Notes under the pieces: model-generated
What the model was told of the DNA's origin: nothing
Database searches by the model: none
The model's input: only the letters and a program-made list of their open reading frames with translations
Shown: one piece after another, positions 1 to 64,000 of the stretch
How positions within the stretch are numbered: the first letter of the stretch is position 1
Layout: each line of letters begins with the position of its first letter
Position numbers and translations under genes: made by a program
Assembly: GCA_031370005.1 (NCBI GenBank)
Contig: JANMPT010000110.1
Coordinates: 1 to 64,000, forward strand
Direction of reading: 5' to 3'
From: Bdellovibrionales bacterium
GTDB lineage: Bacteria; Bdellovibrionota; Bdellovibrionia; Bdellovibrionales; Bdellovibrionaceae
Length of the DNA stretch: 64,000 bases

Positions 1-1
1 C

Positions 2-214
2 ACTAAAGCCTATCGCGGAAGCAAGCTCTCCACTCCCTTTTGGCAGGGCTTAGCCTTTACCAGGGTATTAAAAAGCTCTTTTGAAGAGATGCAGCTTAAA
101 GGCTATTTTCAGGCCAATCGCGAGCAGGCTGAGAGGGGCTACATTGCTCGGCAAGAGTATTTAGATAGATTCAACCGCTGGGTTTATCGACTGCGGGTAC
201 AGGATTACTTCTGA
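2..214 (+). CDS. 3' end of a hypothetical protein (truncated by window start)
   Basis: Frame open from base 2 to TGA at 212-214 (TKAYRGSK...RVQDYF), translated by hand; no family recognised. Confidence 0.6.
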   Translation, partial: TKAYRGSKLSTPFWQGLAFTRVLKSSFEEMQLKGYFQANREQAERGYIARQEYLDRFNRWVYRLRVQDYF

Positions 215-295
215 AGACGGAGCGCTGATGTCCAAAAGTTCTTTATTACAGCCCTAAAAACCGGGTTTGCCTCTGGCTGCCGGCCAAGTTATGCT

Positions 296-754
296 TTGGC
301 AATGATAGAAATCATTATTTATGGGCTTTTATTTATTCTTGGTTTAGGACTTATTAGCTTTCGACCCATTGAGAAAACCACCGGAATTTCTCCTTATTGG
401 GAGATCGGTTTTGGTTCCCTTTTAGTGGTCTTTTTTGCCATTACAGTAACCTCAAATTTTGTAATGGAACCCATGAACGAAGAGGAGCTCGCAAAAAAGC
501 CCTGTGGTGCGAGCAGCCCTCAAGGCAGCTGCTACAGTATTGAGTATTCCTTGTGTGAAATTGCTTGGCAGAGAGCCGAAAGTCACTGCAAGTCAGAAAT
601 GGCGCAGGTTATGAGAGATCGCCCTTCTGCCCTTATCGGGCCCACATTAAGTCGTTGCCGCGCTAAGCAGATGGATCAAGCGCTTAGATATAATCGCACG
701 AATACGGATAGTGCTTACTGTAAGTCTTATTTCGAGCACATTGACAAGAGGTAA
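296..754 (+). CDS. hypothetical membrane protein, two N-terminal TM helices and Cys-rich exported domain
   Basis: Two hydrophobic segments then six spaced Cys; start may be ATG at 302. Confidence 0.7.
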   Translation: MAMIEIIIYGLLFILGLGLISFRPIEKTTGISPYWEIGFGSLLVVFFAITVTSNFVMEPMNEEELAKKPCGASSPQGSCYSIEYSLCEIAWQRAESHCKSEMAQVMRDRPSALIGPTLSRCRAKQMDQALRYNRTNTDSAYCKSYFEHIDKR

Positions 755-856
755 TGGTCGATTGATGAACAGAGTCGCTGGGCCTAAGTCGCAGTTTTCG
801 GTTACCTAGGTGAACGGACCTTTGCGGAAGACCTGAGCGGGCACTATCCTGATAGT

Positions 857-1522
857 ATGAAAAAGACCCCTCAATTGCGAAACCTTCTTTTTTCTTATGA
901 GACAACACTTTCTGAGGAAGAGTTTCAAAGTTTTGAACGAGAGGTTAATCGTCTACTGAATCATTATTCAGAAATTTTAAATTCTTATCGTGCCGGGGCT
1001 GAGCGAGCGCAGGTGGCTCAGGCACTGATTGATGAACAAGTAGAAATGAATTCTCATATCAAAACTAGTTGCCAAAAAGGATGCGGAGCTTGTTGTCATC
1101 TTGAGGTCGAAATCACTGAAGATGACGCGGACTTGTTAGCATATTCTATTCGCAATCAAAACTTGGTAATTGATGAAAAGCGCCTCCAGGAGTTGGCACA
1201 AAGAACGCGTTTAGACAAAAAATGGTCAGAGGGAGCAGTGTCTTCTAACCGTTGTATTTTGCTAGGTGCTGATAATGCCTGTAGCAACTACGCAAATCGC
1301 CCTTCAGTTTGCCGGAAACACTCAGTTACAACTCCTGCCGCCAATTGCTCCACTCTGGGAGCCTCGCCGGTCCCACTGCTGATTCCTATGAACGAAATCA
1401 TTCTCAGTGCGGCCCTTAATCAGCCAGGAAATGGGTTTGGATCACTGCCGAAAATGCTCGAAGCCGCGCTAATAAGAATCCGCGAAGCGGGAAGCCCCGT
1501 GGAGAGTGCGGATCTATTTTAA
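857..1522 (+). CDS. YkgJ-family Cys-cluster (CxxxCxxCC) Fe-S/zinc-chelating protein
   Basis: [10 protein letters not shown]...CILL...[12 protein letters not shown] motif set. Confidence 0.85.
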
Positions 1523-2499
1523 CGATTCACGCTACTCATATCAGGGTAACGGCTTCCAGAGGTGACTCCTTTGGTAAACTCATGATTCAGCAGGGCTAGA
1601 TCTTTTTGCGTTAATTTAATTTCTGCAGCCTTGGCGTTTTCTTCAAGGCGAGATCGAGACTTTGTGCCGGGGATTGGAACAATATCGTCGCCTTGTGCAA
1701 GGACCCAAGCTAGCGCAAGCTGTGCAGTGGTGATTTTTTTTTCATGGGCAAGATCCTCGATATGCAAAACAAGCTGCATGTTTTTTTTAAAGTTTTCACC
1801 CTGAAAACGGGGATTGTTTTTGCGATAGTCGCCTTCAGGAATGTCTGCTTCAGTTTTAAATCGCCCAGTCAGAAAACCTCGACCTAGCGGGCTATAGGGG
1901 ACAAAGCCGATGCCGAGCTCGCGCACAGTTTTAAGAAGCTCTTCTTCGGGCTCGCGACTCCACAGCGAATACTCTGTTTGGAGAGCAGTTATTGGGTGGA
2001 TTTTATGAGCTTTGCGAATGGTTGCCGGCGCGGCTTCAGAAAGACCAAGATAGCGAACTTTACCTTCTTTAACAAGTTCTGACATCGCTTGAACAGTTTC
2101 CTCGATGGGAGTATTTGGGTCCACGCGATGCTGATAATAAAGATCAATCTGGTTCACTTTGAGCCTTTTCAGAGAATCTTCGCAGCACTTTTTTACATAT
2201 TCTGGTTTACCATTAACTCCAAGAAATTTTCCGTCTGGCGAGCGCATATTCCCAAACTTCGTTGCAATTACGAATTGGTCACGTTTTCCTTCGATAGCTT
2301 TGGCGAGTAACATCTCATTGGTGAAAGGCCCATACATATCAGCAGTATCAAGGAAATTGATTCCCAAATCTAAAGCATGGTGGATGGTAGCAATGGATTC
2401 TGCTTCATCACGCCCAGCGTAGAAGTCGGACATTCCCATGCAGCCGAGTCCCATACGAGAAACCTGCAGACCTTGGCTTCCCAATTTTACTTTTTTCAT
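1519..2499 (-). CDS. aldo/keto reductase (AKR13-like)
   Basis: [40 protein letters not shown] overlap with upstream fusion gene. Confidence 0.95.
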
Positions 2500-5400
2500 T
2501 TGAAACTCCTTGTTTTTGAAAATGCTTTGATACGGTTAATGCCTCCATCAGGATGGATCATCACTCGAATCTGTGAAAATTTTGCTGATGTTTTAACATC
2601 GAAAATAATCTTATTGCCAGCATAGTTTTTGACATTAATTTTATCAACCAATCTTGTCCAACCACCGTCTTCAAGCCCTTGAATTGATACCTCAAAGGGA
2701 TTGTTATTCACAAAATAAGTAAAATCAAGTTCGAGTCGTGCGAGAGAGGATTGCTTGCCAAGAGCTATGATTACCTCCTCAAAGTGTTCTTTGGCACGAC
2801 TTCGTGCAGACTCCATTCCATCAAACATATGAAGAGGAGGAAAAGGTGAAATCACCTGGGCCGCAGGGCCATAGTGCTCATTTGTTGCGCTGACGATAGT
2901 TCCGCCAAAGGCCGAGCTTGCTAGGTCGACTTCAGATCCGGGTTTGAGGCTCTCCCAGTTTTTTTTGATATTGAATTCCGTGGCATCGTATTTCGGCGTC
3001 AAGGGACGAATTGTCTGTGGAATGACATCGGTAAAGACGATGCTCTTTGCTTGATCCGCTGGGAGGTATTTGGCCTTCTCCGCTGTGGGTAGAGTCTCGT
3101 CATATAGTCCAAGGCGTGACAGCCCGCCATCAGGATAGAGAGATACTTTTACTTGGCTAAAGACTGCTGTGCCAGTGGTTGTTTTTATCGCTTTAAAGGC
3201 ATGACCTTGTAGCGCTGTTTTATCAAGGATGTCCTGCCAATTTTTAGTTTCAGAATTAAGACCTTCGATGCGAAGAAATTGTGCTTGATTGCCAAGATGG
3301 TATTTTGTTGAGATTCCAATATAGTGGATGCTGCTGGGTTTTTTTAATTTAAAAATCAATTCATCACAGGGCTTTTGATTGTGACGAACGCTTTCCCAGC
3401 TATCCATGATTTTACCCTGACGCCCAAATAGGCCAGGGTTAAAAGCGGGCAAGTGAGGCGAGAGAAGATTTTCTGCTCTCGCAAAGAGTTGATTGGTCAC
3501 CTCAAGAATTTCACCACCCACGGCTAAATTATAAGAAGCTAAAGGATCCAGAGGCCCTTTTTCTTTAATTTCTTCAGGTAAATCAGGTTGAAAGGCGCCA
3601 AAGATCAGATCGCGGTAGCCAATATTGACCACCTCTTGCTGTGGAATTTTACCGTAGGCAAAGTTTTTCCTAAAAAAATTAGTATCTATGCCTTCCATTT
3701 GAAACTCTGCAAGAATGGTTTGAGCTACGTCTGCAATGAAAAAAACGCCGTTGAGTTCAGCATTGCAAAGAATAGTAAATCCCAAACCTGCAGAGGGGCC
3801 ATTAAAGCAATGTACGAACAAGCAACGGAAGCCATCGTTTGCACCTTGATGAATGGCAAGACGATTCGGTCCTGCTTCTGCGATAAAAATACCAAGGCCC
3901 ATTTTTGTTCCCATGAATTCTTTGCAGCCACGATCCGTACCAGAAAGCATTTGCACAGCAGTGTCATGAGAGATTGCTCCTGCTTCTTCCTGGATGTGGA
4001 AAGCTTTGGTCAGACTTCCGAGGAAACGTGACATGTCGGCGGCAGTTCCCATGGCCCCAGCGGCCAAGGCTGGAAACATCTTGCGAGTGCCGGGGATTTT
4101 CTCACCAGTGGCAAGATAGCCATGGGCATATTCAATATTTGGTAAAGTTTTTTGCTCAAAGGAAAAGTCTTTAAGATTCAATTGGTCTAAGAATGGTTTT
4201 ACAAGGGCTTGAATTGTTTTTTTCTCAAGACTTTCTAAAAGATGCTCAAGAACTAGATAGCCACCTCCAGAGTATTGGAATATTGTGCCAGGCTCATTGA
4301 TAACACCAACAGATGGCAGAAGTTCTCTGAGCTCTGGCATCACTTGATTGGCAGGTGTGCCAAGAACGTAGTGCATATTCAGTGCACTGTGATTCATTAA
4401 TTGCGCGAGAGTAACCTGATCGCCCCACTGAGGGTTTGCGAGATCTAAGGATTTGACACGATAGTGAGACGTGGTCCTGGCGAAGATTGAATTAACCGAA
4501 GAGGTCAGAGCAATATTGGCATTGCGAAAATATTCAATGGCAAAGCAAGTTGCCACAGTTTTACTGAGCGAGGCCATCTCAAACCACGTATGAGCAGTCG
4601 CATTTCCAAAAGCCAAGTTTTGCTGTGAGTTTGGGCCTGATGTAATACTCACTTGTGCTGCATTGACTTGGTGCTTGCGAAGTGCTGCATCAATATTTTC
4701 CTGCAGATAATTCAGAGGCTGAGCCTGAAATCGCTTTTGAGTGATTTCCCAGAGGGCCAGGCGGGCATTCTGAAGCTCTTGAGAGCTGTTATTTTCAATT
4801 CTTGCAGAGAGCGCGGCTTGAAGCTCTTTGCCAGATTTACCTTGTGCAGAAATTAAAAATTTCATCCCAAATTTATCACGATAAAGCCTGCCGAGGCGGG
4901 CGAGTTCAGCTGTTAGTTGATTGTTAATAGTAGCGTCCTCTTTGAATACGAGGGCCTGCTCTTGTACAGCCATAGGGTCCAGAGTTTTTTTGTTTTCACC
5001 GATATCACCGTGGAAGCTTGCAGCGTCAAGCACATCGCTGAGCGTAAATTTTTTAATTATTTGCTCGGCTTGTTTTGTATCCATAATTATATTTTTGGCC
5101 ATGAGGCTTGCAAATGAAAGACTTCCACAAATTGAGAAGTAGTAATTGAAGCGCGCAATCGGCGCTTTCATTTGATATTTTTTTGGCTCAATTGCAATGA
5201 TGGCTGCCCAAGGATTTTCATTGTTGCGGATAGAGTCTATTGTGAATGCTAAAAGCAACTCAGTAGCAAATTCAACAGGCTTATCGCTTGTCATTAAGAG
5301 AATCATTAAATTCAATGCAATTGGATACCATTTCTCAGTTCGCTCATCCCATTTTACTTGGACAATTTTTTTGGAATTCGACAAGTCTTTACGAATAAAA

Positions 5401-7199
5401 TGAAGTTCCTCATGGGCGATTCTTAGGAAGTCTTCTAGGGGAAAACGACCATGATGAAGCTCGTGCCAGACTTCCCAGCGGGAGCGCTCAGCAGTTGCTA
5501 AATCATCCATCACCCGAGCTGGAATGCCATCAATTAGAGTGGGCAAGGCCACGCAGCCATTCCCCGAAAGCCAATCCGTGAGGTATTGTAAAGATTGGAA
5601 AACATTATAACGAATTTCTTCTGGATCATTATTGGCGATATAAGTGGACTCTTTGATATCTGCCACTAGCAGAGAGCGCTGATAAAGAGGGTTGGAAGTA
5701 TCAAGCCCCACCAAGTCGGGACCATTGATAAAATTCATAATTTCTTGATGATATTTTTTATCTAAAAGAGAGGTTACTAGAGTTTCTAGTTTCGTTTTGT
5801 CAGAATTTTGGTGGAAGCTCCATGCTTCGACAAGTGCAAGGCCCAGGCGAATGAAGTCAGGATGGGCAACCCAAAAGCCGGAAAGGTTTCTTTTTAGTTG
5901 AGTAATTACGTCCTTGATAAATCCTTTCATTGTCACCTGAAAGGAAGCACTTGAAAGCTCAGAATCAATTGGTAGAATGCCATACATGCCACCAATTTTA
6001 ATTCCCCCACGAGAGCCGACCACCTCGGCAAGTAAGTCATGGGAGCCTTTAATATACTTTATGACGATATCAGGATCTGCCTTTACCGGTATGCGATAGT
6101 TTGCGTCTTCTTTAAAAAGACGCGCAGTGGAGCCCAGGTAGTCATGCCATCCAAGAGAGGCCCCCGCAAAGTAAGGGTAGAGCTCGTCCATAATTTCATT
6201 TACACGAAAAACTGCACGGGGATTTTCAAGTACGATCAGCAGACGTATAGAGCCTATCCTATATTCTGGATGCGCTTTGCAGATCATTTTTTCTGCGGTC
6301 TCTATCATAATACGGATGTAGCGGGCCTCTTCTTCGGTTTCGAGTTTTGGTACGTAAAAAGCCAAGGCTTCAATGTTTTGCCAACTTGCAAATAGATGAA
6401 GCGCGAAATCATAAAGATGAAGCGGCAAAGGATTGTTTCGATAGAAAAGGAAAGGACATGGCAGAGCTATCCCTGGAAAGCGCTTTACCGGAAGGGCGAG
6501 GTGATCTTTTTCAAGTTTGTATTCTTTTTTGGTTTTTGGATCGGAGAAAGCGATTTTTTTTTCAAAACATTGAGTGAGGTTTTCACCGGCAGAAATAAGG
6601 TCTTGCCGTAAAGGAGTTTTTGAGTCCTCATCATCGGCTCCCCACTTTGGAGAGCTTGTGTGGGTATTAAGCAATTCTGCGATGATGGCTGGCTCATCTT
6701 TGAGTTTGCGATGATAAGCATTCATTGCATTGATAGAGAGTTTGGCATCATCCGGTGGGCCAAAGAGAGTGACATGATAGCCTTGCAAGAAGTCTGGAAT
6801 CTTTGCAATAGGGGCCCCGCCGCCGGCTTTGCAATAGAGCATGTTCTTAGGGCCAATCACAATTCTTCCAGCAGCATCCTCCTGGCCGATGAGTGTCTGG
6901 TAGCGCTCATCTAGGAAGTCAACTCCAAGAGATTTATTTAGTTCGTAGCATGCTCGAGTTCTTTGATCGATAAATTTTCGGTCGGCGATTCGCTGCTCAA
7001 GTACTTTGTTTAATTCGTTTTTAACGGCATCATAAAGATCACACAAAAACTGCAAGGATTCAGTGGTCTCTAGTCCGCCTAAATTGCCAATATGAATGAG
7101 GTCTGGAATCTCAGGAGCGGGTTTTCCCTCCGACATCAGCTGTTTGAGAAAACTCGCAGAGATATAGTCTTGGTAGTAAGGAATTTCTTTTTGAGTCAT
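2496..7199 (-). CDS. multifunctional fusion: malate synthase (aa ~40-655) + OHCU decarboxylase (~684-826) + beta-lactamase-fold serine hydrolase (~830-1165) + allantoicase, two repeats (~1222-1562)
   Basis: Malate synthase: [52 protein letters not shown] decarboxylase: [26 protein letters not shown]. Serine hydrolase: SLSK, YSG, HQG. Allantoicase: MDSWES / [19 protein letters not shown] / HPDGGINRI. Confidence 0.88.
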
Positions 7200-7220
7200 C
7201 AGCTTTTTGGCAGTTACTGC

Positions 7221-7544
7221 CTAACTTCCTTTGTAGGTTGAATATCCAAATGGGTTTAGTAAAAGGGGGACGTGATACTTACGCCCAATGTCGACAACTT
7301 TAAAAACCACCTGTACATTCATGAAAAAAAAATCTCGTCCCTTTTTTTTGAAATATTCTTCGATTTCAAAAATGATTTGATAGGTGCCTGGTGCCTTTTC
7401 ACAATCAAAAATGAACCGGCCATCGGCATTGGTATTTCCCTTGGCGAGATCTCTCCACGTATTGCCATCTTTTTTTAAAAGTTTCACCAAGACGGATTCG
7501 GCAGGGGAGCCAAGGCTTGTATCTAAGATGTGGGTGCTTATCAT
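7221..7544 (-). CDS. uraH: 5-hydroxyisourate hydrolase (transthyretin-like)
   Basis: ISTHILDTS, TNADGR, YHVPLLLNPFGYSTYKGS. Confidence 0.95.
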   Translation of the reverse strand: MISTHILDTSLGSPAESVLVKLLKKDGNTWRDLAKGNTNADGRFIFDCEKAPGTYQIIFEIEEYFKKKGRDFFFMNVQVVFKVVDIGRKYHVPLLLNPFGYSTYKGS

Positions 7545-7558
7545 TTTGTTTCCTTCAA

Positions 7559-9190
7559 TTATTGCGTTTGTTTTGTCTTAAACTCAAATACCAAGTTCAG
7601 CTTGCCATTTGCCGCCACATCAACCTCTTTGGTTTGAGTCCCAAAGATCTCATGCCATAGTTCGAGGCTATAATGTCCTGGGGGGAGGTTCTTAATGCTG
7701 AACTGTCCCTTATCGTCAGTGATGCTGTAGTATGGATTGTCCATCACGGCAATGTAAGCGCTCATCCAAGGATGTACGCTGCATTTTGTCTGCACAAAAA
7801 TTTCAGGTTTATCAAAGATCTTTGTGATGCGGTCGTTTTTATTAGGCATAGCTATGTTGAAGATTTCATTATTTTTGGTGATAGATCGAACATTATGAAA
7901 AAGTGCATCGCTATTTACAAACTCTACTTTTTGGCCTACACGGCTGGCGCTAATTCTTGGCTCATACAAACAACCAATCTGATCAATAATCACAGGCTCA
8001 GTGGGAACATCTGTAAAGTGTTTCCCTTCAAGGCCTTTTGAGACGCGCACAAGAGCATTCTTCAGCAGTCCATTGTTGACGATAAGCTCATTGGAGTAGG
8101 CATCTCCTTTGTAGTGTGTCGCGCAGGCAAAGGGTAAAAGAAGTTTTTCTGCTTGAGGCACTGGGCCTTCAAATTTTACAATTCCGTTCACTTCGCTAAC
8201 TGTGCCCACCGCATCAGTGGAAGCGGGGATAATGGGCTTTGGCGTTTCAAGTTGAGTTTCCTGAGTCACCGCTGAATTGACCACATTTTCACGAGTAAAG
8301 ATCATCACGCCTAAAATCAAGAAAATACCAATGGCGGCAAAGACTTTGGAGCGAGTTGGATTCTTAATGCGAACCACAAAGAACTCGCGAATAGCAGCCC
8401 CCGCAGCGCTTATCAACAGCAGGATCAACCAATTCCACCGATTTCCATAAGTGGAGGAAAAGTGATTGCTTAGCATGATGAAGATAACAGGTAAGGTGAA
8501 ATAGGTATTGTGCGTGGATCTGTTCTTGGCGTTTTTTGCCCAGTCTTGATTAAGGGCCTCGCCTTTTTTTGCTGCTTCCACCATTTTAACTTGGCGAGGA
8601 ATGATTCGCAAAAAAACATTGGCTGTCATCCAAGTTCCAAGCATTGCACCGATATGCATGTAAGCTGCCCGGCCACTTAAGGTGTGACAAAGAAAGTAGG
8701 ACATTCCGGCAAACCAGAGCAGGGTCAGTGCGTGACCAATGAGGGGCGTATCTTTTGTTAGTTTTGTCTCCCAAAGGTAGTCATAAAAAATCCAAGAGAC
8801 AATAATTGAGCCTACACCGATTCCCACTGCTTGCCAGTACGTAACACCTGAGACTGAAGAGTCTAATAAAAAGGTTCCACCGCCAGTATAGAAGATCGCA
8901 AGCAGCAAGAAGGTTCCACTCATCCAAGTCCAATAGGACTCCCATTTAAACCAGTGAAGCTGCTCTGGGACTTTTATCGGGCCCATTTGCAATTTTTCGA
9001 CATGATAAAAGCCGCCACCATGAACCATCCAAAGATCACCCACATGGCCTGGTTTTGTAGAACTGGAGTTAAATTCAAAAGTCCGATCCAGCCACATAAA
9101 GAAAATTGAGGCTCCAATCCAAGCTATGGCAACAGTGATATGGAGCCAACGAACCAGCAGGAGTATCCACTCATATATTTCTTGATTCAC
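7559..9190 (-). CDS. puuD: PuuD-family integral-membrane urate hydroxylase/oxidase with C-terminal cupredoxin-like + carboxypeptidase-regulatory-like domain
   Basis: RWLHI..AIAWIGAS, LWMVHGGGFY, LHWFKWESYWTWMSG, RSTHNTYFTLPV, SNH; C-terminus has HNV...CSVHPWM and no CxxCH. Confidence 0.9.
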   Translation of the reverse strand: MNQEIYEWILLLVRWLHITVAIAWIGASIFFMWLDRTFEFNSSSTKPGHVGDLWMVHGGGFYHVEKLQMGPIKVPEQLHWFKWESYWTWMSGTFLLLAIFYTGGGTFLLDSSVSGVTYWQAVGIGVGSIIVSWIFYDYLWETKLTKDTPLIGHALTLLWFAGMSYFLCHTLSGRAAYMHIGAMLGTWMTANVFLRIIPRQVKMVEAAKKGEALNQDWAKNAKNRSTHNTYFTLPVIFIMLSNHFSSTYGNRWNWLILLLISAAGAAIREFFVVRIKNPTRSKVFAAIGIFLILGVMIFTRENVVNSAVTQETQLETPKPIIPASTDAVGTVSEVNGIVKFEGPVPQAEKLLLPFACATHYKGDAYSNELIVNNGLLKNALVRVSKGLEGKHFTDVPTEPVIIDQIGCLYEPRISASRVGQKVEFVNSDALFHNVRSITKNNEIFNIAMPNKNDRITKIFDKPEIFVQTKCSVHPWMSAYIAVMDNPYYSITDDKGQFSIKNLPPGHYSLELWHEIFGTQTKEVDVAANGKLNLVFEFKTKQTQ

Positions 9191-9399
9191 AGTAGGACCT
9201 TTTTAGGCAAAGAGGTGAACTGAGATTAAAGCATTTTGTAAGTGAAAAACCAACTTTTTTGGTTTACGGCTACCTTCAAATCTAGGTGCAGAAGACCCTC
9301 AGCGTTAATGGGGTGAGTTTGTGATTAATAAAAAACCAAACGCCTTGAGAATGCTTCCTCGCTTGCTGCTTTTGATGTAGGCTACTGTTCAAATGGGGG

Positions 9400-9681
9400 T
9401 TGTTAATGAGAGCGTCCACTAGATTTAGCCCTGATCCACTTGATTACGCCTTGATTGATTTTCGAGATGAGAAGACTTCATTTTCTCCAAGTGCCATTGG
9501 ATTAATTCTGAATGAGTCCTATACTGGTTGTTCGCTTGCGATTAAAACCAAGGAGAATATTATTCCCAATAAGAATCTGCGGATTCAAGTGGGTAAGCTG
9601 GGCGTGATGTCTGCTAAAGTCGTTTGGGTGAAAGTTCTTGACGAGACTCTTGTTCAGGTCGGAGTTCAGTTTTTAGATTAG
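9400..9681 (+). CDS. stand-alone PilZ-like domain protein
   Basis: RxxxR (RASTR), NESYTG, VVW...VGVQF beta-barrel pattern. Confidence 0.7.
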   Translation: MLMRASTRFSPDPLDYALIDFRDEKTSFSPSAIGLILNESYTGCSLAIKTKENIIPNKNLRIQVGKLGVMSAKVVWVKVLDETLVQVGVQFLD

Positions 9682-9709
9682 TGTTCTGCGAACAACATCG
9701 CGTATCGAT

Positions 9710-10468
9710 TCAAACAGCTGGTTCTTTTTGCATCGACTGATTCCAGACTTGAAAATAGATCATTGTCCAAAATAATATTCCCGAGGTAAGCACTGGAATT
9801 AAAAAGGCTCCGTGTCCAAAGCGTCCAAAGGCAAAACCACCAACGACTGATCCGAACCCAAAGAAAAAAATAATCCCCACTCTCATCAAACTTGCTTTTT
9901 TTTCGTTCTCTACATGATCATTTAGTTTACGGTGATTGAAAAGACGGACAAGGCCGATCCCAAGATCTGTCGTTATTCCAGTCAAATGTGTGGTGCGAAT
10001 GACAGATTTAGAAACTGTGGTAATTGTACCATTTTGAATCCCACATATAAAACAGAGTAAAATTAGCAAGGTATAATCCTGTGAGGACTCCAGTGGCTCA
10101 CCAAAGCGGCCCAGACGGCCAAGCATTCCGGCTATCGCCACAAATAAAGTAAGAAAAAAAATAATACCGAAGGTGATGTAGTATTTGGGTTTTATATGGA
10201 GCTTTAGACGAATATCTACAAGCTGACCACTTAGCATCGCGCCGAGAAGAAAAAATAAAGGCACGACAAGCATTCCTAAAGCATGCCGCGGCTCCTCTTT
10301 GCTTAAATCATAGCCGAAGAAGGTGGCAAAGCCAGTTATATGAGAAACAAAACGATGGCAGGCCATAAATCCACCAATATTTATAAGACCAGCCTGAAAT
10401 GCCATGAGCATCCAGATAGAGATATTACTTTTTGTATAATGGGAAATAGATGCATTACCGTAGAGCAT
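9710..10468 (-). CDS. YoaK/DUF1275 family membrane protein
   Basis: FVSHITG, GIQNG, RTTHLTGITTDLG; start reassigned to ATG at 10468. Confidence 0.9.
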   Translation of the reverse strand: MLYGNASISHYTKSNISIWMLMAFQAGLINIGGFMACHRFVSHITGFATFFGYDLSKEEPRHALGMLVVPLFFLLGAMLSGQLVDIRLKLHIKPKYYITFGIIFFLTLFVAIAGMLGRLGRFGEPLESSQDYTLLILLCFICGIQNGTITTVSKSVIRTTHLTGITTDLGIGLVRLFNHRKLNDHVENEKKASLMRVGIIFFFGFGSVVGGFAFGRFGHGAFLIPVLTSGILFWTMIYFQVWNQSMQKEPAV

Positions 10469-10547
10469 GGTTATACCTTTAATATAAATCATACCCGGAT
10501 TTATATTAAAGGCGCAATCGGTTGTATGGGCTGACCAGACCTTTAGT

Positions 10548-11525
10548 TCAGAGGGTCTCCGATTCTGGAATGAAAAAGTCACTTCGTCGACCTTCGACTC
10601 TTTCTTTTCTTATATCTGCATTGGGTCCGAAGGGGTGGCCGCCAAAGCCATTTCGCATGACCGCGATGGCCTTGGCCCACTCTTGATTTTTGTCTCGTGA
10701 AGCAAAAAGCTGCATGACGGCCAAACTGATTATAGGTATGGGAACTTCCATATGCAGAGCATCTGAGATCAACCAGTTGACCTCGCCGGTATCCTCCACA
10801 TAAGCAGGTATGCCCTGCTGAGTTTTTGCCCAGCCCTCGCCCAACAATTGAATCAGCCAGGATCTGATGACTGAGCCATGATTCCAACAATTTAAAATTT
10901 CTTGTATTGGCAGTTGATCCTGACCCCGGAACTTTTCAAGAAGATTCACGCCTTCACCTATAGCTTGTAGCATTCCAAATTCGATTCCGTTATGTACAAG
11001 TTTTGTAAAATGGCCTGATCCCGTAGATCCAGTATAGACATAGCCACCGGTGACGGCCAAGTCGCGAAGTAGGGGCTCTATCAGTTGTACGGCCGCCAGG
11101 GGGCCACCGACCATAAAACATGCGCCTTCGCGGGCTCCAGAGACTCCGCCGCTTGTTCCCAAATCTACGAAATTAATGCCGAATGCTTTGAGTCGAGTCG
11201 CCCGGGACACAGAGTCCCCCCAGTAGGAGTTTCCACCATCTACTATCACGTCACCTGCTTCAAGTAATGGGGTCAGTTGCTCAATCAACTGGTCAACAGC
11301 CTTGCCGGCAGGGATGTATAGAAAAAGGACGCGTGGTGGCTTTAGGTTTTGGCAGAGCTCTCCAAGGCTTTTTCTCTCCTGAAGGCCAGCTTGAGTCAGT
11401 TCCGCAGAGATTCCGTCTAGGGTAAATCCAGTCACCTTCCAGTTTTTTCTCATCGCTTGTAGTGCCAACCCACCGCCCATGCGACCGAGTCCGACAACAC
11501 CAAATTCAGTTAATGTTTTTGTCAT
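10548..11525 (-). CDS. gnd: 6-phosphogluconate dehydrogenase, decarboxylating (short YqeC/GntZ type)
   Basis: GLGRMG, DGGNS, GTSGG, GSGHFTKLVHNGIEFG, DTGE, RNGFGGH. Confidence 0.92.
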   Translation of the reverse strand: MTKTLTEFGVVGLGRMGGGLALQAMRKNWKVTGFTLDGISAELTQAGLQERKSLGELCQNLKPPRVLFLYIPAGKAVDQLIEQLTPLLEAGDVIVDGGNSYWGDSVSRATRLKAFGINFVDLGTSGGVSGAREGACFMVGGPLAAVQLIEPLLRDLAVTGGYVYTGSTGSGHFTKLVHNGIEFGMLQAIGEGVNLLEKFRGQDQLPIQEILNCWNHGSVIRSWLIQLLGEGWAKTQQGIPAYVEDTGEVNWLISDALHMEVPIPIISLAVMQLFASRDKNQEWAKAIAVMRNGFGGHPFGPNADIRKERVEGRRSDFFIPESETL

Positions 11526-11592
11526 ATGTTTCTCCTTTATTGTTTTTTTGTCGTTTGCATTTTTTTATTTTCAGTCCTAGTAATAAAGATCT

Positions 11593-11979
11593 ATGAAGAC
11601 AGGTATTGGTTCTAAAGTATGGGCTATTGCTGAAGGTTATATTCCTACATATAGTCAGGGGCCTCAGCCTGAGATGTTGAGTCATGAAACAGCCTGTATT
11701 TTGAATACAAATGACGAAGAGGCTCAGATCGAATTGACTTTGTATTTTAAGGATAGCGAGCCTATAGGCCCCTATAAAATATCGGTACCTGCGCGACGTA
11801 CTTTGCATCTGCGTTTTAATGATCTTAAGGAGCCAGCGGTGGTTCCCTTGGGAACAGATTATTCCAGTGTTTTTACTTCGAATATCCCTGTTGTAATTCA
11901 ACACACGAGATTGGATTCTCGCCAACCTGCCAATGCGCTGCTCAGTACGATCGCCTACTCGGTATCCCATTCTAGTTAG
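11593..11979 (+). CDS. Anabaena sensory rhodopsin transducer (ASRT)-family protein
   Basis: IG.K.WAIAEGYIP, SHETACILN, VPARRTLH, PVVIQHTRLDSRQ. Confidence 0.9.
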   Translation: MKTGIGSKVWAIAEGYIPTYSQGPQPEMLSHETACILNTNDEEAQIELTLYFKDSEPIGPYKISVPARRTLHLRFNDLKEPAVVPLGTDYSSVFTSNIPVVIQHTRLDSRQPANALLSTIAYSVSHSS

Positions 11980-12773
11980 CCCTGTTTCAGAAAACTGGAG
12001 TAAAGCGTCATGCCGCCGTCGATAAAAAGACTTATCCCTGTGATGTAGCGAGCCTCATCAGAAACTAAATAAGAAACAGCCCCTGCCACTTCTTCAGGTG
12101 TTCCTATGCGCTGTTCTGGAATTTTATCCAGAACCACTTTTTTTATAGCTGGCTTATGGATCCATGAATCATTGATAGGTGTTGAAATGGCACCTGGAGC
12201 TATGTTGTTTACACGGATATTCAGTGAAGCAAGTTCTAGGGCCATGGTTTTGGTGAGCATCATAATCCCGCTTTTTGAAGCGCAATAGTGAGCATAGCCA
12301 CCCCAGGGAATTGTCTCGTGGACCGAGGAAATATTAATGATCACACCTGTTTTTCTCTTTGCCATCATCTGAGCTGCAGCGCGTGCGCAGAGGAAGCTGC
12401 CGCGGAGATTGGTATTGATGACAAGATCCCAATCCTTGGTTTTCATTTTTAAAATGGGAGCTTTGCTTTCAAGTCCAGCGTTGTTTACTAGAATATCTAA
12501 ACGTTTTTGGTCACTAGTAATTTTTTGAAACATTTTTTTAATGTCTGACTCTTTGCTAATATCAGCACGAATAGGAATTCCTAAGCCACCTTTGGCTTGA
12601 ATTTGTGCGGCGAGAGATTTTGCCTTACTTGCTTGCCCGCGATAGTTGATATAAACGATGGCGCCTTCAGAGGCCAGGCGTTGTGCAATGGCTTTGCCTA
12701 TTCCGGAGCTGGCTCCGGTGACTAAGGCTACTCGATTTGTCAAAGAACCTAGAGTAGAATTTTGCATTTTCAT
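11976..12773 (-). CDS. glucose 1-dehydrogenase-like SDR oxidoreductase
   Basis: TGASSGIG, NNAG, SSVHETIPW, YCASK, PGAISTPIN. Confidence 0.88.
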   Translation of the reverse strand: MKMQNSTLGSLTNRVALVTGASSGIGKAIAQRLASEGAIVYINYRGQASKAKSLAAQIQAKGGLGIPIRADISKESDIKKMFQKITSDQKRLDILVNNAGLESKAPILKMKTKDWDLVINTNLRGSFLCARAAAQMMAKRKTGVIINISSVHETIPWGGYAHYCASKSGIMMLTKTMALELASLNIRVNNIAPGAISTPINDSWIHKPAIKKVVLDKIPEQRIGTPEEVAGAVSYLVSDEARYITGISLFIDGGMTLYSSFLKQG

Positions 12774-12788
12774 AAATTGAACTTCCTT

Positions 12789-14363
12789 TTATCGAATAAG
12801 TTTGAACCACAAACGGGCAGCGTTTTCAAATCGCGGACTTAATTTTGTTTTGACGTATGCATCTCCGGCCTTAGGAATTGCCTCAGCCTGCGTGGGATAA
12901 GAGTGAATTACTTTTTCTAGATCTGCGAGCCCTAAACCCATCACCATTGCGAGAGAGACCTCATTGATCATTTCACCAGCATGGCGGGCCACGATTGTGG
13001 CTCCTAAAATTTGATCGGTTCCCTCGCGAACATGTACTTTGACAAAGCCAGTTTCCTCTCCATCAATGATGGAACGATCTATTTGATGCATTAAAATTGT
13101 ATAGGATTTAATTGGCAGATCTTTGGCTCGAGCATCTCGAACATAAACGCCGACGTGTGCCACCTCGGGATCTGTATATGTGCACCACGGAATTACTAAT
13201 TTAGAAATTCTTTTATGTTTCCGAAAAAGAGCATTTTGAATAACAATTCGCGCAGCAGCCGATGCTGCGTGCGTGTACATAAAATCGGAGCAAACATCGC
13301 CGGCGGCAAAAACGCGGGGATTTGTAGTCTGAAGAAAGTCGTTTACCATGATGCCATTTTTCAAATTAAAGTGAATATTGGCATTTTCCAAGCCCAGGCC
13401 TTCGACATTGCGGGTCCGGCCGACTCCGGTTAAAATTTCATCGACAGCAACAACTTCTGTATTATTTTGATTGCTAAGTTCAACAAGCTTTTCTTTTCCG
13501 TGAAGAGAGATTTTACTAACTGTCGTATTGAGTCGAAGTTGCATTCCATCTTTTGCAAAAGAATCAGACAGCAACTGTGCGGCATCACGCTCTTCATTGG
13601 GAAGAAACAGAGTTTTATTTTGAACGACTATGACTTTCGCGCCCAAGCGCTGAAAAGCTTGAGCGAACTCGCAGCCTAAAGGGCCGCCGCCAATGACCAT
13701 TAAGCGCTTTGGTAGTTCGTTGAGGTTAAAAACAGTTTCATTCGTTATATAACCAGACTCCGCAAGCCCCGGTATATTTGGCGTCGCTGGTCGAGAACCA
13801 GTGGCAACCAAGGCTTTTTTAAATCGAAGAATCAGATGATTAACTTTTATTGTTTTTTCATCCTTGAAAGTCGCTTCGCCAAAAAATACATCAACGCCAA
13901 GGTCACGAAACCTTTCTGCTGAGTCATGGCGGCCAATGCGTGCGCGGATTTTGCGAATGCGCTCCATGACCTTAGGGAAATCCACTTCGAAATTCTCTAA
14001 TGGCAGGTTGCCTTGAACGCCGTAGCTAGCGGCATAGCGAATGTCTGAACAAACTCTCCCGGCACGGGCTAGGGTCTTAGATGGGATACAGGCGACATTG
14101 AGACAATTTCCGCCCAGAAAGCTGCGCTCAATTAATGCAACTTTTGCACCGAATCGGGCGGCCTCTGCGGCGGCCACGAGTCCCGCCGTCCCGCCGCCAA
14201 TGATAACCAAATTATAACACTTGGCTGGGATTGGATTGACCCAATCCTCGGGGTGGACTTCTTTAATTAAATTTTGATTAAAGAGGTCATCGAATAAAGG
14301 TGGCTCCTGAGGCAGTTCCCAGTGAAAGTAAGCTTTCTTCATGAGCTTTTGCCTTCGAGCCAT
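12789..14363 (-). CDS. FAD-dependent pyridine nucleotide-disulfide oxidoreductase (mercuric reductase/LpdA-like)
   Basis: GGGTAG, GGNCLNVACIPSK redox disulfide, GGGPLG, C-terminal HSYPTQAE; lacks MerA C-terminal CC; start may be 14342. Confidence 0.9.
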   Translation of the reverse strand: MARRQKLMKKAYFHWELPQEPPLFDDLFNQNLIKEVHPEDWVNPIPAKCYNLVIIGGGTAGLVAAAEAARFGAKVALIERSFLGGNCLNVACIPSKTLARAGRVCSDIRYAASYGVQGNLPLENFEVDFPKVMERIRKIRARIGRHDSAERFRDLGVDVFFGEATFKDEKTIKVNHLILRFKKALVATGSRPATPNIPGLAESGYITNETVFNLNELPKRLMVIGGGPLGCEFAQAFQRLGAKVIVVQNKTLFLPNEERDAAQLLSDSFAKDGMQLRLNTTVSKISLHGKEKLVELSNQNNTEVVAVDEILTGVGRTRNVEGLGLENANIHFNLKNGIMVNDFLQTTNPRVFAAGDVCSDFMYTHAASAAARIVIQNALFRKHKRISKLVIPWCTYTDPEVAHVGVYVRDARAKDLPIKSYTILMHQIDRSIIDGEETGFVKVHVREGTDQILGATIVARHAGEMINEVSLAMVMGLGLADLEKVIHSYPTQAEAIPKAGDAYVKTKLSPRFENAARLWFKLIR

Positions 14364-15628
14364 CCGCCACTAAAGCCGGCGCGGGTAAGGCCTCTTTGAA
14401 GAATTCGAGATTTTTTCATTAGATTCCAAACTAGCCCGCTTTGAGCGTTTTCAATCATCATAATAATGATCCCGACATCCATGGCGTAGAAACGTTCTAG
14501 AAACCAAACAGGATTAATGCTCATATTGAAGCTGCACTTAAAACCATATTTGCCTCGCAATTGGGGATAAGTTTGGTGCAGGTGGTTGATAGCGTCGAAG
14601 GCGCTGTCGGGATCAAAAGGTAAGCTTGCGACACAGGCCCAAGGCGCAATCGTGCCATCATCTGGCCCATAAGGAACACCCCGCGCGGAGTAGCCAAAAA
14701 ATACGACCTCATCCCCTGATCGAAACTGTTTGTAATAGTCTGGCCCGGCGTCTGCAGTGATGCCCCAGCAGTTTTTTCCGTAGCCAATAAAATTTTTTGG
14801 ATTACGAATGCAATAGGCGCGTTGCACTTGAATGGCACGACGGGTGTTCTCAAAGTAGTCGATTTTTTTTGCGTGCATAAATTTGTCGCGGATATCACGG
14901 AAGTCGATCCAAGCATGCGAAAAAAGATGAATAAAAAATGGACCTGCATACAAGAAGTCGACATCGTAGATGTTTTCCCATTGGTAGGTCGATGACCAGG
15001 CTTCAAAGCTTTTTTTAGACACGGCAAAGTTATCCGATCCGAGCGCCAAACAATAAAGCAATAAAGCTTCACTGTAGCCTTCCCAATCATAGTGAATAAA
15101 ACTGGACTCAGGACGCCAGCCGTGTGAAAGAGCAGCTCGCTCATCGAGGGCCCAGCGCCAGTCTACCCGATTCAGTATGCCAGAGGCGAGTTTTTGAATT
15201 TCTACTTCTGATTCATTTTTTTGCTTAAAATACTCAGCAGTGCAGATGACTCCTGCCAATAAAAAACCTGTATCAATAATTGAAAGTTCACTTTTCCAGG
15301 TTCGGCACCCGGTTTTCATATCTAAGAAATGATAGTAAAAACCTTTGTACCCAGTTGCATTAAGTTTTTCACTTTGCTCGCTTTCGAAGAAAAATTTCAA
15401 AGTCACAAGGGTGCGTTTGACGGCCTCTTCGCGGCTAAGTAGTTTTTTTTCAACTGCGACAGGGTAGCTGCTCAGAGCAAAACCAACTCCGGTGATACTG
15501 GCGGGCGCATTATTTTCATCGGTATCTGGGATTAAACCATTATTAGGATTATATAAATCCAAAAAGTATTGAAACGATTTTTTTTGCAATTCATTTAAAA
15601 AATTAGTTTGTTCAGTTGCATTTCTCAT
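14339..15628 (-). CDS. 'glucoamylase-family' (DUF3131/GH144-like) glycoside hydrolase
   Basis: ASITGVGFAL, GFYYHFLD, ELSIIDT, GWRPE, GYSEA, FIHLFSHAWIDFR, WGITA, DDGTIAP. Confidence 0.88.
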   Translation of the reverse strand: MRNATEQTNFLNELQKKSFQYFLDLYNPNNGLIPDTDENNAPASITGVGFALSSYPVAVEKKLLSREEAVKRTLVTLKFFFESEQSEKLNATGYKGFYYHFLDMKTGCRTWKSELSIIDTGFLLAGVICTAEYFKQKNESEVEIQKLASGILNRVDWRWALDERAALSHGWRPESSFIHYDWEGYSEALLLYCLALGSDNFAVSKKSFEAWSSTYQWENIYDVDFLYAGPFFIHLFSHAWIDFRDIRDKFMHAKKIDYFENTRRAIQVQRAYCIRNPKNFIGYGKNCWGITADAGPDYYKQFRSGDEVVFFGYSARGVPYGPDDGTIAPWACVASLPFDPDSAFDAINHLHQTYPQLRGKYGFKCSFNMSINPVWFLERFYAMDVGIIIMMIENAQSGLVWNLMKKSRILQRGLTRAGFSGGWLEGKSS

Positions 15629-17097
15629 TGTTGCTTTGCTCGACGTCTAGAAAAAACCAATGTGACTGCGGCCACGCCAAAAGGCGGCAGAATAAGATCA
15701 AAGGATAAGTCACCTTTAAAAAACTTGTACGGCTGAGTTTTCACCAAAAGTTCGGAGATTTTTTTTAGTTTTTCAACTTGCTTCGGCGTGGGATATTCGG
15801 GACATCCTAGCTTCCGCCAGGCTCCTGCGGCATTGGCATTTTTTTCGTCGATGCGCCTAAGTTTTGTTTCTTTGATTTTTGGAACGCCTGAGAACTTAAA
15901 ACACACTTTTTCAGTTTGAAGAGGGTGTTTTGGTAGAGCGAAGTTAACAGCTAGGACTGTCATGGATTGCTTATCCTGAACGGCCCACGCGCTAACTGTG
16001 GTTGAAGATCCTACAAGTGGGATAATCTGATTTCCTAAAGAGTGTAAGATCTCAAAGGCTCGATAGGCAGGCTTTGCAATGCCGTGAATGTTCATCAAGC
16101 CAAATCCGCCATGGAAGGGCGTTGAAGGAAAATAATTTTCCTCAAAAATATCGCTGAAAGTCCAATAACTATAGGCCTTCACCAAGCCATGCGCTTCCAT
16201 TATAGTTTTGGTGATAAAGGCCGCTGCATAAGGCTCATCGTGGAGACTATCTCGGGGGTTAGAGGAAGTACTCCATTCGGTATAGTAAACACTCAGCGGT
16301 GCCGCCTGTTGTGCCGCGAGGAAAGCCTGGTCTTTTAGCACGCTTGGAGTACTTAGTGAAAGCTGTGTTATTGTATCGTCGCCCTCTTTACCAAAGGCAT
16401 CAGTGGGGTAGTGGTGCGTAGAAATAAAATCAACAGGCGCTTTCTCATTTTTACAGAACGTCAAAAATTCAGGAATCCAAGCATTTGCTGCCGTTGCAGG
16501 GCCTCCGACTTGTAGTTTTGGGTGAATACTTTTGATTGCCCGAGCTGTGGCCGCGTAAAAATGGAAATATTCGATTTGGCTGGCTGTCCAGAAAGCCTTC
16601 AGATTAGGCTCATTCCATACTTCAAAGAACCAAGATGAAACTTCTTTAATTCCGTATCTCTTAACCAATTGAGAGATTAGTTTTTTAATGAGCAAATTCC
16701 AATCGTCAATAGACTTTGGCGGCGTTATATTGCCTTTATAATGAAAGACGGTGTCACCGCCTGAAGATAAAGTGCTTGGCATAAAGCTAAGTTCGACAAA
16801 AGGTTTCATGCCAATAGAAATCAAAAAATCAATGATCTGATTTAAATTGTGAAATGAGAAAATAAATTTATTTTGATTGCAAATCAAAGTCCCCATGTCA
16901 TCAGAAAGAATTCCGTGAAAACGCACATATTTAAAACCCAATTCACGGTGAGCTCTTGCTAGCTGCTCTTGCCAATCGGATCTAAGTGCTAAGGTTGCAT
17001 GGCCGCTTCCAATTGTGTGTTCCCAAAAATGAGAAAAAGGCTGACTCTTTGAGGACTCTATCTGACCTTTAAAGTGAATCATTAAATGCTCCAGCAA
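15625..17097 (-). CDS. GH39 beta-xylosidase-family glycoside hydrolase
   Basis: YVRFHGI, PFVELSFMP, FEVWNEPN (acid/base), YTEW (nucleophile), YWTFSDIFEE. Confidence 0.93.
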   Translation of the reverse strand: MLEHLMIHFKGQIESSKSQPFSHFWEHTIGSGHATLALRSDWQEQLARAHRELGFKYVRFHGILSDDMGTLICNQNKFIFSFHNLNQIIDFLISIGMKPFVELSFMPSTLSSGGDTVFHYKGNITPPKSIDDWNLLIKKLISQLVKRYGIKEVSSWFFEVWNEPNLKAFWTASQIEYFHFYAATARAIKSIHPKLQVGGPATAANAWIPEFLTFCKNEKAPVDFISTHHYPTDAFGKEGDDTITQLSLSTPSVLKDQAFLAAQQAAPLSVYYTEWSTSSNPRDSLHDEPYAAAFITKTIMEAHGLVKAYSYWTFSDIFEENYFPSTPFHGGFGLMNIHGIAKPAYRAFEILHSLGNQIIPLVGSSTTVSAWAVQDKQSMTVLAVNFALPKHPLQTEKVCFKFSGVPKIKETKLRRIDEKNANAAGAWRKLGCPEYPTPKQVEKLKKISELLVKTQPYKFFKGDLSFDLILPPFGVAAVTLVFSRRRAKQQ

Positions 17098-17447
17098 GAA
17101 CGAATACCTATTTCTTTAACTTTGCCACATTCAAAATTAGCAGAGGCCGACAAGACTGTATTTTATTTTTTTAGTCACAACATCCTGAGATACCGACGCC
17201 TATATGATGAAATAATCCAGCATGTTTTTTTTGGCATGAACGAAAGATTATTTATTAGTGTAATTTGTCGCCATATCGCCCTTGAAATAGGCAGATTACT
17301 TGTAGGTATATTTTGCAAATGATGGTCATGAGTTTGTTTAAATAGTTGGAAATTTTCGGTTTTGTCATTTTTTCATCGATTTAGCATATTGTGTCATTCA
17401 TTGTTTTAGGTTATAACCTTCTTTCTGCTTAACGAACGAAAAAATTT

Positions 17448-18032
17448 ATGGGGAGGCTTAGCACTGTGATTGATTCAACAGGGATAAATCCGAACGCTAT
17501 TGAAGAAGAATTGATGGAAGAGCTCGATGAGGAACTTGATGGGGACCTCGATGGGGACCTCGATGGGGACGAAGAAGCCGTAGACCAATTTGGTGACGAA
17601 ACTCTTGCTGCTGAGGCCCTTGAAGGTAATTTAAGTTTGAATTCTTTGAACCAGTTTGGTGAAGAAGAAGACATGAACTTAGATGAAATCGATAATATCC
17701 TTGAACTTACCGACGACAAATATCCAAAGTTTACGCTGGCGAAAAATAAAGCTCGTTTTTTGCGTATGGTGAGCTGGTACCGCGCAAAAGAAGAGTGGAT
17801 CGAAGTTGCTCCCTTGAGTGGTGTTACGAAGCTCTTCAAGCAACAAACTAAAGAGTTGGAGGGCATCCGTTCTTCTAAGCTCGATTATGAAATGGAGCTT
17901 GAGACTGGAACTCTGACGCCTTCCCAAAGGTCTTACCGCCGTGACGAATTAAAGATGTGCCGTGTTCAAGAAAAAATGGCAGTTCATTTAATCTCTAAGT
18001 TACAAGTTAAGATCAAAAGCGGCCGTAGGTAA
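17448..18032 (+). CDS. hypothetical protein, highly acidic N-terminal half and basic helical C-terminal half
   Basis: 194-aa ORF, codon choice suggestive of a well-expressed gene, long AT-rich upstream region. Confidence 0.8.
   Translation: MGRLSTVIDSTGINPNAIEEELMEELDEELDGDLDGDLDGDEEAVDQFGDETLAAEALEGNLSLNSLNQFGEEEDMNLDEIDNILELTDDKYPKFTLAKNKARFLRMVSWYRAKEEWIEVAPLSGVTKLFKQQTKELEGIRSSKLDYEMELETGTLTPSQRSYRRDELKMCRVQEKMAVHLISKLQVKIKSGRR
17538..17570 (+). repeat. in-frame 12-bp tandem repeat (GATGGGGACCTC x2.75, DGDL)
   Basis: Read directly from the sequence. Confidence 0.9.
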
Positions 18033-18037
18033 TTAGC

Positions 18038-18766
18038 TCACTTCACGGCGTTGATCAAAGCGCCACCTTTAAGCATATCAACTATTTTATCTCGCAAGTT
18101 CAAGGTCACCGCTGGGCATCCCCAGCTGCGGCCTTGAATGAGGTCTGCTTCTGCGACGTAGCTTGCCCCATGGATTACAATCGCGCGGCTGCGAGCATTT
18201 GAGTTCGTCGATGATTTGCCATCAAGTCGTAAGGACAAGCCATGGTCACCGTAGTAGGTTTCAGCCGTCATATAGAAACCTAAAGAACTTGCGTTGGAAC
18301 CAGCGGCATTACTGAATTTTTTAGCATAACCGTCATGGTTGCTATCAGAGCCCTTTCCGTGAGCCACATGAATGGCTTGAACAGCTCCGGTTTTCATATC
18401 AACAATATAAAAACGTTTTTCTTTCGAGTTCTGAGCAAAGTTAATCACAGCAATATAATTTTTATTATCAAGACTGGATTTGTTTTGCTCGAAGTACACA
18501 ACGGTGTCAGCCAAGGCTTTACTTGGAACAATTTTATTTGGATCAAGGTAGTCATATTTCGCAAGAATGGCTTCGCGCTCTGTCTGGCTGGGCTCTGGTA
18601 AGGTCGGTGCCGTCGTGTTCCTGTTCTCTTTGTCGGGGAGTCCGTTCGTTGGTTGTTCTCGGGAAGGATCATCGTTTAACCTCGGAGTATCAAAGGTGTT
18701 GCCACATGCTGTAAGGCTGAACATCGTACAAAAAACCATAACTTCCTTTGATAATTTTCGTAACAT
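18038..18766 (-). CDS. murein L,D-transpeptidase catalytic domain lipoprotein (YkuD_2)
   Basis: Lipobox LTAC, VAHGKGS, SSLGFY, IVIHGASY, GRSWGCPA. Confidence 0.92.
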   Translation of the reverse strand: MLRKLSKEVMVFCTMFSLTACGNTFDTPRLNDDPSREQPTNGLPDKENRNTTAPTLPEPSQTEREAILAKYDYLDPNKIVPSKALADTVVYFEQNKSSLDNKNYIAVINFAQNSKEKRFYIVDMKTGAVQAIHVAHGKGSDSNHDGYAKKFSNAAGSNASSLGFYMTAETYYGDHGLSLRLDGKSSTNSNARSRAIVIHGASYVAEADLIQGRSWGCPAVTLNLRDKIVDMLKGGALINAVK

Positions 18767-18973
18767 GCAGTCTCCAGTGAATGAATTTAGTGCTTTAAAA
18801 AAGGCTACAAGAGAGCGGCAAGACAGAGGCGAGAATTGCTGACTAAACAGTCAAAATTAAGACTTAAGGCGGAGAGAAAGTACGATCTAAGTCCCATGAA
18901 TAAACGAATAGGTAGCTAGCCTTGAAGGTGTGCCCATGATAAGATCCCTTATGTATTCAGAGTTTGAAACATT

Positions 18974-19993
18974 ATGAAAAAAATCTGGCTTGTCTTTTTA
19001 TTGCTGTTGTTTTCACTCAGGGCTTTGGCTGACAAATCCTTGGCCTTCGATAATGATTGGGCAAGAGGCTATGTTCAATCCATTGATAGTGCCAAGACAC
19101 TGACTGTGATTACTGCCTATTCTGAATTTCGTTTGGGTGAAATACTTGTGGTGCAAAGCCATGACCAAACACAGGATATTATTGGTTTTGTGCAAATTGT
19201 AAGCATCGAGACTCGTGGGGATGGTCAGTATTTTTTAAAAGTCCGTCTGGTTCGACACTCAAAATTTTCAATGATTCAACTTGGTGATGTTCTCTACAAG
19301 ATGGACTTTAACACCTTCCACCAGGAATATCGTGGCACAACAGAACTGATCATGAGAAACGAGGACCTGGGGTCTTCTTCTAGTTATAAATCCCTTATTT
19401 TTATGGGGCTCAGCGCGGGAGAGACTGCCCAAACTTTGCGTGACAATGAGTTTCTAATAAATATCCTTGGTTATCTGGACTATGGCGTAACCTCAAGATT
19501 CACTCTTGGGACCCTTTTGCCAGCGGATTTGTTTTCAGCTCCCAATATTCATGGAAAATACAGAGTCTATTTGTCGGATTCCAGCGTAGTTTCATTGGGG
19601 CTTAATTACTTTCAGTCTCCAGACACTTCCAGCGGCATTATAAATATGAGCTTATACTGGGATTCGGTTTCTTCTGAAAGTGTAATTGCCCATACCAATC
19701 TTTCTTTGGCTCTAGCGACTTTTGATAAGGCCAAAAATCTGACTGCACTTAAAGGGGCTGGAACAAGTTCTCTACAATCAGGTTATGAATTTATTATGGA
19801 TGACTGGAATCGCGTTCTTGTGGGCCCAAGTTATAACTTTGAGAATAAATCCGTCGGTGGCTATCTGTCTTATATTTGGATTTGGGATAGCTTTCATCTT
19901 CTTGCGGGTGTTAGCACAACAGATATTTCTAATGCGATCTATAATATCGAAAAAGGTTATTACTTCAATATAGATATGTATTGGAGATTCTGA
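18974..19993 (+). CDS. hypothetical exported / outer-membrane beta-barrel protein
   Basis: Signal peptide (ALA), amphipathic beta strands, C-terminal YWRF. Confidence 0.7.
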   Translation: MKKIWLVFLLLLFSLRALADKSLAFDNDWARGYVQSIDSAKTLTVITAYSEFRLGEILVVQSHDQTQDIIGFVQIVSIETRGDGQYFLKVRLVRHSKFSMIQLGDVLYKMDFNTFHQEYRGTTELIMRNEDLGSSSSYKSLIFMGLSAGETAQTLRDNEFLINILGYLDYGVTSRFTLGTLLPADLFSAPNIHGKYRVYLSDSSVVSLGLNYFQSPDTSSGIINMSLYWDSVSSESVIAHTNLSLALATFDKAKNLTALKGAGTSSLQSGYEFIMDDWNRVLVGPSYNFENKSVGGYLSYIWIWDSFHLLAGVSTTDISNAIYNIEKGYYFNIDMYWRF

Positions 19994-21192
19994 TGAAAGA
20001 TCAAAATCAAGAAAAATTCTATATTTCCTGCGCCTTGGGCTTTGAAGAGGGCCTTGCTCAGGAAATTCTCCAAGTCTGGCCACTACTGATTGAGATCAAT
20101 GGCCAAGCCAATCAAGCTCCATTGCCCGAGGTAAGTCTTGAAATGGGTGGAGTATATTTAAAAGCACCTTTTGAGATGGGATTACAACTTAATTACTTTC
20201 TCAAAACCGCCCATCGTATTTTATGGCGAGTCACGGAGTTTAAGGTTCGGGATTTTCCAAAGCTCTTTGAAAAAATTCAGAAAATTTCCTGGGCAAACTA
20301 TCTCAATGGCACAAAAATCGAATGGGTAGTTGCGGCCAACAAGTCCCGACTGAACAACGAAAAACGCATCAAAGAAACTTGCGCCGAGGCATTCGCAAAA
20401 ATATCTGCGAAAATCCATGGGACATCGCAGGTGACTCAAGCTGTTTATGTGCGTATTAGCGATGATCTCTGTACTATAAGCCTCGATACGAGTGGCGAGA
20501 ATCTCCACAAGCGGGGTTGGGGGGCGTTGAGGGGTGAGGCGCCACTTCGTGAGACTCTTGCAGCTTTTTTAATCCGAGAAATGGTTGAAGGCGCGAGTCC
20601 TGCAAAAACCCAACAGGTTACGGTCGTAGATCCCATGTGTGGTTCGGGGACGCTTATTTTAGAGGCCGCAAGTCTTTGGCAACCAGTTTTTGATCGAGAA
20701 TTTTCATTTCTTGAGTGGAAAAATACGCCGAAAATCTTTAAAAGTCCTTTGCTGAAAAAAAATTATAAGCTGCTTCAGAAAAGCGCTCCATTCAAAAGTT
20801 ATCTGGGTTATGATATCGAAGAAAAAGCCTTGGCGGCAGCTCGTGAAAATCAAAAAACTTTAGAGTCAAAAACTGAAATTGAAAATCTTAAGATCCGTTT
20901 TGAAATTGAAAATCTCTTTAATGGCGAAAAGAAAAAATTAGGGCCGGTTTGGTGTGTTGCCAACCCCCCCTATGGGGAACGCCTCCGTGTCGAAGGGCAG
21001 GAGACCTTTTCCTATCAAGATTTGTTGGAGAGAATAGCTGATAAATTTTCACCTGAGAGAATTGGCATTTTATTGCCAAACAAGAGTAGCGTAAAAAAAT
21101 TAAAAGCTCCATTGACTCATAAAAAAAGAAAGGAAATTTCATTCAGCAATGGAGGCCTAGAGGTTGTCTATTTAATTTATGCAAAAAAATAG
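19993..21192 (+). CDS. THUMP-domain RNA methyltransferase (RlmL/YpsC-like)
   Basis: SLDTSGENLHKRG, APLRETLAA, DPMCGSGT, NPPYGER; TGATG overlap with upstream gene. Confidence 0.92.
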   Translation: MKDQNQEKFYISCALGFEEGLAQEILQVWPLLIEINGQANQAPLPEVSLEMGGVYLKAPFEMGLQLNYFLKTAHRILWRVTEFKVRDFPKLFEKIQKISWANYLNGTKIEWVVAANKSRLNNEKRIKETCAEAFAKISAKIHGTSQVTQAVYVRISDDLCTISLDTSGENLHKRGWGALRGEAPLRETLAAFLIREMVEGASPAKTQQVTVVDPMCGSGTLILEAASLWQPVFDREFSFLEWKNTPKIFKSPLLKKNYKLLQKSAPFKSYLGYDIEEKALAAARENQKTLESKTEIENLKIRFEIENLFNGEKKKLGPVWCVANPPYGERLRVEGQETFSYQDLLERIADKFSPERIGILLPNKSSVKKLKAPLTHKKRKEISFSNGGLEVVYLIYAKK

Positions 21193-21193
21193 A

Positions 21194-21814
21194 CTATTTA
21201 TCGCCTCGAAGCTCGGCCAACTTTAGCCAAGCTGGGCGAGATTTTATCTCAGCGAACCAGGATTTGATGTTTGGGTATTTGCTAAGATCTAATTTTAGGT
21301 TCATCGCAAGGTTTACTGAGGAACCAATCATAATATCCGCTACAGAATAAACATTCCCAACTAGGTATTTTTTATTGGCTAATTCTCCCTCAAGGATATC
21401 AAGTAATATCGGCACATGTTGTTCGCGACGCGTAAGCAAGGCTAAGTCGCGTTTATCATCTGGAACAAAAAGTTTTTGAATTAAAATATCCACTAAAGGT
21501 GGCTGCATTTCTGTCATGGACCAGTAGGACCACTGATTTACCAGGGCTTTATCCTGAATTGTCGCGCCCAGCATGCTTGGCATATATTTATCAGCAATAT
21601 AGTGAACGATGGCGGCGGATTCCCAAAGAATAAAGCCATCGTCAACTAAGCAGGGAACCTTCCCATTGGGATTGAGCTTTAGATACTGCTCGGACTTGTG
21701 TTCTTTTTTACCCATCATATCTAGTGGCATCACTTCATAAGAAAGTCCGCACTCTTCAAGAATAAGAAAGCAGCGACTTGCGCTGCTTTTTGGTGAGCCA
21801 TAAATTTGAATCAT
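21194..21814 (-). CDS. glutathione S-transferase
   Basis: LNPNGKVPCL, LWESAAI, YSVADI; start reassigned to MIQIYG. Confidence 0.93.
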   Translation of the reverse strand: MIQIYGSPKSSASRCFLILEECGLSYEVMPLDMMGKKEHKSEQYLKLNPNGKVPCLVDDGFILWESAAIVHYIADKYMPSMLGATIQDKALVNQWSYWSMTEMQPPLVDILIQKLFVPDDKRDLALLTRREQHVPILLDILEGELANKKYLVGNVYSVADIMIGSSVNLAMNLKLDLSKYPNIKSWFAEIKSRPAWLKLAELRGDK

Positions 21815-21822
21815 AATGCCCT

Positions 21823-23013
21823 CTACGGTGGAGCCCCTTGGTCCACCCAAGCTACTATAATATCGCGCTGTGCTTGTGGTAGCAAGCCGCCGGTCGGCAT
21901 TGGATTATTTGCATTTGTGACCCGGCTTTTTATATTTACTGCAGCATTTTTTGCAGCAGTGTAGTTTGTTAAATCAAGTCCTCCTCTGGCATTTCCTCCA
22001 TTGTGACAGCTAAAACAGCTATTCGCAAAGATACCACCATTTGCTGCAAGCTGAGCGTACTTGACTGCCCCCACAGGTGTTGGAGCAGGGGTTGGGGCAG
22101 GGGTTGTGGCTGGATTGACCCCTGTGCCTGGGTTTGGATTTCCATTGGCGGATTTTAGGCTTGAAAACTCCATAGCTATTGTGTCTGTACTTGCAGGAGT
22201 GAGGACGGCATAGGCATTGGCGGAAGCAGGGGCAAGGTTGACATCTGTTATTGCCGAAATAGTGACATCAATATTACTGTAGGTGGTCACTTCGCTTTGG
22301 AGCTGACCATTGATATAAATATTTAAAGCTCTAGCAAGATAATTGCCAGCGGCGGCAGTTTTTAAACGCAGAGTTGGGTTTCTAAATTCATAACCTTGAG
22401 TAACAGTATTAAGAACGGCTTTACGAATATCGATGCCCGCTACCAATGGCACTTGACCGTTACTTTGAGTTTCGAGATCCCATTCCATGCGTACAAAAGT
22501 CGTCGCCAGGTTAGCATCCACTGTTTTTACGCTGCTTCTAACGATGAAGCCTGATGGGATGCCGCCTCCAGTGGCAGAGACGCAGGTTGCATATTCAGTT
22601 TGAGCAGTACTCCAATAGGATTTCAGTTCATTTATACGGGGAATATTTTGCGAGCCCGTGTAGGGTGGTTTGTGATTATCATTTATGGCCTGACTACTGA
22701 TTTTATCAACGCCAATAGAGGCAAAAGAAGAATAAGAAGCTTTCAAGTCTGAGCTAGCAAAGGTTCCGATCCCCGGGCCGTTCACATGGCAGCTGTTACA
22801 GGTTTGAGTCACAAAAGGGTGAAAGGTGCTTTCATAAACTTTTAATAAACTATCTTCACATGTCTGCCCAGGTGCACGGGAAAATAAAACAGAACTGCCA
22901 CTGCCACCGAGTTGTTGGATAAAGAAGCCTTCGCCGCAATTGTTAAATGCCAACGTGAGGATCAGTCCTCCGAGTGCCCAATAGATATATTTTAAGCGCA
23001 GTATTTTATCCAA
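21823..23013 (-). CDS. di-heme cytochrome c lipoprotein
   Basis: FNNC lipobox; CNSCH and CFSCH; TPAP linker; C-terminal GGLDL...MP...WVDQGA cytochrome domain. Confidence 0.85.
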   Translation of the reverse strand: MDKILRLKYIYWALGGLILTLAFNNCGEGFFIQQLGGSGSSVLFSRAPGQTCEDSLLKVYESTFHPFVTQTCNSCHVNGPGIGTFASSDLKASYSSFASIGVDKISSQAINDNHKPPYTGSQNIPRINELKSYWSTAQTEYATCVSATGGGIPSGFIVRSSVKTVDANLATTFVRMEWDLETQSNGQVPLVAGIDIRKAVLNTVTQGYEFRNPTLRLKTAAAGNYLARALNIYINGQLQSEVTTYSNIDVTISAITDVNLAPASANAYAVLTPASTDTIAMEFSSLKSANGNPNPGTGVNPATTPAPTPAPTPVGAVKYAQLAANGGIFANSCFSCHNGGNARGGLDLTNYTAAKNAAVNIKSRVTNANNPMPTGGLLPQAQRDIIVAWVDQGAPP

Positions 23014-23060
23014 ACCGTCCCCCCATATTTTACGTTCAGCGAAGCCTTTATGAAGTGTTT

Positions 23061-24485
23061 TTAGGCTACTTTAATAACTTGAGAAAGCTGATCTGTGCTT
23101 AAAATACGACCGGCCACTTTTGCAAATAAATCATTGCGTTTATTTGCCTGGCACCAGTTTGCAAACACTGCTGCGGCAGCAAGCTCTGGATTGCCGCCTG
23201 TGATAAAGCTTGTATCAGCTGCCTGATTATCATTGAACTGGCCGATTTGGTAATCGCTAGTTGCTGGACGACCTTTTGGATCGTAGTAGAGCACATAAGC
23301 CACGCCATTAGAGCCTCGATCACCCGCCCATCCAGCAGTTCTACTTTGCGAGTCCTGACTAAACACTGAACCATCAGAAACTACATAGACGAAAACTGGT
23401 TTTTGCAAAACGGCAGCACTTTGTAAAATGCGGCCAATAACTGTTCCTGCATCTAGATCTTTGGTGTCACCAGAGGTGCGGGTATTATCATGATAATCAT
23501 ATCCGCCAAGATCAAGGTTTGAAGAACCTGCCTGACCGATAAGGGAGTTATAAACCATGGCACCGAAAATTAGCTCTCGATTTGTCACTGCTGTATTAGT
23601 GTTCACTCCCCAAATCTGAGAGAAGTTTGCATTCTGACGAGGATCGACGCTAGAGGCCCCTTTAGCAACCACATCGACATTTTTGATTCCCGCGCAATCC
23701 AAAACGTTTTTAATACCATCGGTTCCTTGGATTGATGCAAGTTTACGAGTTTGGCTGGTGTTAAGATCACTCATTAGTTTTGCCAAAGAGTTTTTCTGAG
23801 TCGTATTTAGCGCAGTTCCAAGAGCTGCGCCGTAGCCAATGGCAGTTAAAAGCGCCGTGTAATTACTCACGACTAGTGGTGAAGGAGGAGCCACTATTGC
23901 GGCAGCTTGCTTAAGGCCTGTCCCATTATTTACACGCCCCAAGTTAGGAAAATTAGTCCCAATGAGGCCGGCCCTTGTGACGGCCCCAGAGATATCAAAC
24001 TTATTAGAGCTTGTATCATTCTGTGAGTCGCAAGGAATGGCTATAAAGGCTGTATTAGCTAAAGTTGCAGCGTTTGCTTGGGCACGAATACCAGTCAGAA
24101 ATTTACTAATGAGTACGCCATTATTGATGCCAGCAAATGGAACATTCCCAAATTCTTTTTCTATAGGGACCTGATTGTCGCCCAGGCCTAATTTACTGTA
24201 ACTTGAAATTGGCTCACGTTTGGCATTCATTGGTACGAAATTACTCGCCATCGCAGCGCCACCTGACAGATTTACAGTCACAAATGGAATTAGGGAATCA
24301 GGAAGAGGGCAGCTTATTGCTGTCTGTGCATTGGCCTGAGGGCCTAACAGCAAAGACACCCAATTCGGAACAATCATACTGGCCGCAAAGGGAAGCAAGC
24401 CAGCAGAGAGGAAGTCTCGACGGGTAACCGGTTTTGCATGCCCAGTTTTAGCCCACATAGGAATTTCTTTTTTATTTTTGCTCAT
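23061..24485 (-). CDS. Tat-exported hypothetical protein (DUF1501/DUF1552-like)
   Basis: TRRDFL twin-arginine signal, LSGGA, GGYDYHD, SDGS. Confidence 0.75.
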   Translation of the reverse strand: MSKNKKEIPMWAKTGHAKPVTRRDFLSAGLLPFAASMIVPNWVSLLLGPQANAQTAISCPLPDSLIPFVTVNLSGGAAMASNFVPMNAKREPISSYSKLGLGDNQVPIEKEFGNVPFAGINNGVLISKFLTGIRAQANAATLANTAFIAIPCDSQNDTSSNKFDISGAVTRAGLIGTNFPNLGRVNNGTGLKQAAAIVAPPSPLVVSNYTALLTAIGYGAALGTALNTTQKNSLAKLMSDLNTSQTRKLASIQGTDGIKNVLDCAGIKNVDVVAKGASSVDPRQNANFSQIWGVNTNTAVTNRELIFGAMVYNSLIGQAGSSNLDLGGYDYHDNTRTSGDTKDLDAGTVIGRILQSAAVLQKPVFVYVVSDGSVFSQDSQSRTAGWAGDRGSNGVAYVLYYDPKGRPATSDYQIGQFNDNQAADTSFITGGNPELAAAAVFANWCQANKRNDLFAKVAGRILSTDQLSQVIKVA

Positions 24486-24535
24486 CTTCTCCCCCAGAGA
24501 AAATAATTAAGATATTAAAAACGCAAACTTAATAC

Positions 24536-25207
24536 TTAGTACGAAATTGCATCCACACTTGAAAGTATTGCCGCGCAAGAGGCGAGCATTAAGTTACTAG
24601 TGGATGCTGCCTGCGTTCGTGTTGTTTCATCAAGTGCACTGATGAAATCCGTTTTGTATTGCTGAATCAGAGCCAGTTCCTCTGTGGTTTCATTACGGCC
24701 CCAAAATGAACGAGCCATCCCACGAACACTTGTGTTGAAACTGGTATCAGTCACGCTGGTAGCTCCTGATGCGAAGTTAATGCTTCCAAAGAAGTTGCGT
24801 GCTGCCGGATCCATTACCCCTTTTTCCTGCGTTAAAAGGTTGTTACAAACCTCGCCCGCAAGACTGGTCGTGCCCAAAAACAATGGGCCATTTGCCATAC
24901 TAAGATCATTGCCCGCTGCCAAGGAGCCATAACGAACGTTGTATTCACTTAATAGAGTGTTGCTGATCGTGGTGACGTTTGTCACCTTCATCATTGAAGT
25001 GAGCGTCTGCTCTGCAGAAAGAAGAGCATAAGGAAGCCCAAGCTTCTGAGAGCTCAGCGAACCGCTATCTGTATTTCCCAGCGAAGCACTGTCAGTGCTT
25101 GCGGAGTCATTGAGTTGGTTATATCGGGCACAGTTGTTAAAACCAAATACTGCTAAGCCCATAAGCGGCACAAAAAGTAGAGTCATTTTTATATATTTAT
25201 TCATCAT
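24536..25207 (-). CDS. hypothetical lipoprotein (helical, PSD/DUF1595-like)
   Basis: FNNC lipobox; FWGR.T.EE and C..ILSS patterns. Confidence 0.7.
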   Translation of the reverse strand: MMNKYIKMTLLFVPLMGLAVFGFNNCARYNQLNDSASTDSASLGNTDSGSLSSQKLGLPYALLSAEQTLTSMMKVTNVTTISNTLLSEYNVRYGSLAAGNDLSMANGPLFLGTTSLAGEVCNNLLTQEKGVMDPAARNFFGSINFASGATSVTDTSFNTSVRGMARSFWGRNETTEELALIQQYKTDFISALDETTRTQAASTSNLMLASCAAILSSVDAISY

Positions 25208-25217
25208 AAGCGCCTCC

Positions 25218-26486
25218 CTAGCTTCCCAAGCATTCTGTTTTAGTTGCTACAGACTCAAAAAGTTTTTTCAATTGATAACCCGACGCTTCGAACTCATCGC
25301 CCCACTGTTTGAGTTTGTCTCTGTTTTCAATAGGGTCAATGTCTTTGCGGCAAACAGCTTGGAACACACGCTTGGCCATGCACTGACTGAAACGGCGAGA
25401 GTTTGCCACCACAGTGCCAAAGCCTTTAACACCATTTCCACCAGCTGAATTCCCACGCCATTCAAACATAGAGGCATTATTTGGGCGGATAGCATTATTG
25501 ACGAACGAATCATCTGTCATAATATAGCCAGAGGGAAAAATGGTATTGTTCTTATTCATCTTTGTCACAACACCATTAGTGTCTGATGCGATGGTAAATT
25601 TTCCACCTCCACCACGAGCATTTACTGCGGAGTGCTTAATACCCATACCATCGAAATCCCACTTTGCAAAAGCGCCACGGAACCCATCCATAACAGTGTG
25701 ACAACCTTTGCAGGAAGTGAGGAACTTCATATGGTCCCCTGCAGGGAAACGGTCAATGTCACGACCAATGCGAGCATCAGAGGCTCCCGTATCTGCCCAT
25801 TCGTTTAGAGGTACGCACATAAATTCACGAAAAGTATACTCAAGTAATCGACGATTGGTACCCATCAAGGCATGGGCACCCATAAAGGCTCTCGAAGTCA
25901 GAATGCCTGCTGGGTCCGGATTCGGGGCTGAAGTCGTCGCGCTACTTGCGATCATTTGACCTTCCACGCGCACCAAATTTGCGGCTAAGTTTATATGTTT
26001 AGTATCAAGATCGTCATAGTGATTATTCGAAAGCAAAAGGTCAGGAATAAGATCAGAGCGCACCCCGGTGCCACTTCCCATATAATAGAAGTTGCCAGTG
26101 AGCAGTTCGCGGGCGTCCCTTGCATCACGAGTGACTCCAATAAAACCTGCCACCATATCGTTGAGTGGGGTTTTGATTGTTTCATCACGAGTTGACATCT
26201 CTAGGGCCATTAACTTTACAGTGATATTGTAAAAGTTAGGATCTGCTGTAGCGATTTGAGACGCGCCGACAAGGTCTCCTTTATTTAAAAGATCCACCAT
26301 TTGCGCAATGAGAGGGCTATCTACCGGCAACTTTGTACCAGTTAAACGCTCATATATTTTGCGCGCTTTTTGTTCAATAGCGGATGGATCTCCCGCCATT
26401 ATATTTGGCTTCACCTGCCCATGGGCAGACGGTACAAAAGCACCTGCTACTATTATTGGTAATAAAGAATAGACGATGAACTTCAT
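25218..26486 (-). CDS. exported mono-heme cytochrome c-like protein (DUF1588/DUF1585-like)
   Basis: Signal peptide (AHG), PAGILTSR, TNRR, CKGCH..MD, FSQCMAKRVF, LKKLF. Confidence 0.78.
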   Translation of the reverse strand: MKFIVYSLLPIIVAGAFVPSAHGQVKPNIMAGDPSAIEQKARKIYERLTGTKLPVDSPLIAQMVDLLNKGDLVGASQIATADPNFYNITVKLMALEMSTRDETIKTPLNDMVAGFIGVTRDARDARELLTGNFYYMGSGTGVRSDLIPDLLLSNNHYDDLDTKHINLAANLVRVEGQMIASSATTSAPNPDPAGILTSRAFMGAHALMGTNRRLLEYTFREFMCVPLNEWADTGASDARIGRDIDRFPAGDHMKFLTSCKGCHTVMDGFRGAFAKWDFDGMGIKHSAVNARGGGGKFTIASDTNGVVTKMNKNNTIFPSGYIMTDDSFVNNAIRPNNASMFEWRGNSAGGNGVKGFGTVVANSRRFSQCMAKRVFQAVCRKDIDPIENRDKLKQWGDEFEASGYQLKKLFESVATKTECLGS

Positions 26487-26870
26487 TCCCCCCCCTGGTC
26501 ATCTGAACTAAATATCATTCTGAGCTAAGCTCATTTTATTAACAATAAAAACAAATAGTTGTTCTCACATTGGGAACGGTATTTTTATACTGTCTAGGGA
26601 GTTCTTAACACTCGTCTAAAGTGTGGTCGGTCTGCAAAGGGTTTTTGCCACTCTAGAGTATTTCAGAATAGGGGCACAGGGTTGGGGCCAGACAAAGGAA
26701 GTGCCGCTTGAGACACTGCTCGAGACAGTTTTTTTTCTTTTCAGACGTAGTAATTTCTTCATAGATGCTAGGGGGAAAGCCTTTCGTTAGCGTCTAGCCC
26801 AAGTTTTATTAGGAATTGGTTGGTTTTAAACCAGTTCATTGCGTCTGGACGCTTTTTATGACATAAGTTC

Positions 26871-27770
26871 ATGAACTTTTTAGGTGGAGGCCTCATGCTT
26901 TTTTGGCGTTTTCTTTTGATCACTGTGTTGTTCACTGCCTTAAAGGCAAACGCACAGGAGGGGACCGCCGGCATTAGTGTGATGGAGACAAATCCCAGAA
27001 CCGAGGGCGCAACAAGCTGGGGTGTTTCATTTTATAGTCTTGGTGCCGTTGCTCAACAGCAAATTGAAAGAGGCGGGGCCTCTTATTTTACTTACAATTA
27101 TATTGGCTTGAACTACAAACTATCTAATACCAGGCGCTTTGCTATTCGACCGGTGTTCAATTATATCTCCGCTGGTAAGGATAAGTATAATAAGGATATA
27201 AAGTCTGATGTTAGTCTTGGGGATTTGCATATTGTGTATGCGGATTATGAAATAGCGACACTTGGTCAGGCCAAAGTTTCTACGGGTTTTAAGTTCTATT
27301 TTCCAACGAGCGATAGTTCTCAAAGTTCAGGCATGATCGTGAAGTTCCGACCTGAAACTTTCATTTCCACGGACGTGGGACGTTTTGATTCAATTACCTA
27401 TGTTTTGAAGCCAGATATTTACTTTCAGTCTCGTGCCTCAAATTTAGATGCATTTAAAAATGATAAAACCACCCAGGTGGCCGGCCTTGAGCATTACGTA
27501 GAGTATAATAGAAGTTTCAATAAAATGTTTTCATTGAAACCTTCCATAGGTTTTATTGAATCTTGGTACAATCCCTCGACAGACCCAAAAGCTAATAGTC
27601 ATAGAACAGAAGCAAAAGTTGCTTTAGGCCTAGACATCCGTGCAATGAAAGGCCTTAGCTTTGCCTTATGTGCTGAGAATAAATTTCCCGTTACAGATCG
27701 TAAAGAAGCAGTGTCATTCTTCCGTCCGGAGGACAATGGCCTTGTGTTTATCACGAACGCTTCATTGTAA
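26871..27770 (+). CDS. hypothetical outer-membrane beta-barrel protein
   Basis: Signal peptide (ANA), alternating aromatic beta strands; start may be 26896-26898. Confidence 0.7.
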   Translation: MNFLGGGLMLFWRFLLITVLFTALKANAQEGTAGISVMETNPRTEGATSWGVSFYSLGAVAQQQIERGGASYFTYNYIGLNYKLSNTRRFAIRPVFNYISAGKDKYNKDIKSDVSLGDLHIVYADYEIATLGQAKVSTGFKFYFPTSDSSQSSGMIVKFRPETFISTDVGRFDSITYVLKPDIYFQSRASNLDAFKNDKTTQVAGLEHYVEYNRSFNKMFSLKPSIGFIESWYNPSTDPKANSHRTEAKVALGLDIRAMKGLSFALCAENKFPVTDRKEAVSFFRPEDNGLVFITNASL

Positions 27771-28680
27771 AATTGAAAGTTAAAAATTTAAGGCTTTCTG
27801 CTTCGAGATCAATGATCTCGTTGCTATATTTTTTTGGAGCCCCATACATGGTATCTCCGCAAATAGGAGCCCCCATGGCGGAGAGTTGAGCACGGATTTG
27901 ATGGGTCCGTCCAGTCAACAGATCCACATGAACTTCCTGTTCATTTTTATCTGTAAAATCCTGAATATCAAATAGACGAAGTTTGCACTCTTGCCAGTGG
28001 AGCTGAGGCTGTTGACTGAGCTTTTTGGGGGCGCGAGGTGACGGCTCCATATAGTGAGTGTAAAGCCCATCTTTGAGCTTAAGGCCGCAAGCACGTGCTC
28101 GGTATGTTTTCTGCACGGCCCCCTTTGCGAGCAGGTGATTGAAGAAGGATAAGAAATTTTTATTTTTTGCTATGACTAGAAGCCCACAAGTGGGAACGTC
28201 TAAGCGATGGGTCACAAAGAGTTCCACTTGCAAATGAGTTGATAAGTATTTGTGCAGGTTTTCCAGACGGTTATCGACGCTGGCATGAACAGGAAGCCCT
28301 GCAGGTTTATTCACCACTAAGAAGTTTTCATCTTGAAAGACGATGCGCTCATCCCAGGTATAAGTATTGTCAGGGAAGCGACGAGGCCTGCTGTGTACAC
28401 GAATGTAGGCGCCCTCAGCGATTTCACAATTTTCGCAAACTCGTTGTCCATTGAGATAGATGCTGCCTAAATTTAGAAGTAGGGCCAAGTTTTCTGCTGA
28501 AAACTTAAGCTCGCTTATTAAAATTTCATTTAATAAGCCCGACTTTGGGCTGAGGATGTGTTTAACACCATACTCAAACCCATTATGATATTGATTCGCG
28601 TCTTTGTTATTGCTCTGCATGGCCTTTTGTTGTGATAGCACAGCGTGACGATTATATTCAAGTGGTGCAATAGGGATCAT
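27751..28680 (-). CDS. RluA-family RNA pseudouridine synthase
   Basis: VNKPAGLPVH, HRLD, TGRTHQIR, GDTMYG; true start probably downstream of 28680. Confidence 0.93.
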   Translation of the reverse strand: MIPIAPLEYNRHAVLSQQKAMQSNNKDANQYHNGFEYGVKHILSPKSGLLNEILISELKFSAENLALLLNLGSIYLNGQRVCENCEIAEGAYIRVHSRPRRFPDNTYTWDERIVFQDENFLVVNKPAGLPVHASVDNRLENLHKYLSTHLQVELFVTHRLDVPTCGLLVIAKNKNFLSFFNHLLAKGAVQKTYRARACGLKLKDGLYTHYMEPSPRAPKKLSQQPQLHWQECKLRLFDIQDFTDKNEQEVHVDLLTGRTHQIRAQLSAMGAPICGDTMYGAPKKYSNEIIDLEAESLKFLTFNFTMKRS

Positions 28681-28705
28681 ATTAGAATTTACAGGAGCAC
28701 TAGTT

Positions 28706-29380
28706 TTGAGTATTTTCCAAGAGCCTATATTCCAGTGGTTATCTCAGTATGCGTATCAACCTGAACTCGTTTATTCTGCTCTTGTTGGCATGATGATGTT
28801 GTCCGCTATTGGCTTGCCGATTCCTGAGGAAGTGACCCTTGTGAGTATTGGCGTTCTTGTCTTTATGGGCCAAAATCCCCAACACTTTCCTCCACCCTAT
28901 GAGGGTGCCCCGGTCATAAATATGCATACAGCGGCCATTGTGGCTGTAATAGCTGTTTTTGGCGCTGATTTTTTAATTTATATGATAGGGCGGATGTGGG
29001 GCCGTAAGGTTTTGCAAAAGCCATATATGCAAAAGATTATTCCTCCTGAAATGATGCTTAAAGTAGAGGCATGGACAAAAAAATACGGAGCTTATGCATG
29101 TGGCATTTTTCGTTTCACTCCGGGGATTCGTTTTCCTGGACACTTAGCCTATGGAATGATGCATTTCCCTATTTGGAAATTCGCTCTGATTGATGGCATT
29201 GCGGTGTTAATCAGTGTGCCAACGCAAATTTATTTACTTGCTGTTTATGGAGAGCCTATTATCAAACGTTTACACCAGTTCAAGATGGTCCTTGCGGGAG
29301 TCCTCGGTGTTTTTCTGATTGCCTTCCTTGCAAGGAAAATAAAAAATCACTACATCAAAGAAGAGCAGAAAAGCCATTAG
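28706..29380 (+). CDS. DedA family membrane protein
   Basis: GLPIPEE, AD...YMIGR, RFTPGIR. Confidence 0.92.
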   Translation: MSIFQEPIFQWLSQYAYQPELVYSALVGMMMLSAIGLPIPEEVTLVSIGVLVFMGQNPQHFPPPYEGAPVINMHTAAIVAVIAVFGADFLIYMIGRMWGRKVLQKPYMQKIIPPEMMLKVEAWTKKYGAYACGIFRFTPGIRFPGHLAYGMMHFPIWKFALIDGIAVLISVPTQIYLLAVYGEPIIKRLHQFKMVLAGVLGVFLIAFLARKIKNHYIKEEQKSH

Positions 29381-29399
29381 CATTTAAACGCAGGCTCGC

Positions 29400-30464
29400 T
29401 TAAGCAGCATGGGGGTCGCCGAAGACATCTTCGCTGTTGATTTGACAACAAATACTGAGGTTGGCGGGCATGAAGGTTTGCTTCTTAGCTATATCAGGCC
29501 AGAAGATTTTTTCATAACCATATTCCAGGCCGAAAAGTTCTTCACGGATTTTGAAAAGAACTCCTGCTTCAGAACCCAAAAGCCAGTCCGTTTGCACCAT
29601 ATAAAGGGCTTCTTCGAGTTCGGAGTGATTTAATGAGCTTAGAAATGATTTTGGAAGTTGTTCGACTAGGAAATAGGCGTTGTGTATGTATTGCTCAAAA
29701 GCCTTTTGCATCGGAGAAATAAAAAGCTTATCAACAAGCGCAGTATCATTTTTATGAGCAAATGGCTGACTAAGTCGTTTGAAGTTCAAATACAATAAGG
29801 CATCGTGCACAACATAATCGGGTTTATGTAAGTAATCTGAGATTGCATCTACTTTTACGGCCTCAAAGGTTGGATCTTGCATATGAGCATTGTAATCAAG
29901 AGCGATCAATGAGCGTAAATGGAAGAGGCATGAGAACAATTGTAAGAGCTTTTCATTTAGACTTTTTGAAAAACTTAGGCCAAAGTTATAGATCAAGTGT
30001 TTGCCAGATTTATTTTCGAAGTGAGCTACCGCATCGTTGATTGCATAAAGCTCTTTAAGATCTAATCCCCAAGGTTTTTGTGCGTTGATGATAATTTCGG
30101 AGAGAGATTTTTCTAATGAATTCAAAAGCATGGGATCTGCTTTTGGCGCTTGTTCCTTCAAAGAGTTGACACGGGCAGCAGTTCGGCTAAAAAGCTCGAA
30201 GTGGGGGTCAAGAGCACGCCAAGCCTCCGCACAGAAATTAAAATCCATATTCGGACTCATGAGTGGACTTCTTAAGAAATCGTTCATTTTGAAGGCTGAT
30301 AGGCCGACCAAGGCGTCGGCCATATATTTGAATGGAGTCGTATGTGTCCATTTGGCATGATTTACTGGGTTTTTCCAGAATTCAAGGGCGACTGGCTTAG
30401 CGACAGGGCCTTGTTCAACAATGACTTCATAACCAATTTGAATTTTATCTTTTTTCATTTTCAC
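29400..30464 (-). CDS. hypothetical cytoplasmic protein
   Basis: 354-aa ORF with GGAG upstream of an internal start; no family recognised. Confidence 0.75.
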   Translation of the reverse strand: MKMKKDKIQIGYEVIVEQGPVAKPVALEFWKNPVNHAKWTHTTPFKYMADALVGLSAFKMNDFLRSPLMSPNMDFNFCAEAWRALDPHFELFSRTAARVNSLKEQAPKADPMLLNSLEKSLSEIIINAQKPWGLDLKELYAINDAVAHFENKSGKHLIYNFGLSFSKSLNEKLLQLFSCLFHLRSLIALDYNAHMQDPTFEAVKVDAISDYLHKPDYVVHDALLYLNFKRLSQPFAHKNDTALVDKLFISPMQKAFEQYIHNAYFLVEQLPKSFLSSLNHSELEEALYMVQTDWLLGSEAGVLFKIREELFGLEYGYEKIFWPDIAKKQTFMPANLSICCQINSEDVFGDPHAA

Positions 30465-30552
30465 TCCATGAAAATAAATATAAATACATATCTCTCGTTA
30501 TCGGTAGCTTCTGAAATTGTGAGAGTCGGGTTTTTATGCAATATTTAAAACT

Positions 30553-31356
30553 ATGACTAAAAACCAGTGGATTGATGCTCATTGCCATTTAGCTGACAAG
30601 CGTTTGGAGTCTCAGATCAAGGAAGTGATTTCTGATGCTGAAAGTCTAGGGATTCATTTTTTTATGCAAGGTGGAGTGGGGCCTGAGGATTGGCAACGTC
30701 AAATGGCTCTTTCTAAACTGTATCCGGGTAAAATTGGACTTTGCTTTGGTCTTCATCCCTATTGGGTTGCCGATCACGAAGAAGACCTCTGTGAGATTGC
30801 CTTAGATCAGTTAGCATCGATTTTGTTTCAAGCTTTAGGGATTGGGGAGTTAGGTCTCGATTTTAGGCCAAATATTATGAAAGAGTCTCGTGAGCGCCAG
30901 ATTGGGGTCTTTGAGCAACAGTTGGAGCTAGCGGAAGCCACTCAAAAACCCATGGTTCTGCACTTAGTACGGGCACATGAAGAGGCTATCAGGATTATGG
31001 ATGTTTGGGGGCTGCCGGCTTCCAAGGGGTTAGTTCACTCATTTAATGGCAATTGGGGGAAAGCGAATGACTTTATGAAACGGGGCCTTTATTTGTCAAT
31101 CGGAGGGCCAGTTGTTTGGGACCAAAATAAAAAGCTACATCAAGTGATTAAAGATATGCCTATGGAATTTTTACTGCTTGAGAGTGACTCTCCTGATCAG
31201 CCACCACCAAGGTTCAAACAAAGCTTGAACCAACCGGCCTCTTTGTGGGATGTTGCGGGAAAAATTGGCGAACTTCGGGGAATCCCTACGACGGAAGTTT
31301 TAGAAATCGCCACTAAGAACTTTAAAAGGCTATTTCAATATGATGACGGAAAATAA
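30553..31356 (+). CDS. tatD: TatD family deoxyribonuclease
   Basis: DAHCH, GLHPY, GELGLD, LH, HSF, ESDSPD. Confidence 0.95.
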   Translation: MTKNQWIDAHCHLADKRLESQIKEVISDAESLGIHFFMQGGVGPEDWQRQMALSKLYPGKIGLCFGLHPYWVADHEEDLCEIALDQLASILFQALGIGELGLDFRPNIMKESRERQIGVFEQQLELAEATQKPMVLHLVRAHEEAIRIMDVWGLPASKGLVHSFNGNWGKANDFMKRGLYLSIGGPVVWDQNKKLHQVIKDMPMEFLLLESDSPDQPPPRFKQSLNQPASLWDVAGKIGELRGIPTTEVLEIATKNFKRLFQYDDGK

Positions 31357-32167
31357 TCTAATTCAGCCCGAAGAGACTAAATATGTTTTGCACCGTCGTT
31401 TTGACCGTATGGGCCGCTTGATCGGTGACGACGCGATGTTGAGGCTTTTTAAATCTCACGTGATGATTATCGGCGTGGGCGGAGTAGGCTCTTGGGCGGC
31501 AGAGTCTTTGGCGCGCTCAGGGGTTGGTAAAATTACTTTGGTGGATTTTGATGAAATTTGCATTACAAACGCCAATCGTCAGCTTCATGCAATTCAAGGT
31601 ATGGTTGGCAAAAAGAAAGCCGAAGTTATGGGCGAGAGACTTCGTAAAATTAATCCGCAAATGCTTGTTGATGTGGTTCCAGCGTTCTATAACGCAGAAT
31701 CTTCAGAGCGGATTCTTTCGAAAAATCCTGATTATATCGTGGATGCAATTGACAACCTCACTGCGAAGGCCCACTTGTTGAATACTTGTCGTATTCAAAA
31801 TTTAAAAGTTATAACTAGTGCCGGAGCGGCGGCGCGCCTGGATCCAACGCAAATTAAAGTGGCGGACTTGGCCGATACTTACGGCGATCCCATGGCGCAA
31901 CAGTTGCGTAAAATCTTGCGTCAAAAATATGATTGGCCTTCCAAGGGAGAATTTGGCATTTCATGTGTCTTCTCAGATGAAGAGCCGATTCAGCCAGTTG
32001 AGCTTCACTATGACCAAGGGGAAGGTTTTAAATGTGTTTGTCCGCAAAACCAGAACAATCTTCATAGCTGTGAACACCGCAATGTCATTTGGGGAACAGC
32101 AAGTTTTGTGACTGGCGCTTTTGGTCTTAATATCGCTTCGTGGATTGTACGTGAGGTTCTTAAATAA
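31340..32167 (+). CDS. tcdA: tRNA threonylcarbamoyladenosine dehydratase (ThiF family)
   Basis: GVGGVGSW, DFD...TNANRQ, DAID, DL..T..DP, CVFSDE. Confidence 0.9.
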   Translation: MMTENNLIQPEETKYVLHRRFDRMGRLIGDDAMLRLFKSHVMIIGVGGVGSWAAESLARSGVGKITLVDFDEICITNANRQLHAIQGMVGKKKAEVMGERLRKINPQMLVDVVPAFYNAESSERILSKNPDYIVDAIDNLTAKAHLLNTCRIQNLKVITSAGAAARLDPTQIKVADLADTYGDPMAQQLRKILRQKYDWPSKGEFGISCVFSDEEPIQPVELHYDQGEGFKCVCPQNQNNLHSCEHRNVIWGTASFVTGAFGLNIASWIVREVLK

Positions 32168-32277
32168 TGAGTTTAATTATATTTTTTGGTGGTGTTAGTG
32201 TCGTGATAGTTGTTGGGCTTGCTGTGATTATTCATGGATTCTGTCACTACTATTTTGAAGCTAAAAAAACAAACTGA
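32167..32277 (+). CDS. 36-aa single-TM microprotein (not in ORF track)
   Basis: TAATG overlap with tcdA stop; MSLIIFFGGVSVVIVVGLAVIIHGFCHYYFEAKKTN. Confidence 0.55.
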   Translation: MSLIIFFGGVSVVIVVGLAVIIHGFCHYYFEAKKTN

Positions 32278-32297
32278 ATAAAAAAGAGGTTTAAATT

Positions 32298-33278
32298 ATG
32301 AATACCAAAGGCGCAATCACGCAATTTGTGGATCATCATTATCGTCATTTCAATGCAGCGGCATTAAAAGATGCGGCCATCGGCTATAAAAAACATATCG
32401 AAAACAAAGGCCAGATGCTTGTAACATTAGCTGGTGCTATGTCCACAGCAGAGCTGGGTTTGAGCTTGGCTGAAATGATACGCCAAGGAAAAGTGCATGC
32501 GATCTCATGTACTGGAGCAAATCTTGAAGAAGATGTGTTTAACCTCGTTGCACATGATCACTATGTGCGTATTCCTAATTATCGGGACTTGACTCCACAA
32601 GATGAGCATAAACTTTTAGAAAAACATTTGAACCGTGTTACCGATACATGCATTCCCGAGGAAGAAGCCATCCGTCGTATCGAAAATGTGGTCCTTGAGT
32701 ATTGGCAAGATGCGGATAAAAAGGGAGAAGCTTACTTTCCCCATGAATTTATGTATAAGATCCTTCTCTCCGGCAAGCTCGAGAAGTTCTATCAAATCGA
32801 TCCAAAAAACTCTTGGTTGCTTGCGGCCGCAGAAAAAAATCTTCAGATGGTTGTTCCAGGTTGGGAGGATTCAACTTTAGGTAATATTTTTGCTGGTCAT
32901 TGCATTAAAGGTGACATCAAAAATGTTCATACTGTTAAAGGTGGTATTCAGTATATGAAGTCATGGGCTGAGTGGTACATGGGGGCTTCTAAAAAAAATC
33001 CAGTGGGTTTTTTCCAAATCGGCGGCGGCATTGCAGGAGACTTTCCAATCTGCGTCGTACCGATGTTGGAGCAGGATTTGGGAAATGAAGATGTCCCTTT
33101 GTGGAGCTATTTTGCACAAATTTCGGATTCTACAACTTCCTACGGTTCTTACTCAGGTGCGATCCCAAACGAAAAAATCACCTGGGGAAAGCTCGCCCCA
33201 ACAACCCCAAGCTACATCATTGAATCAGACGCAACAATCTGCGCCCCCCTAATTTTCGCCTACATCCTCGGCTGGTAA
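32298..33278 (+). CDS. deoxyhypusine synthase-like protein (probable homospermidine synthesis)
   Basis: LAGAMST, TGANLEED, RVTD, IGGG, GSYSGA.PNEKITWGK, SDATI. Confidence 0.93.
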   Translation: MNTKGAITQFVDHHYRHFNAAALKDAAIGYKKHIENKGQMLVTLAGAMSTAELGLSLAEMIRQGKVHAISCTGANLEEDVFNLVAHDHYVRIPNYRDLTPQDEHKLLEKHLNRVTDTCIPEEEAIRRIENVVLEYWQDADKKGEAYFPHEFMYKILLSGKLEKFYQIDPKNSWLLAAAEKNLQMVVPGWEDSTLGNIFAGHCIKGDIKNVHTVKGGIQYMKSWAEWYMGASKKNPVGFFQIGGGIAGDFPICVVPMLEQDLGNEDVPLWSYFAQISDSTTSYGSYSGAIPNEKITWGKLAPTTPSYIIESDATICAPLIFAYILGW

Positions 33279-33299
33279 AAGGGTACCTGGTTACTTTTT
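33277..33299 (+). terminator. palindromic hairpin/terminator-like element
   Basis: AAAAGGGTACCTGGTTACTTTTT directly at the stop codon; resembles element at 46026. Confidence 0.5.
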
Positions 33300-33430
33300 G
33301 CTGCGCACTGCGTTGTGGATTCTAGGCATTGTAGTTCAGAATATATTACAAGGGACTGACAAATTGCGCCCATTTTTGACTAAATTGAGATTATATCCAC
33401 CCGGCTTCATAACATGGTGGGGAAAATTTT

Positions 33431-34414
33431 ATGAAAAAGCTTGTCTGGATATTCTTGGCGCTTCTCGTTGTTTCTGTAGCGAATGCCGACAGTGGTAATT
33501 TTGGCACTTATGGTTATGCCTATTGGGCTCCAAAAATTATTAGCGAGTATCTTCAAAAAGTAGACAGTAATTCGGCCGCAGAGGGCCCGACCAAGTGTGA
33601 ACGCTTTTATTCCCCAGCACAGAACAAAGGTGTTTTAGATATTCGCTATGCTTTGGGTTATTTCGATGATTCAAATGGCGAAGCAAAAATTTGGAATAAT
33701 ATTAACTACGGAATGTCTCCAAGTTTAGATATTGAAATTTTTAATGCTCTTCGCAATGAACTCACAGCTTCATGTAAAACCCCAACAATGCGACTTTGTG
33801 GCTTTGAAGAAAGTGGCGATCCACAATCAGGCAAGATAGTTTTACAAAAAGAGCTGAGTCTTCAAGGGAAAAAGATTTTAGTGCGTCTCACGCTTACTCA
33901 GGCCTCCGCAAGTCCTTATTTCTTGGAAAATAAAGGAGCCTTTGCTGACCGTCAAAAAGCCTTGACGAAACAGTCTGAAGAGAACTTTTTCGACGGCTTA
34001 AAAATAGCCGATGTCGTGTTTTACAACGGTCACTCTCGCAACGGAGGCGGACCTGACTTTGCGCCACCAATTTTAAATTCCACGAACCACGTAGATTATA
34101 AAGGCTACTACGAGGTGAATCGTCCAGGTATTATCAAAACTATTACTGCTTTAAAGCAAAATCCAAATCAGAAATTTTTGTTAGGGGTTTTTTCATGTTA
34201 TTCCAGAATGCATTTCTACGATACTTTTATGCGAGCAAATCCAAATCAAGGCTTAGTTTTAAGTGCTGAAACCATAAACTATTTTGATTCTTTGAAAGCC
34301 TCAGTGGGTTACCTTGAAGGCATCTTGCGTGGAACTTGTGGTCAAGAGCTGGCGGATACAGCGAAGCAGGGTGAGCAGCTAAAAGCGGATTTCCAAGGTT
34401 ACAACATTAATTAA
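33431..34414 (+). CDS. exported hypothetical protein, possible His/Cys-dyad peptidase fold
   Basis: Signal peptide (ANA); VVFYNGHS and GVFSCYS strand-motif pair. Confidence 0.7.
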   Translation: MKKLVWIFLALLVVSVANADSGNFGTYGYAYWAPKIISEYLQKVDSNSAAEGPTKCERFYSPAQNKGVLDIRYALGYFDDSNGEAKIWNNINYGMSPSLDIEIFNALRNELTASCKTPTMRLCGFEESGDPQSGKIVLQKELSLQGKKILVRLTLTQASASPYFLENKGAFADRQKALTKQSEENFFDGLKIADVVFYNGHSRNGGGPDFAPPILNSTNHVDYKGYYEVNRPGIIKTITALKQNPNQKFLLGVFSCYSRMHFYDTFMRANPNQGLVLSAETINYFDSLKASVGYLEGILRGTCGQELADTAKQGEQLKADFQGYNIN

Positions 34415-34427
34415 GTTATTCGAGGAC

Positions 34428-34619
34428 TCAGGGTTTTATTAGTTTTTTTCCGCAGTCATGGCAGAATGTATTGCGTTCCTTGCGCCGGGCCGCGTGTTTA
34501 ATCTCATCACATGAGTTTCTTACGGCTGAGTTTACAATCTCCCCACATCCTGGGCAATACTTCACTGGCGCATTGGTGCGGCAGTGATTCATATTCGAGC
34601 ATCGAGCTTTTTGACTCAT
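34428..34619 (-). CDS. small zinc-ribbon protein
   Basis: CPGCG and CHDCG knuckles plus extra Cys/His. Confidence 0.7.
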   Translation of the reverse strand: MSQKARCSNMNHCRTNAPVKYCPGCGEIVNSAVRNSCDEIKHAARRKERNTFCHDCGKKLIKP

Positions 34620-34620
34620 G

Positions 34621-35097
34621 CTAATGAAGATATTGGGTTGAAATCATGTTGCATGACTCTTCTATTTCGCCGGGAGTAGCGTCTCTAACCGCAGTGGCTT
34701 CGATGTCAAAAACTAAATCTTGCCCTGCAAGTGGATGGTTCCCGTCTAAAGTCACCATATCACCATGAAATTTACCAACACGATAGACTCTGGCTTGTCC
34801 GGTCTTTGAGACAATAGAAATAGTGTCGCCATCGCGTAATAAAACTTGTGGTGCTAATTTTTTTCGAGGAAATAGAATCACTTTTTTTGGATCGTAAAAT
34901 CCATAGGCTTCTTCTGCTGAAAGGGTAATTAATCTTTTCTCTCCTTTTTTCAGATTTTGCAGCCCTTGGGCTAAACCTTTTAAAAGAGCCTCTTGGCCTT
35001 GGACAGAATTAATCACGTCACGGTTTACAGTGGAGCTGATTAGTTTTCCGGCTTTATTCTTTAGGACACAATTGAAGGAGATAATTTGAATACTCAT
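34621..35097 (-). CDS. slyD: FKBP-type peptidyl-prolyl isomerase (SlyD-like, no His-rich tail)
   Basis: AEEAYG, DGNHPLAGQDLVF, VRDAT. Confidence 0.88.
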   Translation of the reverse strand: MSIQIISFNCVLKNKAGKLISSTVNRDVINSVQGQEALLKGLAQGLQNLKKGEKRLITLSAEEAYGFYDPKKVILFPRKKLAPQVLLRDGDTISIVSKTGQARVYRVGKFHGDMVTLDGNHPLAGQDLVFDIEATAVRDATPGEIEESCNMISTQYLH

Positions 35098-35130
35098 GGC
35101 TTTTTCCTCACTTAAGACAAAGTTTTTAAG

Positions 35131-35163
35131 GCAAAAAGCCGACCTCATCGACCGGCTTTTTGC
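35131..35163 (-). terminator. rho-independent terminator after RRM gene
   Basis: GCAAAAAGCCG...CGGCTTTTTGC inverted repeat. Confidence 0.75.
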
Positions 35164-35199
35164 TAAGAATACTTTTTCAGCTAGAAAAGGCTCGGGGGC

Positions 35200-35520
35200 C
35201 TAGTAACGTGAACGGTTGCCAAAGCCGCCGCCACCACTGCGTCCACCACCGCCGCCGCCACCAGAGCGAGGCTCTTGAGGTTTTGCTTCAGAGACATTCA
35301 TAGCGCGACCTGAAAGGTCCATGCCATTGAGTTTTTCAATAGCAGTTTGAGCTTCGCCTTCGACTGCCATTTCAACAAATGCAAAGCCTTTGCTGCGACC
35401 TGTTTCACGATCTGTGATTACATTTGCAGAGTCGACAGTACCGAACTCAGCGAAAACACCTTGTAGTTGATTTGAATCAACATTGAAGGAAAGGTTACCT
35501 ACGTAGATTTTTTTACCCAT
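35200..35520 (-). CDS. RRM (RNP-1) RNA-binding protein with Gly-rich tail
   Basis: KIYVGNL, RSKGFAFVEM; GGAGG SD before ATG 35520. Confidence 0.95.
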   Translation of the reverse strand: MGKKIYVGNLSFNVDSNQLQGVFAEFGTVDSANVITDRETGRSKGFAFVEMAVEGEAQTAIEKLNGMDLSGRAMNVSEAKPQEPRSGGGGGGGRSGGGGFGNRSRY

Positions 35521-35758
35521 ATTTGCCTCCTTAGAAAGCTTGGGGGCCATTCGCAGAAGACAAAAGAACATCTAATGAACTCGAGAACGGACATAACTGA
35601 GAACAGTAGAACATTTATTCATCGATATAGATAGGCTTAACTAGGTTTTGAGTGTTTTAGAATAAACCAATAGGTCTAAGCCTTCACCGCTGAGTTGAAG
35701 AAAAATATTCATATTGCTGTTATGACAATAGACAAAAACCAATAAATAAAAAATGCAT

Positions 35759-37111
35759 TTACTTAATATTTTTTCTTAGAAATGTTTGGATAAGATTTTC
35801 AAATCTTAAGGTTAAGAAAATGGCGATCAACATCAGGCCAATAAAGAGGCCCCACCAAATGCCTCTGCCTTCAAGGCCTAAGTGAAAAGCCATGTAGTAG
35901 CCAATTGGCAAGCCGACAATCCAATAAGCAATAAAAGCTAAAATGGAGGGCCACTGGGTATCTTGAAGGCCGCGCAGTGTTCCTACGACCACAGCTTGAA
36001 TACCATCAAAGAATTGAAAAGCGGCAGCCACTGTTAAGTACGCCGCTGCAAAAGAGATAACTCGTAAATCCTTGGTATAAATACTAGCTAAAAATTCACG
36101 TGCACTAAAAATAAAACCAGCACTTGCTAGCATGTATAGGGCCCCCAAAGCCAGCGCCACTCGGCCAGCATAACGAGCTTTTTCAAAGCATTGAAGACCG
36201 ATCTCGGATCCGACGCGGATTGTGCCTGCAGCACCAATGCCCACAGTGACCAAGAAGCTAATGGATGCCAGGTTTAGCGCGATCTGATGAGCCGCAAGTT
36301 GTACTGCCCCCAACCATCCCATCATAACTGAAGAAAAGGAAAAAGCGCCGACTTCAAACACATACGTAAGACCATTCGGAATGCCGAGGTAAAATATTTT
36401 TTTCAATTTTATGTTTTGAAGAAGTTTTCGCCATCGGTGTGAAAAATATTTTTTAAATTTAGGATGACGGTGAATATATATTATCATTGCTAGAGCCATA
36501 AAGCACCGACTAATGAGAGTTGCAAGTCCGGAACCATTTAAACCCAGGGCTGGAGCTCCCCAATGTCCATATATAAAAATATAATTTCCTAAGATGTTAA
36601 TCAGAATGGCAGCAATCATGACATACATGCCTATGGTGGTTTTACCAATGCCATCGCTGAACTGTTTATATGCTTGATACAAAAGAGAGGGCAGGAGGGA
36701 AGCTATTAAGTAGGAGGCAAATCCAATCGACAGATTTACAACCTCTGTAGTTTGTCCCATATGGGCCATTAAAGGCTTCGCGAGCCAAAGAACGAGCATT
36801 ATCCCTAAGGAAATGAGGGTGGCAGCAAAAACAGTATGACGAAGTAGTTCTCCGCCCTCTTCATGCTCGTCGCGGATATGAGCCTGGGCAAAAAGAGCGG
36901 CAGTTGGTGCAAGCAAACCCACGCCAAACAAAAGAAAGACATAAAAAAGACTTCCGGCGAAGCCTGCGGCACCGAGGGAGTTTGCTCCAAGTCGGCCCAC
37001 CATAATATTATCGGAGAACGTAATTAGAGTTTGGCCAACATTGCCAATAATAATAGGGATTGCCAGCCGCATGGTTTTACGGCTCTCAATAATAAATTTA
37101 GATTGCAACAA
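35759..37111 (-). CDS. MATE family efflux transporter (NorM-like)
   Basis: LAIPII, DNIMVGRLG, LAAHQIA, FDGIQ...LRG. Confidence 0.93.
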   Translation of the reverse strand: MLQSKFIIESRKTMRLAIPIIIGNVGQTLITFSDNIMVGRLGANSLGAAGFAGSLFYVFLLFGVGLLAPTAALFAQAHIRDEHEEGGELLRHTVFAATLISLGIMLVLWLAKPLMAHMGQTTEVVNLSIGFASYLIASLLPSLLYQAYKQFSDGIGKTTIGMYVMIAAILINILGNYIFIYGHWGAPALGLNGSGLATLISRCFMALAMIIYIHRHPKFKKYFSHRWRKLLQNIKLKKIFYLGIPNGLTYVFEVGAFSFSSVMMGWLGAVQLAAHQIALNLASISFLVTVGIGAAGTIRVGSEIGLQCFEKARYAGRVALALGALYMLASAGFIFSAREFLASIYTKDLRVISFAAAYLTVAAAFQFFDGIQAVVVGTLRGLQDTQWPSILAFIAYWIVGLPIGYYMAFHLGLEGRGIWWGLFIGLMLIAIFLTLRFENLIQTFLRKNIK

Positions 37112-37655
37112 CTTCTTGAATCTCTGGGAAGGCTTCTTTCATGCGAACTTCAATGCCTTCTTTCAAAGTTGCCATCGAGCTTGGGCAACCAGCACAGGCC
37201 CCGCGCATATGAATGTATAAAATATTATTTTCATATCTGTTGAAGACGATATCGCCTCCATCCAAGGCAACTACGGGACGAATTTCGACGTTGAGCAAGT
37301 TTTTGATTTGTTTTACGATTGGGGTATCGCTCAGTGTAGCGTTTGGGGAATCATCAGCAACTACCTGGGCTTTGAGTACGACGGGCTCACCCTTATCAAG
37401 ATGCTCCTGTATGAGCCCTGCTAAAGGCTCAGCTAGTAGACTCCAGTCGACCCAGTCTTGTTTGGTTACAGTGATAAAATCCTGGCCCACAAAGACAGAG
37501 CTTGTCCAGGGAAAGCCAAAAAGCTTGGCGGCTAAGGGGGAGCGCTCAGTGTCGTGAGCTGTGGGGCAATCAAAGGCCTCCTCAGTTACTTGGCGCTGGA
37601 GGAGAAATTTAAGAGTTGCAGGGTTTGGAGTACTTTCAAAAGTTACTTTCGTCAT
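37098..37655 (-). CDS. NifU/Nfu-family Fe-S scaffold protein
   Basis: ESTPNPATLKF, DGGDI, GACAGCPSS. Confidence 0.93.
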   Translation of the reverse strand: MTKVTFESTPNPATLKFLLQRQVTEEAFDCPTAHDTERSPLAAKLFGFPWTSSVFVGQDFITVTKQDWVDWSLLAEPLAGLIQEHLDKGEPVVLKAQVVADDSPNATLSDTPIVKQIKNLLNVEIRPVVALDGGDIVFNRYENNILYIHMRGACAGCPSSMATLKEGIEVRMKEAFPEIQEVVAI

Positions 37656-37797
37656 AAAGGCTCCCTTTATCAAGGCAAGCTACATTATAACAGGCTTTCT
37701 GCCAAGCGTGTTAAGTCCATTTTTAATTACCCAAATTCTTGATTAAAAATAGTAAAATGACTACCTTCTCGGGGTACATTCACTTTATTAGGAGCAA

Positions 37798-38724
37798 ATG
37801 ATGACACCAAGAGTAAGAGAAATTTTAAGTTGGTATGGTGCTGACAACCCAGGAGTCTTAACTAACCTGGCTCGCATGATGAATCACGGCAGACTTGCAG
37901 GCACGGGGAAGCTTGTGATTTTACCAGTAGATCAAGGCTTTGAGCATGGCCCGGCCCGTAGTTTCGCAATGAATCCGGATGGCTATGATCCATCCTACCA
38001 TCTTCAACTCGCAATTGAATCTGGTTGTAGCGCCTATGCGGCTCCTCTTGGTGCTCTGGAGGTTTGCGTTCGCGATTTTGCTGGGGAGATCCCACTGATT
38101 CTTAAAATCAATAACTCAGAAACTCTTTATACAAATAAGTCGCCAATTTCTGCCCTTACCTCGCATATTGACGATGCCCTTCGTTTGGGTTGCGTAGGGA
38201 TTGGTTTTACTATCTATCCTGGCAGCTCTGAAAGAAAAAACATGTACGAGGAAATTGCCATGGCGTCTGCAGAGGCAAAAAAGGCTGGGCTGGCAGTGGT
38301 GATTTGGGCTTATGCCCGCGGCGAACAAATCTCTAAAGAAGGCGAGACAGGTATTGATGTCATTGCATATTCGGCTCATATTGCGGCTCAACTGGGTGCC
38401 CATATTATTAAAGTGAAGCCACCAACAGCTCATATTGAGCAAGAAGCAGCGAAAAAGGTTTACCAAGCTCAGGGAATTAAGGTGTCTACATTGGCGGATC
38501 GCATTCGTCATGTGGTTCAATCTTCTTTTAACGGCCATCGCATCGTGATTTTCTCCGGTGGCGAAGCCAAAAGTACTGAGGACCTCTTGAAAGAGGTGAA
38601 AGAACTTGCAGCTGGTGGTGCCTTTGGAAGCATCATGGGACGCAATGCTTTCCAGAGGCCAAAAAAAGAAGCTATTGCCCTGTTGCATGGTGTGATGGAT
38701 TCCTTTGCAGGAAAAGCACTTTAA
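37798..38724 (+). CDS. fbaB: class I fructose-bisphosphate aldolase (DhnA type)
   Basis: ILPVDQGFEHGP, TIYPGS, AHIIKVKPP, GRNAFQR. Confidence 0.95.
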   Translation: MMTPRVREILSWYGADNPGVLTNLARMMNHGRLAGTGKLVILPVDQGFEHGPARSFAMNPDGYDPSYHLQLAIESGCSAYAAPLGALEVCVRDFAGEIPLILKINNSETLYTNKSPISALTSHIDDALRLGCVGIGFTIYPGSSERKNMYEEIAMASAEAKKAGLAVVIWAYARGEQISKEGETGIDVIAYSAHIAAQLGAHIIKVKPPTAHIEQEAAKKVYQAQGIKVSTLADRIRHVVQSSFNGHRIVIFSGGEAKSTEDLLKEVKELAAGGAFGSIMGRNAFQRPKKEAIALLHGVMDSFAGKAL

Positions 38725-40202
38725 TGTCGACTCATGATAATCCACTCAAGGCAGAGAAACGTCGCAAGCTTCATGCTCTTCGTGAAAAAGGCATTAATCC
38801 ATATCCTTACTCTTACAAAAGAACAGGGCATGCGGGAGAGCTAACTGAGAAGTATGCAAATGCAATAAATGCTGGCGATAAAATGCTTGATTCGGTTTAT
38901 CGAATTGCAGGGCGTTTGATGACTTTGCGCTCGATGGGAAAAGCTTCTTTTTTCAACGTTCAAGATCAAACAGGGGTTTTGCAAATCTATATAAAGGTCG
39001 AAGAACTTTCTGAACAAGAGCGCATAGCTTTTGAATTGATCGATCTCGGTGATATTGTCGGCGTAGAAGGTTATGTGTTTAAGACGCAAAAAGGTGAGCT
39101 TTCACTTTATTGCAAAAAATTTGAAATTTTGACAAAAAGTTTAGAACCTTTGCCAGAAAAATTTCACGGCGTTCAAGATATCGAAATCAAGTATCGTCAT
39201 CGTCATTTGGATTTGATGACAGATCCCGCATCCCGCAAAATTTTTGAGACTCGTTCAAAAATTATTAAAGAGATTCGTCGGTTCCTAGATGATCGTGGTT
39301 TTATGGAGGTAGAAACGCCAACATTGCAGCCGATCTATGGTGGCGCGGCAGCAACTCCATTTACGACTCATCACAAAGCTTTGGATATGAAGCTTTATAT
39401 GAGGATTTCTCCGGAACTTTATTTAAAGCGCCTGATTGTTGGTGGGTTTGAAAAAGTTTACGAGATCAGTAAAAATTTTCGCAATGAAGGCATTGATCGC
39501 ACCCACAATCCAGAGTTTTCATTGCTTGAGTTCTATGAAGCCTACACAGATTATGAATATCAAATGAAACAATTTGAAGAGTTAATTTCGACCTTGGCTT
39601 TAAAAATCCTTGGCAGCATGAAAGTAATTTATCAAGAAAGAGAAATTGATTTTACGCCACCTTGGAGACGTTTGACAGTTTATGACGGTGTCCGCGAGTA
39701 TGCAAAGATCGATCCCGAGAAGATCAGCGATGATGAACTCTTTATTGCTTTGCAAAAATATGGCAGTCGAGAAAAGGAAAAGTATGGTCGCGGTGAAATG
39801 CTTATGGAGCTTTTCGAACTCACAGCTGAGCAGCATTTGTGGCAACCTACTTTTGTGATGGATCACCCGATGGAGGTTTCTCCGTTGACTAAGATCCACC
39901 GCAAAGACAAGCGTTTAGTGGAACGTTTTGAGCCGTTCGCTGCTGGAATGGAAATTGGCAATTCTTATTCAGAGTTGAATGATCCTGAAGACCAATTAGC
40001 GCGTCTGAAAGAACAGGAGGCAAATCGTGATAAAAATGAAGAGGCACATCCTATGGATGAGGACTTCCTCATGGCCATCGATTCAGGCATGCCTCCAACT
40101 GGAGGTGTCGGTATCGGGATTGAACGCATTGTAATGATCCTTGTAGATCGCCCAAGTATTCGCGATATTATTTTCTTCCCAACCATGAAGATCACAAAAT
40201 GA
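38724..40202 (+). CDS. lysS: lysine--tRNA ligase (class II)
   Basis: GGAAATPF, ELYLKRL, FRNEG, HNPEF, GMPPTGG. Confidence 0.98.
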   Translation: MSTHDNPLKAEKRRKLHALREKGINPYPYSYKRTGHAGELTEKYANAINAGDKMLDSVYRIAGRLMTLRSMGKASFFNVQDQTGVLQIYIKVEELSEQERIAFELIDLGDIVGVEGYVFKTQKGELSLYCKKFEILTKSLEPLPEKFHGVQDIEIKYRHRHLDLMTDPASRKIFETRSKIIKEIRRFLDDRGFMEVETPTLQPIYGGAAATPFTTHHKALDMKLYMRISPELYLKRLIVGGFEKVYEISKNFRNEGIDRTHNPEFSLLEFYEAYTDYEYQMKQFEELISTLALKILGSMKVIYQEREIDFTPPWRRLTVYDGVREYAKIDPEKISDDELFIALQKYGSREKEKYGRGEMLMELFELTAEQHLWQPTFVMDHPMEVSPLTKIHRKDKRLVERFEPFAAGMEIGNSYSELNDPEDQLARLKEQEANRDKNEEAHPMDEDFLMAIDSGMPPTGGVGIGIERIVMILVDRPSIRDIIFFPTMKITK

Positions 40203-41131
40203 AATACTTAATTTTGACCCTTACTCTTATTCTAATGTCCTGTGCTCCGAAGCCCACAAAAGTGGTATCAGAAAATCCAATCCTTGCTCGAAGGGAGTCG
40301 CAAAAATCCAAGATTACAGCCGAAACCGTAATCTTGGATGTGCGTGCCCCGTTTGAGTTTAATTTGTCTCATATTCCGGGCTCGATCAATGTTGCTTGGG
40401 AGGATTTCTCTCGCCGATCTCCAGATTATCGAGGATTAATTGAAAAAGATATGCACCCCATCGTTCGGCGCTTAGCTTTGGTCGGCATTGATCCTCAAAC
40501 ACCAGCTCTTGTAGTTGGAAAAGGCTTGTTAGGTAGGGGTGAAGAGGGCCGTGTGGCTTGGACTCTTGAATACCTAGGCATCCAAAATGTTCAATTGGCC
40601 GCGGTAGAGGACTTCCGTGAGCGTCGTGAACATCAGGATGCTCTTGAGATCAAAAATAAAAAATTCTGGACAATACAGCTGGATTTATCTTCTGTGATTT
40701 CCTGGGAAGAGCTTCGGGCGAAGATTGAGGGTTCTGCTTACCCAAGCACAAGGGCCCGAAGGCAGGCCCTTGGTGGCGCAAGTCTTCCGGCGAAGGATGA
40801 GAACTTCGCAGTGATTGATGTGCGTTCGCCAGAAGAGTACTCCATTGATAATCTAAATAAAAGAACACCTCGAGTTTTCCATTTTGATAATATTGATTGG
40901 CGTGAGTTTTTCACTGAGAACATGGATCCAAATCCTATTATCGTGAAGGTTCTCAATGACAAGGGGATCACCCAGATGACCGAAATTGATCTAATCAGTA
41001 ACCACGGTGTTCGTTCGGGCTCTGTCGCCTGGGCATTGCAAAAGATGGGTTATAAAAAAGCCCGTAATTTTGCTGGTGGATACGAGCAAGTTCGCTTTAA
41101 TAAGAAAAATCCACGGGATTCACGCAAGTAA
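40199..41131 (+). CDS. tandem-rhodanese-fold lipoprotein (no catalytic Cys)
   Basis: Lipobox LMSC, LDVR..EF..SHIPGS, IDVRSPEEY, ISNHGVRSG. Confidence 0.85.
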   Translation: MKYLILTLTLILMSCAPKPTKVVSENPILARRESQKSKITAETVILDVRAPFEFNLSHIPGSINVAWEDFSRRSPDYRGLIEKDMHPIVRRLALVGIDPQTPALVVGKGLLGRGEEGRVAWTLEYLGIQNVQLAAVEDFRERREHQDALEIKNKKFWTIQLDLSSVISWEELRAKIEGSAYPSTRARRQALGGASLPAKDENFAVIDVRSPEEYSIDNLNKRTPRVFHFDNIDWREFFTENMDPNPIIVKVLNDKGITQMTEIDLISNHGVRSGSVAWALQKMGYKKARNFAGGYEQVRFNKKNPRDSRK

Positions 41132-41159
41132 TTTTTGGTTTAACAATAAGAAGTACAGA

Positions 41160-41543
41160 TTAAGGTTTTGCGGCCGGCATCTTAACTTTGAGTTCTTCGA
41201 CTTTGCCCCTAACACGAGACTTAACCGAAAGATCATAGGGCTCGTTCCAAGCGGGTAAATCCAAAACGTCGTAGGCCTCTCCGTTTTCTTTGAACCTCAA
41301 AGTCTCCTGCTTTTTTCCGCCCATAGCCGTCACGGATAGGACTACGTGATCTTTTTTCAGATCTAGTTCTCCAGCTTTTTTTCCGGCAAAGAAAAGTTTT
41401 AAGGACTTATCTCCTGGTACAACTCTCAGAACAAGCAGATGTCCTTGCGCCATATAATTGGGATCATAGGGAGGAGGCTTCTGCGCAAAAACAAAAAAAG
41501 AGGCAGAAGCAAGAACCATAAGTAGAATCCTTAGGGGTTTCAT
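41160..41543 (-). CDS. hypothetical exported protein
   Basis: Signal peptide (VFA), AAGGA SD. Confidence 0.7.
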   Translation of the reverse strand: MKPLRILLMVLASASFFVFAQKPPPYDPNYMAQGHLLVLRVVPGDKSLKLFFAGKKAGELDLKKDHVVLSVTAMGGKKQETLRFKENGEAYDVLDLPAWNEPYDLSVKSRVRGKVEELKVKMPAAKP

Positions 41544-41555
41544 AAAAATCCTTTG

Positions 41556-42074
41556 TTAGGGACTATAGGGACCCATGGAGTCTAAACCATTTTTATCGGT
41601 TCTTTCTAAAATTCTTTTCAATTTTTTACGAAAATTTCGAATTGTTTTTTTCACCTCAGCAACGAGAACTTGATCCATTTCTAAAAAGGGATGATTCACA
41701 GGTTGATTTTGCGTATCTAGATTGGGTTTTGAGTTCGCGTCAAGATTTTGAGCAACTGCCATCAATGTGATTTCCTCTTCAGAGAGCTGACGGGAGTTCG
41801 TCCCAGCTTCTTCTAGAAACTGACTTTGCTGAGAGACAAGCTGAGTGAGTTTTTGCGATTCAACCTCAGTCAGTGCAAGGGCTATAGAGACCCTCTGCGC
41901 TAACTTATGAGAAAGCGGCCTCTTGGCAGAGAGAATTTCAGAGAGCTGGCCTGATGAAACCCCTAAGGATCTTGCAAATGCTCGCAATGAATACCTTGGG
42001 TTCTTCTCTTTTCTATCATTAAAAATAGAAATTAAATAATCTGCTGCTGTTTTTAAATTGTTTACGTCGACCAT
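41556..42074 (-). CDS. TIGR02147-like HTH protein (short form)
   Basis: RKEKNPRYSLRAFARSLGVSSGQLSEIL..KR; GAGGAG SD. Confidence 0.8.
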   Translation of the reverse strand: MVDVNNLKTAADYLISIFNDRKEKNPRYSLRAFARSLGVSSGQLSEILSAKRPLSHKLAQRVSIALALTEVESQKLTQLVSQQSQFLEEAGTNSRQLSEEEITLMAVAQNLDANSKPNLDTQNQPVNHPFLEMDQVLVAEVKKTIRNFRKKLKRILERTDKNGLDSMGPYSP

Positions 42075-42300
42075 ATACTCCTCATGTATTTAAACATTGT
42101 TGAGAGTACAATGTTTCGTTTTATGTACAATTAATATTGGAGCAAGTTTGCGATATTTTGTCAAAAAATCTTAACATTTAAAAACAATTTTTTATATATA
42201 AAGTATTTATTCTAAAATAAATTAAATAATTTCAATATGATATAAGTTTTAAATTTTTAACTTGCCGCTTAAATATAGCTATTCATATCAATAAATTGAA
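42075..42300. promoter_or_regulatory. very AT-rich promoter region upstream of HTH gene
   Basis: Visibly the most AT-rich stretch of the window, non-coding. Confidence 0.5.
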
Positions 42301-42398
42301 CGTGGCGGATGGCGAAATACTAATGTTCGATGGATTTGCTCGCGTTCGAGGAACTAAACAGCTCACATTTTACGAAAGATTGAGGTAATACTTTTCAG

Positions 42399-42872
42399 TT
42401 ATTTTTTTATTTCTAGTGCTTGAAACCCAGGCTGCGCATTTGAAATAGCAGCGGGAGAGCGGCTATTGTCATAGAGACAATTTTCTATAGCCAATTGCTC
42501 ACCTGCTTCCGAACACTTTTTGATCTGGGAACGGGTATAGTCTTTGTTTCTAATTTTTTTTATACAGCTCAAACGAGCCGTGTCAGCTAGGTCTGAGGGT
42601 TTTGCGCAGAGTTCGAGTGCTTCGGGATTGAAGCTTGCTCCTTTGATTTCCTCAAGACATCCCATGAAGTTCTTGTCATCTTGCAATAGAGCGCAGGCTG
42701 AGGAGGCATACCAATCAAGCCCTGCTTTAGACGTCTTTAGCACACAAGCTGCTTTGTCTTTCTCGCTGAGAAAACGATCACATAAGCCCGTCGGGTTGGT
42801 TGGTTCGATAGCAAGTGTGATGAGAGGAATAAGTAAAAAAGCCAGATGAGTTTTTAAGAAAAGTTGTAGCAT
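42399..42872 (-). CDS. hypothetical exported Cys-rich protein
   Basis: Signal peptide, eight regularly spaced Cys, RSPA motif near the C-terminus. Confidence 0.72.
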   Translation of the reverse strand: MLQLFLKTHLAFLLIPLITLAIEPTNPTGLCDRFLSEKDKAACVLKTSKAGLDWYASSACALLQDDKNFMGCLEEIKGASFNPEALELCAKPSDLADTARLSCIKKIRNKDYTRSQIKKCSEAGEQLAIENCLYDNSRSPAAISNAQPGFQALEIKK

Positions 42873-42922
42873 ATGTTATAATCCCAGTTAGGGCCTTCGT
42901 CCCTTTCTTTGTTGGCTGCGGA

Positions 42923-43870
42923 CTAGGCTGCGGCTTTAAGTTTAAACAATACCGAATACATTGCTTTCAAAAAATCAGGGTCGTATCGCCCTGCCAACTT
43001 TTCCTTCATCATAGAGACTGCATCGAAGGGCTTTAAGGGCGAGTTATACGATCGCTGAGTTGTCATGGCATCATAGGTGTCGGTGATGGCTACAATACGA
43101 GCGAAAGGATGAATTTCTTGTCCAGAAATGCCTTGGGGATATCCGTTTCCAGAGAAGCTTTCGTGATGCTCAAAGCAGGCGGCTTTAATTGCATCGCTAA
43201 TGCTAGGGTTTTGATTTAGAATCATAAGGCCATATTGCGGGTGTCGCTTCATTTGCTCCCATTCAGCGTCGTTTAGGCCGCCTTTTTTGCAAAGTATGTC
43301 TAAACTCACGTTGCGTTTGCCAACATCATGAAATAAAGAGCCAACGCCAAGCTCCTCGAGATCTGTTTTATTGAAAGAAAGTGCGGCGCCGAGACCCAGA
43401 GAGTAAATGCTGACATCCAAAGAGTGATTATAAGTGTAAAAATCATGCCCCGAGAGGCTGATCATATAGCCCATGGCTTCGGGAGCTTGTTCCATAAAGT
43501 CGATGAAGTTACGAATAATAGGACGAGATTCATTCAAGGCGGTGTTGACGTCAGGGTTTTCAAAAAGATCTTCCATCAATGCCACGGAGGATTCTCGAAG
43601 GATCTTGCCTTTCTCAAAAGGGTTTAGATCGTCGGAGTTCATTTCCTCTTTTACCCAATCACGATAAGCCTCTTTTTGTGAGGTCAAAACAAAGAACGTA
43701 TTTCCAGTGTCTTTGTCATGTAGGGATTCAATTTTTAAACCAGAAAGTTTGTCGCCGGCCTTAAGATAGTGAACTTTTTGGCCATTTATTTGAATATAAA
43801 TGTCGAAAGAAGTGGCTTTCGATGGACGGATCGTGCTGAGACGTATTCTAAAATAAGTTTCCTGCTGCAT
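42923..43870 (-). CDS. HD-GYP domain cyclic dinucleotide phosphodiesterase
   Basis: HS..V, HDVGK, HHE...GNGYPQG, DTYDAMT..RSY. Confidence 0.93.
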   Translation of the reverse strand: MQQETYFRIRLSTIRPSKATSFDIYIQINGQKVHYLKAGDKLSGLKIESLHDKDTGNTFFVLTSQKEAYRDWVKEEMNSDDLNPFEKGKILRESSVALMEDLFENPDVNTALNESRPIIRNFIDFMEQAPEAMGYMISLSGHDFYTYNHSLDVSIYSLGLGAALSFNKTDLEELGVGSLFHDVGKRNVSLDILCKKGGLNDAEWEQMKRHPQYGLMILNQNPSISDAIKAACFEHHESFSGNGYPQGISGQEIHPFARIVAITDTYDAMTTQRSYNSPLKPFDAVSMMKEKLAGRYDPDFLKAMYSVLFKLKAAA

Positions 43871-43929
43871 CCGCTTATTATTTCATGGATTTATTGACTC
43901 GAAAATCAAAAGATGAAAATTTGGTCAAC

Positions 43930-46023
43930 ATGGCCCTTCGTCTAGACACCTCATTGCAGTATTTGAAGGGAGTTGGCCCCAAGCTAGCTTCGCTTTTCGC
44001 AAGACATAATATTCAAACTATCAGCGAACTGCTGGAGTTTTATCCACGTGGATATGAAGACCAAAGAGCAGCTCGTAATATAGCAAGTCTTAAGGTCGGG
44101 GACATTGTAAGCGTGAAAGCTCAAGTAATGTCTGTTCACAGCATAAACATGGGGCGTTCGCATCGTAAGATGTATGATGTCGTCGTTCGAGATTCTTCCG
44201 GCCAAATTCGATGTAAATTTTTTCGTGTTCCTTATAAAGGCTACTTTGAGCGATTTACTCCCTTCAAGGAAGTGCGAGTAGTGGGTAAGGTCACTGATTA
44301 TCGTGGCAAGGCTCAGTTTCAACATCCGGACATACGCGATATTGATCCTGATGAAGAAAATCAAGATGCACTGATTCCACTTTATACTGAGATTGAGGGG
44401 CTCAGCACAGTTAAAATTCAACGTTTTATCAAAGCGGCTTTGGCGCAGCTTCCTAATGAAGAGTGGCCTGCTGAGCAGTTGCCGTCTTGGATTGTACAAA
44501 AGTATGATTTAATTTCACGCCGTAAAGCTTTGGAGCTTATTCACACCCCCGATTCCAACTTGGGAGCTCAGTATGCGGAGCTTAAAACACCGGCCCATCG
44601 GCGGATCATTTTTGAAGAATTTTTTTGGCTTGAACTTTATTTGGCCTCTAAGAAAACAGGTTTCAAAAAAGAAAAGAGCGTAGCACTTTCATGCGATGGT
44701 AAAAAAATTGAGGAGCTGAAAAAATCCCTGCCTTTTAGCTTAACCAATGCACAAATGAAGGCTTTTCGAGAAATAAAAGAAGATATTGAAAAACCGATTC
44801 CAATGCATCGGATGGTTCAAGGGGATGTTGGCTCAGGAAAAACTTTGGTTTGTTTTATGGCGGCAATTTATACTGCGGAAAGTGGTATGCAAGCTTGCTT
44901 GATGGTGCCAACTGAAATCCTTGCAGATCAGCACTTTAAGAGTGCACAGAAATTGCTCTCTCCACTAGGTATTCGTTTAGGCTTGCTCACCGGAAAAACT
45001 AAAACAGTTGCCAGAAGGGAGCTCTTGCAGCAGCTCGCGTCTGGAGAGATTGATTTTTTAATTGGTACCCATGCCTTGATTGAGGACGAGGTGCAGTTTC
45101 AAAACTTGGCATTGGTCATTGTCGATGAGCAGCATCGTTTTGGTGTAGAGCAACGTGGTGTTCTAAAAACCAAGGGCAAGTCGCCTCATTTTTTGGTGAT
45201 GACAGCAACGCCAATCCCAAGGACTTTGGCAATGACGGTGTATGGCGATCTAGATGTCTCTATTATTGATGAGTTGCCTCCGGGGAGGGGTGTGATTCAA
45301 ACACGGGTGATTTTTGACAGTAAAAAGTCTGCGGCCTTACAGTTTTTGCAAGAGCAAATTGATAAAGGCCGTCAGGCCTATGTAGTTTATCCGCTTGTTG
45401 AGGAGAGTGAGAAAATTGATTTGAAAAATGCCGTGTCTGAATTCGAAAGCCTTCAACTGCAATTTCCAAAAATTAAGATTGGTCTTTTGCATGGGAAAAT
45501 GAAGTCACAAGAAAAAGAGGAAGTAATGACTTGCTTTCGAAATGGTGAGTTACAGCTCCTGGTTTCCACCACCGTGATTGAGGTGGGTGTCGATGTGCCA
45601 AACGCCAATATCATGATTATTGAGCATGCGGAGCGCTTTGGGCTATCGCAATTACATCAGCTGCGAGGACGCGTTGGGCGGGGAGTGCACAAGAGTTATT
45701 GTATTCTTATTATGGGTTATGCTGTTTCGGAAGAGGCCCGGCTTCGCACTGAATTTATGGAGCAAACAACAGATGGTTTTAAGATTGCAGAGTTTGATTT
45801 AGAAATGCGTGGACCCGGCGAATTTATGGGAACACGTCAATCTGGCTTACCCGGATTCAAAATGGCCAACCTTGTCAGAGATATGGCGACTCTTCAAGAG
45901 GCCCGGGAAGCAGCATTTGAGATTTTGCGAAAAGACAGCCAGTTAAAACTTGCTGAAAATGATCCTTTGCGAGAAGAGCTCATGAAAACCCACGGACCAG
46001 CCGCCCTTGCCGGAATCGCCTAA
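43930..46023 (+). CDS. recG: ATP-dependent DNA helicase RecG
   Basis: QGDVGSGKT, DEQHRFG, TATPIPRT, HQLRGRVGR, RGPGE. Confidence 0.98.
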   Translation: MALRLDTSLQYLKGVGPKLASLFARHNIQTISELLEFYPRGYEDQRAARNIASLKVGDIVSVKAQVMSVHSINMGRSHRKMYDVVVRDSSGQIRCKFFRVPYKGYFERFTPFKEVRVVGKVTDYRGKAQFQHPDIRDIDPDEENQDALIPLYTEIEGLSTVKIQRFIKAALAQLPNEEWPAEQLPSWIVQKYDLISRRKALELIHTPDSNLGAQYAELKTPAHRRIIFEEFFWLELYLASKKTGFKKEKSVALSCDGKKIEELKKSLPFSLTNAQMKAFREIKEDIEKPIPMHRMVQGDVGSGKTLVCFMAAIYTAESGMQACLMVPTEILADQHFKSAQKLLSPLGIRLGLLTGKTKTVARRELLQQLASGEIDFLIGTHALIEDEVQFQNLALVIVDEQHRFGVEQRGVLKTKGKSPHFLVMTATPIPRTLAMTVYGDLDVSIIDELPPGRGVIQTRVIFDSKKSAALQFLQEQIDKGRQAYVVYPLVEESEKIDLKNAVSEFESLQLQFPKIKIGLLHGKMKSQEKEEVMTCFRNGELQLLVSTTVIEVGVDVPNANIMIIEHAERFGLSQLHQLRGRVGRGVHKSYCILIMGYAVSEEARLRTEFMEQTTDGFKIAEFDLEMRGPGEFMGTRQSGLPGFKMANLVRDMATLQEAREAAFEILRKDSQLKLAENDPLREELMKTHGPAALAGIA

Positions 46024-46025
46024 AG

Positions 46026-46046
46026 AAAGGTACGCCGTACCTTTTT
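46026..46046 (+). terminator. hairpin terminator / palindromic element
   Basis: AAAGGTAC-GCC-GTACCTTT perfect inverted repeat followed by TT. Confidence 0.65.
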
Positions 46047-46160
46047 CGGATGCGCTGCGTTTTTGAATTTATAGAAATTTAGGGAACGCCATTCATTTTT
46101 TCTATATACACTCGTTCGAGCGCATGATCTGATTTCCGAAATGCAGACGAGGAGGAGTAA

Positions 46161-48281
46161 GTGAACTTACTTTCAAAAAGTATCCTAATTATTTTTTCTA
46201 TGTTTTCTTTAGCACAGGCAGGAACGGTTCTTCGATTAAATACAGGAGCCATTGAATCAAAACGCGTTGAGAGCCTGATGAGTACTCAAGCAGGTAACCC
46301 AGCAATTCCTCAAGATCTGATTGTTCAATTTAAAAATGCCATTACGGAAAAAGACAAAGCAGAGCTTAAGGCGCTCGGTGCAGAGATCTTTGGTTATCTT
46401 CCTGATGATGCCTTGATGGTCCGCGCAACAATTCTAAAATTACAACAATGGCGCAGTCACGCCGACGTTGAGGCTATTCTTCCTTTTAAAGCCGATTATA
46501 AAGTTAGTACTTCTTTTGAACCCGCAAGCACCTTCAGTAGGGATGAACAAACAGTAATTTTGGTGAAAAGTTTTAAAGCGGCTGAAACAAAAGATATTGC
46601 TTCAAAGATAAAAAAAATCGATCAATCCACTGTTCATGTTGCAGATGGTAACTCTATCGTAGCTGTCGTTCCTCGAGGAATGGTTCGAGATGTGGCAGCG
46701 CTTCAAGGCGTTGAGCATGTTCAGCCCTACATAGAGATGAAGCCAATGCATATGACTTTCGATGGCGATGAGTCTGGCATAACATTGCCTCAGGGTGCGG
46801 GTGACTATTCTGATATTAATGGTTATGAGACCGGCACTAAAGTGATGGGCTTTGATGCGGCATGGGCAATGGGTTACAAAGGTCATGGTCAAATAGTTTC
46901 CATGGCAGATACTGGTTTAGATATGGGAGAGGGCCAAATAACAGCGGACTTCAAAGACGCAGTTATTAAAGGTTATGTCTTCGGTCTTTTTTCAAAATCC
47001 TGGGATGATCCAATGGGCCACGGAACCCATGTGGCGGGTTCGATTCTTGGCCGTGGAATTTCTTCTGGTGGTAAAATTCATGGTGGAGCTTATGAGGCAA
47101 GTTTCATCCCTGAGGGGATGTGGTCTCCGATGATGAAGAACCTTACAGTACCCTCTAAGATTCAAGATCTTTTTTCTAAAGCCTATGCAGATGGAGCTCG
47201 TGTTCACTCTAACTCTTGGGGCTCTGCTCGCAGCTTTGGCGCCTATGATAACTATGCCTCGAGTGTGGATGAGTTCATGTTTAATAACCCAGATATGTTG
47301 ATCGTTTTCGCAGCCGGTAACAGCGGCGTGGATAAAAACAAAGATGGTCGTATCGATCCAAATTCTGTAGGTTCGCCAGGGACTGCAAAAAATGCTTTAA
47401 CCGTGGGTGCCTCTGAAAACTTACTTAGCACAGGTGGGATTCAAGTTCCAATTAGCAAACTTCGCGCGGCTCCTGAGGAGTGGAGTGCTGAGCCGATTTA
47501 CAGCTCTTATCTTTCAGATAATATTAACGGATTGGCAATGTTTTCGTCCCGTGGCCCAACAGTCGATGGTCGTACAAAACCTGAAATTGTAGCCCCAGGA
47601 ACAAATATCTTAAGTAATCGTTCTCATGTCACAGGCGCAAGCCCACTTTGGGGTGCATATAACGAGGATTATGCATATTCTGGTGGCACCTCAATGTCGA
47701 CGCCTTTAGTTGCTGGTGGAGCAGCTGTGGTTCGCCAGATTTTGCAGGAAAAATTCCAAATTGCCTCCCCATCAGCTGCGCTTTTGAAAGCGACTCTTTT
47801 GCATACTGCAGTTGATATGTATCCTGGCCAATACGGTGAGGTGGGCGTGTCTCATGGACAAGAGCTTGCAACTCGTCGTCCGAATTTTGATGAGGGATAT
47901 GGGCGCATGGACGTTTCAAATGCGGCCAAACTTTCCAATAGCACTCACTTTGTAGATAATAAAAATGGGCTGAGTCAGGGCGAGCAGGAGGCTTTCACTC
48001 TAGTTTTGAGCAAACCCGGCACAATCTTGGCAAATATGGTTTACACAGATGCTCCGGCTTCTCCTGATGCAGCTGTGGCTCTCGTAAACGACCTTGATAT
48101 AACATTGACTGGCGCGGGACAAAGCGTGTCTCCAAACGATCACGTGAATAACAACGAGGTGATTGAGCTCGCTAACTTGCCAGCCGGTTCGTACACTATC
48201 ACTGTGAAAGCTACGAAAGTTCCCCAAGGCAAAAATGGTAAACAGCCTTATGCATTAGTTTATACAGCGCGTGAGAACTAA
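46161..48281 (+). CDS. secreted S8 subtilase (KP-43-like) with C-terminal beta domain
   Basis: DTG, HGTHVAG, AAGN, GTSMSTP; GGAGG SD. Confidence 0.95.
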   Translation: MNLLSKSILIIFSMFSLAQAGTVLRLNTGAIESKRVESLMSTQAGNPAIPQDLIVQFKNAITEKDKAELKALGAEIFGYLPDDALMVRATILKLQQWRSHADVEAILPFKADYKVSTSFEPASTFSRDEQTVILVKSFKAAETKDIASKIKKIDQSTVHVADGNSIVAVVPRGMVRDVAALQGVEHVQPYIEMKPMHMTFDGDESGITLPQGAGDYSDINGYETGTKVMGFDAAWAMGYKGHGQIVSMADTGLDMGEGQITADFKDAVIKGYVFGLFSKSWDDPMGHGTHVAGSILGRGISSGGKIHGGAYEASFIPEGMWSPMMKNLTVPSKIQDLFSKAYADGARVHSNSWGSARSFGAYDNYASSVDEFMFNNPDMLIVFAAGNSGVDKNKDGRIDPNSVGSPGTAKNALTVGASENLLSTGGIQVPISKLRAAPEEWSAEPIYSSYLSDNINGLAMFSSRGPTVDGRTKPEIVAPGTNILSNRSHVTGASPLWGAYNEDYAYSGGTSMSTPLVAGGAAVVRQILQEKFQIASPSAALLKATLLHTAVDMYPGQYGEVGVSHGQELATRRPNFDEGYGRMDVSNAAKLSNSTHFVDNKNGLSQGEQEAFTLVLSKPGTILANMVYTDAPASPDAAVALVNDLDITLTGAGQSVSPNDHVNNNEVIELANLPAGSYTITVKATKVPQGKNGKQPYALVYTAREN

Positions 48282-48479
48282 TCTTTAAGTTATTGATATT
48301 ACTTAAAAAAGGCCACGCTAAATTCTTGACCTTCTTGTATTTTTTCCAAGGAAGTCTCTTTCATTTGATAACTCGTGTCAAATTTGTTAAAAACACCATG
48401 GCTCTTATTTTATTATGTTTTCAGAAGTCTGTCTTCTGAAGTCTGTGTCACATATGGGTCAAACGAGGGAGGTCTTCCG

Positions 48480-48974
48480 ATGGTGGCTTTTAATGTTGGT
48501 GACAATGCGGTTTATCCTGGGCACGGCGTGGGTAAAGTCACAGCGATCGAAACGAAGGAGATTCTCGGGAACAAGCAGACTTTTTATTCTATCCAGATAC
48601 TTGATACTGGAATGAAAATCATGATTCCACGTGATAATGTTGAATCTGTGGGTCTTCGACCAATTATTTCAAAGGAAGAGGCCGGTCGCGTTGTAGGTAT
48701 TCTGCGGGAGACCAATGTTAAGATTGATAATCAAACTTGGAACCGCCGTTACCGCGAGTACATGGAAAAAATCAAAACTGGTTCCGTTTTTGAAATCGCT
48801 GAAGTTTTGCGAGATTTATTTTTACTGAAGGTCGATAAAGAGTTGAGCTTCGGCGAGCGCAAAATGCTTGATACGGCCCGCACCCTTCTTTTGAAGGAGC
48901 TAACTTTGGCGACAAGCCAAGAAGAGCTTTTCAAAGAAGAAGAGGTTAAAGCAATTTTCGGAGTTGCTCCATAG
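48480..48974 (+). CDS. carD: CarD/CdnL family RNA polymerase-binding regulator
   Basis: F.VGD..VYPGHGVG, WNRRYR, LSFGERKM; GGAGG SD before ATG 48480. Confidence 0.93.
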   Translation: MVAFNVGDNAVYPGHGVGKVTAIETKEILGNKQTFYSIQILDTGMKIMIPRDNVESVGLRPIISKEEAGRVVGILRETNVKIDNQTWNRRYREYMEKIKTGSVFEIAEVLRDLFLLKVDKELSFGERKMLDTARTLLLKELTLATSQEELFKEEEVKAIFGVAP

Positions 48975-49051
48975 GCCCAGTCTAGCTGAGAATGTTCTGA
49001 GCTAAGATCCTCCCTATGTAGTTTGATTTTTTCGTATAAATTAGAGATTAT

Positions 49052-49083
49052 AAAAAGCCTGGGTTAGTCGCTCAGGCTTTTTT
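49052..49083 (+). terminator. rho-independent terminator between carD and gltX
   Basis: AAAAAGCCTGGG...CTCAGGCTTTTTT. Confidence 0.7.
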
Positions 49084-49100
49084 AATTTTCAGGGGTCTTT

Positions 49101-50570
49101 ATGTCTATGGTTCGCGTCCGTTTTGCTCCATCTCCTACCGGCTACCTACATGTTGGCGGTGCCCGTACAGCCTTGTACAATTATCTTTTTGCTAAAAAAA
49201 ATGGCGGTGAATTCATTCTTAGAATTGAAGACACCGATGAGGCTCGCTCAACTCAGGAATCTTTGCGTGGTGTGATTGATGATATGGTTTGGTTGAATCT
49301 TCTTTGGAACGAGGGAGTGGATCCTGTCACGCTGAGGGACCAGGGGGCCTCGGGGCCGTATAAACAAAGCGAGCGTCAATATATCTATAGTGAAATTGCA
49401 GACAATCTCTTGAATGCGAACAAGGCTTATTATTGTTTTTTGACGGATGAGGAAATAACAACTCAACGTGAGGCCGCTATTAAAGCCGGACGACCGCCTC
49501 AAGTAAATTCTCCATATCAGGATTGGACTTTGGAAAAAGCCAAAGAGAGACTGGCCACCGGAGATAAAGCCGTCGTACGTTTTAAAACACGTGATCTTAA
49601 AAAAGATTATATTTTTACAGATTTGGTTCGTCATGAAGTGAAGTTCCCATCTGACATGGTAGGGGATTTTGTGATTCTTCGCTCTGGAGGGATGCCCGTC
49701 TACAACTTTTGTTGTGCTATTGACGACCACATGATGAAGATCAGTCATGTTTTTCGTGCTGAGGAGCATTTACCAAATACGCTGAGGCAATTGATGCTTT
49801 ATGAAGCTATGGGGTGGCAGCCTCCAGAGTTTGGACACATTTCTTTGATTCTTGATGAAGATCGTCAGAAGCTTTCAAAACGCAAGGGGGCCGTGGCTTG
49901 CGGTCAGCTAAAAGCTGAGGGGTATTTGGCTTCAGCTGTTTTGAATTTTATCGCTCTTTTGGGTTGGTCTCATCCTGAAGGCAAAGAGATTATGACTGTG
50001 GATGATATGATTCAGGCCTTCGATGTTTCCCGATTGAATTCCTCTGGTGCGGTTTTCGATCGTGTGAAATTCAAATGGATGAATGCCATGCATTTGCGAG
50101 CTTTGCCAAATATGGATCTTTGGCAGGAGATCCAGCCCTTCTTAGCTCGTGAGAAAATGGATCTTCCAAAGGATCCTGTCTGGCAGGAAAAGTCTATTAT
50201 GGCCTTTAAGACATCCATGGAAACTTTGGCCGATGCTATTGAGCTGTACAAACCTTTGAATGACATCTCATTTACGATTTTACCAGAGGCAGAAGAGACC
50301 CTGATGTGGGAACCAACAAAGACTGTTTTGCTTGCCTGGAGAGATCTGGTTCAAGCTTCGGGCAAGGACTATTTATCCGAAGCAGAGTTTTTAAAACTAC
50401 AAGATGAGGTAAAAAACAAAACCGGTGCTAAGGGAAAAAATCTCTTTATGCCGATCCGTGTGGCTGTAATCGGTAAGCCCCATGGAACGGAATTGAAGAT
50501 CCTAGTACCACTTATAAAGACTTCATCACTGGTGACTCGTGCGAATAAAGTTTTAGAAAAGATCGGTTAG
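49101..50570 (+). CDS. gltX: glutamate--tRNA ligase
   Basis: RFAPSPTGYLHVGG, RIEDTD, KLSKR. Confidence 0.98.
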   Translation: MSMVRVRFAPSPTGYLHVGGARTALYNYLFAKKNGGEFILRIEDTDEARSTQESLRGVIDDMVWLNLLWNEGVDPVTLRDQGASGPYKQSERQYIYSEIADNLLNANKAYYCFLTDEEITTQREAAIKAGRPPQVNSPYQDWTLEKAKERLATGDKAVVRFKTRDLKKDYIFTDLVRHEVKFPSDMVGDFVILRSGGMPVYNFCCAIDDHMMKISHVFRAEEHLPNTLRQLMLYEAMGWQPPEFGHISLILDEDRQKLSKRKGAVACGQLKAEGYLASAVLNFIALLGWSHPEGKEIMTVDDMIQAFDVSRLNSSGAVFDRVKFKWMNAMHLRALPNMDLWQEIQPFLAREKMDLPKDPVWQEKSIMAFKTSMETLADAIELYKPLNDISFTILPEAEETLMWEPTKTVLLAWRDLVQASGKDYLSEAEFLKLQDEVKNKTGAKGKNLFMPIRVAVIGKPHGTELKILVPLIKTSSLVTRANKVLEKIG

Positions 50571-50573
50571 AAA

Positions 50574-52022
50574 ATGCTTCGAATATACAATACTGAATCC
50601 AGAGCGTTAGAAAACTTTGAGCCTCTAGAGGAGGGCAAAGTGAAGATCTATGTCTGTGGGCCGACAGTTTATAATTTTCTTCATGTAGGAAACTTTCGCG
50701 GTGTTGTGTTTTTCAATCTTGTGCGGAATTGGCTAGAAAGTTTGGGTTATAAGGTTGAATATGCTCTAAATTTTACGGACGTGGACGATAAGATCATTGA
50801 AAGCGCCAATAAACAGGGGATGACTCCTGAGGAATTATCCGAGAAGTATATCGTCGAATATAAAAAAGATTTTTCATTATTGGGACTTCGACCTCACGAT
50901 TACAACCCTAAAGCAACCGAAAGCATAAATGAGATTTGCTCAATTGTGACGAAACTTATCGAGAAAAAGAAAGCTTATGTTGCCGATGGGGATGTGCTTT
51001 TTTCGATTGATAGTTTCCCTAGTTACGGAAAATTGAGTGGCCATCATGTTGAAGATCTTCAAGCCGGCGCCCGAGTGGAGATAGATAAAAAAAAGAAAAA
51101 CCCGTCGGACTTTGTTCTTTGGAAGGGCGTAAAGCCAGGGGAGCCTTCGTGGCCATCTCCTTGGGGGCCTGGTCGCCCAGGCTGGCACATTGAGTGTTCG
51201 GCGATGGTAGAGAAAATCTTTGGTGATCAGATTGATATTCATGGTGGAGGAACAGATTTAATTTTTCCACATCATGAAAATGAAATTGCCCAGAGCGAGG
51301 CCTGCACTGGAAAACATTTTGTAAAATATTGGATGCATTGGAATATGCTAAATTTTGGAAATCAAAAGATGTCCAAGTCCATTGGGAACTTCGTGACCAT
51401 GAGGGAGTTTCTCGAGCGGTATAATTCTGAAATCTATAAGTGGATGATCTTGTCGGTGCATTATCGTTCACCGAGTGACTTTAGCGATGAGGCCGTGGAT
51501 CGCGCGGTTTCCAATTTAGCACGTATTTATTCGGCGCTGGCTGTGGCTGAAAGTCTTTTGGCAAGCGGGCGAGCTGCGCTTGACCCTGATTTTGAAAAAA
51601 TAACGACCGAAGCCTGGGTGAAAGTGACGGAATCTTTAAATGATGATTTTGGGACTCCGAACGCAGTGGCTGCACTTTTTGAGGTGACTCGTTATTTTAA
51701 TAGCCAGGTCAAACGCGGGGTAAAGCCTAGCTCCAGTGCCCTTGGCAAAGCCCAAAGTTTTGTTGATTTTGTTCATAAGTTTGGTCATTTTATGGCGATG
51801 TTTAGTGAGACGGCGAGTGATTTTTTATTAAAACTCGATGATATGTTGCTCGAGCGGAAGAGTCTAAAACGTGAGGAAGTGGACCTTCTGGTCGCAGAAC
51901 GTTCCCGTGCTCGTGCGAATAAAGACTATGCCAAAGCTGATGAGTATCGAAAGAAGCTTACAGATTTGGGGATTTCTGTGAGTGACTCTACAGAGGCCAG
52001 CTTTTGGGAAGTGACAAAATAA
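50574..52022 (+). CDS. cysS: cysteine--tRNA ligase
   Basis: YVCGPTVY, HVGN, PGWHIECS, HGGG.DLIFPHHENE, KMSKS. Confidence 0.98.
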   Translation: MLRIYNTESRALENFEPLEEGKVKIYVCGPTVYNFLHVGNFRGVVFFNLVRNWLESLGYKVEYALNFTDVDDKIIESANKQGMTPEELSEKYIVEYKKDFSLLGLRPHDYNPKATESINEICSIVTKLIEKKKAYVADGDVLFSIDSFPSYGKLSGHHVEDLQAGARVEIDKKKKNPSDFVLWKGVKPGEPSWPSPWGPGRPGWHIECSAMVEKIFGDQIDIHGGGTDLIFPHHENEIAQSEACTGKHFVKYWMHWNMLNFGNQKMSKSIGNFVTMREFLERYNSEIYKWMILSVHYRSPSDFSDEAVDRAVSNLARIYSALAVAESLLASGRAALDPDFEKITTEAWVKVTESLNDDFGTPNAVAALFEVTRYFNSQVKRGVKPSSSALGKAQSFVDFVHKFGHFMAMFSETASDFLLKLDDMLLERKSLKREEVDLLVAERSRARANKDYAKADEYRKKLTDLGISVSDSTEASFWEVTK

Positions 52023-52047
52023 GCGAGCCAGTGCGGCCATGAGGCCT

Positions 52048-52569
52048 TTAAGGTTGGGCTCCGGGTTCAAGGCCAGAACTCCAAATCGTCTCGAAATCCT
52101 GAGCATAATGAGAGACCACCTCTGGATCGTTGAGGTAAATCTGATTTTCAGCATTGTAGTTAGATGCAGAAATGGAATAGTTGTAAGAGCCTGTTTCAAG
52201 CCAAGTCCCATCGACCAAGGTGAATTTGTTGTGCATGACTCCTTTTTGGGAGCCATAGCGGAGTTGGAAGCCTTCTTGGATCAATGAAGGAGTTTGGGAG
52301 GTTTGTCCCAGAGCCTGTTCTCGGTCCACTACCAAGCGAATCTTAACGCCTCTTTGTTTGGCCTGAGCAAGGGCATCGTGGATCTCTTTGAGTGAAAGAT
52401 TATAGATAGCCATATCGATGGTTTTCTTTGCGCTATTAATATAGCCAACAATGACTTGATCGCAGTTCCCACCTGGCGAGAAGCATGTTTGTAGGTTTTG
52501 AACTCCCCAGGCAGTAGTGAGAATGGAATTGCTTACGACAAAGAGCAAAAAGTACTTCAGAAGCTTCAT
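52048..52569 (-). CDS. exported single-HKD phospholipase D/Nuc-like protein
   Basis: Signal peptide, FSPGG, HNKFTLVD, TGSYNYS, NAEN. Confidence 0.9.
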   Translation of the reverse strand: MKLLKYFLLFVVSNSILTTAWGVQNLQTCFSPGGNCDQVIVGYINSAKKTIDMAIYNLSLKEIHDALAQAKQRGVKIRLVVDREQALGQTSQTPSLIQEGFQLRYGSQKGVMHNKFTLVDGTWLETGSYNYSISASNYNAENQIYLNDPEVVSHYAQDFETIWSSGLEPGAQP

Positions 52570-52657
52570 ATAGACCCCTCCATATGGTTAGCAACAATAC
52601 CAATAGATTTATTGAAAGCATCAAAAAAATTAAGTAGCCTATATTATCTTCCAACTT

Positions 52658-53281
52658 ATGGAGCGAGTCATGGATATAGAGCTTCGCGGTGTTGAAGTTG
52701 CATCTTTATTTAAGCTGAATCATCTTTTTGTTCCTGCACATGAGAAAGTTTTGATTTTTGGCCCCAGTGGAACCGGGAAAACAAGCTTGTTGCATTTAAT
52801 CGGCGGATTGTGGCGGCCCCTCCATGGTGAAATTCTTTTTAATGGCATCAATCTTTGCGGCATGAGGGATAATGAGCTGAGTCATTTTCGCCGTCGGCAA
52901 GTGGGCCTTATTTTTCAAAGAATGAATCTTATTGAGCATATGACCTGTGAGGAAAATCTGAGCCTTGTTTCCACCCAAAGAAATGGGGAGTATGAAGAAG
53001 TCCTTAGTAAAGTGGGACTTTTGGGCAAGCTCAAAGTGAAGGCTGGATCGTTAAGTCTTGGCGAGCAACAACGTTTGGCGGTGGTACGTGTACTTTTGCA
53101 AAATCCTCAGGTGATCTTGGCAGACGAGCCCACTTCGAGCCTTGATGAGGTCAACGCATTCAACGTTATGCAACTTTTACTTGAGGCCAGTCAGAAAAAA
53201 ACATTGATTATGGTCAGTCACGATTTGCGATTACAAAATCACTTTGATCGCTGTTTGGATTTTGGGAAAATGATAGCATGA
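52658..53281 (+). CDS. ABC transporter ATP-binding protein (LolD/MacB-like)
   Basis: GPSGTGKT, LSLGEQQR, LADEPT, SHD. Confidence 0.93.
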   Translation: MERVMDIELRGVEVASLFKLNHLFVPAHEKVLIFGPSGTGKTSLLHLIGGLWRPLHGEILFNGINLCGMRDNELSHFRRRQVGLIFQRMNLIEHMTCEENLSLVSTQRNGEYEEVLSKVGLLGKLKVKAGSLSLGEQQRLAVVRVLLQNPQVILADEPTSSLDEVNAFNVMQLLLEASQKKTLIMVSHDLRLQNHFDRCLDFGKMIA

Positions 53282-54513
53282 GTCCAGCAAAGATTGCCTA
53301 CCTTCATCTAGTTCGTCGAAAGCTCTCCAGTTTGATTGTTCTCTTGGGGATCACTCTGGCTGTGGCCTCCAGTGGAGTTTTATTGCGCCTTTATGGATTA
53401 AGCAATGAGCGCTTTGGCAGCTTAATTCATACAGGAGACGCTATTGTTGGAGCAAAGTCAGGAGCTCTGGATTTACTTTTAGGAATGCTAAATTTTGAGG
53501 GGGATTATCCTGACTATATCCCTTTAAATCTTTACACCACTTTGAATGCACAGGAATCTATTCACTTTGAAGATCGCGCCACAGTAAATCCGAATATTGT
53601 ACGTAATGTTTTTCCTTTTGTGCTTTTTGCAAAGTTCGATAAGTTTCGCGTTTACGCTACATCAAAAGAGTTTTTTAGCTTTCGTGAGCAAGAGATCCCA
53701 GTGCTTGCAGAAGGAGGCCCTCCTAGTGCCTCAGGCCAAATTGTGCTGGGATTTTCAATTGCGAAGAGTCTGGGGCTAAAATTAGGGGACTCTGTCCCGG
53801 CAAAAACTTGGATCGGAGGGGAGCCCTCGGCGCACTCGGAGCAAAACCTTCAGGTGGTGGGGATTTTTAAAGAAACTCACAGGGCCTGGGACCGAGTGGC
53901 CTTATCAGGGTGGGAAACTGCAGAAAATATTTTTAATGAAAATTTAATTTTATTCCACACGCCCTGGGGTCCAAAGGTTATGAACTTCATATTGGTCTAT
54001 TTAAAGCAGGGTGGCTTTTCCTATTTGGATAGTCTAATCAATCGTCGGACAGTTGCGCAGATGATTTCTGTTGGCAGTGGCTATCGTAAGCTGAATGAGC
54101 TAACCGGCACTGGCCGTCAGATGGGAATTCTCGTGGCGGCAATCATTTTACTTTTAGGGTTTAGCTCCGTCGCCTCAATGATGATTGGGCGCTTTGATAG
54201 TATGAATATACAGCTCGCAGTTTTACGGGCTTTAGGATATTCAAAAAAAGACTTGGTAAAGGTACTTTTATATGAGGCATTGTATTTAGCCATTATCGCT
54301 TGTTTACTGGGAGCACTTTTAGACGCGTCCTTGTTCCCATGGCTTAGATCCTCATTAGGAAGCAATGTGCCCAGTGAAGAGATCGTGTCCATGGGTATTT
54401 GGCGGAGTTGGCCGGTTTGGGCTGCTGTTATTGGAGGGAATGTTCTTTCGGTGCTCTATCCCATTTGGCGCGTTTCTAAACAAAATATTCACACCAGTCT
54501 TAGAAGTATTTAA
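53278..54513 (+). CDS. ABC transporter permease (MacB/FtsX type)
   Basis: N-terminal TM, periplasmic domain, LAVLRALGY, three C-terminal TMs. Confidence 0.9.
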   Translation: MSPAKIAYLHLVRRKLSSLIVLLGITLAVASSGVLLRLYGLSNERFGSLIHTGDAIVGAKSGALDLLLGMLNFEGDYPDYIPLNLYTTLNAQESIHFEDRATVNPNIVRNVFPFVLFAKFDKFRVYATSKEFFSFREQEIPVLAEGGPPSASGQIVLGFSIAKSLGLKLGDSVPAKTWIGGEPSAHSEQNLQVVGIFKETHRAWDRVALSGWETAENIFNENLILFHTPWGPKVMNFILVYLKQGGFSYLDSLINRRTVAQMISVGSGYRKLNELTGTGRQMGILVAAIILLLGFSSVASMMIGRFDSMNIQLAVLRALGYSKKDLVKVLLYEALYLAIIACLLGALLDASLFPWLRSSLGSNVPSEEIVSMGIWRSWPVWAAVIGGNVLSVLYPIWRVSKQNIHTSLRSI

Positions 54514-54531
54514 GATAAGGATTCTGTACTT

Positions 54532-56607
54532 ATGGCAGTCAAAAAAAAATTTGAACTAGTCTCAGAATTTAAACCCTCGGGGGATCAGCCAAAGGCCATC
54601 GAGGACTTATTGCAGAATTTTAAACTAGGTCTGAATCATCAAACTCTATTGGGTGTGACGGGCTCTGGGAAAACCTTTACTATGGCTCATGCCATAGCTC
54701 ATCTCAATGAACCAGCCCTGGTACTTGCTCCGAATAAAACTCTTGCGGCCCAACTTTATGCTGAGTTTAAGGAACTTTTTCCGAAAAACGCAGTGGAATA
54801 CTTTGTTAGTTACTACGATTATTATCAGCCTGAAGCTTATATTCCTTCGACGGACACTTATATTGAAAAAGATTCTGCGATTAATGAACAAATAGATCGC
54901 ATGCGCCATTCGGCCACGCGGTCTTTGTTTGATCGTCGGGATGTCATCATAGTTAGTTCTGTATCATGTATTTACGGTTTGGGCTCGCCGGAGGCCTATG
55001 AAGGAATGATGGTTCAGGTTGTAGCGAATTCTGAATTGAAGCGAGATCACTTTTTGCGAGAGCTCATTCGTATTCAGTACACACGAAATAATGTTGATTT
55101 CCATCGTGGAACGCTGCGGGTGCGCGGAGACATCGTCGAAATTTTTCCCTCCTACGAAGAACAGCGGGCGATTCGAGTTGAGTTCTTTGGTGATTATGTT
55201 GAGCGCATTTCGTGGGTAGATCCACTGACAGGTCAAATTTTAGAGGAGCTTGATCAGATTGGTATTTACCCGGGAAGCCATCACGTAACAGGAGACGAGA
55301 ATCTCAATCGCGCAATTAAAACAATTCAAGATGAATTGCGAGAACAGTTGGTGTTTTTAAAAAACAATTTAAAACTTTTAGAAGCTCAACGACTGGAGCA
55401 AAGAACCTATTATGATATTGAAATGATAGAGCAGATGGGATTCTGTCAGGGGATCGAGAATTACTCGCGCCATATGACGGGACGCAAAGCTGGCCAGCCT
55501 CCGCCAACTTTACTTGAGTACTTTCCGAAAAAATTTGTCACCTTTATTGACGAATCCCATGTCACTGTTCCACAAATTGGCGGGATGTATCGCGGAGATC
55601 GTGCCAGGAAGACCACCTTGGTCGAGCATGGATTTCGTTTACCTAGTGCCTTGGACAATCGTCCGCTGAATTTTCAAGAGTTTGAGCACATGATGGATAA
55701 GGTGGTATATGTCTCGGCGACGCCTGGAAATTATGAATTTCAAAAGTCGGAAGGCGTTATTGTTGAACAGATCATCCGTCCAACCGGATTGATTGACCCC
55801 GTTGTTGAAGTGCGACCAGTTCGCCATCAAGTGGATGATCTTTTGGTGGAAATTCGTGAACGAGTAAAAAATGGAGACCGTGTTTTAATCACAACCTTGA
55901 CGAAGCGAAGTGCCGAAGATTTGACGGAATACTATGAGAGCCTCGGGGTCAAGGTGAAGTACTTGCATAGCGATATTCAAACTATGGAGCGAACCGAAAT
56001 TCTACGTGATTTGCGCCTCGGTGTTTTTGACGTTCTTGTTGGTATCAATTTGCTTAGAGAGGGTTTGGATATTCCTGAAGTTAGCCTTGTTGGTATCACC
56101 GATGCAGATAAAGAGGGCTTTCTACGTTCAGAGAGATCTTTAGTCCAAACAATTGGCCGAGCGGCTCGTAACTTGAATGGCAAAGTGATTCTTTATGGAG
56201 ATCGTATCACTGATTCTATGAGAAAGGCGATGGAAGAGACGGATCGCCGACGTCGGATTCAATCTGAACATAATATTAAATATGGAATTACGCCTGCTTC
56301 AATAAAGAAAAGTATCAAAGATGGTCTTGGTGATGTCTTTGATGGATCATTGGGCGTCCACCTGGTGGATGGACCAGAGAAGAAACTTATGGGTATGGCT
56401 CAGAAGTTTGGCAATGAGCCTAGCAAGGTCGCCCAAGAAATTGAGAAACTTCGAAAGAAGATGAAAGAGTACTCTTCGGATTTGGAATTCGAGGAAGCGG
56501 CCAAGATTCGCGATGAAATTAAACGCCTACAAATTTTAGATCTCAGTATGCGAAGTGGAGTGCTGGAAAAAGAAACGGAAACTATCATTGAGGGCTTCAA
56601 GAAATAG
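54532..56607 (+). CDS. uvrB: excinuclease ABC subunit B
   Basis: [28 protein letters not shown]-terminal UVR domain. Confidence 0.98.
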
Positions 56608-56608
56608 A

Positions 56609-58489
56609 ATGTCGCAGAAGTTTGAAGAGCTCAAAGAGCTAATTAAAAAATATCCAGTTCAAAGTGGCGTATATCTGATGAAGAGCGCTCTGGATAAAAT
56701 AATATATGTGGGAAAAGCAAAGAACCTGAGAAATCGGGTACGAAGTTACTTTACCGATAGCAAGGACCATACACCGAAAACACGGCTACTGGTTCAAAAT
56801 ATCAATCATATTGAATACATTCTAACCAAGACTGAGGTTGAAGCTTTTTTACTCGAAGCTTCTTTGATAAAAAAACATCGACCCAAATACAATATTCGTC
56901 TTCGCGATGACAAGTCCTATCCCTATATTCGACTAACTTGGAGTGAAGACTTTCCACGTTTATATCTCAGTCGCAAAGTGAAAAAAGATGGCAGTCTTTA
57001 TTTTGGTCCTTACACCAGCGGCGGCGCCGTATTTGGTACCATTCGATTTCTCAATCGCACATTTAAAATCCGTGACTGTACAGATGCTATGTTCAAATCT
57101 CGAAAGCGCCCCTGTATGACTCATCAAATCGGCCGTTGTACAGCTCCCTGTGTTCAATATATTTCCCATGATGACTATCATTCTGAAGTTGAGGGGGCTC
57201 TTTTGTTTTTAAAGGGCAAAAATAAAACTGTCGTAAAAACTATGAAACAGAAAATGCGGACAGCCGCAGAAGAAGAAAAGTTCGAGGTGGCGGCAAGACT
57301 TCGGGACTCTATCGAGGCCATTAAGTCGATTTTGCAAAAGCAATCCGTCATCAATGACACTACTGAGCAGGATCAAGATGCTATTGGCTACTTTGGAGAC
57401 GATCGAGGAACGCTTATTGAAACGATCCACGTTCGCCAAGGCCGGGTAATTGGAACTCGACCACATTTTATTTCATTGTTAGATGTGGTTGATCCCGCCA
57501 GTGATCCCCGAGAGTGGTTGGTTTCTTTCATGAATCAATACTATGAGGACAATATCATCCCTGATGAAGTTCTTTTGCCAACTGAAATTGGTGGGGATCT
57601 GGTAAAGCTCATGGAGGCTGTTTTACATGAGCGTTCGGGTCAAAAAAGTGTTGTACGTTTTGCCACGGATGAAAAAGGGCGGGCATTGGTGGATATGGCC
57701 AATCGGAATGCTGAGGCTCATTTTGAAAAATATGTGTCAAAGTCTGAAGAAAAAATGCGAGGCCTTGATGAAATTAAAGATCGTTTTGGGCTTGCTCAGC
57801 GCCCGACAAGGATTGAATGTTATGACATTTCAAATTTTCAGGGTTCAGAAACTGTAGCTTCTCAGGTGGTCTTTGAAGATGGAGTTCCAAGCAAAGAAAA
57901 TTATCGTCGCTATAAAATTAAGACGGTGGAAGGCTCAAATGATTTTGCTTCCATGTACGAAGTTCTTAGTCGTCGTTTTAAGCATCGCGAGTACGAGGAT
58001 CCGCATTTGCTGGTTGTCGATGGTGGAAAGGGGCAGTTGTCCCAGGCCATAAGAATTCTCGAAGAGATTGGGCGCAAAGACATTTCAGTGGTGGGCTTAG
58101 CGAAAGCTCGAACTGAATCAGATTTTCAGTCTTCTGTAGTTTCGAGCAGTGCTGAGCGGTTTTTTCTGCCTGGCCGACAAAATCCCTTAACCTTTCGAGC
58201 AAACTCTGAGGCTTTGCATATTTTGGTGGGAATTCGCGATGAGGCCCACCGATTTGCAATCACCTATCATCGCAAACTTCGAGAGAACACGAGCCTTGAG
58301 AGTGAGCTTGATTTTATCGTGGGTCTTGGTGAGAAGAGGAAGAAGATACTACTCACGCATTTTAAAGGAGTACAGGAGCTTAAGGAAGCGGATCCGGATG
58401 AGATTGCGAAGCTTAAAGGCTTTAATAGAGTACTTGCCGAGCGTGTGCTTTTGCAGTTGAATGAATCTGACGACGAAGAGGATTCATGA
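56609..58489 (+). CDS. uvrC: excinuclease ABC subunit C
   Basis: GVY..YVGKAKNLR GIY-YIG, ECYDIS, DGGKGQ, RDEAHRFA, HhH. Confidence 0.98.
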   Translation: MSQKFEELKELIKKYPVQSGVYLMKSALDKIIYVGKAKNLRNRVRSYFTDSKDHTPKTRLLVQNINHIEYILTKTEVEAFLLEASLIKKHRPKYNIRLRDDKSYPYIRLTWSEDFPRLYLSRKVKKDGSLYFGPYTSGGAVFGTIRFLNRTFKIRDCTDAMFKSRKRPCMTHQIGRCTAPCVQYISHDDYHSEVEGALLFLKGKNKTVVKTMKQKMRTAAEEEKFEVAARLRDSIEAIKSILQKQSVINDTTEQDQDAIGYFGDDRGTLIETIHVRQGRVIGTRPHFISLLDVVDPASDPREWLVSFMNQYYEDNIIPDEVLLPTEIGGDLVKLMEAVLHERSGQKSVVRFATDEKGRALVDMANRNAEAHFEKYVSKSEEKMRGLDEIKDRFGLAQRPTRIECYDISNFQGSETVASQVVFEDGVPSKENYRRYKIKTVEGSNDFASMYEVLSRRFKHREYEDPHLLVVDGGKGQLSQAIRILEEIGRKDISVVGLAKARTESDFQSSVVSSSAERFFLPGRQNPLTFRANSEALHILVGIRDEAHRFAITYHRKLRENTSLESELDFIVGLGEKRKKILLTHFKGVQELKEADPDEIAKLKGFNRVLAERVLLQLNESDDEEDS

Positions 58490-60045
58490 AAAAGCACGCC
58501 TTTTGGGTGGGATTAGGAATATTTTTTAGCCGTGTTGCGGGCCTTGTCCGCGAAAGGGTCTTTGCACACTACTTCGGTAACTCCGACGCCGGGGATGCCT
58601 TTAAAGCAGCGCTCAAAATCCCGAACTTTTTGCAGAATCTTTTTGGTGAAGGCGTTTTGTCGGCGAGTTTTATTCCAGTCTACGCACAGTTACTTGCAAA
58701 AAAGCTCGATGAAGACGCCGCGAAGGTGGCTTCAGTTGTTGGAAGTTTATTGTTTGTAGCCACATCAATTTTAGTTTTAATTGGAGTTTTTGCGACTCCA
58801 TTTTTAATTGATCTGATAGCTCCAGGTTTTCATGCTGAGAAAAAACAACTAACAATCCAGATCGTACAAATTCTTTTTCCAGGGACAGGGTTTTTAGTGA
58901 TGTCGGCTTGGTGCCTGGGGATTTTGAACTCTCATAAGAAGTTTTTTCTTTCTTATGTAGCCCCAGTGATTTGGAATATTGCCATTATCGTGGCGATTTT
59001 AGGGTGGCATCATCAGGATCAGTCTCAATTGGCAATCACGGCCTCTTATGGTCTAGTTGTTGGTAGCTTTTTACAGTTTCTTATTCAATTCCCTTTTGCA
59101 ATTAAGCTTGGAAAAAAGCTTTATCCAAGCCTTAGTTTGAAAACTGAAAGCGCACGAACTGTTTTAAAAAATTTCTTCCCAGTGGTTTTTTCACGTGGAG
59201 TGGTTCAGGTCAGTGCGTATATTGATAATGTGTTAGCAAGTCTTTTACCCACAGGGGCCGTTTCTAGTCTGGCTTATGCTCAAACCTTGTATCTACTTCC
59301 AGTGAGTCTTTTCGGAATGAGTGTCTCTGTAGCTGAGCTTCCGACAATGTCCCAGGCTGTTGGAAGTGATAAAGAGATTAGTTTGTATTTGCAAAAACGG
59401 CTGAACGGTGGATTGAGGCAGATTGCATTTTTTATTATTCCTTCAGTGGTTGGGTTTCTAGCTTTAGGTGATTTGATCGTTGGCGCTATTTTTCAAACGG
59501 GTGCATTTGATCGTAATAGTACAAACTACGTTTGGGCTGTTTTGGCAGGGTCAACAGTAGGGCTTCTTGCTAGTACTATGGGAAGACTTTATTCTTCTAC
59601 ATTTTATTCTTTAAAAGACACAAGAACTCCCCTAAAATTTGCACTTGTTCGCGTTTTCTTCACAACTATTTTGGGTGTGCTGTGTGCTTTCTATTTACCA
59701 GGAATTCTCGGGATAGATCGTAAGTGGGGGACGACCGGTTTGACTGCCTCTGCGGGACTTGCCGGTTGGCTTGAGTTTTACTTACTTCGTCATACACTCA
59801 ATAAGAAAATTGGCGATACTGGTTTGGAACTTTCTTTCCAATTGAAACTTTGGGGAATGGCAGTGGTAAGTGCAGCAGTTGCTTTTTGGTTGAAATTAGT
59901 ATTGAATGACTTTGGTTATATTGTTTTGCGTGCAATGTTTGTTCTGAGTGTTTATGGAGTTTTATATTTTGGATTTGGCTATGTGTTTAAGGTTGAGCAA
60001 GCAGTTTTGCTTGTTGATAAGATAAAGCGAAGAGTTTGGGAGTAA
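58486..60045 (+). CDS. murJ: lipid II flippase
   Basis: SRVAGLVRE, KIPN...LFGEG.LSASFIP. Confidence 0.93.
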   Translation: MKKHAFWVGLGIFFSRVAGLVRERVFAHYFGNSDAGDAFKAALKIPNFLQNLFGEGVLSASFIPVYAQLLAKKLDEDAAKVASVVGSLLFVATSILVLIGVFATPFLIDLIAPGFHAEKKQLTIQIVQILFPGTGFLVMSAWCLGILNSHKKFFLSYVAPVIWNIAIIVAILGWHHQDQSQLAITASYGLVVGSFLQFLIQFPFAIKLGKKLYPSLSLKTESARTVLKNFFPVVFSRGVVQVSAYIDNVLASLLPTGAVSSLAYAQTLYLLPVSLFGMSVSVAELPTMSQAVGSDKEISLYLQKRLNGGLRQIAFFIIPSVVGFLALGDLIVGAIFQTGAFDRNSTNYVWAVLAGSTVGLLASTMGRLYSSTFYSLKDTRTPLKFALVRVFFTTILGVLCAFYLPGILGIDRKWGTTGLTASAGLAGWLEFYLLRHTLNKKIGDTGLELSFQLKLWGMAVVSAAVAFWLKLVLNDFGYIVLRAMFVLSVYGVLYFGFGYVFKVEQAVLLVDKIKRRVWE

Positions 60046-60052
60046 TATACGT

Positions 60053-60511
60053 ATGAAAATATTAACTATAATTTGCTTATTTTTTATGACAGTTTCTGTG
60101 GCTCATGGGGAAGATCATGCTCTGGGTGTTATTCTCGGAGATCCCTCAGGGCTTTCAGGGAAAATGAAGTATGATGGTCGTCATTCGATTGATGGTGCCC
60201 TCGCATATTCTTCAGGAAGACACAGTGGCTTGCAGTTTCATGCTGATTACTTATGGGATCGCGCTCGAAGCTGGGGAACCACCCACGGGCCTATAGATAT
60301 GTACTATGGATTGGGTGGACGATTAATTTCTTATAACGACGAAGATCATAAAGCTCAAGTTTCTGTCGGACCACGTGGATCTTTGGGACTTGATTTTAAC
60401 ATCAATAACCCAAACATCGAATTCTTCGGCGAGCTAGCTGTTGTTTTAGAGGTGGTGCCCTCAATGACGGCGGATATCGATGCTGGTATCGGTGCGAGAA
60501 TTCGTTTCTAG
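60053..60511 (+). CDS. small outer-membrane beta-barrel protein (DUF3996-like)
   Basis: Signal peptide, LGVILGDPSGLSGK, HADYLW, C-terminal GARIRF. Confidence 0.8.
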   Translation: MKILTIICLFFMTVSVAHGEDHALGVILGDPSGLSGKMKYDGRHSIDGALAYSSGRHSGLQFHADYLWDRARSWGTTHGPIDMYYGLGGRLISYNDEDHKAQVSVGPRGSLGLDFNINNPNIEFFGELAVVLEVVPSMTADIDAGIGARIRF

Positions 60512-61551
60512 TTATTGCCAGGTTCACTATTTATTGTTGAAGCAAAACTGTGGATTAAAACGACCTGAATATTGTTTTTTGGATTTTCAATATCTTCAAG
60601 AATTATTCGACTAACGTTATTGTGGAATTCCGATACAAGGTCCATAAGCTTTTTGGCTGCTTTTTTTGACAAGGCATCCACCCGCACTGATGAAACGCTG
60701 GCATTTTTTTCAATGCCAGTGGGGGATTTTGCTGAAGGCTGTAGGATATATCTTTTCGAAGCCAAATCAGTAACATATTTTGTGAGTCCTCTTAGTTTTG
60801 CGTGTGGTACCCCTGAAAAACTGAAATCAAATGGACAGGGGTGGTATTTGTTTTCGTCAAATGTGATGAGCCCGCAAGTTAACATAATATGAAGCAAACC
60901 ACGGAGGTGTTCAATGGAGCAAGTCGAGTGATAAGCAAGAATTACTTCATTATGCGCGGGCAAGGATTGGTACTCTTCAAGCTGTAAAGCTGCATTAACA
61001 AATACAGACACTGGATTCTGGTGAACTAGTTCAAGTTGTATCATGTAGTGCTCATATCTTGAGCGCAATGCTGAGATATCTGAACAATCAATAAGACAAG
61101 TAAGAAATCCAATCAGCATCGCTGGAACTCGATCAATAATTTCCAGAACCTCTGCAAGATCTGGTGATAGTGCGCCCGAGACCCATTTTTTTATTTTTAA
61201 TGAGTATTTCTGCTGGTATTGTAAGCTCAGATTTAAGTTTTTAGAAAGCTCGGTTAAAGCGCGAGCAGGTGTGAACTCGCCTTCGAAGGTCCAGAACATT
61301 CTTCGAAAATTATTTTCTATGGGAACCTGCTGAATCTCGCACAAATGGATAAAGTCATCCCATTTAATTTGCGTGACTCCACTTTCCCATTTGCCGACCT
61401 GATTATAGGAAAAGCCAAGGGTTGAGCTTAGTTGCCTTTGGCTTACGGAACCGCGCAGTTTTTTAAAAACTTCCATAGCACAATGTTGATAGTCAATGCG
61501 CTCATCAATTAATTTTTGTAGTTTTTCAGGTGTAAGATTACGCTCAATCAT
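60508..61551 (-). CDS. XRE-HTH + DUF4423-like regulator
   Basis: LRGSVSQRQLS..LGFSYNQVGKWESG; C-terminal DUF4423-like segment. Confidence 0.75.
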   Translation of the reverse strand: MIERNLTPEKLQKLIDERIDYQHCAMEVFKKLRGSVSQRQLSSTLGFSYNQVGKWESGVTQIKWDDFIHLCEIQQVPIENNFRRMFWTFEGEFTPARALTELSKNLNLSLQYQQKYSLKIKKWVSGALSPDLAEVLEIIDRVPAMLIGFLTCLIDCSDISALRSRYEHYMIQLELVHQNPVSVFVNAALQLEEYQSLPAHNEVILAYHSTCSIEHLRGLLHIMLTCGLITFDENKYHPCPFDFSFSGVPHAKLRGLTKYVTDLASKRYILQPSAKSPTGIEKNASVSSVRVDALSKKAAKKLMDLVSEFHNNVSRIILEDIENPKNNIQVVLIHSFASTINSEPGNN

Positions 61552-61856
61552 TATTCTTGGTTTCTAGCACAACTTGGATTTAGGAACAGCCAAATTAAAA
61601 AAGTCCATTATCCTGGGTATAGGTATGGCTTCGTTGTGTAAGTATTACACTATGGGGGAGTGAGGTTCAAAATTTAAATACGAGTACTTTCGAGTTAAAG
61701 AAGCTCGTCTCAAATTGAAGCGTTCGAGGAAATGCATTCTTTGTATGGGCTGTGAAAAGTTGTTTGACTGTCGGTGCTGCTCAAATCCGTTATATTACTC
61801 AATGGATGCTTTTTTTTGGTCACAAATTTGCTTCCTATTTTGAACAGGGGGAATAA

Positions 61857-62030
61857 ATGGAGAAGCTCTTTTACGAATGCAGGCCGCATCTCTATGTTGC
61901 ATTGTCTATCTGGACATTCCTTAAATTAGGTGATTCTCAGCTTGCCACGGCCTCGGCAATGGCTCTGATGTTCTGTGGGCTTCTCGTTTTGCAGATGCGC
62001 TATGACTACCGTCGGAGTCGCAATAAATAG
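61857..62030 (+). CDS. 57-aa two-TM microprotein (not in ORF track)
   Basis: AGGGGGA SD; MEKLFYECRPHLYVALSIWTFLKLGDSQLATASAMALMFCGLLVLQMRYDYRRSRNK. Confidence 0.7.
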   Translation: MEKLFYECRPHLYVALSIWTFLKLGDSQLATASAMALMFCGLLVLQMRYDYRRSRNK

Positions 62031-62052
62031 ATATCCATGTTAGAGCTGACAT

Positions 62053-62730
62053 ATGCTCAAAAGTCACGACTATACCCAATCGACGATGCGAGAAAAGGAA
62101 ACGGCAAGAGTGGAAGCATTCAGTGATGGGGTTTTTGCCATTGCCATAACGCTGCTTATTCTTGAAATAAAAGTGCCTCGTTTAGGCCAAGGGGCTTCGG
62201 GGCACGACTTGCTAGCTACGTTATTGGACTTGTGGCCGTCGTTTGTGGCTTTTCTAGGAAGTTTCTTGGCAATCCTTATTATGTGGATCAATCATCATGG
62301 ACTGTTTAAACTGATCAACCGTGTCGACTCACAGCTTTTTTTCGCTAATGGACTCTTGCTCATGCTCGTGAGCTTTGTGCCTTTCCCGACGGCCGTCTTG
62401 GCTGAATACCTCAATGGTCAGGGCGCAAATGTAGCCGCAGTGTTTTATTGTGGTACATTTGTTTTGATCAGCGGGGCCTATAATCTATTGTGGTATATAG
62501 CAACTCACCAACGGAGACTAATCAAGGAAGAGGTTCCACAGAAGCTTATCATTAAAATCCGAAAAGCATATCTGATAGCGTTTCCGATCTACATTAGTGC
62601 CATGTTGTTTTCTGCCTGGAGTGCTTTTGGTGGTTTGGCCATTGTTTTATCGCTGTGGGTTCTGTGGACCGTGCTGGACTACAACCACGCCCCGGGGATG
62701 GAGCCAACAGATAGCGGACTGAGTGAGTGA
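62053..62730 (+). CDS. TMEM175/DUF1211 family potassium channel
   Basis: RVEAFSDGVFAIAITLL, WINHH, FVPFPT. Confidence 0.93.
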   Translation: MLKSHDYTQSTMREKETARVEAFSDGVFAIAITLLILEIKVPRLGQGASGHDLLATLLDLWPSFVAFLGSFLAILIMWINHHGLFKLINRVDSQLFFANGLLLMLVSFVPFPTAVLAEYLNGQGANVAAVFYCGTFVLISGAYNLLWYIATHQRRLIKEEVPQKLIIKIRKAYLIAFPIYISAMLFSAWSAFGGLAIVLSLWVLWTVLDYNHAPGMEPTDSGLSE

Positions 62731-63621
62731 GTGTTTACTCTCGATAAGGTTTTTCTCATTTTATTTTGTATTGTTAGGTTGGAGATTGCCAGCGCCTTTC
62801 CTCTTTCTATCAAGAACTCTGACTGTGCTTGTCGTTCTGGCAAGACCACTGATTCGCTGGAAGATCCTCTAAGTTATAATTTTGGTAAATTCAATGGTCA
62901 GTGCATAGATTCCTGTCGATTCAGGCCGACTCGTATCATCCATTCCGAGTATAAAAAGATTAAGGTTGGTAATGTTCTTCATCGCGGTATATTTCGTTCA
63001 GGCGTAATTTCATTGGATGATATTAAAGGCGTTGATGCAGGCTTTGAGGAATTTATGCCTGGTATTTACCATGTATTTCTCAAATTTCATTTTTTCGAAG
63101 GCAACCCTCCGCTTCAATTTTTTAGTCAAATCGAGCCTCATCAGCCGGCTATTGAAACCCGCACTCTCGTTTTGTCCCCGGAGGCAGCTCCCCCCAAAAA
63201 TCACAAATACAATCTAATTGACGCCTTTCTTGGGCATTACCTATTAGTGAATCGATTGGTTACTGGTGAGGAGATGGAGCGATGGGCGAGCAAGTATAAA
63301 CATCAAGTTAAATTTTTTCCGCTTCAGCTATCACCTGAACAAGCCTCTAAGATTTTACTTCGCGGCGTGCAGGAGAGTAACCAGTTGATGTTTGAAAATA
63401 ACTATCAACTTTTCACTAATAATTGTTCTACATCTGCCTTTGCTTTAATTGATTTTGCAATAGGCAATACGGCGAACACGGGTTCGGTGTGGAGCAGGTT
63501 CGAGGAGGCATTGCCTATTGCCGGGCCAATTGGCACCCTTCACGCGTTGACAGTGCGCGGGCTCGTGAGTACTCCCCAAGCCTTTACAAATCAAACGAAA
63601 AAAGTTTTAACTTCTCATTAG
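62731..63621 (+). CDS. exported DUF4105-like (papain-like His/Cys) protein
   Basis: Signal peptide, YHVFLKF, YQLFTNNCST. Confidence 0.7.
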   Translation: MFTLDKVFLILFCIVRLEIASAFPLSIKNSDCACRSGKTTDSLEDPLSYNFGKFNGQCIDSCRFRPTRIIHSEYKKIKVGNVLHRGIFRSGVISLDDIKGVDAGFEEFMPGIYHVFLKFHFFEGNPPLQFFSQIEPHQPAIETRTLVLSPEAAPPKNHKYNLIDAFLGHYLLVNRLVTGEEMERWASKYKHQVKFFPLQLSPEQASKILLRGVQESNQLMFENNYQLFTNNCSTSAFALIDFAIGNTANTGSVWSRFEEALPIAGPIGTLHALTVRGLVSTPQAFTNQTKKVLTSH

Positions 63622-64000
63622 CTGAAGGGCCCAATAGTATAATTCTATTTTTATTTGGCGATATATCTATTTGCCAGGGCCCATGATCGCCGTAGCTAAG
63701 TTTCAGCGGTGGTCGACCATCAATCGGAACAAAAACAGCTTCGTCAATTGAATGCAAAGTGCCTAGGGTCAGCGCAAATCCGATGTTTGCAGTTTTTAGA
63801 TTTGAAACTGATCCATAAACACTGGGGAACTCATTGATTAGAGGGCAATCTGTTGCGCCTTTGATTGAATAAAAACGGTAAATTTTAAGAAAATCATCAT
63901 ATGTAAAAAGATAAAGTTTTTGATTTGGCAAAACACTAACAAATAATTTACGTCCGACAGTTGCTTCACAGAATTTTGTTGATGATCCTGTTTTTAAATC
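63584..64000 (-). CDS. 3' part of a hypothetical protein (truncated by window end)
   Basis: Frame of the 63584..63931 ORF stays open to base 64000. Confidence 0.55.
   Translation of the reverse strand, partial: DLKTGSSTKFCEATVGRKLFVSVLPNQKLYLFTYDDFLKIYRFYSIKGATDCPLINEFPSVYGSVSNLKTANIGFALTLGTLHSIDEAVFVPIDGRPPLKLSYGDHGPWQIDISPNKNRIILLGPSANEKLKLFSFDL

Follow-up and report, generated by a model that had tools for sequence, protein, structure and literature searches.

We conclude that puuD, uraH and a gene for a four-part fusion protein form a unit that is conserved across predatory Bdellovibrio-like bacteria, and we propose, at a probability of about 60%, that the unit converts urate to glyoxylate, two urea and CO2. 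In this proposal, which is drawn from sequence, one part of the fusion protein, a domain of predicted beta-lactamase fold (BLA), would serve as allantoinase, and another, a domain of the malate synthase superfamily (MSL), would serve as ureidoglycolate lyase. Urate breakdown is textbook biochemistry, with its missing genes identified one after another, and predatory bacteria live on prey nucleic acids. The genes lie in a stretch of 64,000 nucleotides from a Bdellovibrionales bacterium (contig JANMPT010000110.1, positions 1 to 64,000), referred to here as the window (Table 1).

The pathway would begin with urate supplied by a xanthine-dehydrogenase-family enzyme encoded on another contig. The membrane urate oxidase, judged by its family membership, would make 5-hydroxyisourate, which UraH would hydrolyse to OHCU, and the OHCU decarboxylase domain of the fusion would convert this to (S)-allantoin. 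The next reaction, opening of the allantoin ring, likely falls to the BLA domain, standing in for AllB or PuuE. The allantoicase domain would then release urea and ureidoglycolate, the latter a likely substrate of the MSL domain, which would split it into glyoxylate and urea and so replace AllA. No recognisable enzyme of the organism's own genome uses the urea.

Table 1. Features of the urate locus, in coordinates of the window
Feature	Position	Strand	Size or residues	Assignment
puuD	7559-9190	minus	543 aa	PF06181
Urate_ox_N domain of puuD	8297-9178	minus	aa 5-298	PF06181 355.2 bits, profile positions 3-293 of 295
Type-1-copper (cupredoxin)-like domain of puuD	7748-7969	minus	about aa 408-481	match to 5fc9_A
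CarboxypepD_reg-like beta-sandwich of puuD	7565-7756	minus	aa 479-542	PF13620 33.3 bits
uraH	7221-7544	minus	107 aa	TIGR02962
Fusion gene	2496-7199	minus	1567 aa	four parts: MSL, OHCU decarboxylase, BLA, allantoicase
MSL domain (fusion part 1)	5175-7199	minus	about aa 1-675	PF01274 66.3 bits, PF20659 38 bits
OHCU decarboxylase domain (fusion part 2)	4722-5162	minus	about aa 680-826	PF09349 63.9 bits
BLA domain (fusion part 3)	3555-4712	minus	about aa 830-1215	PF00144 84.9 bits
Allantoicase, two repeats (fusion part 4)	2499-3536	minus	about aa 1222-1567	PF03561 173.8 bits
AKR gene	1519-2499	minus	326 aa	PF00248
Non-coding stretch upstream of puuD	9191-9709	minus	519 bp	likely promoter region

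The genes are co-oriented and closely packed, and the layout given in the initial annotation agrees exactly with the ORF coordinates. By these coordinates, there are 14 bp between puuD and uraH (7545-7558), 21 bp between uraH and the fusion gene (7200-7220), and a 4-bp overlap (2496-2499) between the fusion gene, whose stop codon is at 2496-2498, and the AKR gene. The order puuD-uraH-fusion is tight in 27 of 29 loci of relatives, and of 74 fused loci at least 53 have it in tight form. Because it recurs in this way, the arrangement is not due to chance, and the conserved unit comprises three genes, not four. Beyond the module, each other neighbour family is common to at most 10 of the 36 loci with full flanks, and xdhABC adjoins the fusion gene in about 8-10 of 36 relatives. 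From the gene spacing and the conservation, we infer that the module is co-transcribed.

The AKR gene had been listed among the co-oriented genes, and we reject it as a fourth pathway gene. In one set of 29 related loci it follows the fusion gene once, and in another of 80 not at all; it is thus a local, lineage-specific passenger. Its product matches PF00248 (274.8 bits), and the best named match, to a YdjG-type methylglyoxal reductase, reaches 190 bits and stays under 550. The window starts at base 1 of the contig, so only 1.5 kb lies beyond this gene.

The stretch upstream of puuD is likely its promoter region. A promoter-like site at 9588-9559 (9 of 12 matches) is near chance level, and a scan for promoters and terminators gave counts near the shuffled expectation. 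Nothing in positions 1-12000 matched Rfam above chance, and no known RNA, riboswitch or other, was found upstream of puuD; the sole match, to an lncRNA, was at chance level (E 0.9). Among the window ORFs up to position 18,766 there is neither a transporter nor a regulator, in line with the claim made for the whole window. These ORFs include one for a DUF1275 protein, whose role is not known.

The first enzyme of the unit departs from the described form of PuuD. That form has an N-terminal DUF989/Urate_ox_N membrane domain of eight helices and, at its C-terminus, a cytochrome c domain that carries a CxxCH motif and a distal Met (PMC4562309). The membrane domain is present in the window's PuuD, which starts at a GTG codon; the cytochrome c domain is not, and there is no CxxCH haem motif in the 543-aa sequence. 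The C-terminal part instead aligns with the blue copper protein 5fc9_A at E 2.1e-6, HN and CSxHPW motifs included. This points to a copper domain rather than a cytochrome as the electron-transfer domain of PuuD, and to a third PuuD design. The second gene, uraH, encodes a 5-hydroxyisourate hydrolase (TIGR02962 120.9 bits, above the cut-off of 87.45; PF00576 111.8 bits).

The fusion protein is widespread among relatives. At E<=1e-3, 642 of 7,991 scored candidates are related to it, and the best 120 of these 642, with identities of 57-79%, all contain the five Pfam families of the fusion, two of which belong to malate synthase. Of 400 other genomes sampled in the phylum, 60 have the protein in fused or split form. 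The OHCU decarboxylase domain exceeds the PF09349 threshold (63.9 bits against 24) over profile positions 40-155 only, and falls below that of TIGR03180 (68.7 bits against 139.4). Its H730, G731, I733, G734 and R823, which make up an H-G-x-I-G motif and a C-terminal Arg, are invariant in 25 fusions. PF03561 matches the allantoicase part over two stretches, and both repeats were found on contig C67; against TIGR02961, this part scores 188.2 bits, below the full-length cut-off of 277.9. Our literature searches found no publication on the fusion and nothing on point about urate catabolism in Bdellovibrio.

The MSL part appears more likely to cleave ureidoglycolate than to synthesize malate. Against the malate synthase A model TIGR01344 it scores 129.3 bits, far below the cut-off of 594.5, and MSL sequences reach 65-94 bits with PF01274, compared with 210-371 bits for canonical malate synthases. 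MSL keeps 61 of the 142 columns that are invariant in canonical enzymes. The 81 changed columns include R276W and W277H beside a Mg ligand and R168P and H171A beside the catalytic Arg (E. coli malate synthase A numbering, in which we take Arg166 and Asp447 to be catalytic and Glu250 and Asp278 to be Mg ligands), and R276 is replaced by Trp in 36 of 36 MSL sequences. In a tree of bacterial canonical and MSL sequences only, MSL forms a separate clade on a very long branch. The initial annotation suggested that three genes may lead from urate to malate. A conserved unit with nearly every step from urate down does stand, whereas malate as its product had been taken from the Pfam name, with which the model score and the changed columns fit poorly.

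The company that MSL keeps suggests which step it performs. Allantoicase is present in 95 of 401 sampled genomes, and 94 of these 95, counted with related genomes that are not independent, have exactly one of MSL (61), DUF6986 (29) and AllA (4). None has two of the three, and the single genome with none is 74% complete. The link between MSL and allantoicase arises by construction, because the MSL group was defined from matches to the whole fusion; the mutual exclusivity of MSL with AllA and DUF6986 does not. Switches between the three occur inside single genera (g91, g107 and g157). AllA (PF04115) and DUF6986 (PF22484) resemble MSL in accompanying allantoicase in genomes of the phylum, and their folds differ. 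DUF6986 and MSL show a faint similarity around two metal ligands (hhalign probability 5.4%), and we found no publication naming the DUF6986 family. A canonical malate synthase is present alongside MSL in 21 of 60 genomes and alongside AllA in all five genomes tested. In Desulfobacterota, a stand-alone MSL occurs among genes for PuuE, hydantoin racemase, ureidoglycine aminohydrolase and allantoate amidohydrolase. That leaves the lyase as the sole unassigned step in the cluster, and none of the 4 genomes there has AllA.

There is a eukaryotic precedent for such an enzyme. According to one report (PMC10120013), the zebrafish malate synthase-like protein, DrMSL, acts as an (S)-ureidoglycolate lyase and has no malate synthase activity, a sea-anemone malate synthase has no lyase activity, and the UGL group holds only eukaryotic sequences. 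Judged by the published description of the zebrafish protein (PMC10120013), DrMSL and the bacterial MSL both belong to the malate synthase superfamily, are tied to allantoicase, have Arg276 replaced and carry an insertion close to the loop that separates the glyoxylate site from the catalytic Asp (8 aa in bacterial MSL, 2 aa in the DrMSL report). They differ in the replacing residue (Trp in bacterial MSL, Ile in DrMSL) and in W365 (kept in bacterial MSL, Met in DrMSL). In addition, the bacterial domain is about 675-690 aa long and fused. A look-up of related clusters (Atlas) returned only further bacterial "putative malate synthase" clusters, and a literature search for a bacterial lyase of this kind found nothing on point. 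Because MSL shares its slot with AllA and has this precedent, the earlier assumption that allantoicase or spontaneous decay yields glyoxylate from ureidoglycolate is probably unnecessary.

The rest of the genome bears on where the products could go. We searched all 3.21 Mb of it (99.79% complete). AllA and the urease alpha subunit are absent genome-wide, in line with the initial annotation, which had seen no ureidoglycolate lyase or urease in the window; its remark that the window lacks xanthine dehydrogenase also holds, the sole family member lying outside the window on contig C70. The genome search that the annotation had called for thus recovers a gene of the xdh family and neither allA, urease nor isocitrate lyase. 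AllB and PuuE were likewise not found in the whole genome; the AllB candidate is a dihydroorotase (700.5 bits, above 482). A guanine deaminase match proved to be imidazolonepropionase, and the genome has no NCS2 nucleobase permease. The genome-wide search for urea carboxylase returned biotin carboxylases only, and that for isocitrate lyase returned the methylisocitrate lyase PrpB, in a prpDBC cluster. For glyoxylate carboligase the match was far below the cut-off, and there is no second malate synthase besides MSL. This near-complete genome, with neither urease nor urea carboxylase, encodes no known route for recovering nitrogen from urea, and the suggestion that the pathway serves carbon or energy rather than nitrogen is plausible. 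With neither glyoxylate carboligase nor isocitrate lyase present, the fate of free glyoxylate is unaccounted for, save for a class-V aminotransferase and a 2-hydroxyacid dehydrogenase that are unlinked to the module. This pair may simply serve serine synthesis.

These absences are among the reasons to consider that MSL is a true malate synthase after all, that ureidoglycolate is split by allantoicase or decays spontaneously, and that the three genes carry urate to malate as carbon salvage. MSL retains every residue that can be mapped as catalytic in malate synthase (R166, E250, D278, W365 and D447), which is a point against the lyase reading. All 36 of the 36 MSL sequences share R166, D447, E250, D278 and the W-x-A-H-P loop, and all of them, unlike the zebrafish protein, also keep W365. 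Another such point is that 39 of 60 other fusion genomes, as well as the organism's own, have no other malate synthase. Because its own genome also has neither glyoxylate carboligase nor isocitrate lyase, MSL is the only recognisable glyoxylate consumer there. The absence of urease and urea carboxylase fits carbon salvage, and in yeast the allantoin cluster includes a malate synthase gene, DAL7. Nevertheless, we consider a true malate synthase unlikely, given the low TIGR01344 score, the changed columns and the long branch. MSL is exclusive with AllA and yet occurs beside a canonical malate synthase in 21 of 60 genomes, and the Desulfobacterota MSL lies in a ureide cluster without an allantoicase that could do double duty.

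MSL could also do both, cleaving ureidoglycolate and condensing the bound glyoxylate with acetyl-CoA to give malate, with no free glyoxylate. This would fit both the AllA-type slot and the retained catalytic set, as well as the lack of any other glyoxylate consumer in the organism's own genome and the presence of canonical malate synthase in 5 of 5 AllA genomes tested against 21 of 60 MSL genomes. We regard it as quite unlikely. Such an enzyme would be without precedent, the zebrafish and sea-anemone proteins each having one activity and not the other (PMC10120013). Moreover, in genome G270 a class-V aminotransferase gene adjoins MSL, which suggests that free glyoxylate is converted to glycine.

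Returning to cleavage of allantoin, we propose that BLA likely replaces the allantoinase AllB or PuuE. The structure model (pLDDT 92.4) places BLA in the class C beta-lactamase/DD-peptidase fold, with TM scores of 0.64-0.69 to esterase IS11, R61 DD-peptidase, LACTB and AmpC. The S-x-x-K, Tyr and (K/H)-x-G motifs that, with the fold, mark this superfamily are all found, as S877-L-S-K880, Y976-S-G (with Gly where class C enzymes carry Asn) and H1117-Q-G, and are invariant in 25 fusions. PuuE exceeds its cut-off in 0 of 71 genomes. Of the 11 genomes that have a stand-alone allantoicase and no fusion, 9 have AllB above its cut-off, each time adjoining the allantoicase gene, as against one of the 60 other fusion genomes. 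The same phylum also contains an unfused cluster, MFS-PuuD-AllB-allantoicase-OHCU decarboxylase-UraH-DUF6986, that corresponds to the module gene for domain. The one exceptional fusion genome, G270, holds both BLA and AllB, and a strict rule of one or the other, never both, was rejected; it has a second, canonical allantoicase set besides the fusion, and its AllB is fused to OHCU decarboxylase. We know of no enzyme of beta-lactamase fold for allantoin hydrolysis, and a literature search found nothing on point. The initial annotation left the allantoinase step unnamed; it is probably carried out by the BLA domain.

It is highly improbable that BLA has an unrelated or accessory role (as peptidase, esterase or in ureido-group hydrolysis), with allantoin opened elsewhere by an unrecognised enzyme and the three genes short of the full route: its nearest solved structures are indeed esterases, DD-peptidases and beta-lactamases at 15-20% identity, and G270 carries AllB as well, but every fusion has BLA between the OHCU decarboxylase and allantoicase parts, AllB and PuuE are both absent from 59 of 60 other fusion genomes and from the organism's own, AllB takes the matching position in unfused clusters, and the AllB of G270 is itself fused to OHCU decarboxylase.

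The module points to replacement by non-homologous enzymes at two more steps, those of allantoinase and ureidoglycolate lyase, and to a third PuuD design, all within a compact unit that is widely conserved in predatory bacteria. The same slot logic marks DUF6986 as a candidate lyase of other bacteria. The most far-reaching version would be a self-contained line from urate to malate, made up of three enzymes of kinds not yet described: a copper-domain PuuD, a serine allantoinase of beta-lactamase fold that would form a third class of allantoinase, and a dual-function MSL releasing no free glyoxylate, with DUF6986 as a further, unrecognised enzyme for the same slot; we think this rather improbable. 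The database names "malate synthase" and "serine hydrolase" would mislead metabolic reconstruction of the host organisms, and the module offers directly testable candidates in one protein.

The module shares the pathway logic of the Agrobacterium puuD cluster (PMC4562309) and of the unfused cluster of the same phylum (genomes G070 and G004). The families of the PF06181 membrane urate oxidase, HIU hydrolase and allantoicase, and probably that of OHCU decarboxylase, are common to puu/all clusters and the window module. In contrast to those clusters, the window unit contains no transporter, regulator or xdh and no AllB/PuuE or AllA. BLA is predicted to act at the step of AllB (a metal amidohydrolase, TIGR03178) and PuuE (of polysaccharide deacetylase fold, TIGR03212) and takes their place in pathway and gene order; its distribution is complementary to that of AllB. 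Its fold and chemistry are unrelated to theirs, the fold being that of class C beta-lactamases and DD-peptidases and the predicted nucleophile a serine. The window's PuuD ends in a copper domain and a beta-sandwich instead of cytochrome c, and, unlike the puu/all clusters, the module joins four activities in one protein of 1567 aa.

puuD, uraH and the fusion gene form a real, conserved module that is a variant form of a known pathway. The fusion joins a malate-synthase-like domain (MSL), an OHCU decarboxylase, a beta-lactamase-fold serine hydrolase domain (BLA) and an allantoicase. The spacing described in the initial annotation, gaps of 14 and 21 bp and a 4-bp overlap between the fusion and an aldo-keto reductase gene (AKR), is borne out by the ORF list. 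The window shares its first base with a contig of 184 kb, which ends ~1.5 kb beyond AKR; the genome amounts to 3.21 Mb and is rated 99.79% complete. A CxxCxxCC-domain gene is convergent to AKR, with a 4-bp overlap of their 3' ends. A 519-bp gap precedes puuD, and upstream of it are genes for a membrane protein (DUF1275) and a 6-phosphogluconate dehydrogenase of the short type; loci of relatives gave no sign that either is tied to the module. No Rfam family scored above chance in positions 1-12000, and a promoter/terminator scan was uninformative.

Features in the window and in loci of relatives (L numbers)
Feature	Position	Strand	Length and assignment
puuD	7559-9190	minus	ORF 543 aa; PF06181 membrane domain, 355.2 bits
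puuD, copper-like domain and beta-sandwich	within 7565-7969	minus	within aa 408-542
uraH, HIU hydrolase	7221-7544	minus	ORF 107 aa; TIGR02962, 120.9 bits (cut-off 87.45)
Fusion	2496-7199	minus	ORF 1567 aa; four parts by Pfam/NCBIfam
Fusion, MSL		minus	PF01274, 66.3 bits; PF20659, 38 bits
Fusion, OHCU decarboxylase		minus	PF09349, 63.9 bits
Fusion, BLA (beta-lactamase-family serine hydrolase)		minus	PF00144, 84.9 bits
Fusion, allantoicase (two repeats)		minus	PF03561, 173.8 bits
AKR	1519-2499	minus	ORF 326 aa; PF00248, 274.8 bits
CxxCxxCC-domain gene	857-1522	plus	PF03692
DUF1275 membrane protein	9710-10582	minus	
6-phosphogluconate dehydrogenase	10548-11525	minus	NF007161, 334 bits (cut-off 271)
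Example xdh/nuclease neighbours	L057:15354-17768, L060:6480-7940, L081:14583-15365, L108:14632-15708		
AllB-OHCU decarboxylase fusion, genome G270	L142:7383-9236		617 aa
BLA-allantoicase protein, genome G270	L140:2303-4621		772 aa
DUF6986, genomes G070 and G004	L143:8657-10039, L144:8588-9937		PF22484, 587-589 bits
Desulfobacterota ureide clusters	L058:3532-14163, L067:6831-14968		

When 7,991 candidate homologues of the fusion were scored, 642 proteins reached E<=1e-3. Identity is 57-79% for the top 120 of these 642, and each has all five Pfam families of the fusion, two of which are malate synthase families; their named sources are Bdellovibrio, Bacteriovorax, Oligoflexia and a few planctomycete bins, and their usual database name is 'serine hydrolase'. 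A fused or split form is found in 61 of 401 genomes sampled from the phylum, the present one included. In 27 of 29 relatives' loci, the fusion is immediately preceded by puuD and uraH in the order found here; one of the 29 (L035) has ~780 bp between uraH and the fusion, and another (L034) has a divergent puuD downstream on the other strand. Among 80 loci from named genomes (74 fused forms, four stand-alone MSL genes and two cut by a contig end), the tight order is present in at least 53 of the 74 fused loci, with median spacers of 11 and 8 bp as measured by tblastn. Based on spacing and conservation, we infer that the three genes are probably co-transcribed.

AKR is co-oriented with these genes here, but it lies behind the fusion in just one of the 29 loci (same genus) and in none of the 80, and is therefore outside the conserved unit. 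No other neighbor family is common to more than 10 of the 36 loci with full 10-kb flanks; the earlier description of three genes was right and the word minimal was fair. The commonest extra neighbors are xdhC, xdhB and xdhA (8-10 of the 36, mostly convergent and downstream), such that xanthine dehydrogenase is kept next door in about a quarter of relatives, and an S1/P1 nuclease is beside the fusion in four of the 36. These neighbors are compatible with use of prey nucleic acids. In some genomes (e.g., G372, contig C19, and G107, contig C32), the fusion is split at about residue 740, inside the OHCU decarboxylase part, into two adjacent ORFs, which may reflect a genuine division of the gene, a frameshift or faulty assembly. 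Outside Bdellovibrionota, the fusion is found in Planctomycetota bins (L063, L068, L076 and L077), with uraH divergent and no puuD within 10 kb.

Family searches across the whole genome found no second malate synthase, PuuE (a known allantoinase) or NCS2 nucleobase permease, and the best match to glyoxylate carboligase (192 bits) was below the cut-off of 711. Of the genes for which the initial annotation proposed a genome search, allA (AllA is the known ureidoglycolate lyase) and urease (alpha subunit) are absent, as is aceA: the isocitrate lyase match is PrpB, within a prpD-prpB-prpC cluster (TIGR02317, 440.7 bits; cut-off 354.4). As for xdh, contig C70 encodes a three-subunit xanthine-dehydrogenase-family enzyme, XdhC (TIGR02964, 213.9 bits; cut-off 161.6) and a MocA-like protein, but the subunits score below equivalog cut-offs. 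Given this enzyme, urate is probably produced within the cell. Other candidates were rejected: the sole match to AllB, also a known allantoinase, is a dihydroorotase (NF006559, 700.5 bits; cut-off 482), the urea carboxylase matches are biotin carboxylases and nothing else, and the TIGR02967 guanine deaminase match is imidazolonepropionase.

BLA is likely the allantoinase, and would open allantoin to allantoate in place of AllB or PuuE. It is positioned between the allantoin-making OHCU decarboxylase and the allantoate-requiring allantoicase, and its motifs S-x-x-K, Y-S-G and H-Q-G are invariant across 25 diverse fusions. Its confident AlphaFold model (pLDDT 92.4) is similar to esterase IS11, R61 DD-peptidase, LACTB, AmpC and D-amino-acid amidase (TM 0.64-0.69, 15-20% identity). 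Among 71 genomes tested, none has PuuE above cut-off and 10 have AllB. Of the 11 genomes whose allantoicase stands alone, nine belong to these 10, and the AllB gene adjoins allantoicase in all nine; a tenth of the 11 has a truncated AllB copy adjoining allantoicase. AllB occurs in only one of the 60 other fusion genomes, G270. This genome encodes an AllB-OHCU decarboxylase fusion, a second, canonical allantoicase, two stand-alone MSL genes and a two-domain BLA-allantoicase protein adjoining PuuD, two class-V aminotransferases and a stand-alone MSL. We read these as two systems in one genome. In the unfused clusters of G070 and G004 (MFS-PuuD-AllB-allantoicase-OHCU decarboxylase-UraH-DUF6986, then xdhC, xdhB, xdhA), AllB takes the place held by BLA in the fusion.

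Genomic context favors a lyase role for MSL, which would cleave ureidoglycolate to glyoxylate and urea in place of AllA; we put the probability that it is a lyase only at about 0.45. Four Desulfobacterota genomes have a stand-alone MSL inside a ureide cluster. Jointly, these clusters hold an ABC transporter, PuuE (529.5 bits; cut-off 424.6), hydantoin racemase, ureidoglycine aminohydrolase (332.8 bits; cut-off 200), allantoate amidohydrolase (471 bits; cut-off 452) and a GntR regulator. Only ureidoglycolate cleavage has no gene assigned to it, and none of the four genomes has AllA. In L058, PuuE, the transporter and the racemase are upstream of MSL; L067 has the transporter, both hydrolases and the regulator. 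MSL in these two loci is stand-alone (688-703 aa) with no urate oxidase gene nearby, and the hosts are anaerobes. In the phylum sample, allantoicase is found in 95 of the 401 genomes, AllA in six and DUF6986 (an uncharacterised family) in 41. All but one of the 95 have exactly one of MSL (61), DUF6986 (29) or AllA (4), and none has two; the genome with none of the three is 74% complete. The type switches inside genera g91, g107 and g157, and thus this is not one inherited pattern.

DUF6986 is the last gene of the unfused clusters. It never occurs with MSL in the 401 genomes and, with one exception, is exclusive with AllA too. Its position and exclusivity make it a candidate ureidoglycolate lyase.

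MSL might instead be a malate synthase only, which we consider unlikely. It retains the catalytic set of malate synthase, no other malate synthase is present in this genome or in 39 of the 60 other fusion genomes, and the searches here gave no evident enzyme to consume free glyoxylate: the sole candidate is an unlinked pair, an aminotransferase with a 2-hydroxyacid dehydrogenase, whose role may be in serine synthesis. However, a canonical malate synthase is present alongside MSL in 21 of the 60, as it is alongside AllA in five of five genomes tested. Possession of both activities, which the same observations would allow, seems somewhat less probable still, and the rest of the odds falls to other or unresolved outcomes. 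Glyoxylate and urea are the best-supported predicted end point of urate breakdown by the module; malate, proposed earlier as the end point, is possible but less well supported.

In full-text searches of the literature, no paper turned up on the fusion, a bacterial MS-like lyase, a beta-lactamase-fold allantoinase, urate catabolism in Bdellovibrio or DUF6986. The accessible text of a 2026 review on urate-catabolic fusions has HIUase-OHCU decarboxylase fusions only. The PuuD paper, in its accessible part, describes a cytochrome c in all full-length members (PMC4562309). In contrast, PuuD here has no CxxCH motif; its C-terminal part resembles 5fc9_A, a type-1 copper protein (E 2.1e-6), and the ligand positions His and Cys-x-x-His-x-x-Met align; a CarboxypepD_reg-like beta-sandwich comes next. 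This copper-type architecture is also seen in the unfused relatives, and PuuD of G270 has a faint haem-domain match.

We compared 36 MSL sequences with 11 canonical enzymes, using the numbering of E. coli malate synthase A. MSL keeps R166, E250, D278, W365 and D447, has the substitutions R276W, W277H, R168P and H171A and eight extra residues ahead of the catalytic Asp, and preserves 61 of 142 canonical-invariant columns in at least 90% of the 36 sequences. A very long branch divides it from the canonical enzymes (SH-aLRT 100 in a quick tree). According to the portion of PMC10120013 accessible to us, an MS-like protein of zebrafish acts on (S)-ureidoglycolate as a lyase and lacks malate synthase activity; its marks are R276I, W365M, an insertion of 2 aa and an acetyl-CoA site that is not conserved, and its lyase group is eukaryotic only. 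Like that enzyme, as described there, the bacterial MSL lacks R276, yet it keeps W365.

Follow-up and report, generated by a model that had tools for sequence, protein, structure and literature searches.

The window analyzed here, a 64,000-nucleotide stretch of a Bdellovibrionales metagenome assembly, holds a gene that joins four enzyme modules of purine catabolism in one chain. On balance, we predict that its product is a cytoplasmic enzyme of 1567 aa, co-transcribed with a PuuD-type urate oxidase and 5-hydroxyisourate (HIU) hydrolase, that carries OHCU to glyoxylate with a lyase at the last step. Two of the modules probably perform known pathway steps with enzyme types hitherto unrecognized for them. 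The genes and modules are:

7559..9190 (-), gene for a membrane urate oxidase of the PuuD type, carrying a blue-copper domain at its C terminus (Urate_ox_N, 355 bits)
7221..7544 (-), gene for 5-hydroxyisourate hydrolase, lying upstream of the fusion with a 21-nt gap (TIGR02962, 120.9 bits, above the cut-off of 87.45)
5175..7199 (-), residues 1-675, malate-synthase-like (MS-like) module of the GWHD clade, candidate ureidoglycolate lyase or purine-dedicated malate synthase (Pfam MS_TIM-barrel, residues 253-456, 66.3 bits, gathering score 26.4; MS_C, residues 527-646, 38 bits, gathering score 23.1)
4725..5174 (-), residues 676-825, OHCU decarboxylase module, from Pfam and PDB matches (OHCU_decarbox, residues 710-825, 63.9 bits vs 24, profile positions 40-155 of 155)
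3555..4724 (-), residues 826-1215, serine hydrolase module with a beta-lactamase fold, candidate non-homologous allantoinase (Beta-lactamase, PF00144, residues 833-1150, 84.9 bits)
2499..3554 (-), residues 1216-1567, allantoicase module of two repeats, from Pfam (Allantoicase, PF03561, two stretches, 173.8 bits) and PDB 1sg3
1519..2499 (-), gene for an aldo/keto reductase, overlapping the fusion stop by 4 nt at its start (Aldo_ket_red, 274.8 bits)

All four modules lie in a single uninterrupted open reading frame of 1567 aa (2496..7199, minus strand), and a Pfam scan of the protein returned five domains above gathering score. The initial annotation had described four unrelated folds in one frame and expected malate synthase, OHCU_decarbox, Beta-lactamase, and two allantoicase stretches, and all of these were recovered. 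An assembly chimera or the read-through of a decaying gene was considered, given the metagenomic origin of the window and the existence of a frameshifted copy (G107) and shortened copies (G153 and G057) in other genomes. Against such an artefact, the same layout occurs in the complete isolate chromosomes of Bdellovibrio sp. HCB337 and Peredibacter sp. HCB2-198 as well as in hundreds of contigs, and an alignment of 60 homologues shows all four modules conserved along their length. In addition, the three domain junctions (at approximately nt 5175, 4724, and 3555), for which read support had been sought, are all spanned with zero differences by one Logan contig of run X1, a second assembly, although this bridging is not independent because run X1 is possibly the source sample. 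We give an artefact practically no credence; at the level of sequence data it is ruled out by relatives that share the whole architecture.

The fusion gene is widely conserved in Bdellovibrio-like bacteria. A search for the architecture found the same five Pfam families in all 120 homologues among the matches listed (57-100% identity, 1500-1705 aa), and, of 301 genomes sampled from the phylum, 33 have the fusion: 30 match at least about 1550 residues in one piece, and three more have truncated or split copies. At the locus level, 69 of 80 related loci extend into the allantoicase part and the other 11 stop at a contig end. The architecture had been called unfamiliar, which is not true of the databases, where it is common, but does hold for the literature, in which our searches found no paper on the four-module fusion protein. 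A proposed role in a predator digesting prey nucleic acids fits the Bdellovibrionota, but MAGs labelled Planctomycetota and Chlamydiales also carry the fusion.

The gene context agrees with the role in the lower urate pathway that was first assigned to the protein, with the fusion gene directly behind those for PuuD and HIU hydrolase. The PuuD gene is presumed to be the first of the operon, and the C-terminal part of its product matches the type 1 copper protein 5fc9 (1.7e-6). Both neighbors are conserved beside the fusion in related loci, nearly all of which (20 + 80 examined) preserve the order PuuD-HIUase-fusion, and xanthine dehydrogenase genes (XdhABC) often adjoin it. The aldo/keto reductase gene is specific to this lineage, since no counterpart adjoins the fusion in 20 other loci.

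In the mechanism that we propose, the OHCU decarboxylase module would yield (S)-allantoin, and the beta-lactamase-fold module would open its hydantoin ring through an acyl-serine on S877, with the help of K880 and Y976, to give allantoate. With this step, a new fold would perform allantoinase chemistry. The allantoicase module would then free urea and (S)-ureidoglycolate, and the MS-like module would take this last intermediate to glyoxylate and urea, as in eukaryotic MS-like proteins. The analysis itself demonstrates the architecture and its conservation, the genomic setting, the preserved motifs, the folds, and the complementary gene content; we infer both new activities, as well as any channelling between modules.

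The modules on either side of the beta-lactamase fold belong to established families of the pathway. The OHCU decarboxylase module (PF09349) matches PDB entries 2q37, 5uou, and 3o7h (approximately 3-5e-8) and, in alignment with these solved enzymes, retains H730, E747, and R823, which we take to be the functional His, Glu, and C-terminal Arg of the decarboxylase. The motifs reported earlier are in place, with FHGDIG at residue 729 here, ASLSK (SxxK) at 876 in the hydrolase, and PDGG at 1356 and 1550 in the two allantoicase repeats. The usual HP of the decarboxylase reads HG and the usual GR(S/T) reads GKS, and its score with TIGR03180 (68.7 bits) is below the cut-off of 139.4. The allantoicase module matches PDB 1sg3 at 5e-29 and is regarded as a divergent member because its TIGR02961 score of 188.2 bits is below the cut-off of 277.9.

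Two unrelated enzyme families are known to catalyze the allantoinase reaction, the metal amidohydrolase AllB/DAL1 (TIGR03178) and the polysaccharide-deacetylase-type PuuE (TIGR03212). Neither fold (amidohydrolase or polysaccharide deacetylase) is among the Pfam or NCBIfam matches of the fusion protein, in which the beta-lactamase-fold module is placed between the allantoin-making and the allantoate-using modules. The AF2 model of this module (pLDDT 94.5) has the esterase 7spn, LACTB, R61 DD-peptidase, and class C enzymes as its top Foldseek matches (TM 0.6-0.76). The module shares with class C beta-lactamases, R61, family VIII esterases (7spn), and LACTB the fold and a Ser-Lys-Tyr core, and differs from them in its low identity (14-19%), in a Gly in place of the Asn of the YxN motif (YSG), in H1117-Q-G instead of KTG, in having its own invariant His and Arg residues, and in being an internal cytoplasmic domain. 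Its score with the class C beta-lactamase model NF033085 is 25.9 bits, below the cut-off of 415. Across the aligned sequences (45 of 45), S877-x-x-K880, H937, H943-Y944, Y976-S-G-x-G, H1117, N1121, and R1125 are invariant.

Gene content points to this module as probably a replacement for allantoinase. The genome that contains the window is 99.8% complete, has no PuuE, and carries as its only AllB-like gene a dihydroorotase (NF006559, 700 bits, cut-off 482). AllB over cut-off was found in none of the 33 Bdellovibrionota fusion genomes (this one and 32 others) and in none of the five genomes of planctomycete-labelled fusion MAGs, whereas all but one of 26 genomes whose allantoicase is free-standing have it. 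In all 25, the AllB gene is at most about 260 nt from the allantoicase gene, and in the 26th genome a fragment occupies that place. None of 59 genomes yielded PuuE over cut-off. At the locus level, 12 of 73 loci with a stand-alone MS-like gene contain AllB-like matches, vs one weak match (26% identity) in 98 fused loci. Altogether AllB and the module are mutually exclusive in 38 of the 39 module-carrying genomes examined, a count over related genomes that are non-independent samples and in many cases MAGs. Since AllB and PuuE are absent from precisely those genomes that have the module, we read the module, on this indirect evidence, as a stand-in for allantoinase. The module gene takes the AllB/PuuE slot in purine loci, and the proposed reaction and pathway position are the same; the serine beta-lactamase/DD-peptidase fold is unrelated to theirs, and its predicted activity would use S-x-x-K and Tyr instead of a metal centre. 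Our literature searches returned no report of a serine hydrolase that opens allantoin.

A different role for the module, which we consider rather unlikely, would be hydrolysis of another amide (e.g., of ureidoglycolate or ureidoglycine) or that of a scaffold, with allantoin opened by a dihydroorotase-like amidohydrolase or other enzyme. Genome G270, the single exception to mutual exclusion, has an AllB-OHCU-decarboxylase fusion (507 bits) plus a bla-allantoicase gene, and an AllB-like amidohydrolase of 205-286 bits is present in every fusion genome with a listed match. One post-allantoicase step is also without a gene, which speaks for such a role; yet the genomes with AllB and allantoicase lack AllA too and manage without the module. 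The exclusivity in the other 38 genomes, the clear assignment of the amidohydrolase in the window's own genome to dihydroorotase by its equivalog model, and a position in the chain that matches the reaction order all favor allantoinase. The YxN Asn to Gly change, the co-occurrence in G270, and the retention in each genome of a dihydroorotase that could moonlight count on the other side. Fusions of the module to allantoicase only are also seen, among other places in eukaryote transcriptomes (e.g., Biecheleria), and free-standing homologues occur in protists (35-43% identity).

By sequence, the N-terminal module (PF01274 and PF20659) falls in a clade of its own, which is linked to purine loci. 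With TIGR01344, the malate synthase A (MSA) equivalog model, it scores 129.3 bits, below the cut-off of 594.5, while the range for canonical MSAs from the same phylum is 492-754 bits. In a quick tree, MS-like modules form a group of their own (SH-aLRT 100), with nearest relatives that include MS-like-allantoicase fusions, and stand-alone members sit in purine operons (allB, alc-uraD, hiuH, MS-like). The AF2 model (pLDDT 93.0) has E. coli MSA 3cuz as its best PDB match (TM 0.83 by target length). As was recognized from the outset, malate-synthase-type residues are kept. The catalytic Arg, two Mg ligands, and Asp base of 3cuz have R240, E325, D353, and D566 as their aligned counterparts, which do not vary across 25 family members; we take the first three to correspond to Arg166, Glu250, and Asp278 in E. 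coli numbering. The glyoxylate site is altered. W351-H352 occupy the canonical Arg276-Trp277 site to give GWHD instead of GRWD, and Trp-His is found there in 14 of 14 family members and four of four nearest relatives vs none of 30 canonical enzymes, in all of which GRWD is invariant. PMC3112382 names Asp447 as the base of malate synthase A and Ile94, Thr95, Gly96, Met102, Met330, and Pro369 as acetyl-CoA contacts, with Met330, Pro369, Gly96, and Asp447 serving acetyl-CoA chemistry in true synthases. The equivalents of these six contacts are Leu, Phe (Phe146), Gly, Leu, Met (M405), and Pro (P447), with Met at the Met102 site in most relatives, and Trp365 (as W443) and the Asp447 base are retained as well.

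A precedent for such a protein is the zebrafish MS-like enzyme (DrMSL/UGL), which, according to PMC10120013, is a ureidoglycolate lyase unable to make malate, within a UGL group made up there of eukaryotes only. Like it, our module is derived from malate synthase A, is linked to allantoicase and urate genes, and has a changed Arg276. The zebrafish lyase has Ile at position 276, Met at 365, and a nonconserved acetyl-CoA site; the fusion module has Trp at 276, keeps Trp365 and several acetyl-CoA contacts, and is a bacterial domain of approximately 680 aa, insertions included, joined to three other enzymes.

Ureidoglycolate lyase is narrowly favored over true synthase as the predicted activity. 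No AllA lyase was found in the window's own genome, in 33 genomes (32 other fusion genomes and G270), or among 58 further ORFs of stand-alone MS-like operons. Of 26 AllB-plus-allantoicase genomes without an MS-like gene, 24 lack AllA as well, so its absence is the norm in the phylum. A canonical MSA is additionally present in 12 of the 32 other fusion genomes; in the window's own genome and the remaining 20 (21 of 33), the only malate synthase homologue is the module. We counted for the lyase the replaced Arg276-Trp277, the separate clade, the purine operons, the absence of AllA, the coexisting canonical MSA, and the zebrafish precedent, and against it the kept W443 and acetyl-CoA contacts and those 21 genomes with no other malate synthase.

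It is possible, though we think it less probable, that the module is instead a true malate synthase for purine-derived glyoxylate, with ureidoglycolate split by allantoicase or spontaneously and OHCU taken as far as malate. The invariant catalytic Arg, Asp base, and Mg ligands, the retained equivalents of Met330, Trp365, Pro369, and Gly96, the MSA-like fold modeled across the whole chain, and the module's status as sole homologue in most fusion genomes are consistent with this, as is yeast malate synthase DAL7, which lies in the allantoin cluster according to PMC13751858. Malate would also be the only obvious gain. No urease was found in 33 genomes or in the window's own, which likewise has no glyoxylate carboligase over cut-off and no urea carboxylase, so the two-carbon unit may be what the pathway gains, which favors a synthase. 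Against a synthase are the low equivalog score, the loss of an Arg-Trp pair invariant in canonical enzymes, the Thr95 to Phe146 change, the normal MSA held by 12 other fusion genomes, and the fact that the other purine-linked MS-like group is a proven lyase with no synthase activity, per PMC10120013. For the original proposal of a malate synthase passing carbon to malate, the catalytic residues hold, but the score, the GWHD clade, and the lyase function of the eukaryotic homologue make it doubtful. True or additional synthase activity alongside the favored lyase is possible; quite improbable, in our estimate, is the fullest version, in which a serine-hydrolase allantoinase works with a bacterial MS derivative that both splits ureidoglycolate and condenses the bound glyoxylate with acetyl-CoA, so that OHCU becomes malate and glyoxylate is never freed.

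Fusion of neighboring pathway steps is also known from allantoicase-OHCU decarboxylase (NF010371 type, approximately 520-540 aa) and AllB-OHCU decarboxylase, and bifunctional two-module fusions were seen in stand-alone MS-like operons and in G270. Those join canonical families, unlike the present protein with its four modules, two of them non-canonical, in a different order.

If the allantoinase assignment is true, a third, serine-based family would fill a hole in the metabolism predicted for these genomes and may do the same in protists with free-standing homologues, and the annotation of module genes now named "serine hydrolase" or "beta-lactamase" could be corrected. Genes of the MS-like clade, named "malate synthase," could pass as evidence of a glyoxylate shunt, yet they sit in purine operons, and the clade may be a bacterial counterpart of the eukaryotic ureidoglycolate lyase. 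Both ideas are directly testable at the bench because cultured carriers exist, namely Bdellovibrio sp. HCB337, Bdellovibrio sp. HCB2-146, and Peredibacter sp. HCB2-198.

The purine-catabolic fusion protein is encoded by a 1567-aa ORF without interruption (window 2496-7199, minus strand). Several unrelated folds had been read from its motifs in the initial annotation, and this multi-fold architecture holds: five Pfam domains lie above the gathering score within the one ORF, and the residues named at that time are present at the positions given for them. The domains are as follows.

Residues 253-456, MS_TIM-barrel (malate synthase)
Residues 527-646, MS_C (malate synthase)
Residues 710-825, OHCU_decarbox
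Residues 833-1150, Beta-lactamase (serine-hydrolase module)
C-terminal of the Beta-lactamase domain, Allantoicase, two repeats

None of the curated NCBIfam equivalog cut-offs is reached (malate synthase A, 129 against 594.5 bits; OHCU decarboxylase, 69 against 139 bits; allantoicase, 188 against 278 bits; class C beta-lactamase, 26 against 415 bits), which makes every module divergent within its family. In the protein atlas, the modules matched only generic beta-lactamase and malate-synthase clusters. Two-module fusions of the urate pathway are known and were also observed here, whereas a literature search found no paper on the four-module architecture, in line with the initial annotation, to which no such architecture was known. 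The pathway and the folds are likewise known, and what is probably new is a pair of candidate enzyme-to-reaction assignments, one for the serine-hydrolase module and one for the malate synthase-like (MS-like) module.

The single-chain reading is borne out by full-length homologues, the best 120 of 642 all being 1500-1705 aa long with the same five Pfam families. The named sources among these 120 are Bdellovibrio, Bacteriovorax and Oligoflexia, and the annotations of their proteins read just 'serine hydrolase' or 'malate synthase'. A one-piece match over at least about 1550 residues was found in 30 of 301 sampled genomes of the phylum and a shortened or frameshifted fusion in three more (G153, G057 and G107); the fusion-carrying genomes of this sample are spread over nine families. 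The fusion also occurs in a Chlamydiales MAG. Among the best 80 loci in genome_contigs, 69 extend into the allantoicase part and 11 end at the contig end. Genes for a PuuD-type (membrane) urate oxidase and hydroxyisourate (HIU) hydrolase stand in front of the fusion in most of these 80, and xanthine dehydrogenase genes (XdhABC) adjoin in many; 14 loci, labeled mostly Planctomycetota or Phycisphaerales, have another neighborhood, with the HIU hydrolase gene divergently placed and XdhABC after the fusion. All three domain junctions are spanned without differences by a second assembly, possibly of the source run itself. Run X2 gave small pieces only, and no RNA data set was listed as containing the sequence. 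Together, the homologues, the related loci, the conservation along the alignment and the junction-bridging assembly rule out an assembly chimera as far as sequence data can tell, a concern raised in the initial annotation.

In the window, three neighboring genes lie on the same strand as the fusion.

7559-9190, minus strand, PuuD-type urate oxidase, upstream of the fusion
7221-7544, minus strand, HIU hydrolase, between the PuuD gene and the fusion
1519-2499, minus strand, aldo/keto reductase, overlapping the fusion stop codon by 4 nt (ATGA)

The intergenic gaps are 14 nt (PuuD to HIU hydrolase) and 21 nt (HIU hydrolase to fusion). Described PuuD proteins carry a cytochrome c domain. The PuuD-type protein here lacks the CxxCH heme motif, and its C-terminal part contains a blue (type 1) copper domain (PDB 5fc9 match, 1.7e-6) with FHN and C-S-V-H-P-W-M motifs, followed by a carboxypeptidase-regulatory-like domain. 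The copper domain in place of cytochrome c would be a different electron outlet. The nearest model for the aldo/keto reductase is methylglyoxal reductase YdjG (190 bits, below cut-off); free glyoxylate could be a substrate for its reduction. It was rejected as a conserved partner, since none of 20 related loci has an equivalent gene next to the fusion. Further upstream, a DUF1275 gene (9710-10582) and a 6-phosphogluconate-dehydrogenase-like gene (10548-11525) overlap by 35 nt, and 11976-19993 holds genes seemingly unrelated to the fusion (short-chain dehydrogenase, pyridine-nucleotide disulfide oxidoreductase, putative glucoamylase, GH39 glycosidase and YkuD L,D-transpeptidase).

The source genome, 99.8% complete, contains xanthine dehydrogenase, PuuD, HIU hydrolase and the fusion. 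Of the two known allantoinase types, PuuE was not found in this genome, and the sole AllB-like gene is identified as a dihydroorotase by the model for that enzyme, which rejects a canonical allantoinase elsewhere in the genome. Gene content was compared between 32 other genomes carrying the fusion and 26 in which allantoicase is free-standing. AllB exceeded the cut-off in 0 of 32 versus 25 of 26, and in all 25 no more than about 260 nt separate its gene from that of allantoicase; the remaining genome has an AllB fragment at that place. PuuE was over the cut-off in none of 59 genomes, and AllB was found in none of five planctomycete-labeled MAGs with the fusion. Purine operons with a stand-alone MS-like gene have a true AllB (548 bits), and AllB-like matches occur in 12 of 73 stand-alone MS-like loci versus one weak match in 98 fused loci. 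Genome G270 is the exception, with a bla-allantoicase (beta-lactamase-fold plus allantoicase) gene that lacks the OHCU module and, elsewhere, an AllB-OHCU decarboxylase fusion.

Judged by gene content, by the order of the domains and by chemical analogy, the serine-hydrolase module is a candidate allantoinase that most likely opens the allantoin ring. Its model (pLDDT 94.5) has the beta-lactamase/DD-peptidase fold, with only 14-19% identity to the best structural matches. The module keeps S-x-x-K and Tyr, and all 45 aligned sequences share invariant His and Arg residues peculiar to it. Among its relatives are bla-allantoicase proteins (about 740 aa) and, in protists, free-standing proteins of 400-450 aa (Amorphochlora, Sphaeroforma, Prymnesium and a dinoflagellate transcriptome). 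A literature search found no paper on a beta-lactamase-fold (serine) allantoinase.

G270 carries an unfused version of the system (L033 1-16500 and L216 6383-8236) in the order PuuD, bla-allantoicase (772 aa), class V aminotransferase, lone 166-aa allantoicase repeat, MS-like (735 aa) and second aminotransferase. Elsewhere in the genome are the AllB-OHCU decarboxylase fusion (617 aa) and another MS-like copy (L034).

For the N-terminal module, the proposed malate synthase function is doubtful. Its model (pLDDT 93.0) matches E. coli malate synthase A over the whole chain (TM 0.83 by target length), and no variation is seen in the catalytic Arg, the Asp base or the two Mg ligands; on the other side, the equivalog cut-off is missed and GWHD replaces GRWD, so that Trp-His (W351-H352) stands in place of Arg276-Trp277. 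GRWD occurs in 30 of 30 canonical enzymes versus GWHD in 14 of 14 members of a separate clade, whose proteins are about 680 aa long, and in its four nearest outsiders, two of which are MS-like-allantoicase fusions. A quick tree splits canonical enzymes from the rest (SH-aLRT 100, with a long-branch warning). The clade includes free-standing genes, with Desulfogranum, Persicimonas, Bradymonadaceae, Myxococcales and Mariniblastus as named sources.

The altered Arg276 brings in a second candidate function, ureidoglycolate lyase. A zebrafish MS-like protein has been proven to be a ureidoglycolate lyase and lacks synthase activity; of the two glyoxylate-site residues altered in it, one is Arg276 (PMC10120013), a position also changed in the GWHD clade. 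AllA, the lyase usual in bacteria, was not found in any of 33 genomes (G270 and the 32 others with the fusion), nor in the source genome, nor among 58 scanned operon ORFs, which also favors a lyase. These 58 come from 83 unassigned ORFs of stand-alone MS-like purine loci; the Pfam scan excluded nine from L185 (same gene order as the scanned G270 locus), six matching xanthine dehydrogenase queries or one guanine deaminase, and ten of 90-134 aa, where an AllA fragment could hide. Against a pure lyase, however, Trp365, Met330, Pro369 and Gly96 are retained (PMC3112382), a second malate synthase is lacking in 21 of 33 fusion genomes, and AllA is also absent from 24 of 26 AllB-plus-allantoicase genomes without an MS-like gene. 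In addition, no urease was found, nor, in the source genome, a urea carboxylase or glyoxylate carboligase over the cut-off. Because of these points, we hold the lyase only slightly above the synthase, and the module may have a double function. For isocitrate lyase, only a partial match (54.7 bits, within a frame of 309 aa) turned up. A literature search found no paper on a bacterial MS-like lyase.

Other urate-pathway genes accompany the MS-like gene in 21 of 73 stand-alone metagenome loci (tblastn queries), several with a compact operon of allB, allantoicase-OHCU decarboxylase, HIU hydrolase and MS-like genes. In L155, L159, L164-L166, L171 and L148, this allB operon is preceded by a divergently oriented PuuD gene; L122 instead contains a polysaccharide-deacetylase (PuuE-like) gene, and L141 a cofactor-free uricase. 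Metagenome proteins P0419 and P0440 (about 1030 aa) join a GWHD MS-like module to allantoicase, and P0419 ends in AKL, presumably a peroxisomal signal. A third, P0417, is 1312 aa long; its N-terminal part, which aligned poorly and for which it was excluded from the tree, is followed by beta-lactamase and allantoicase domains.
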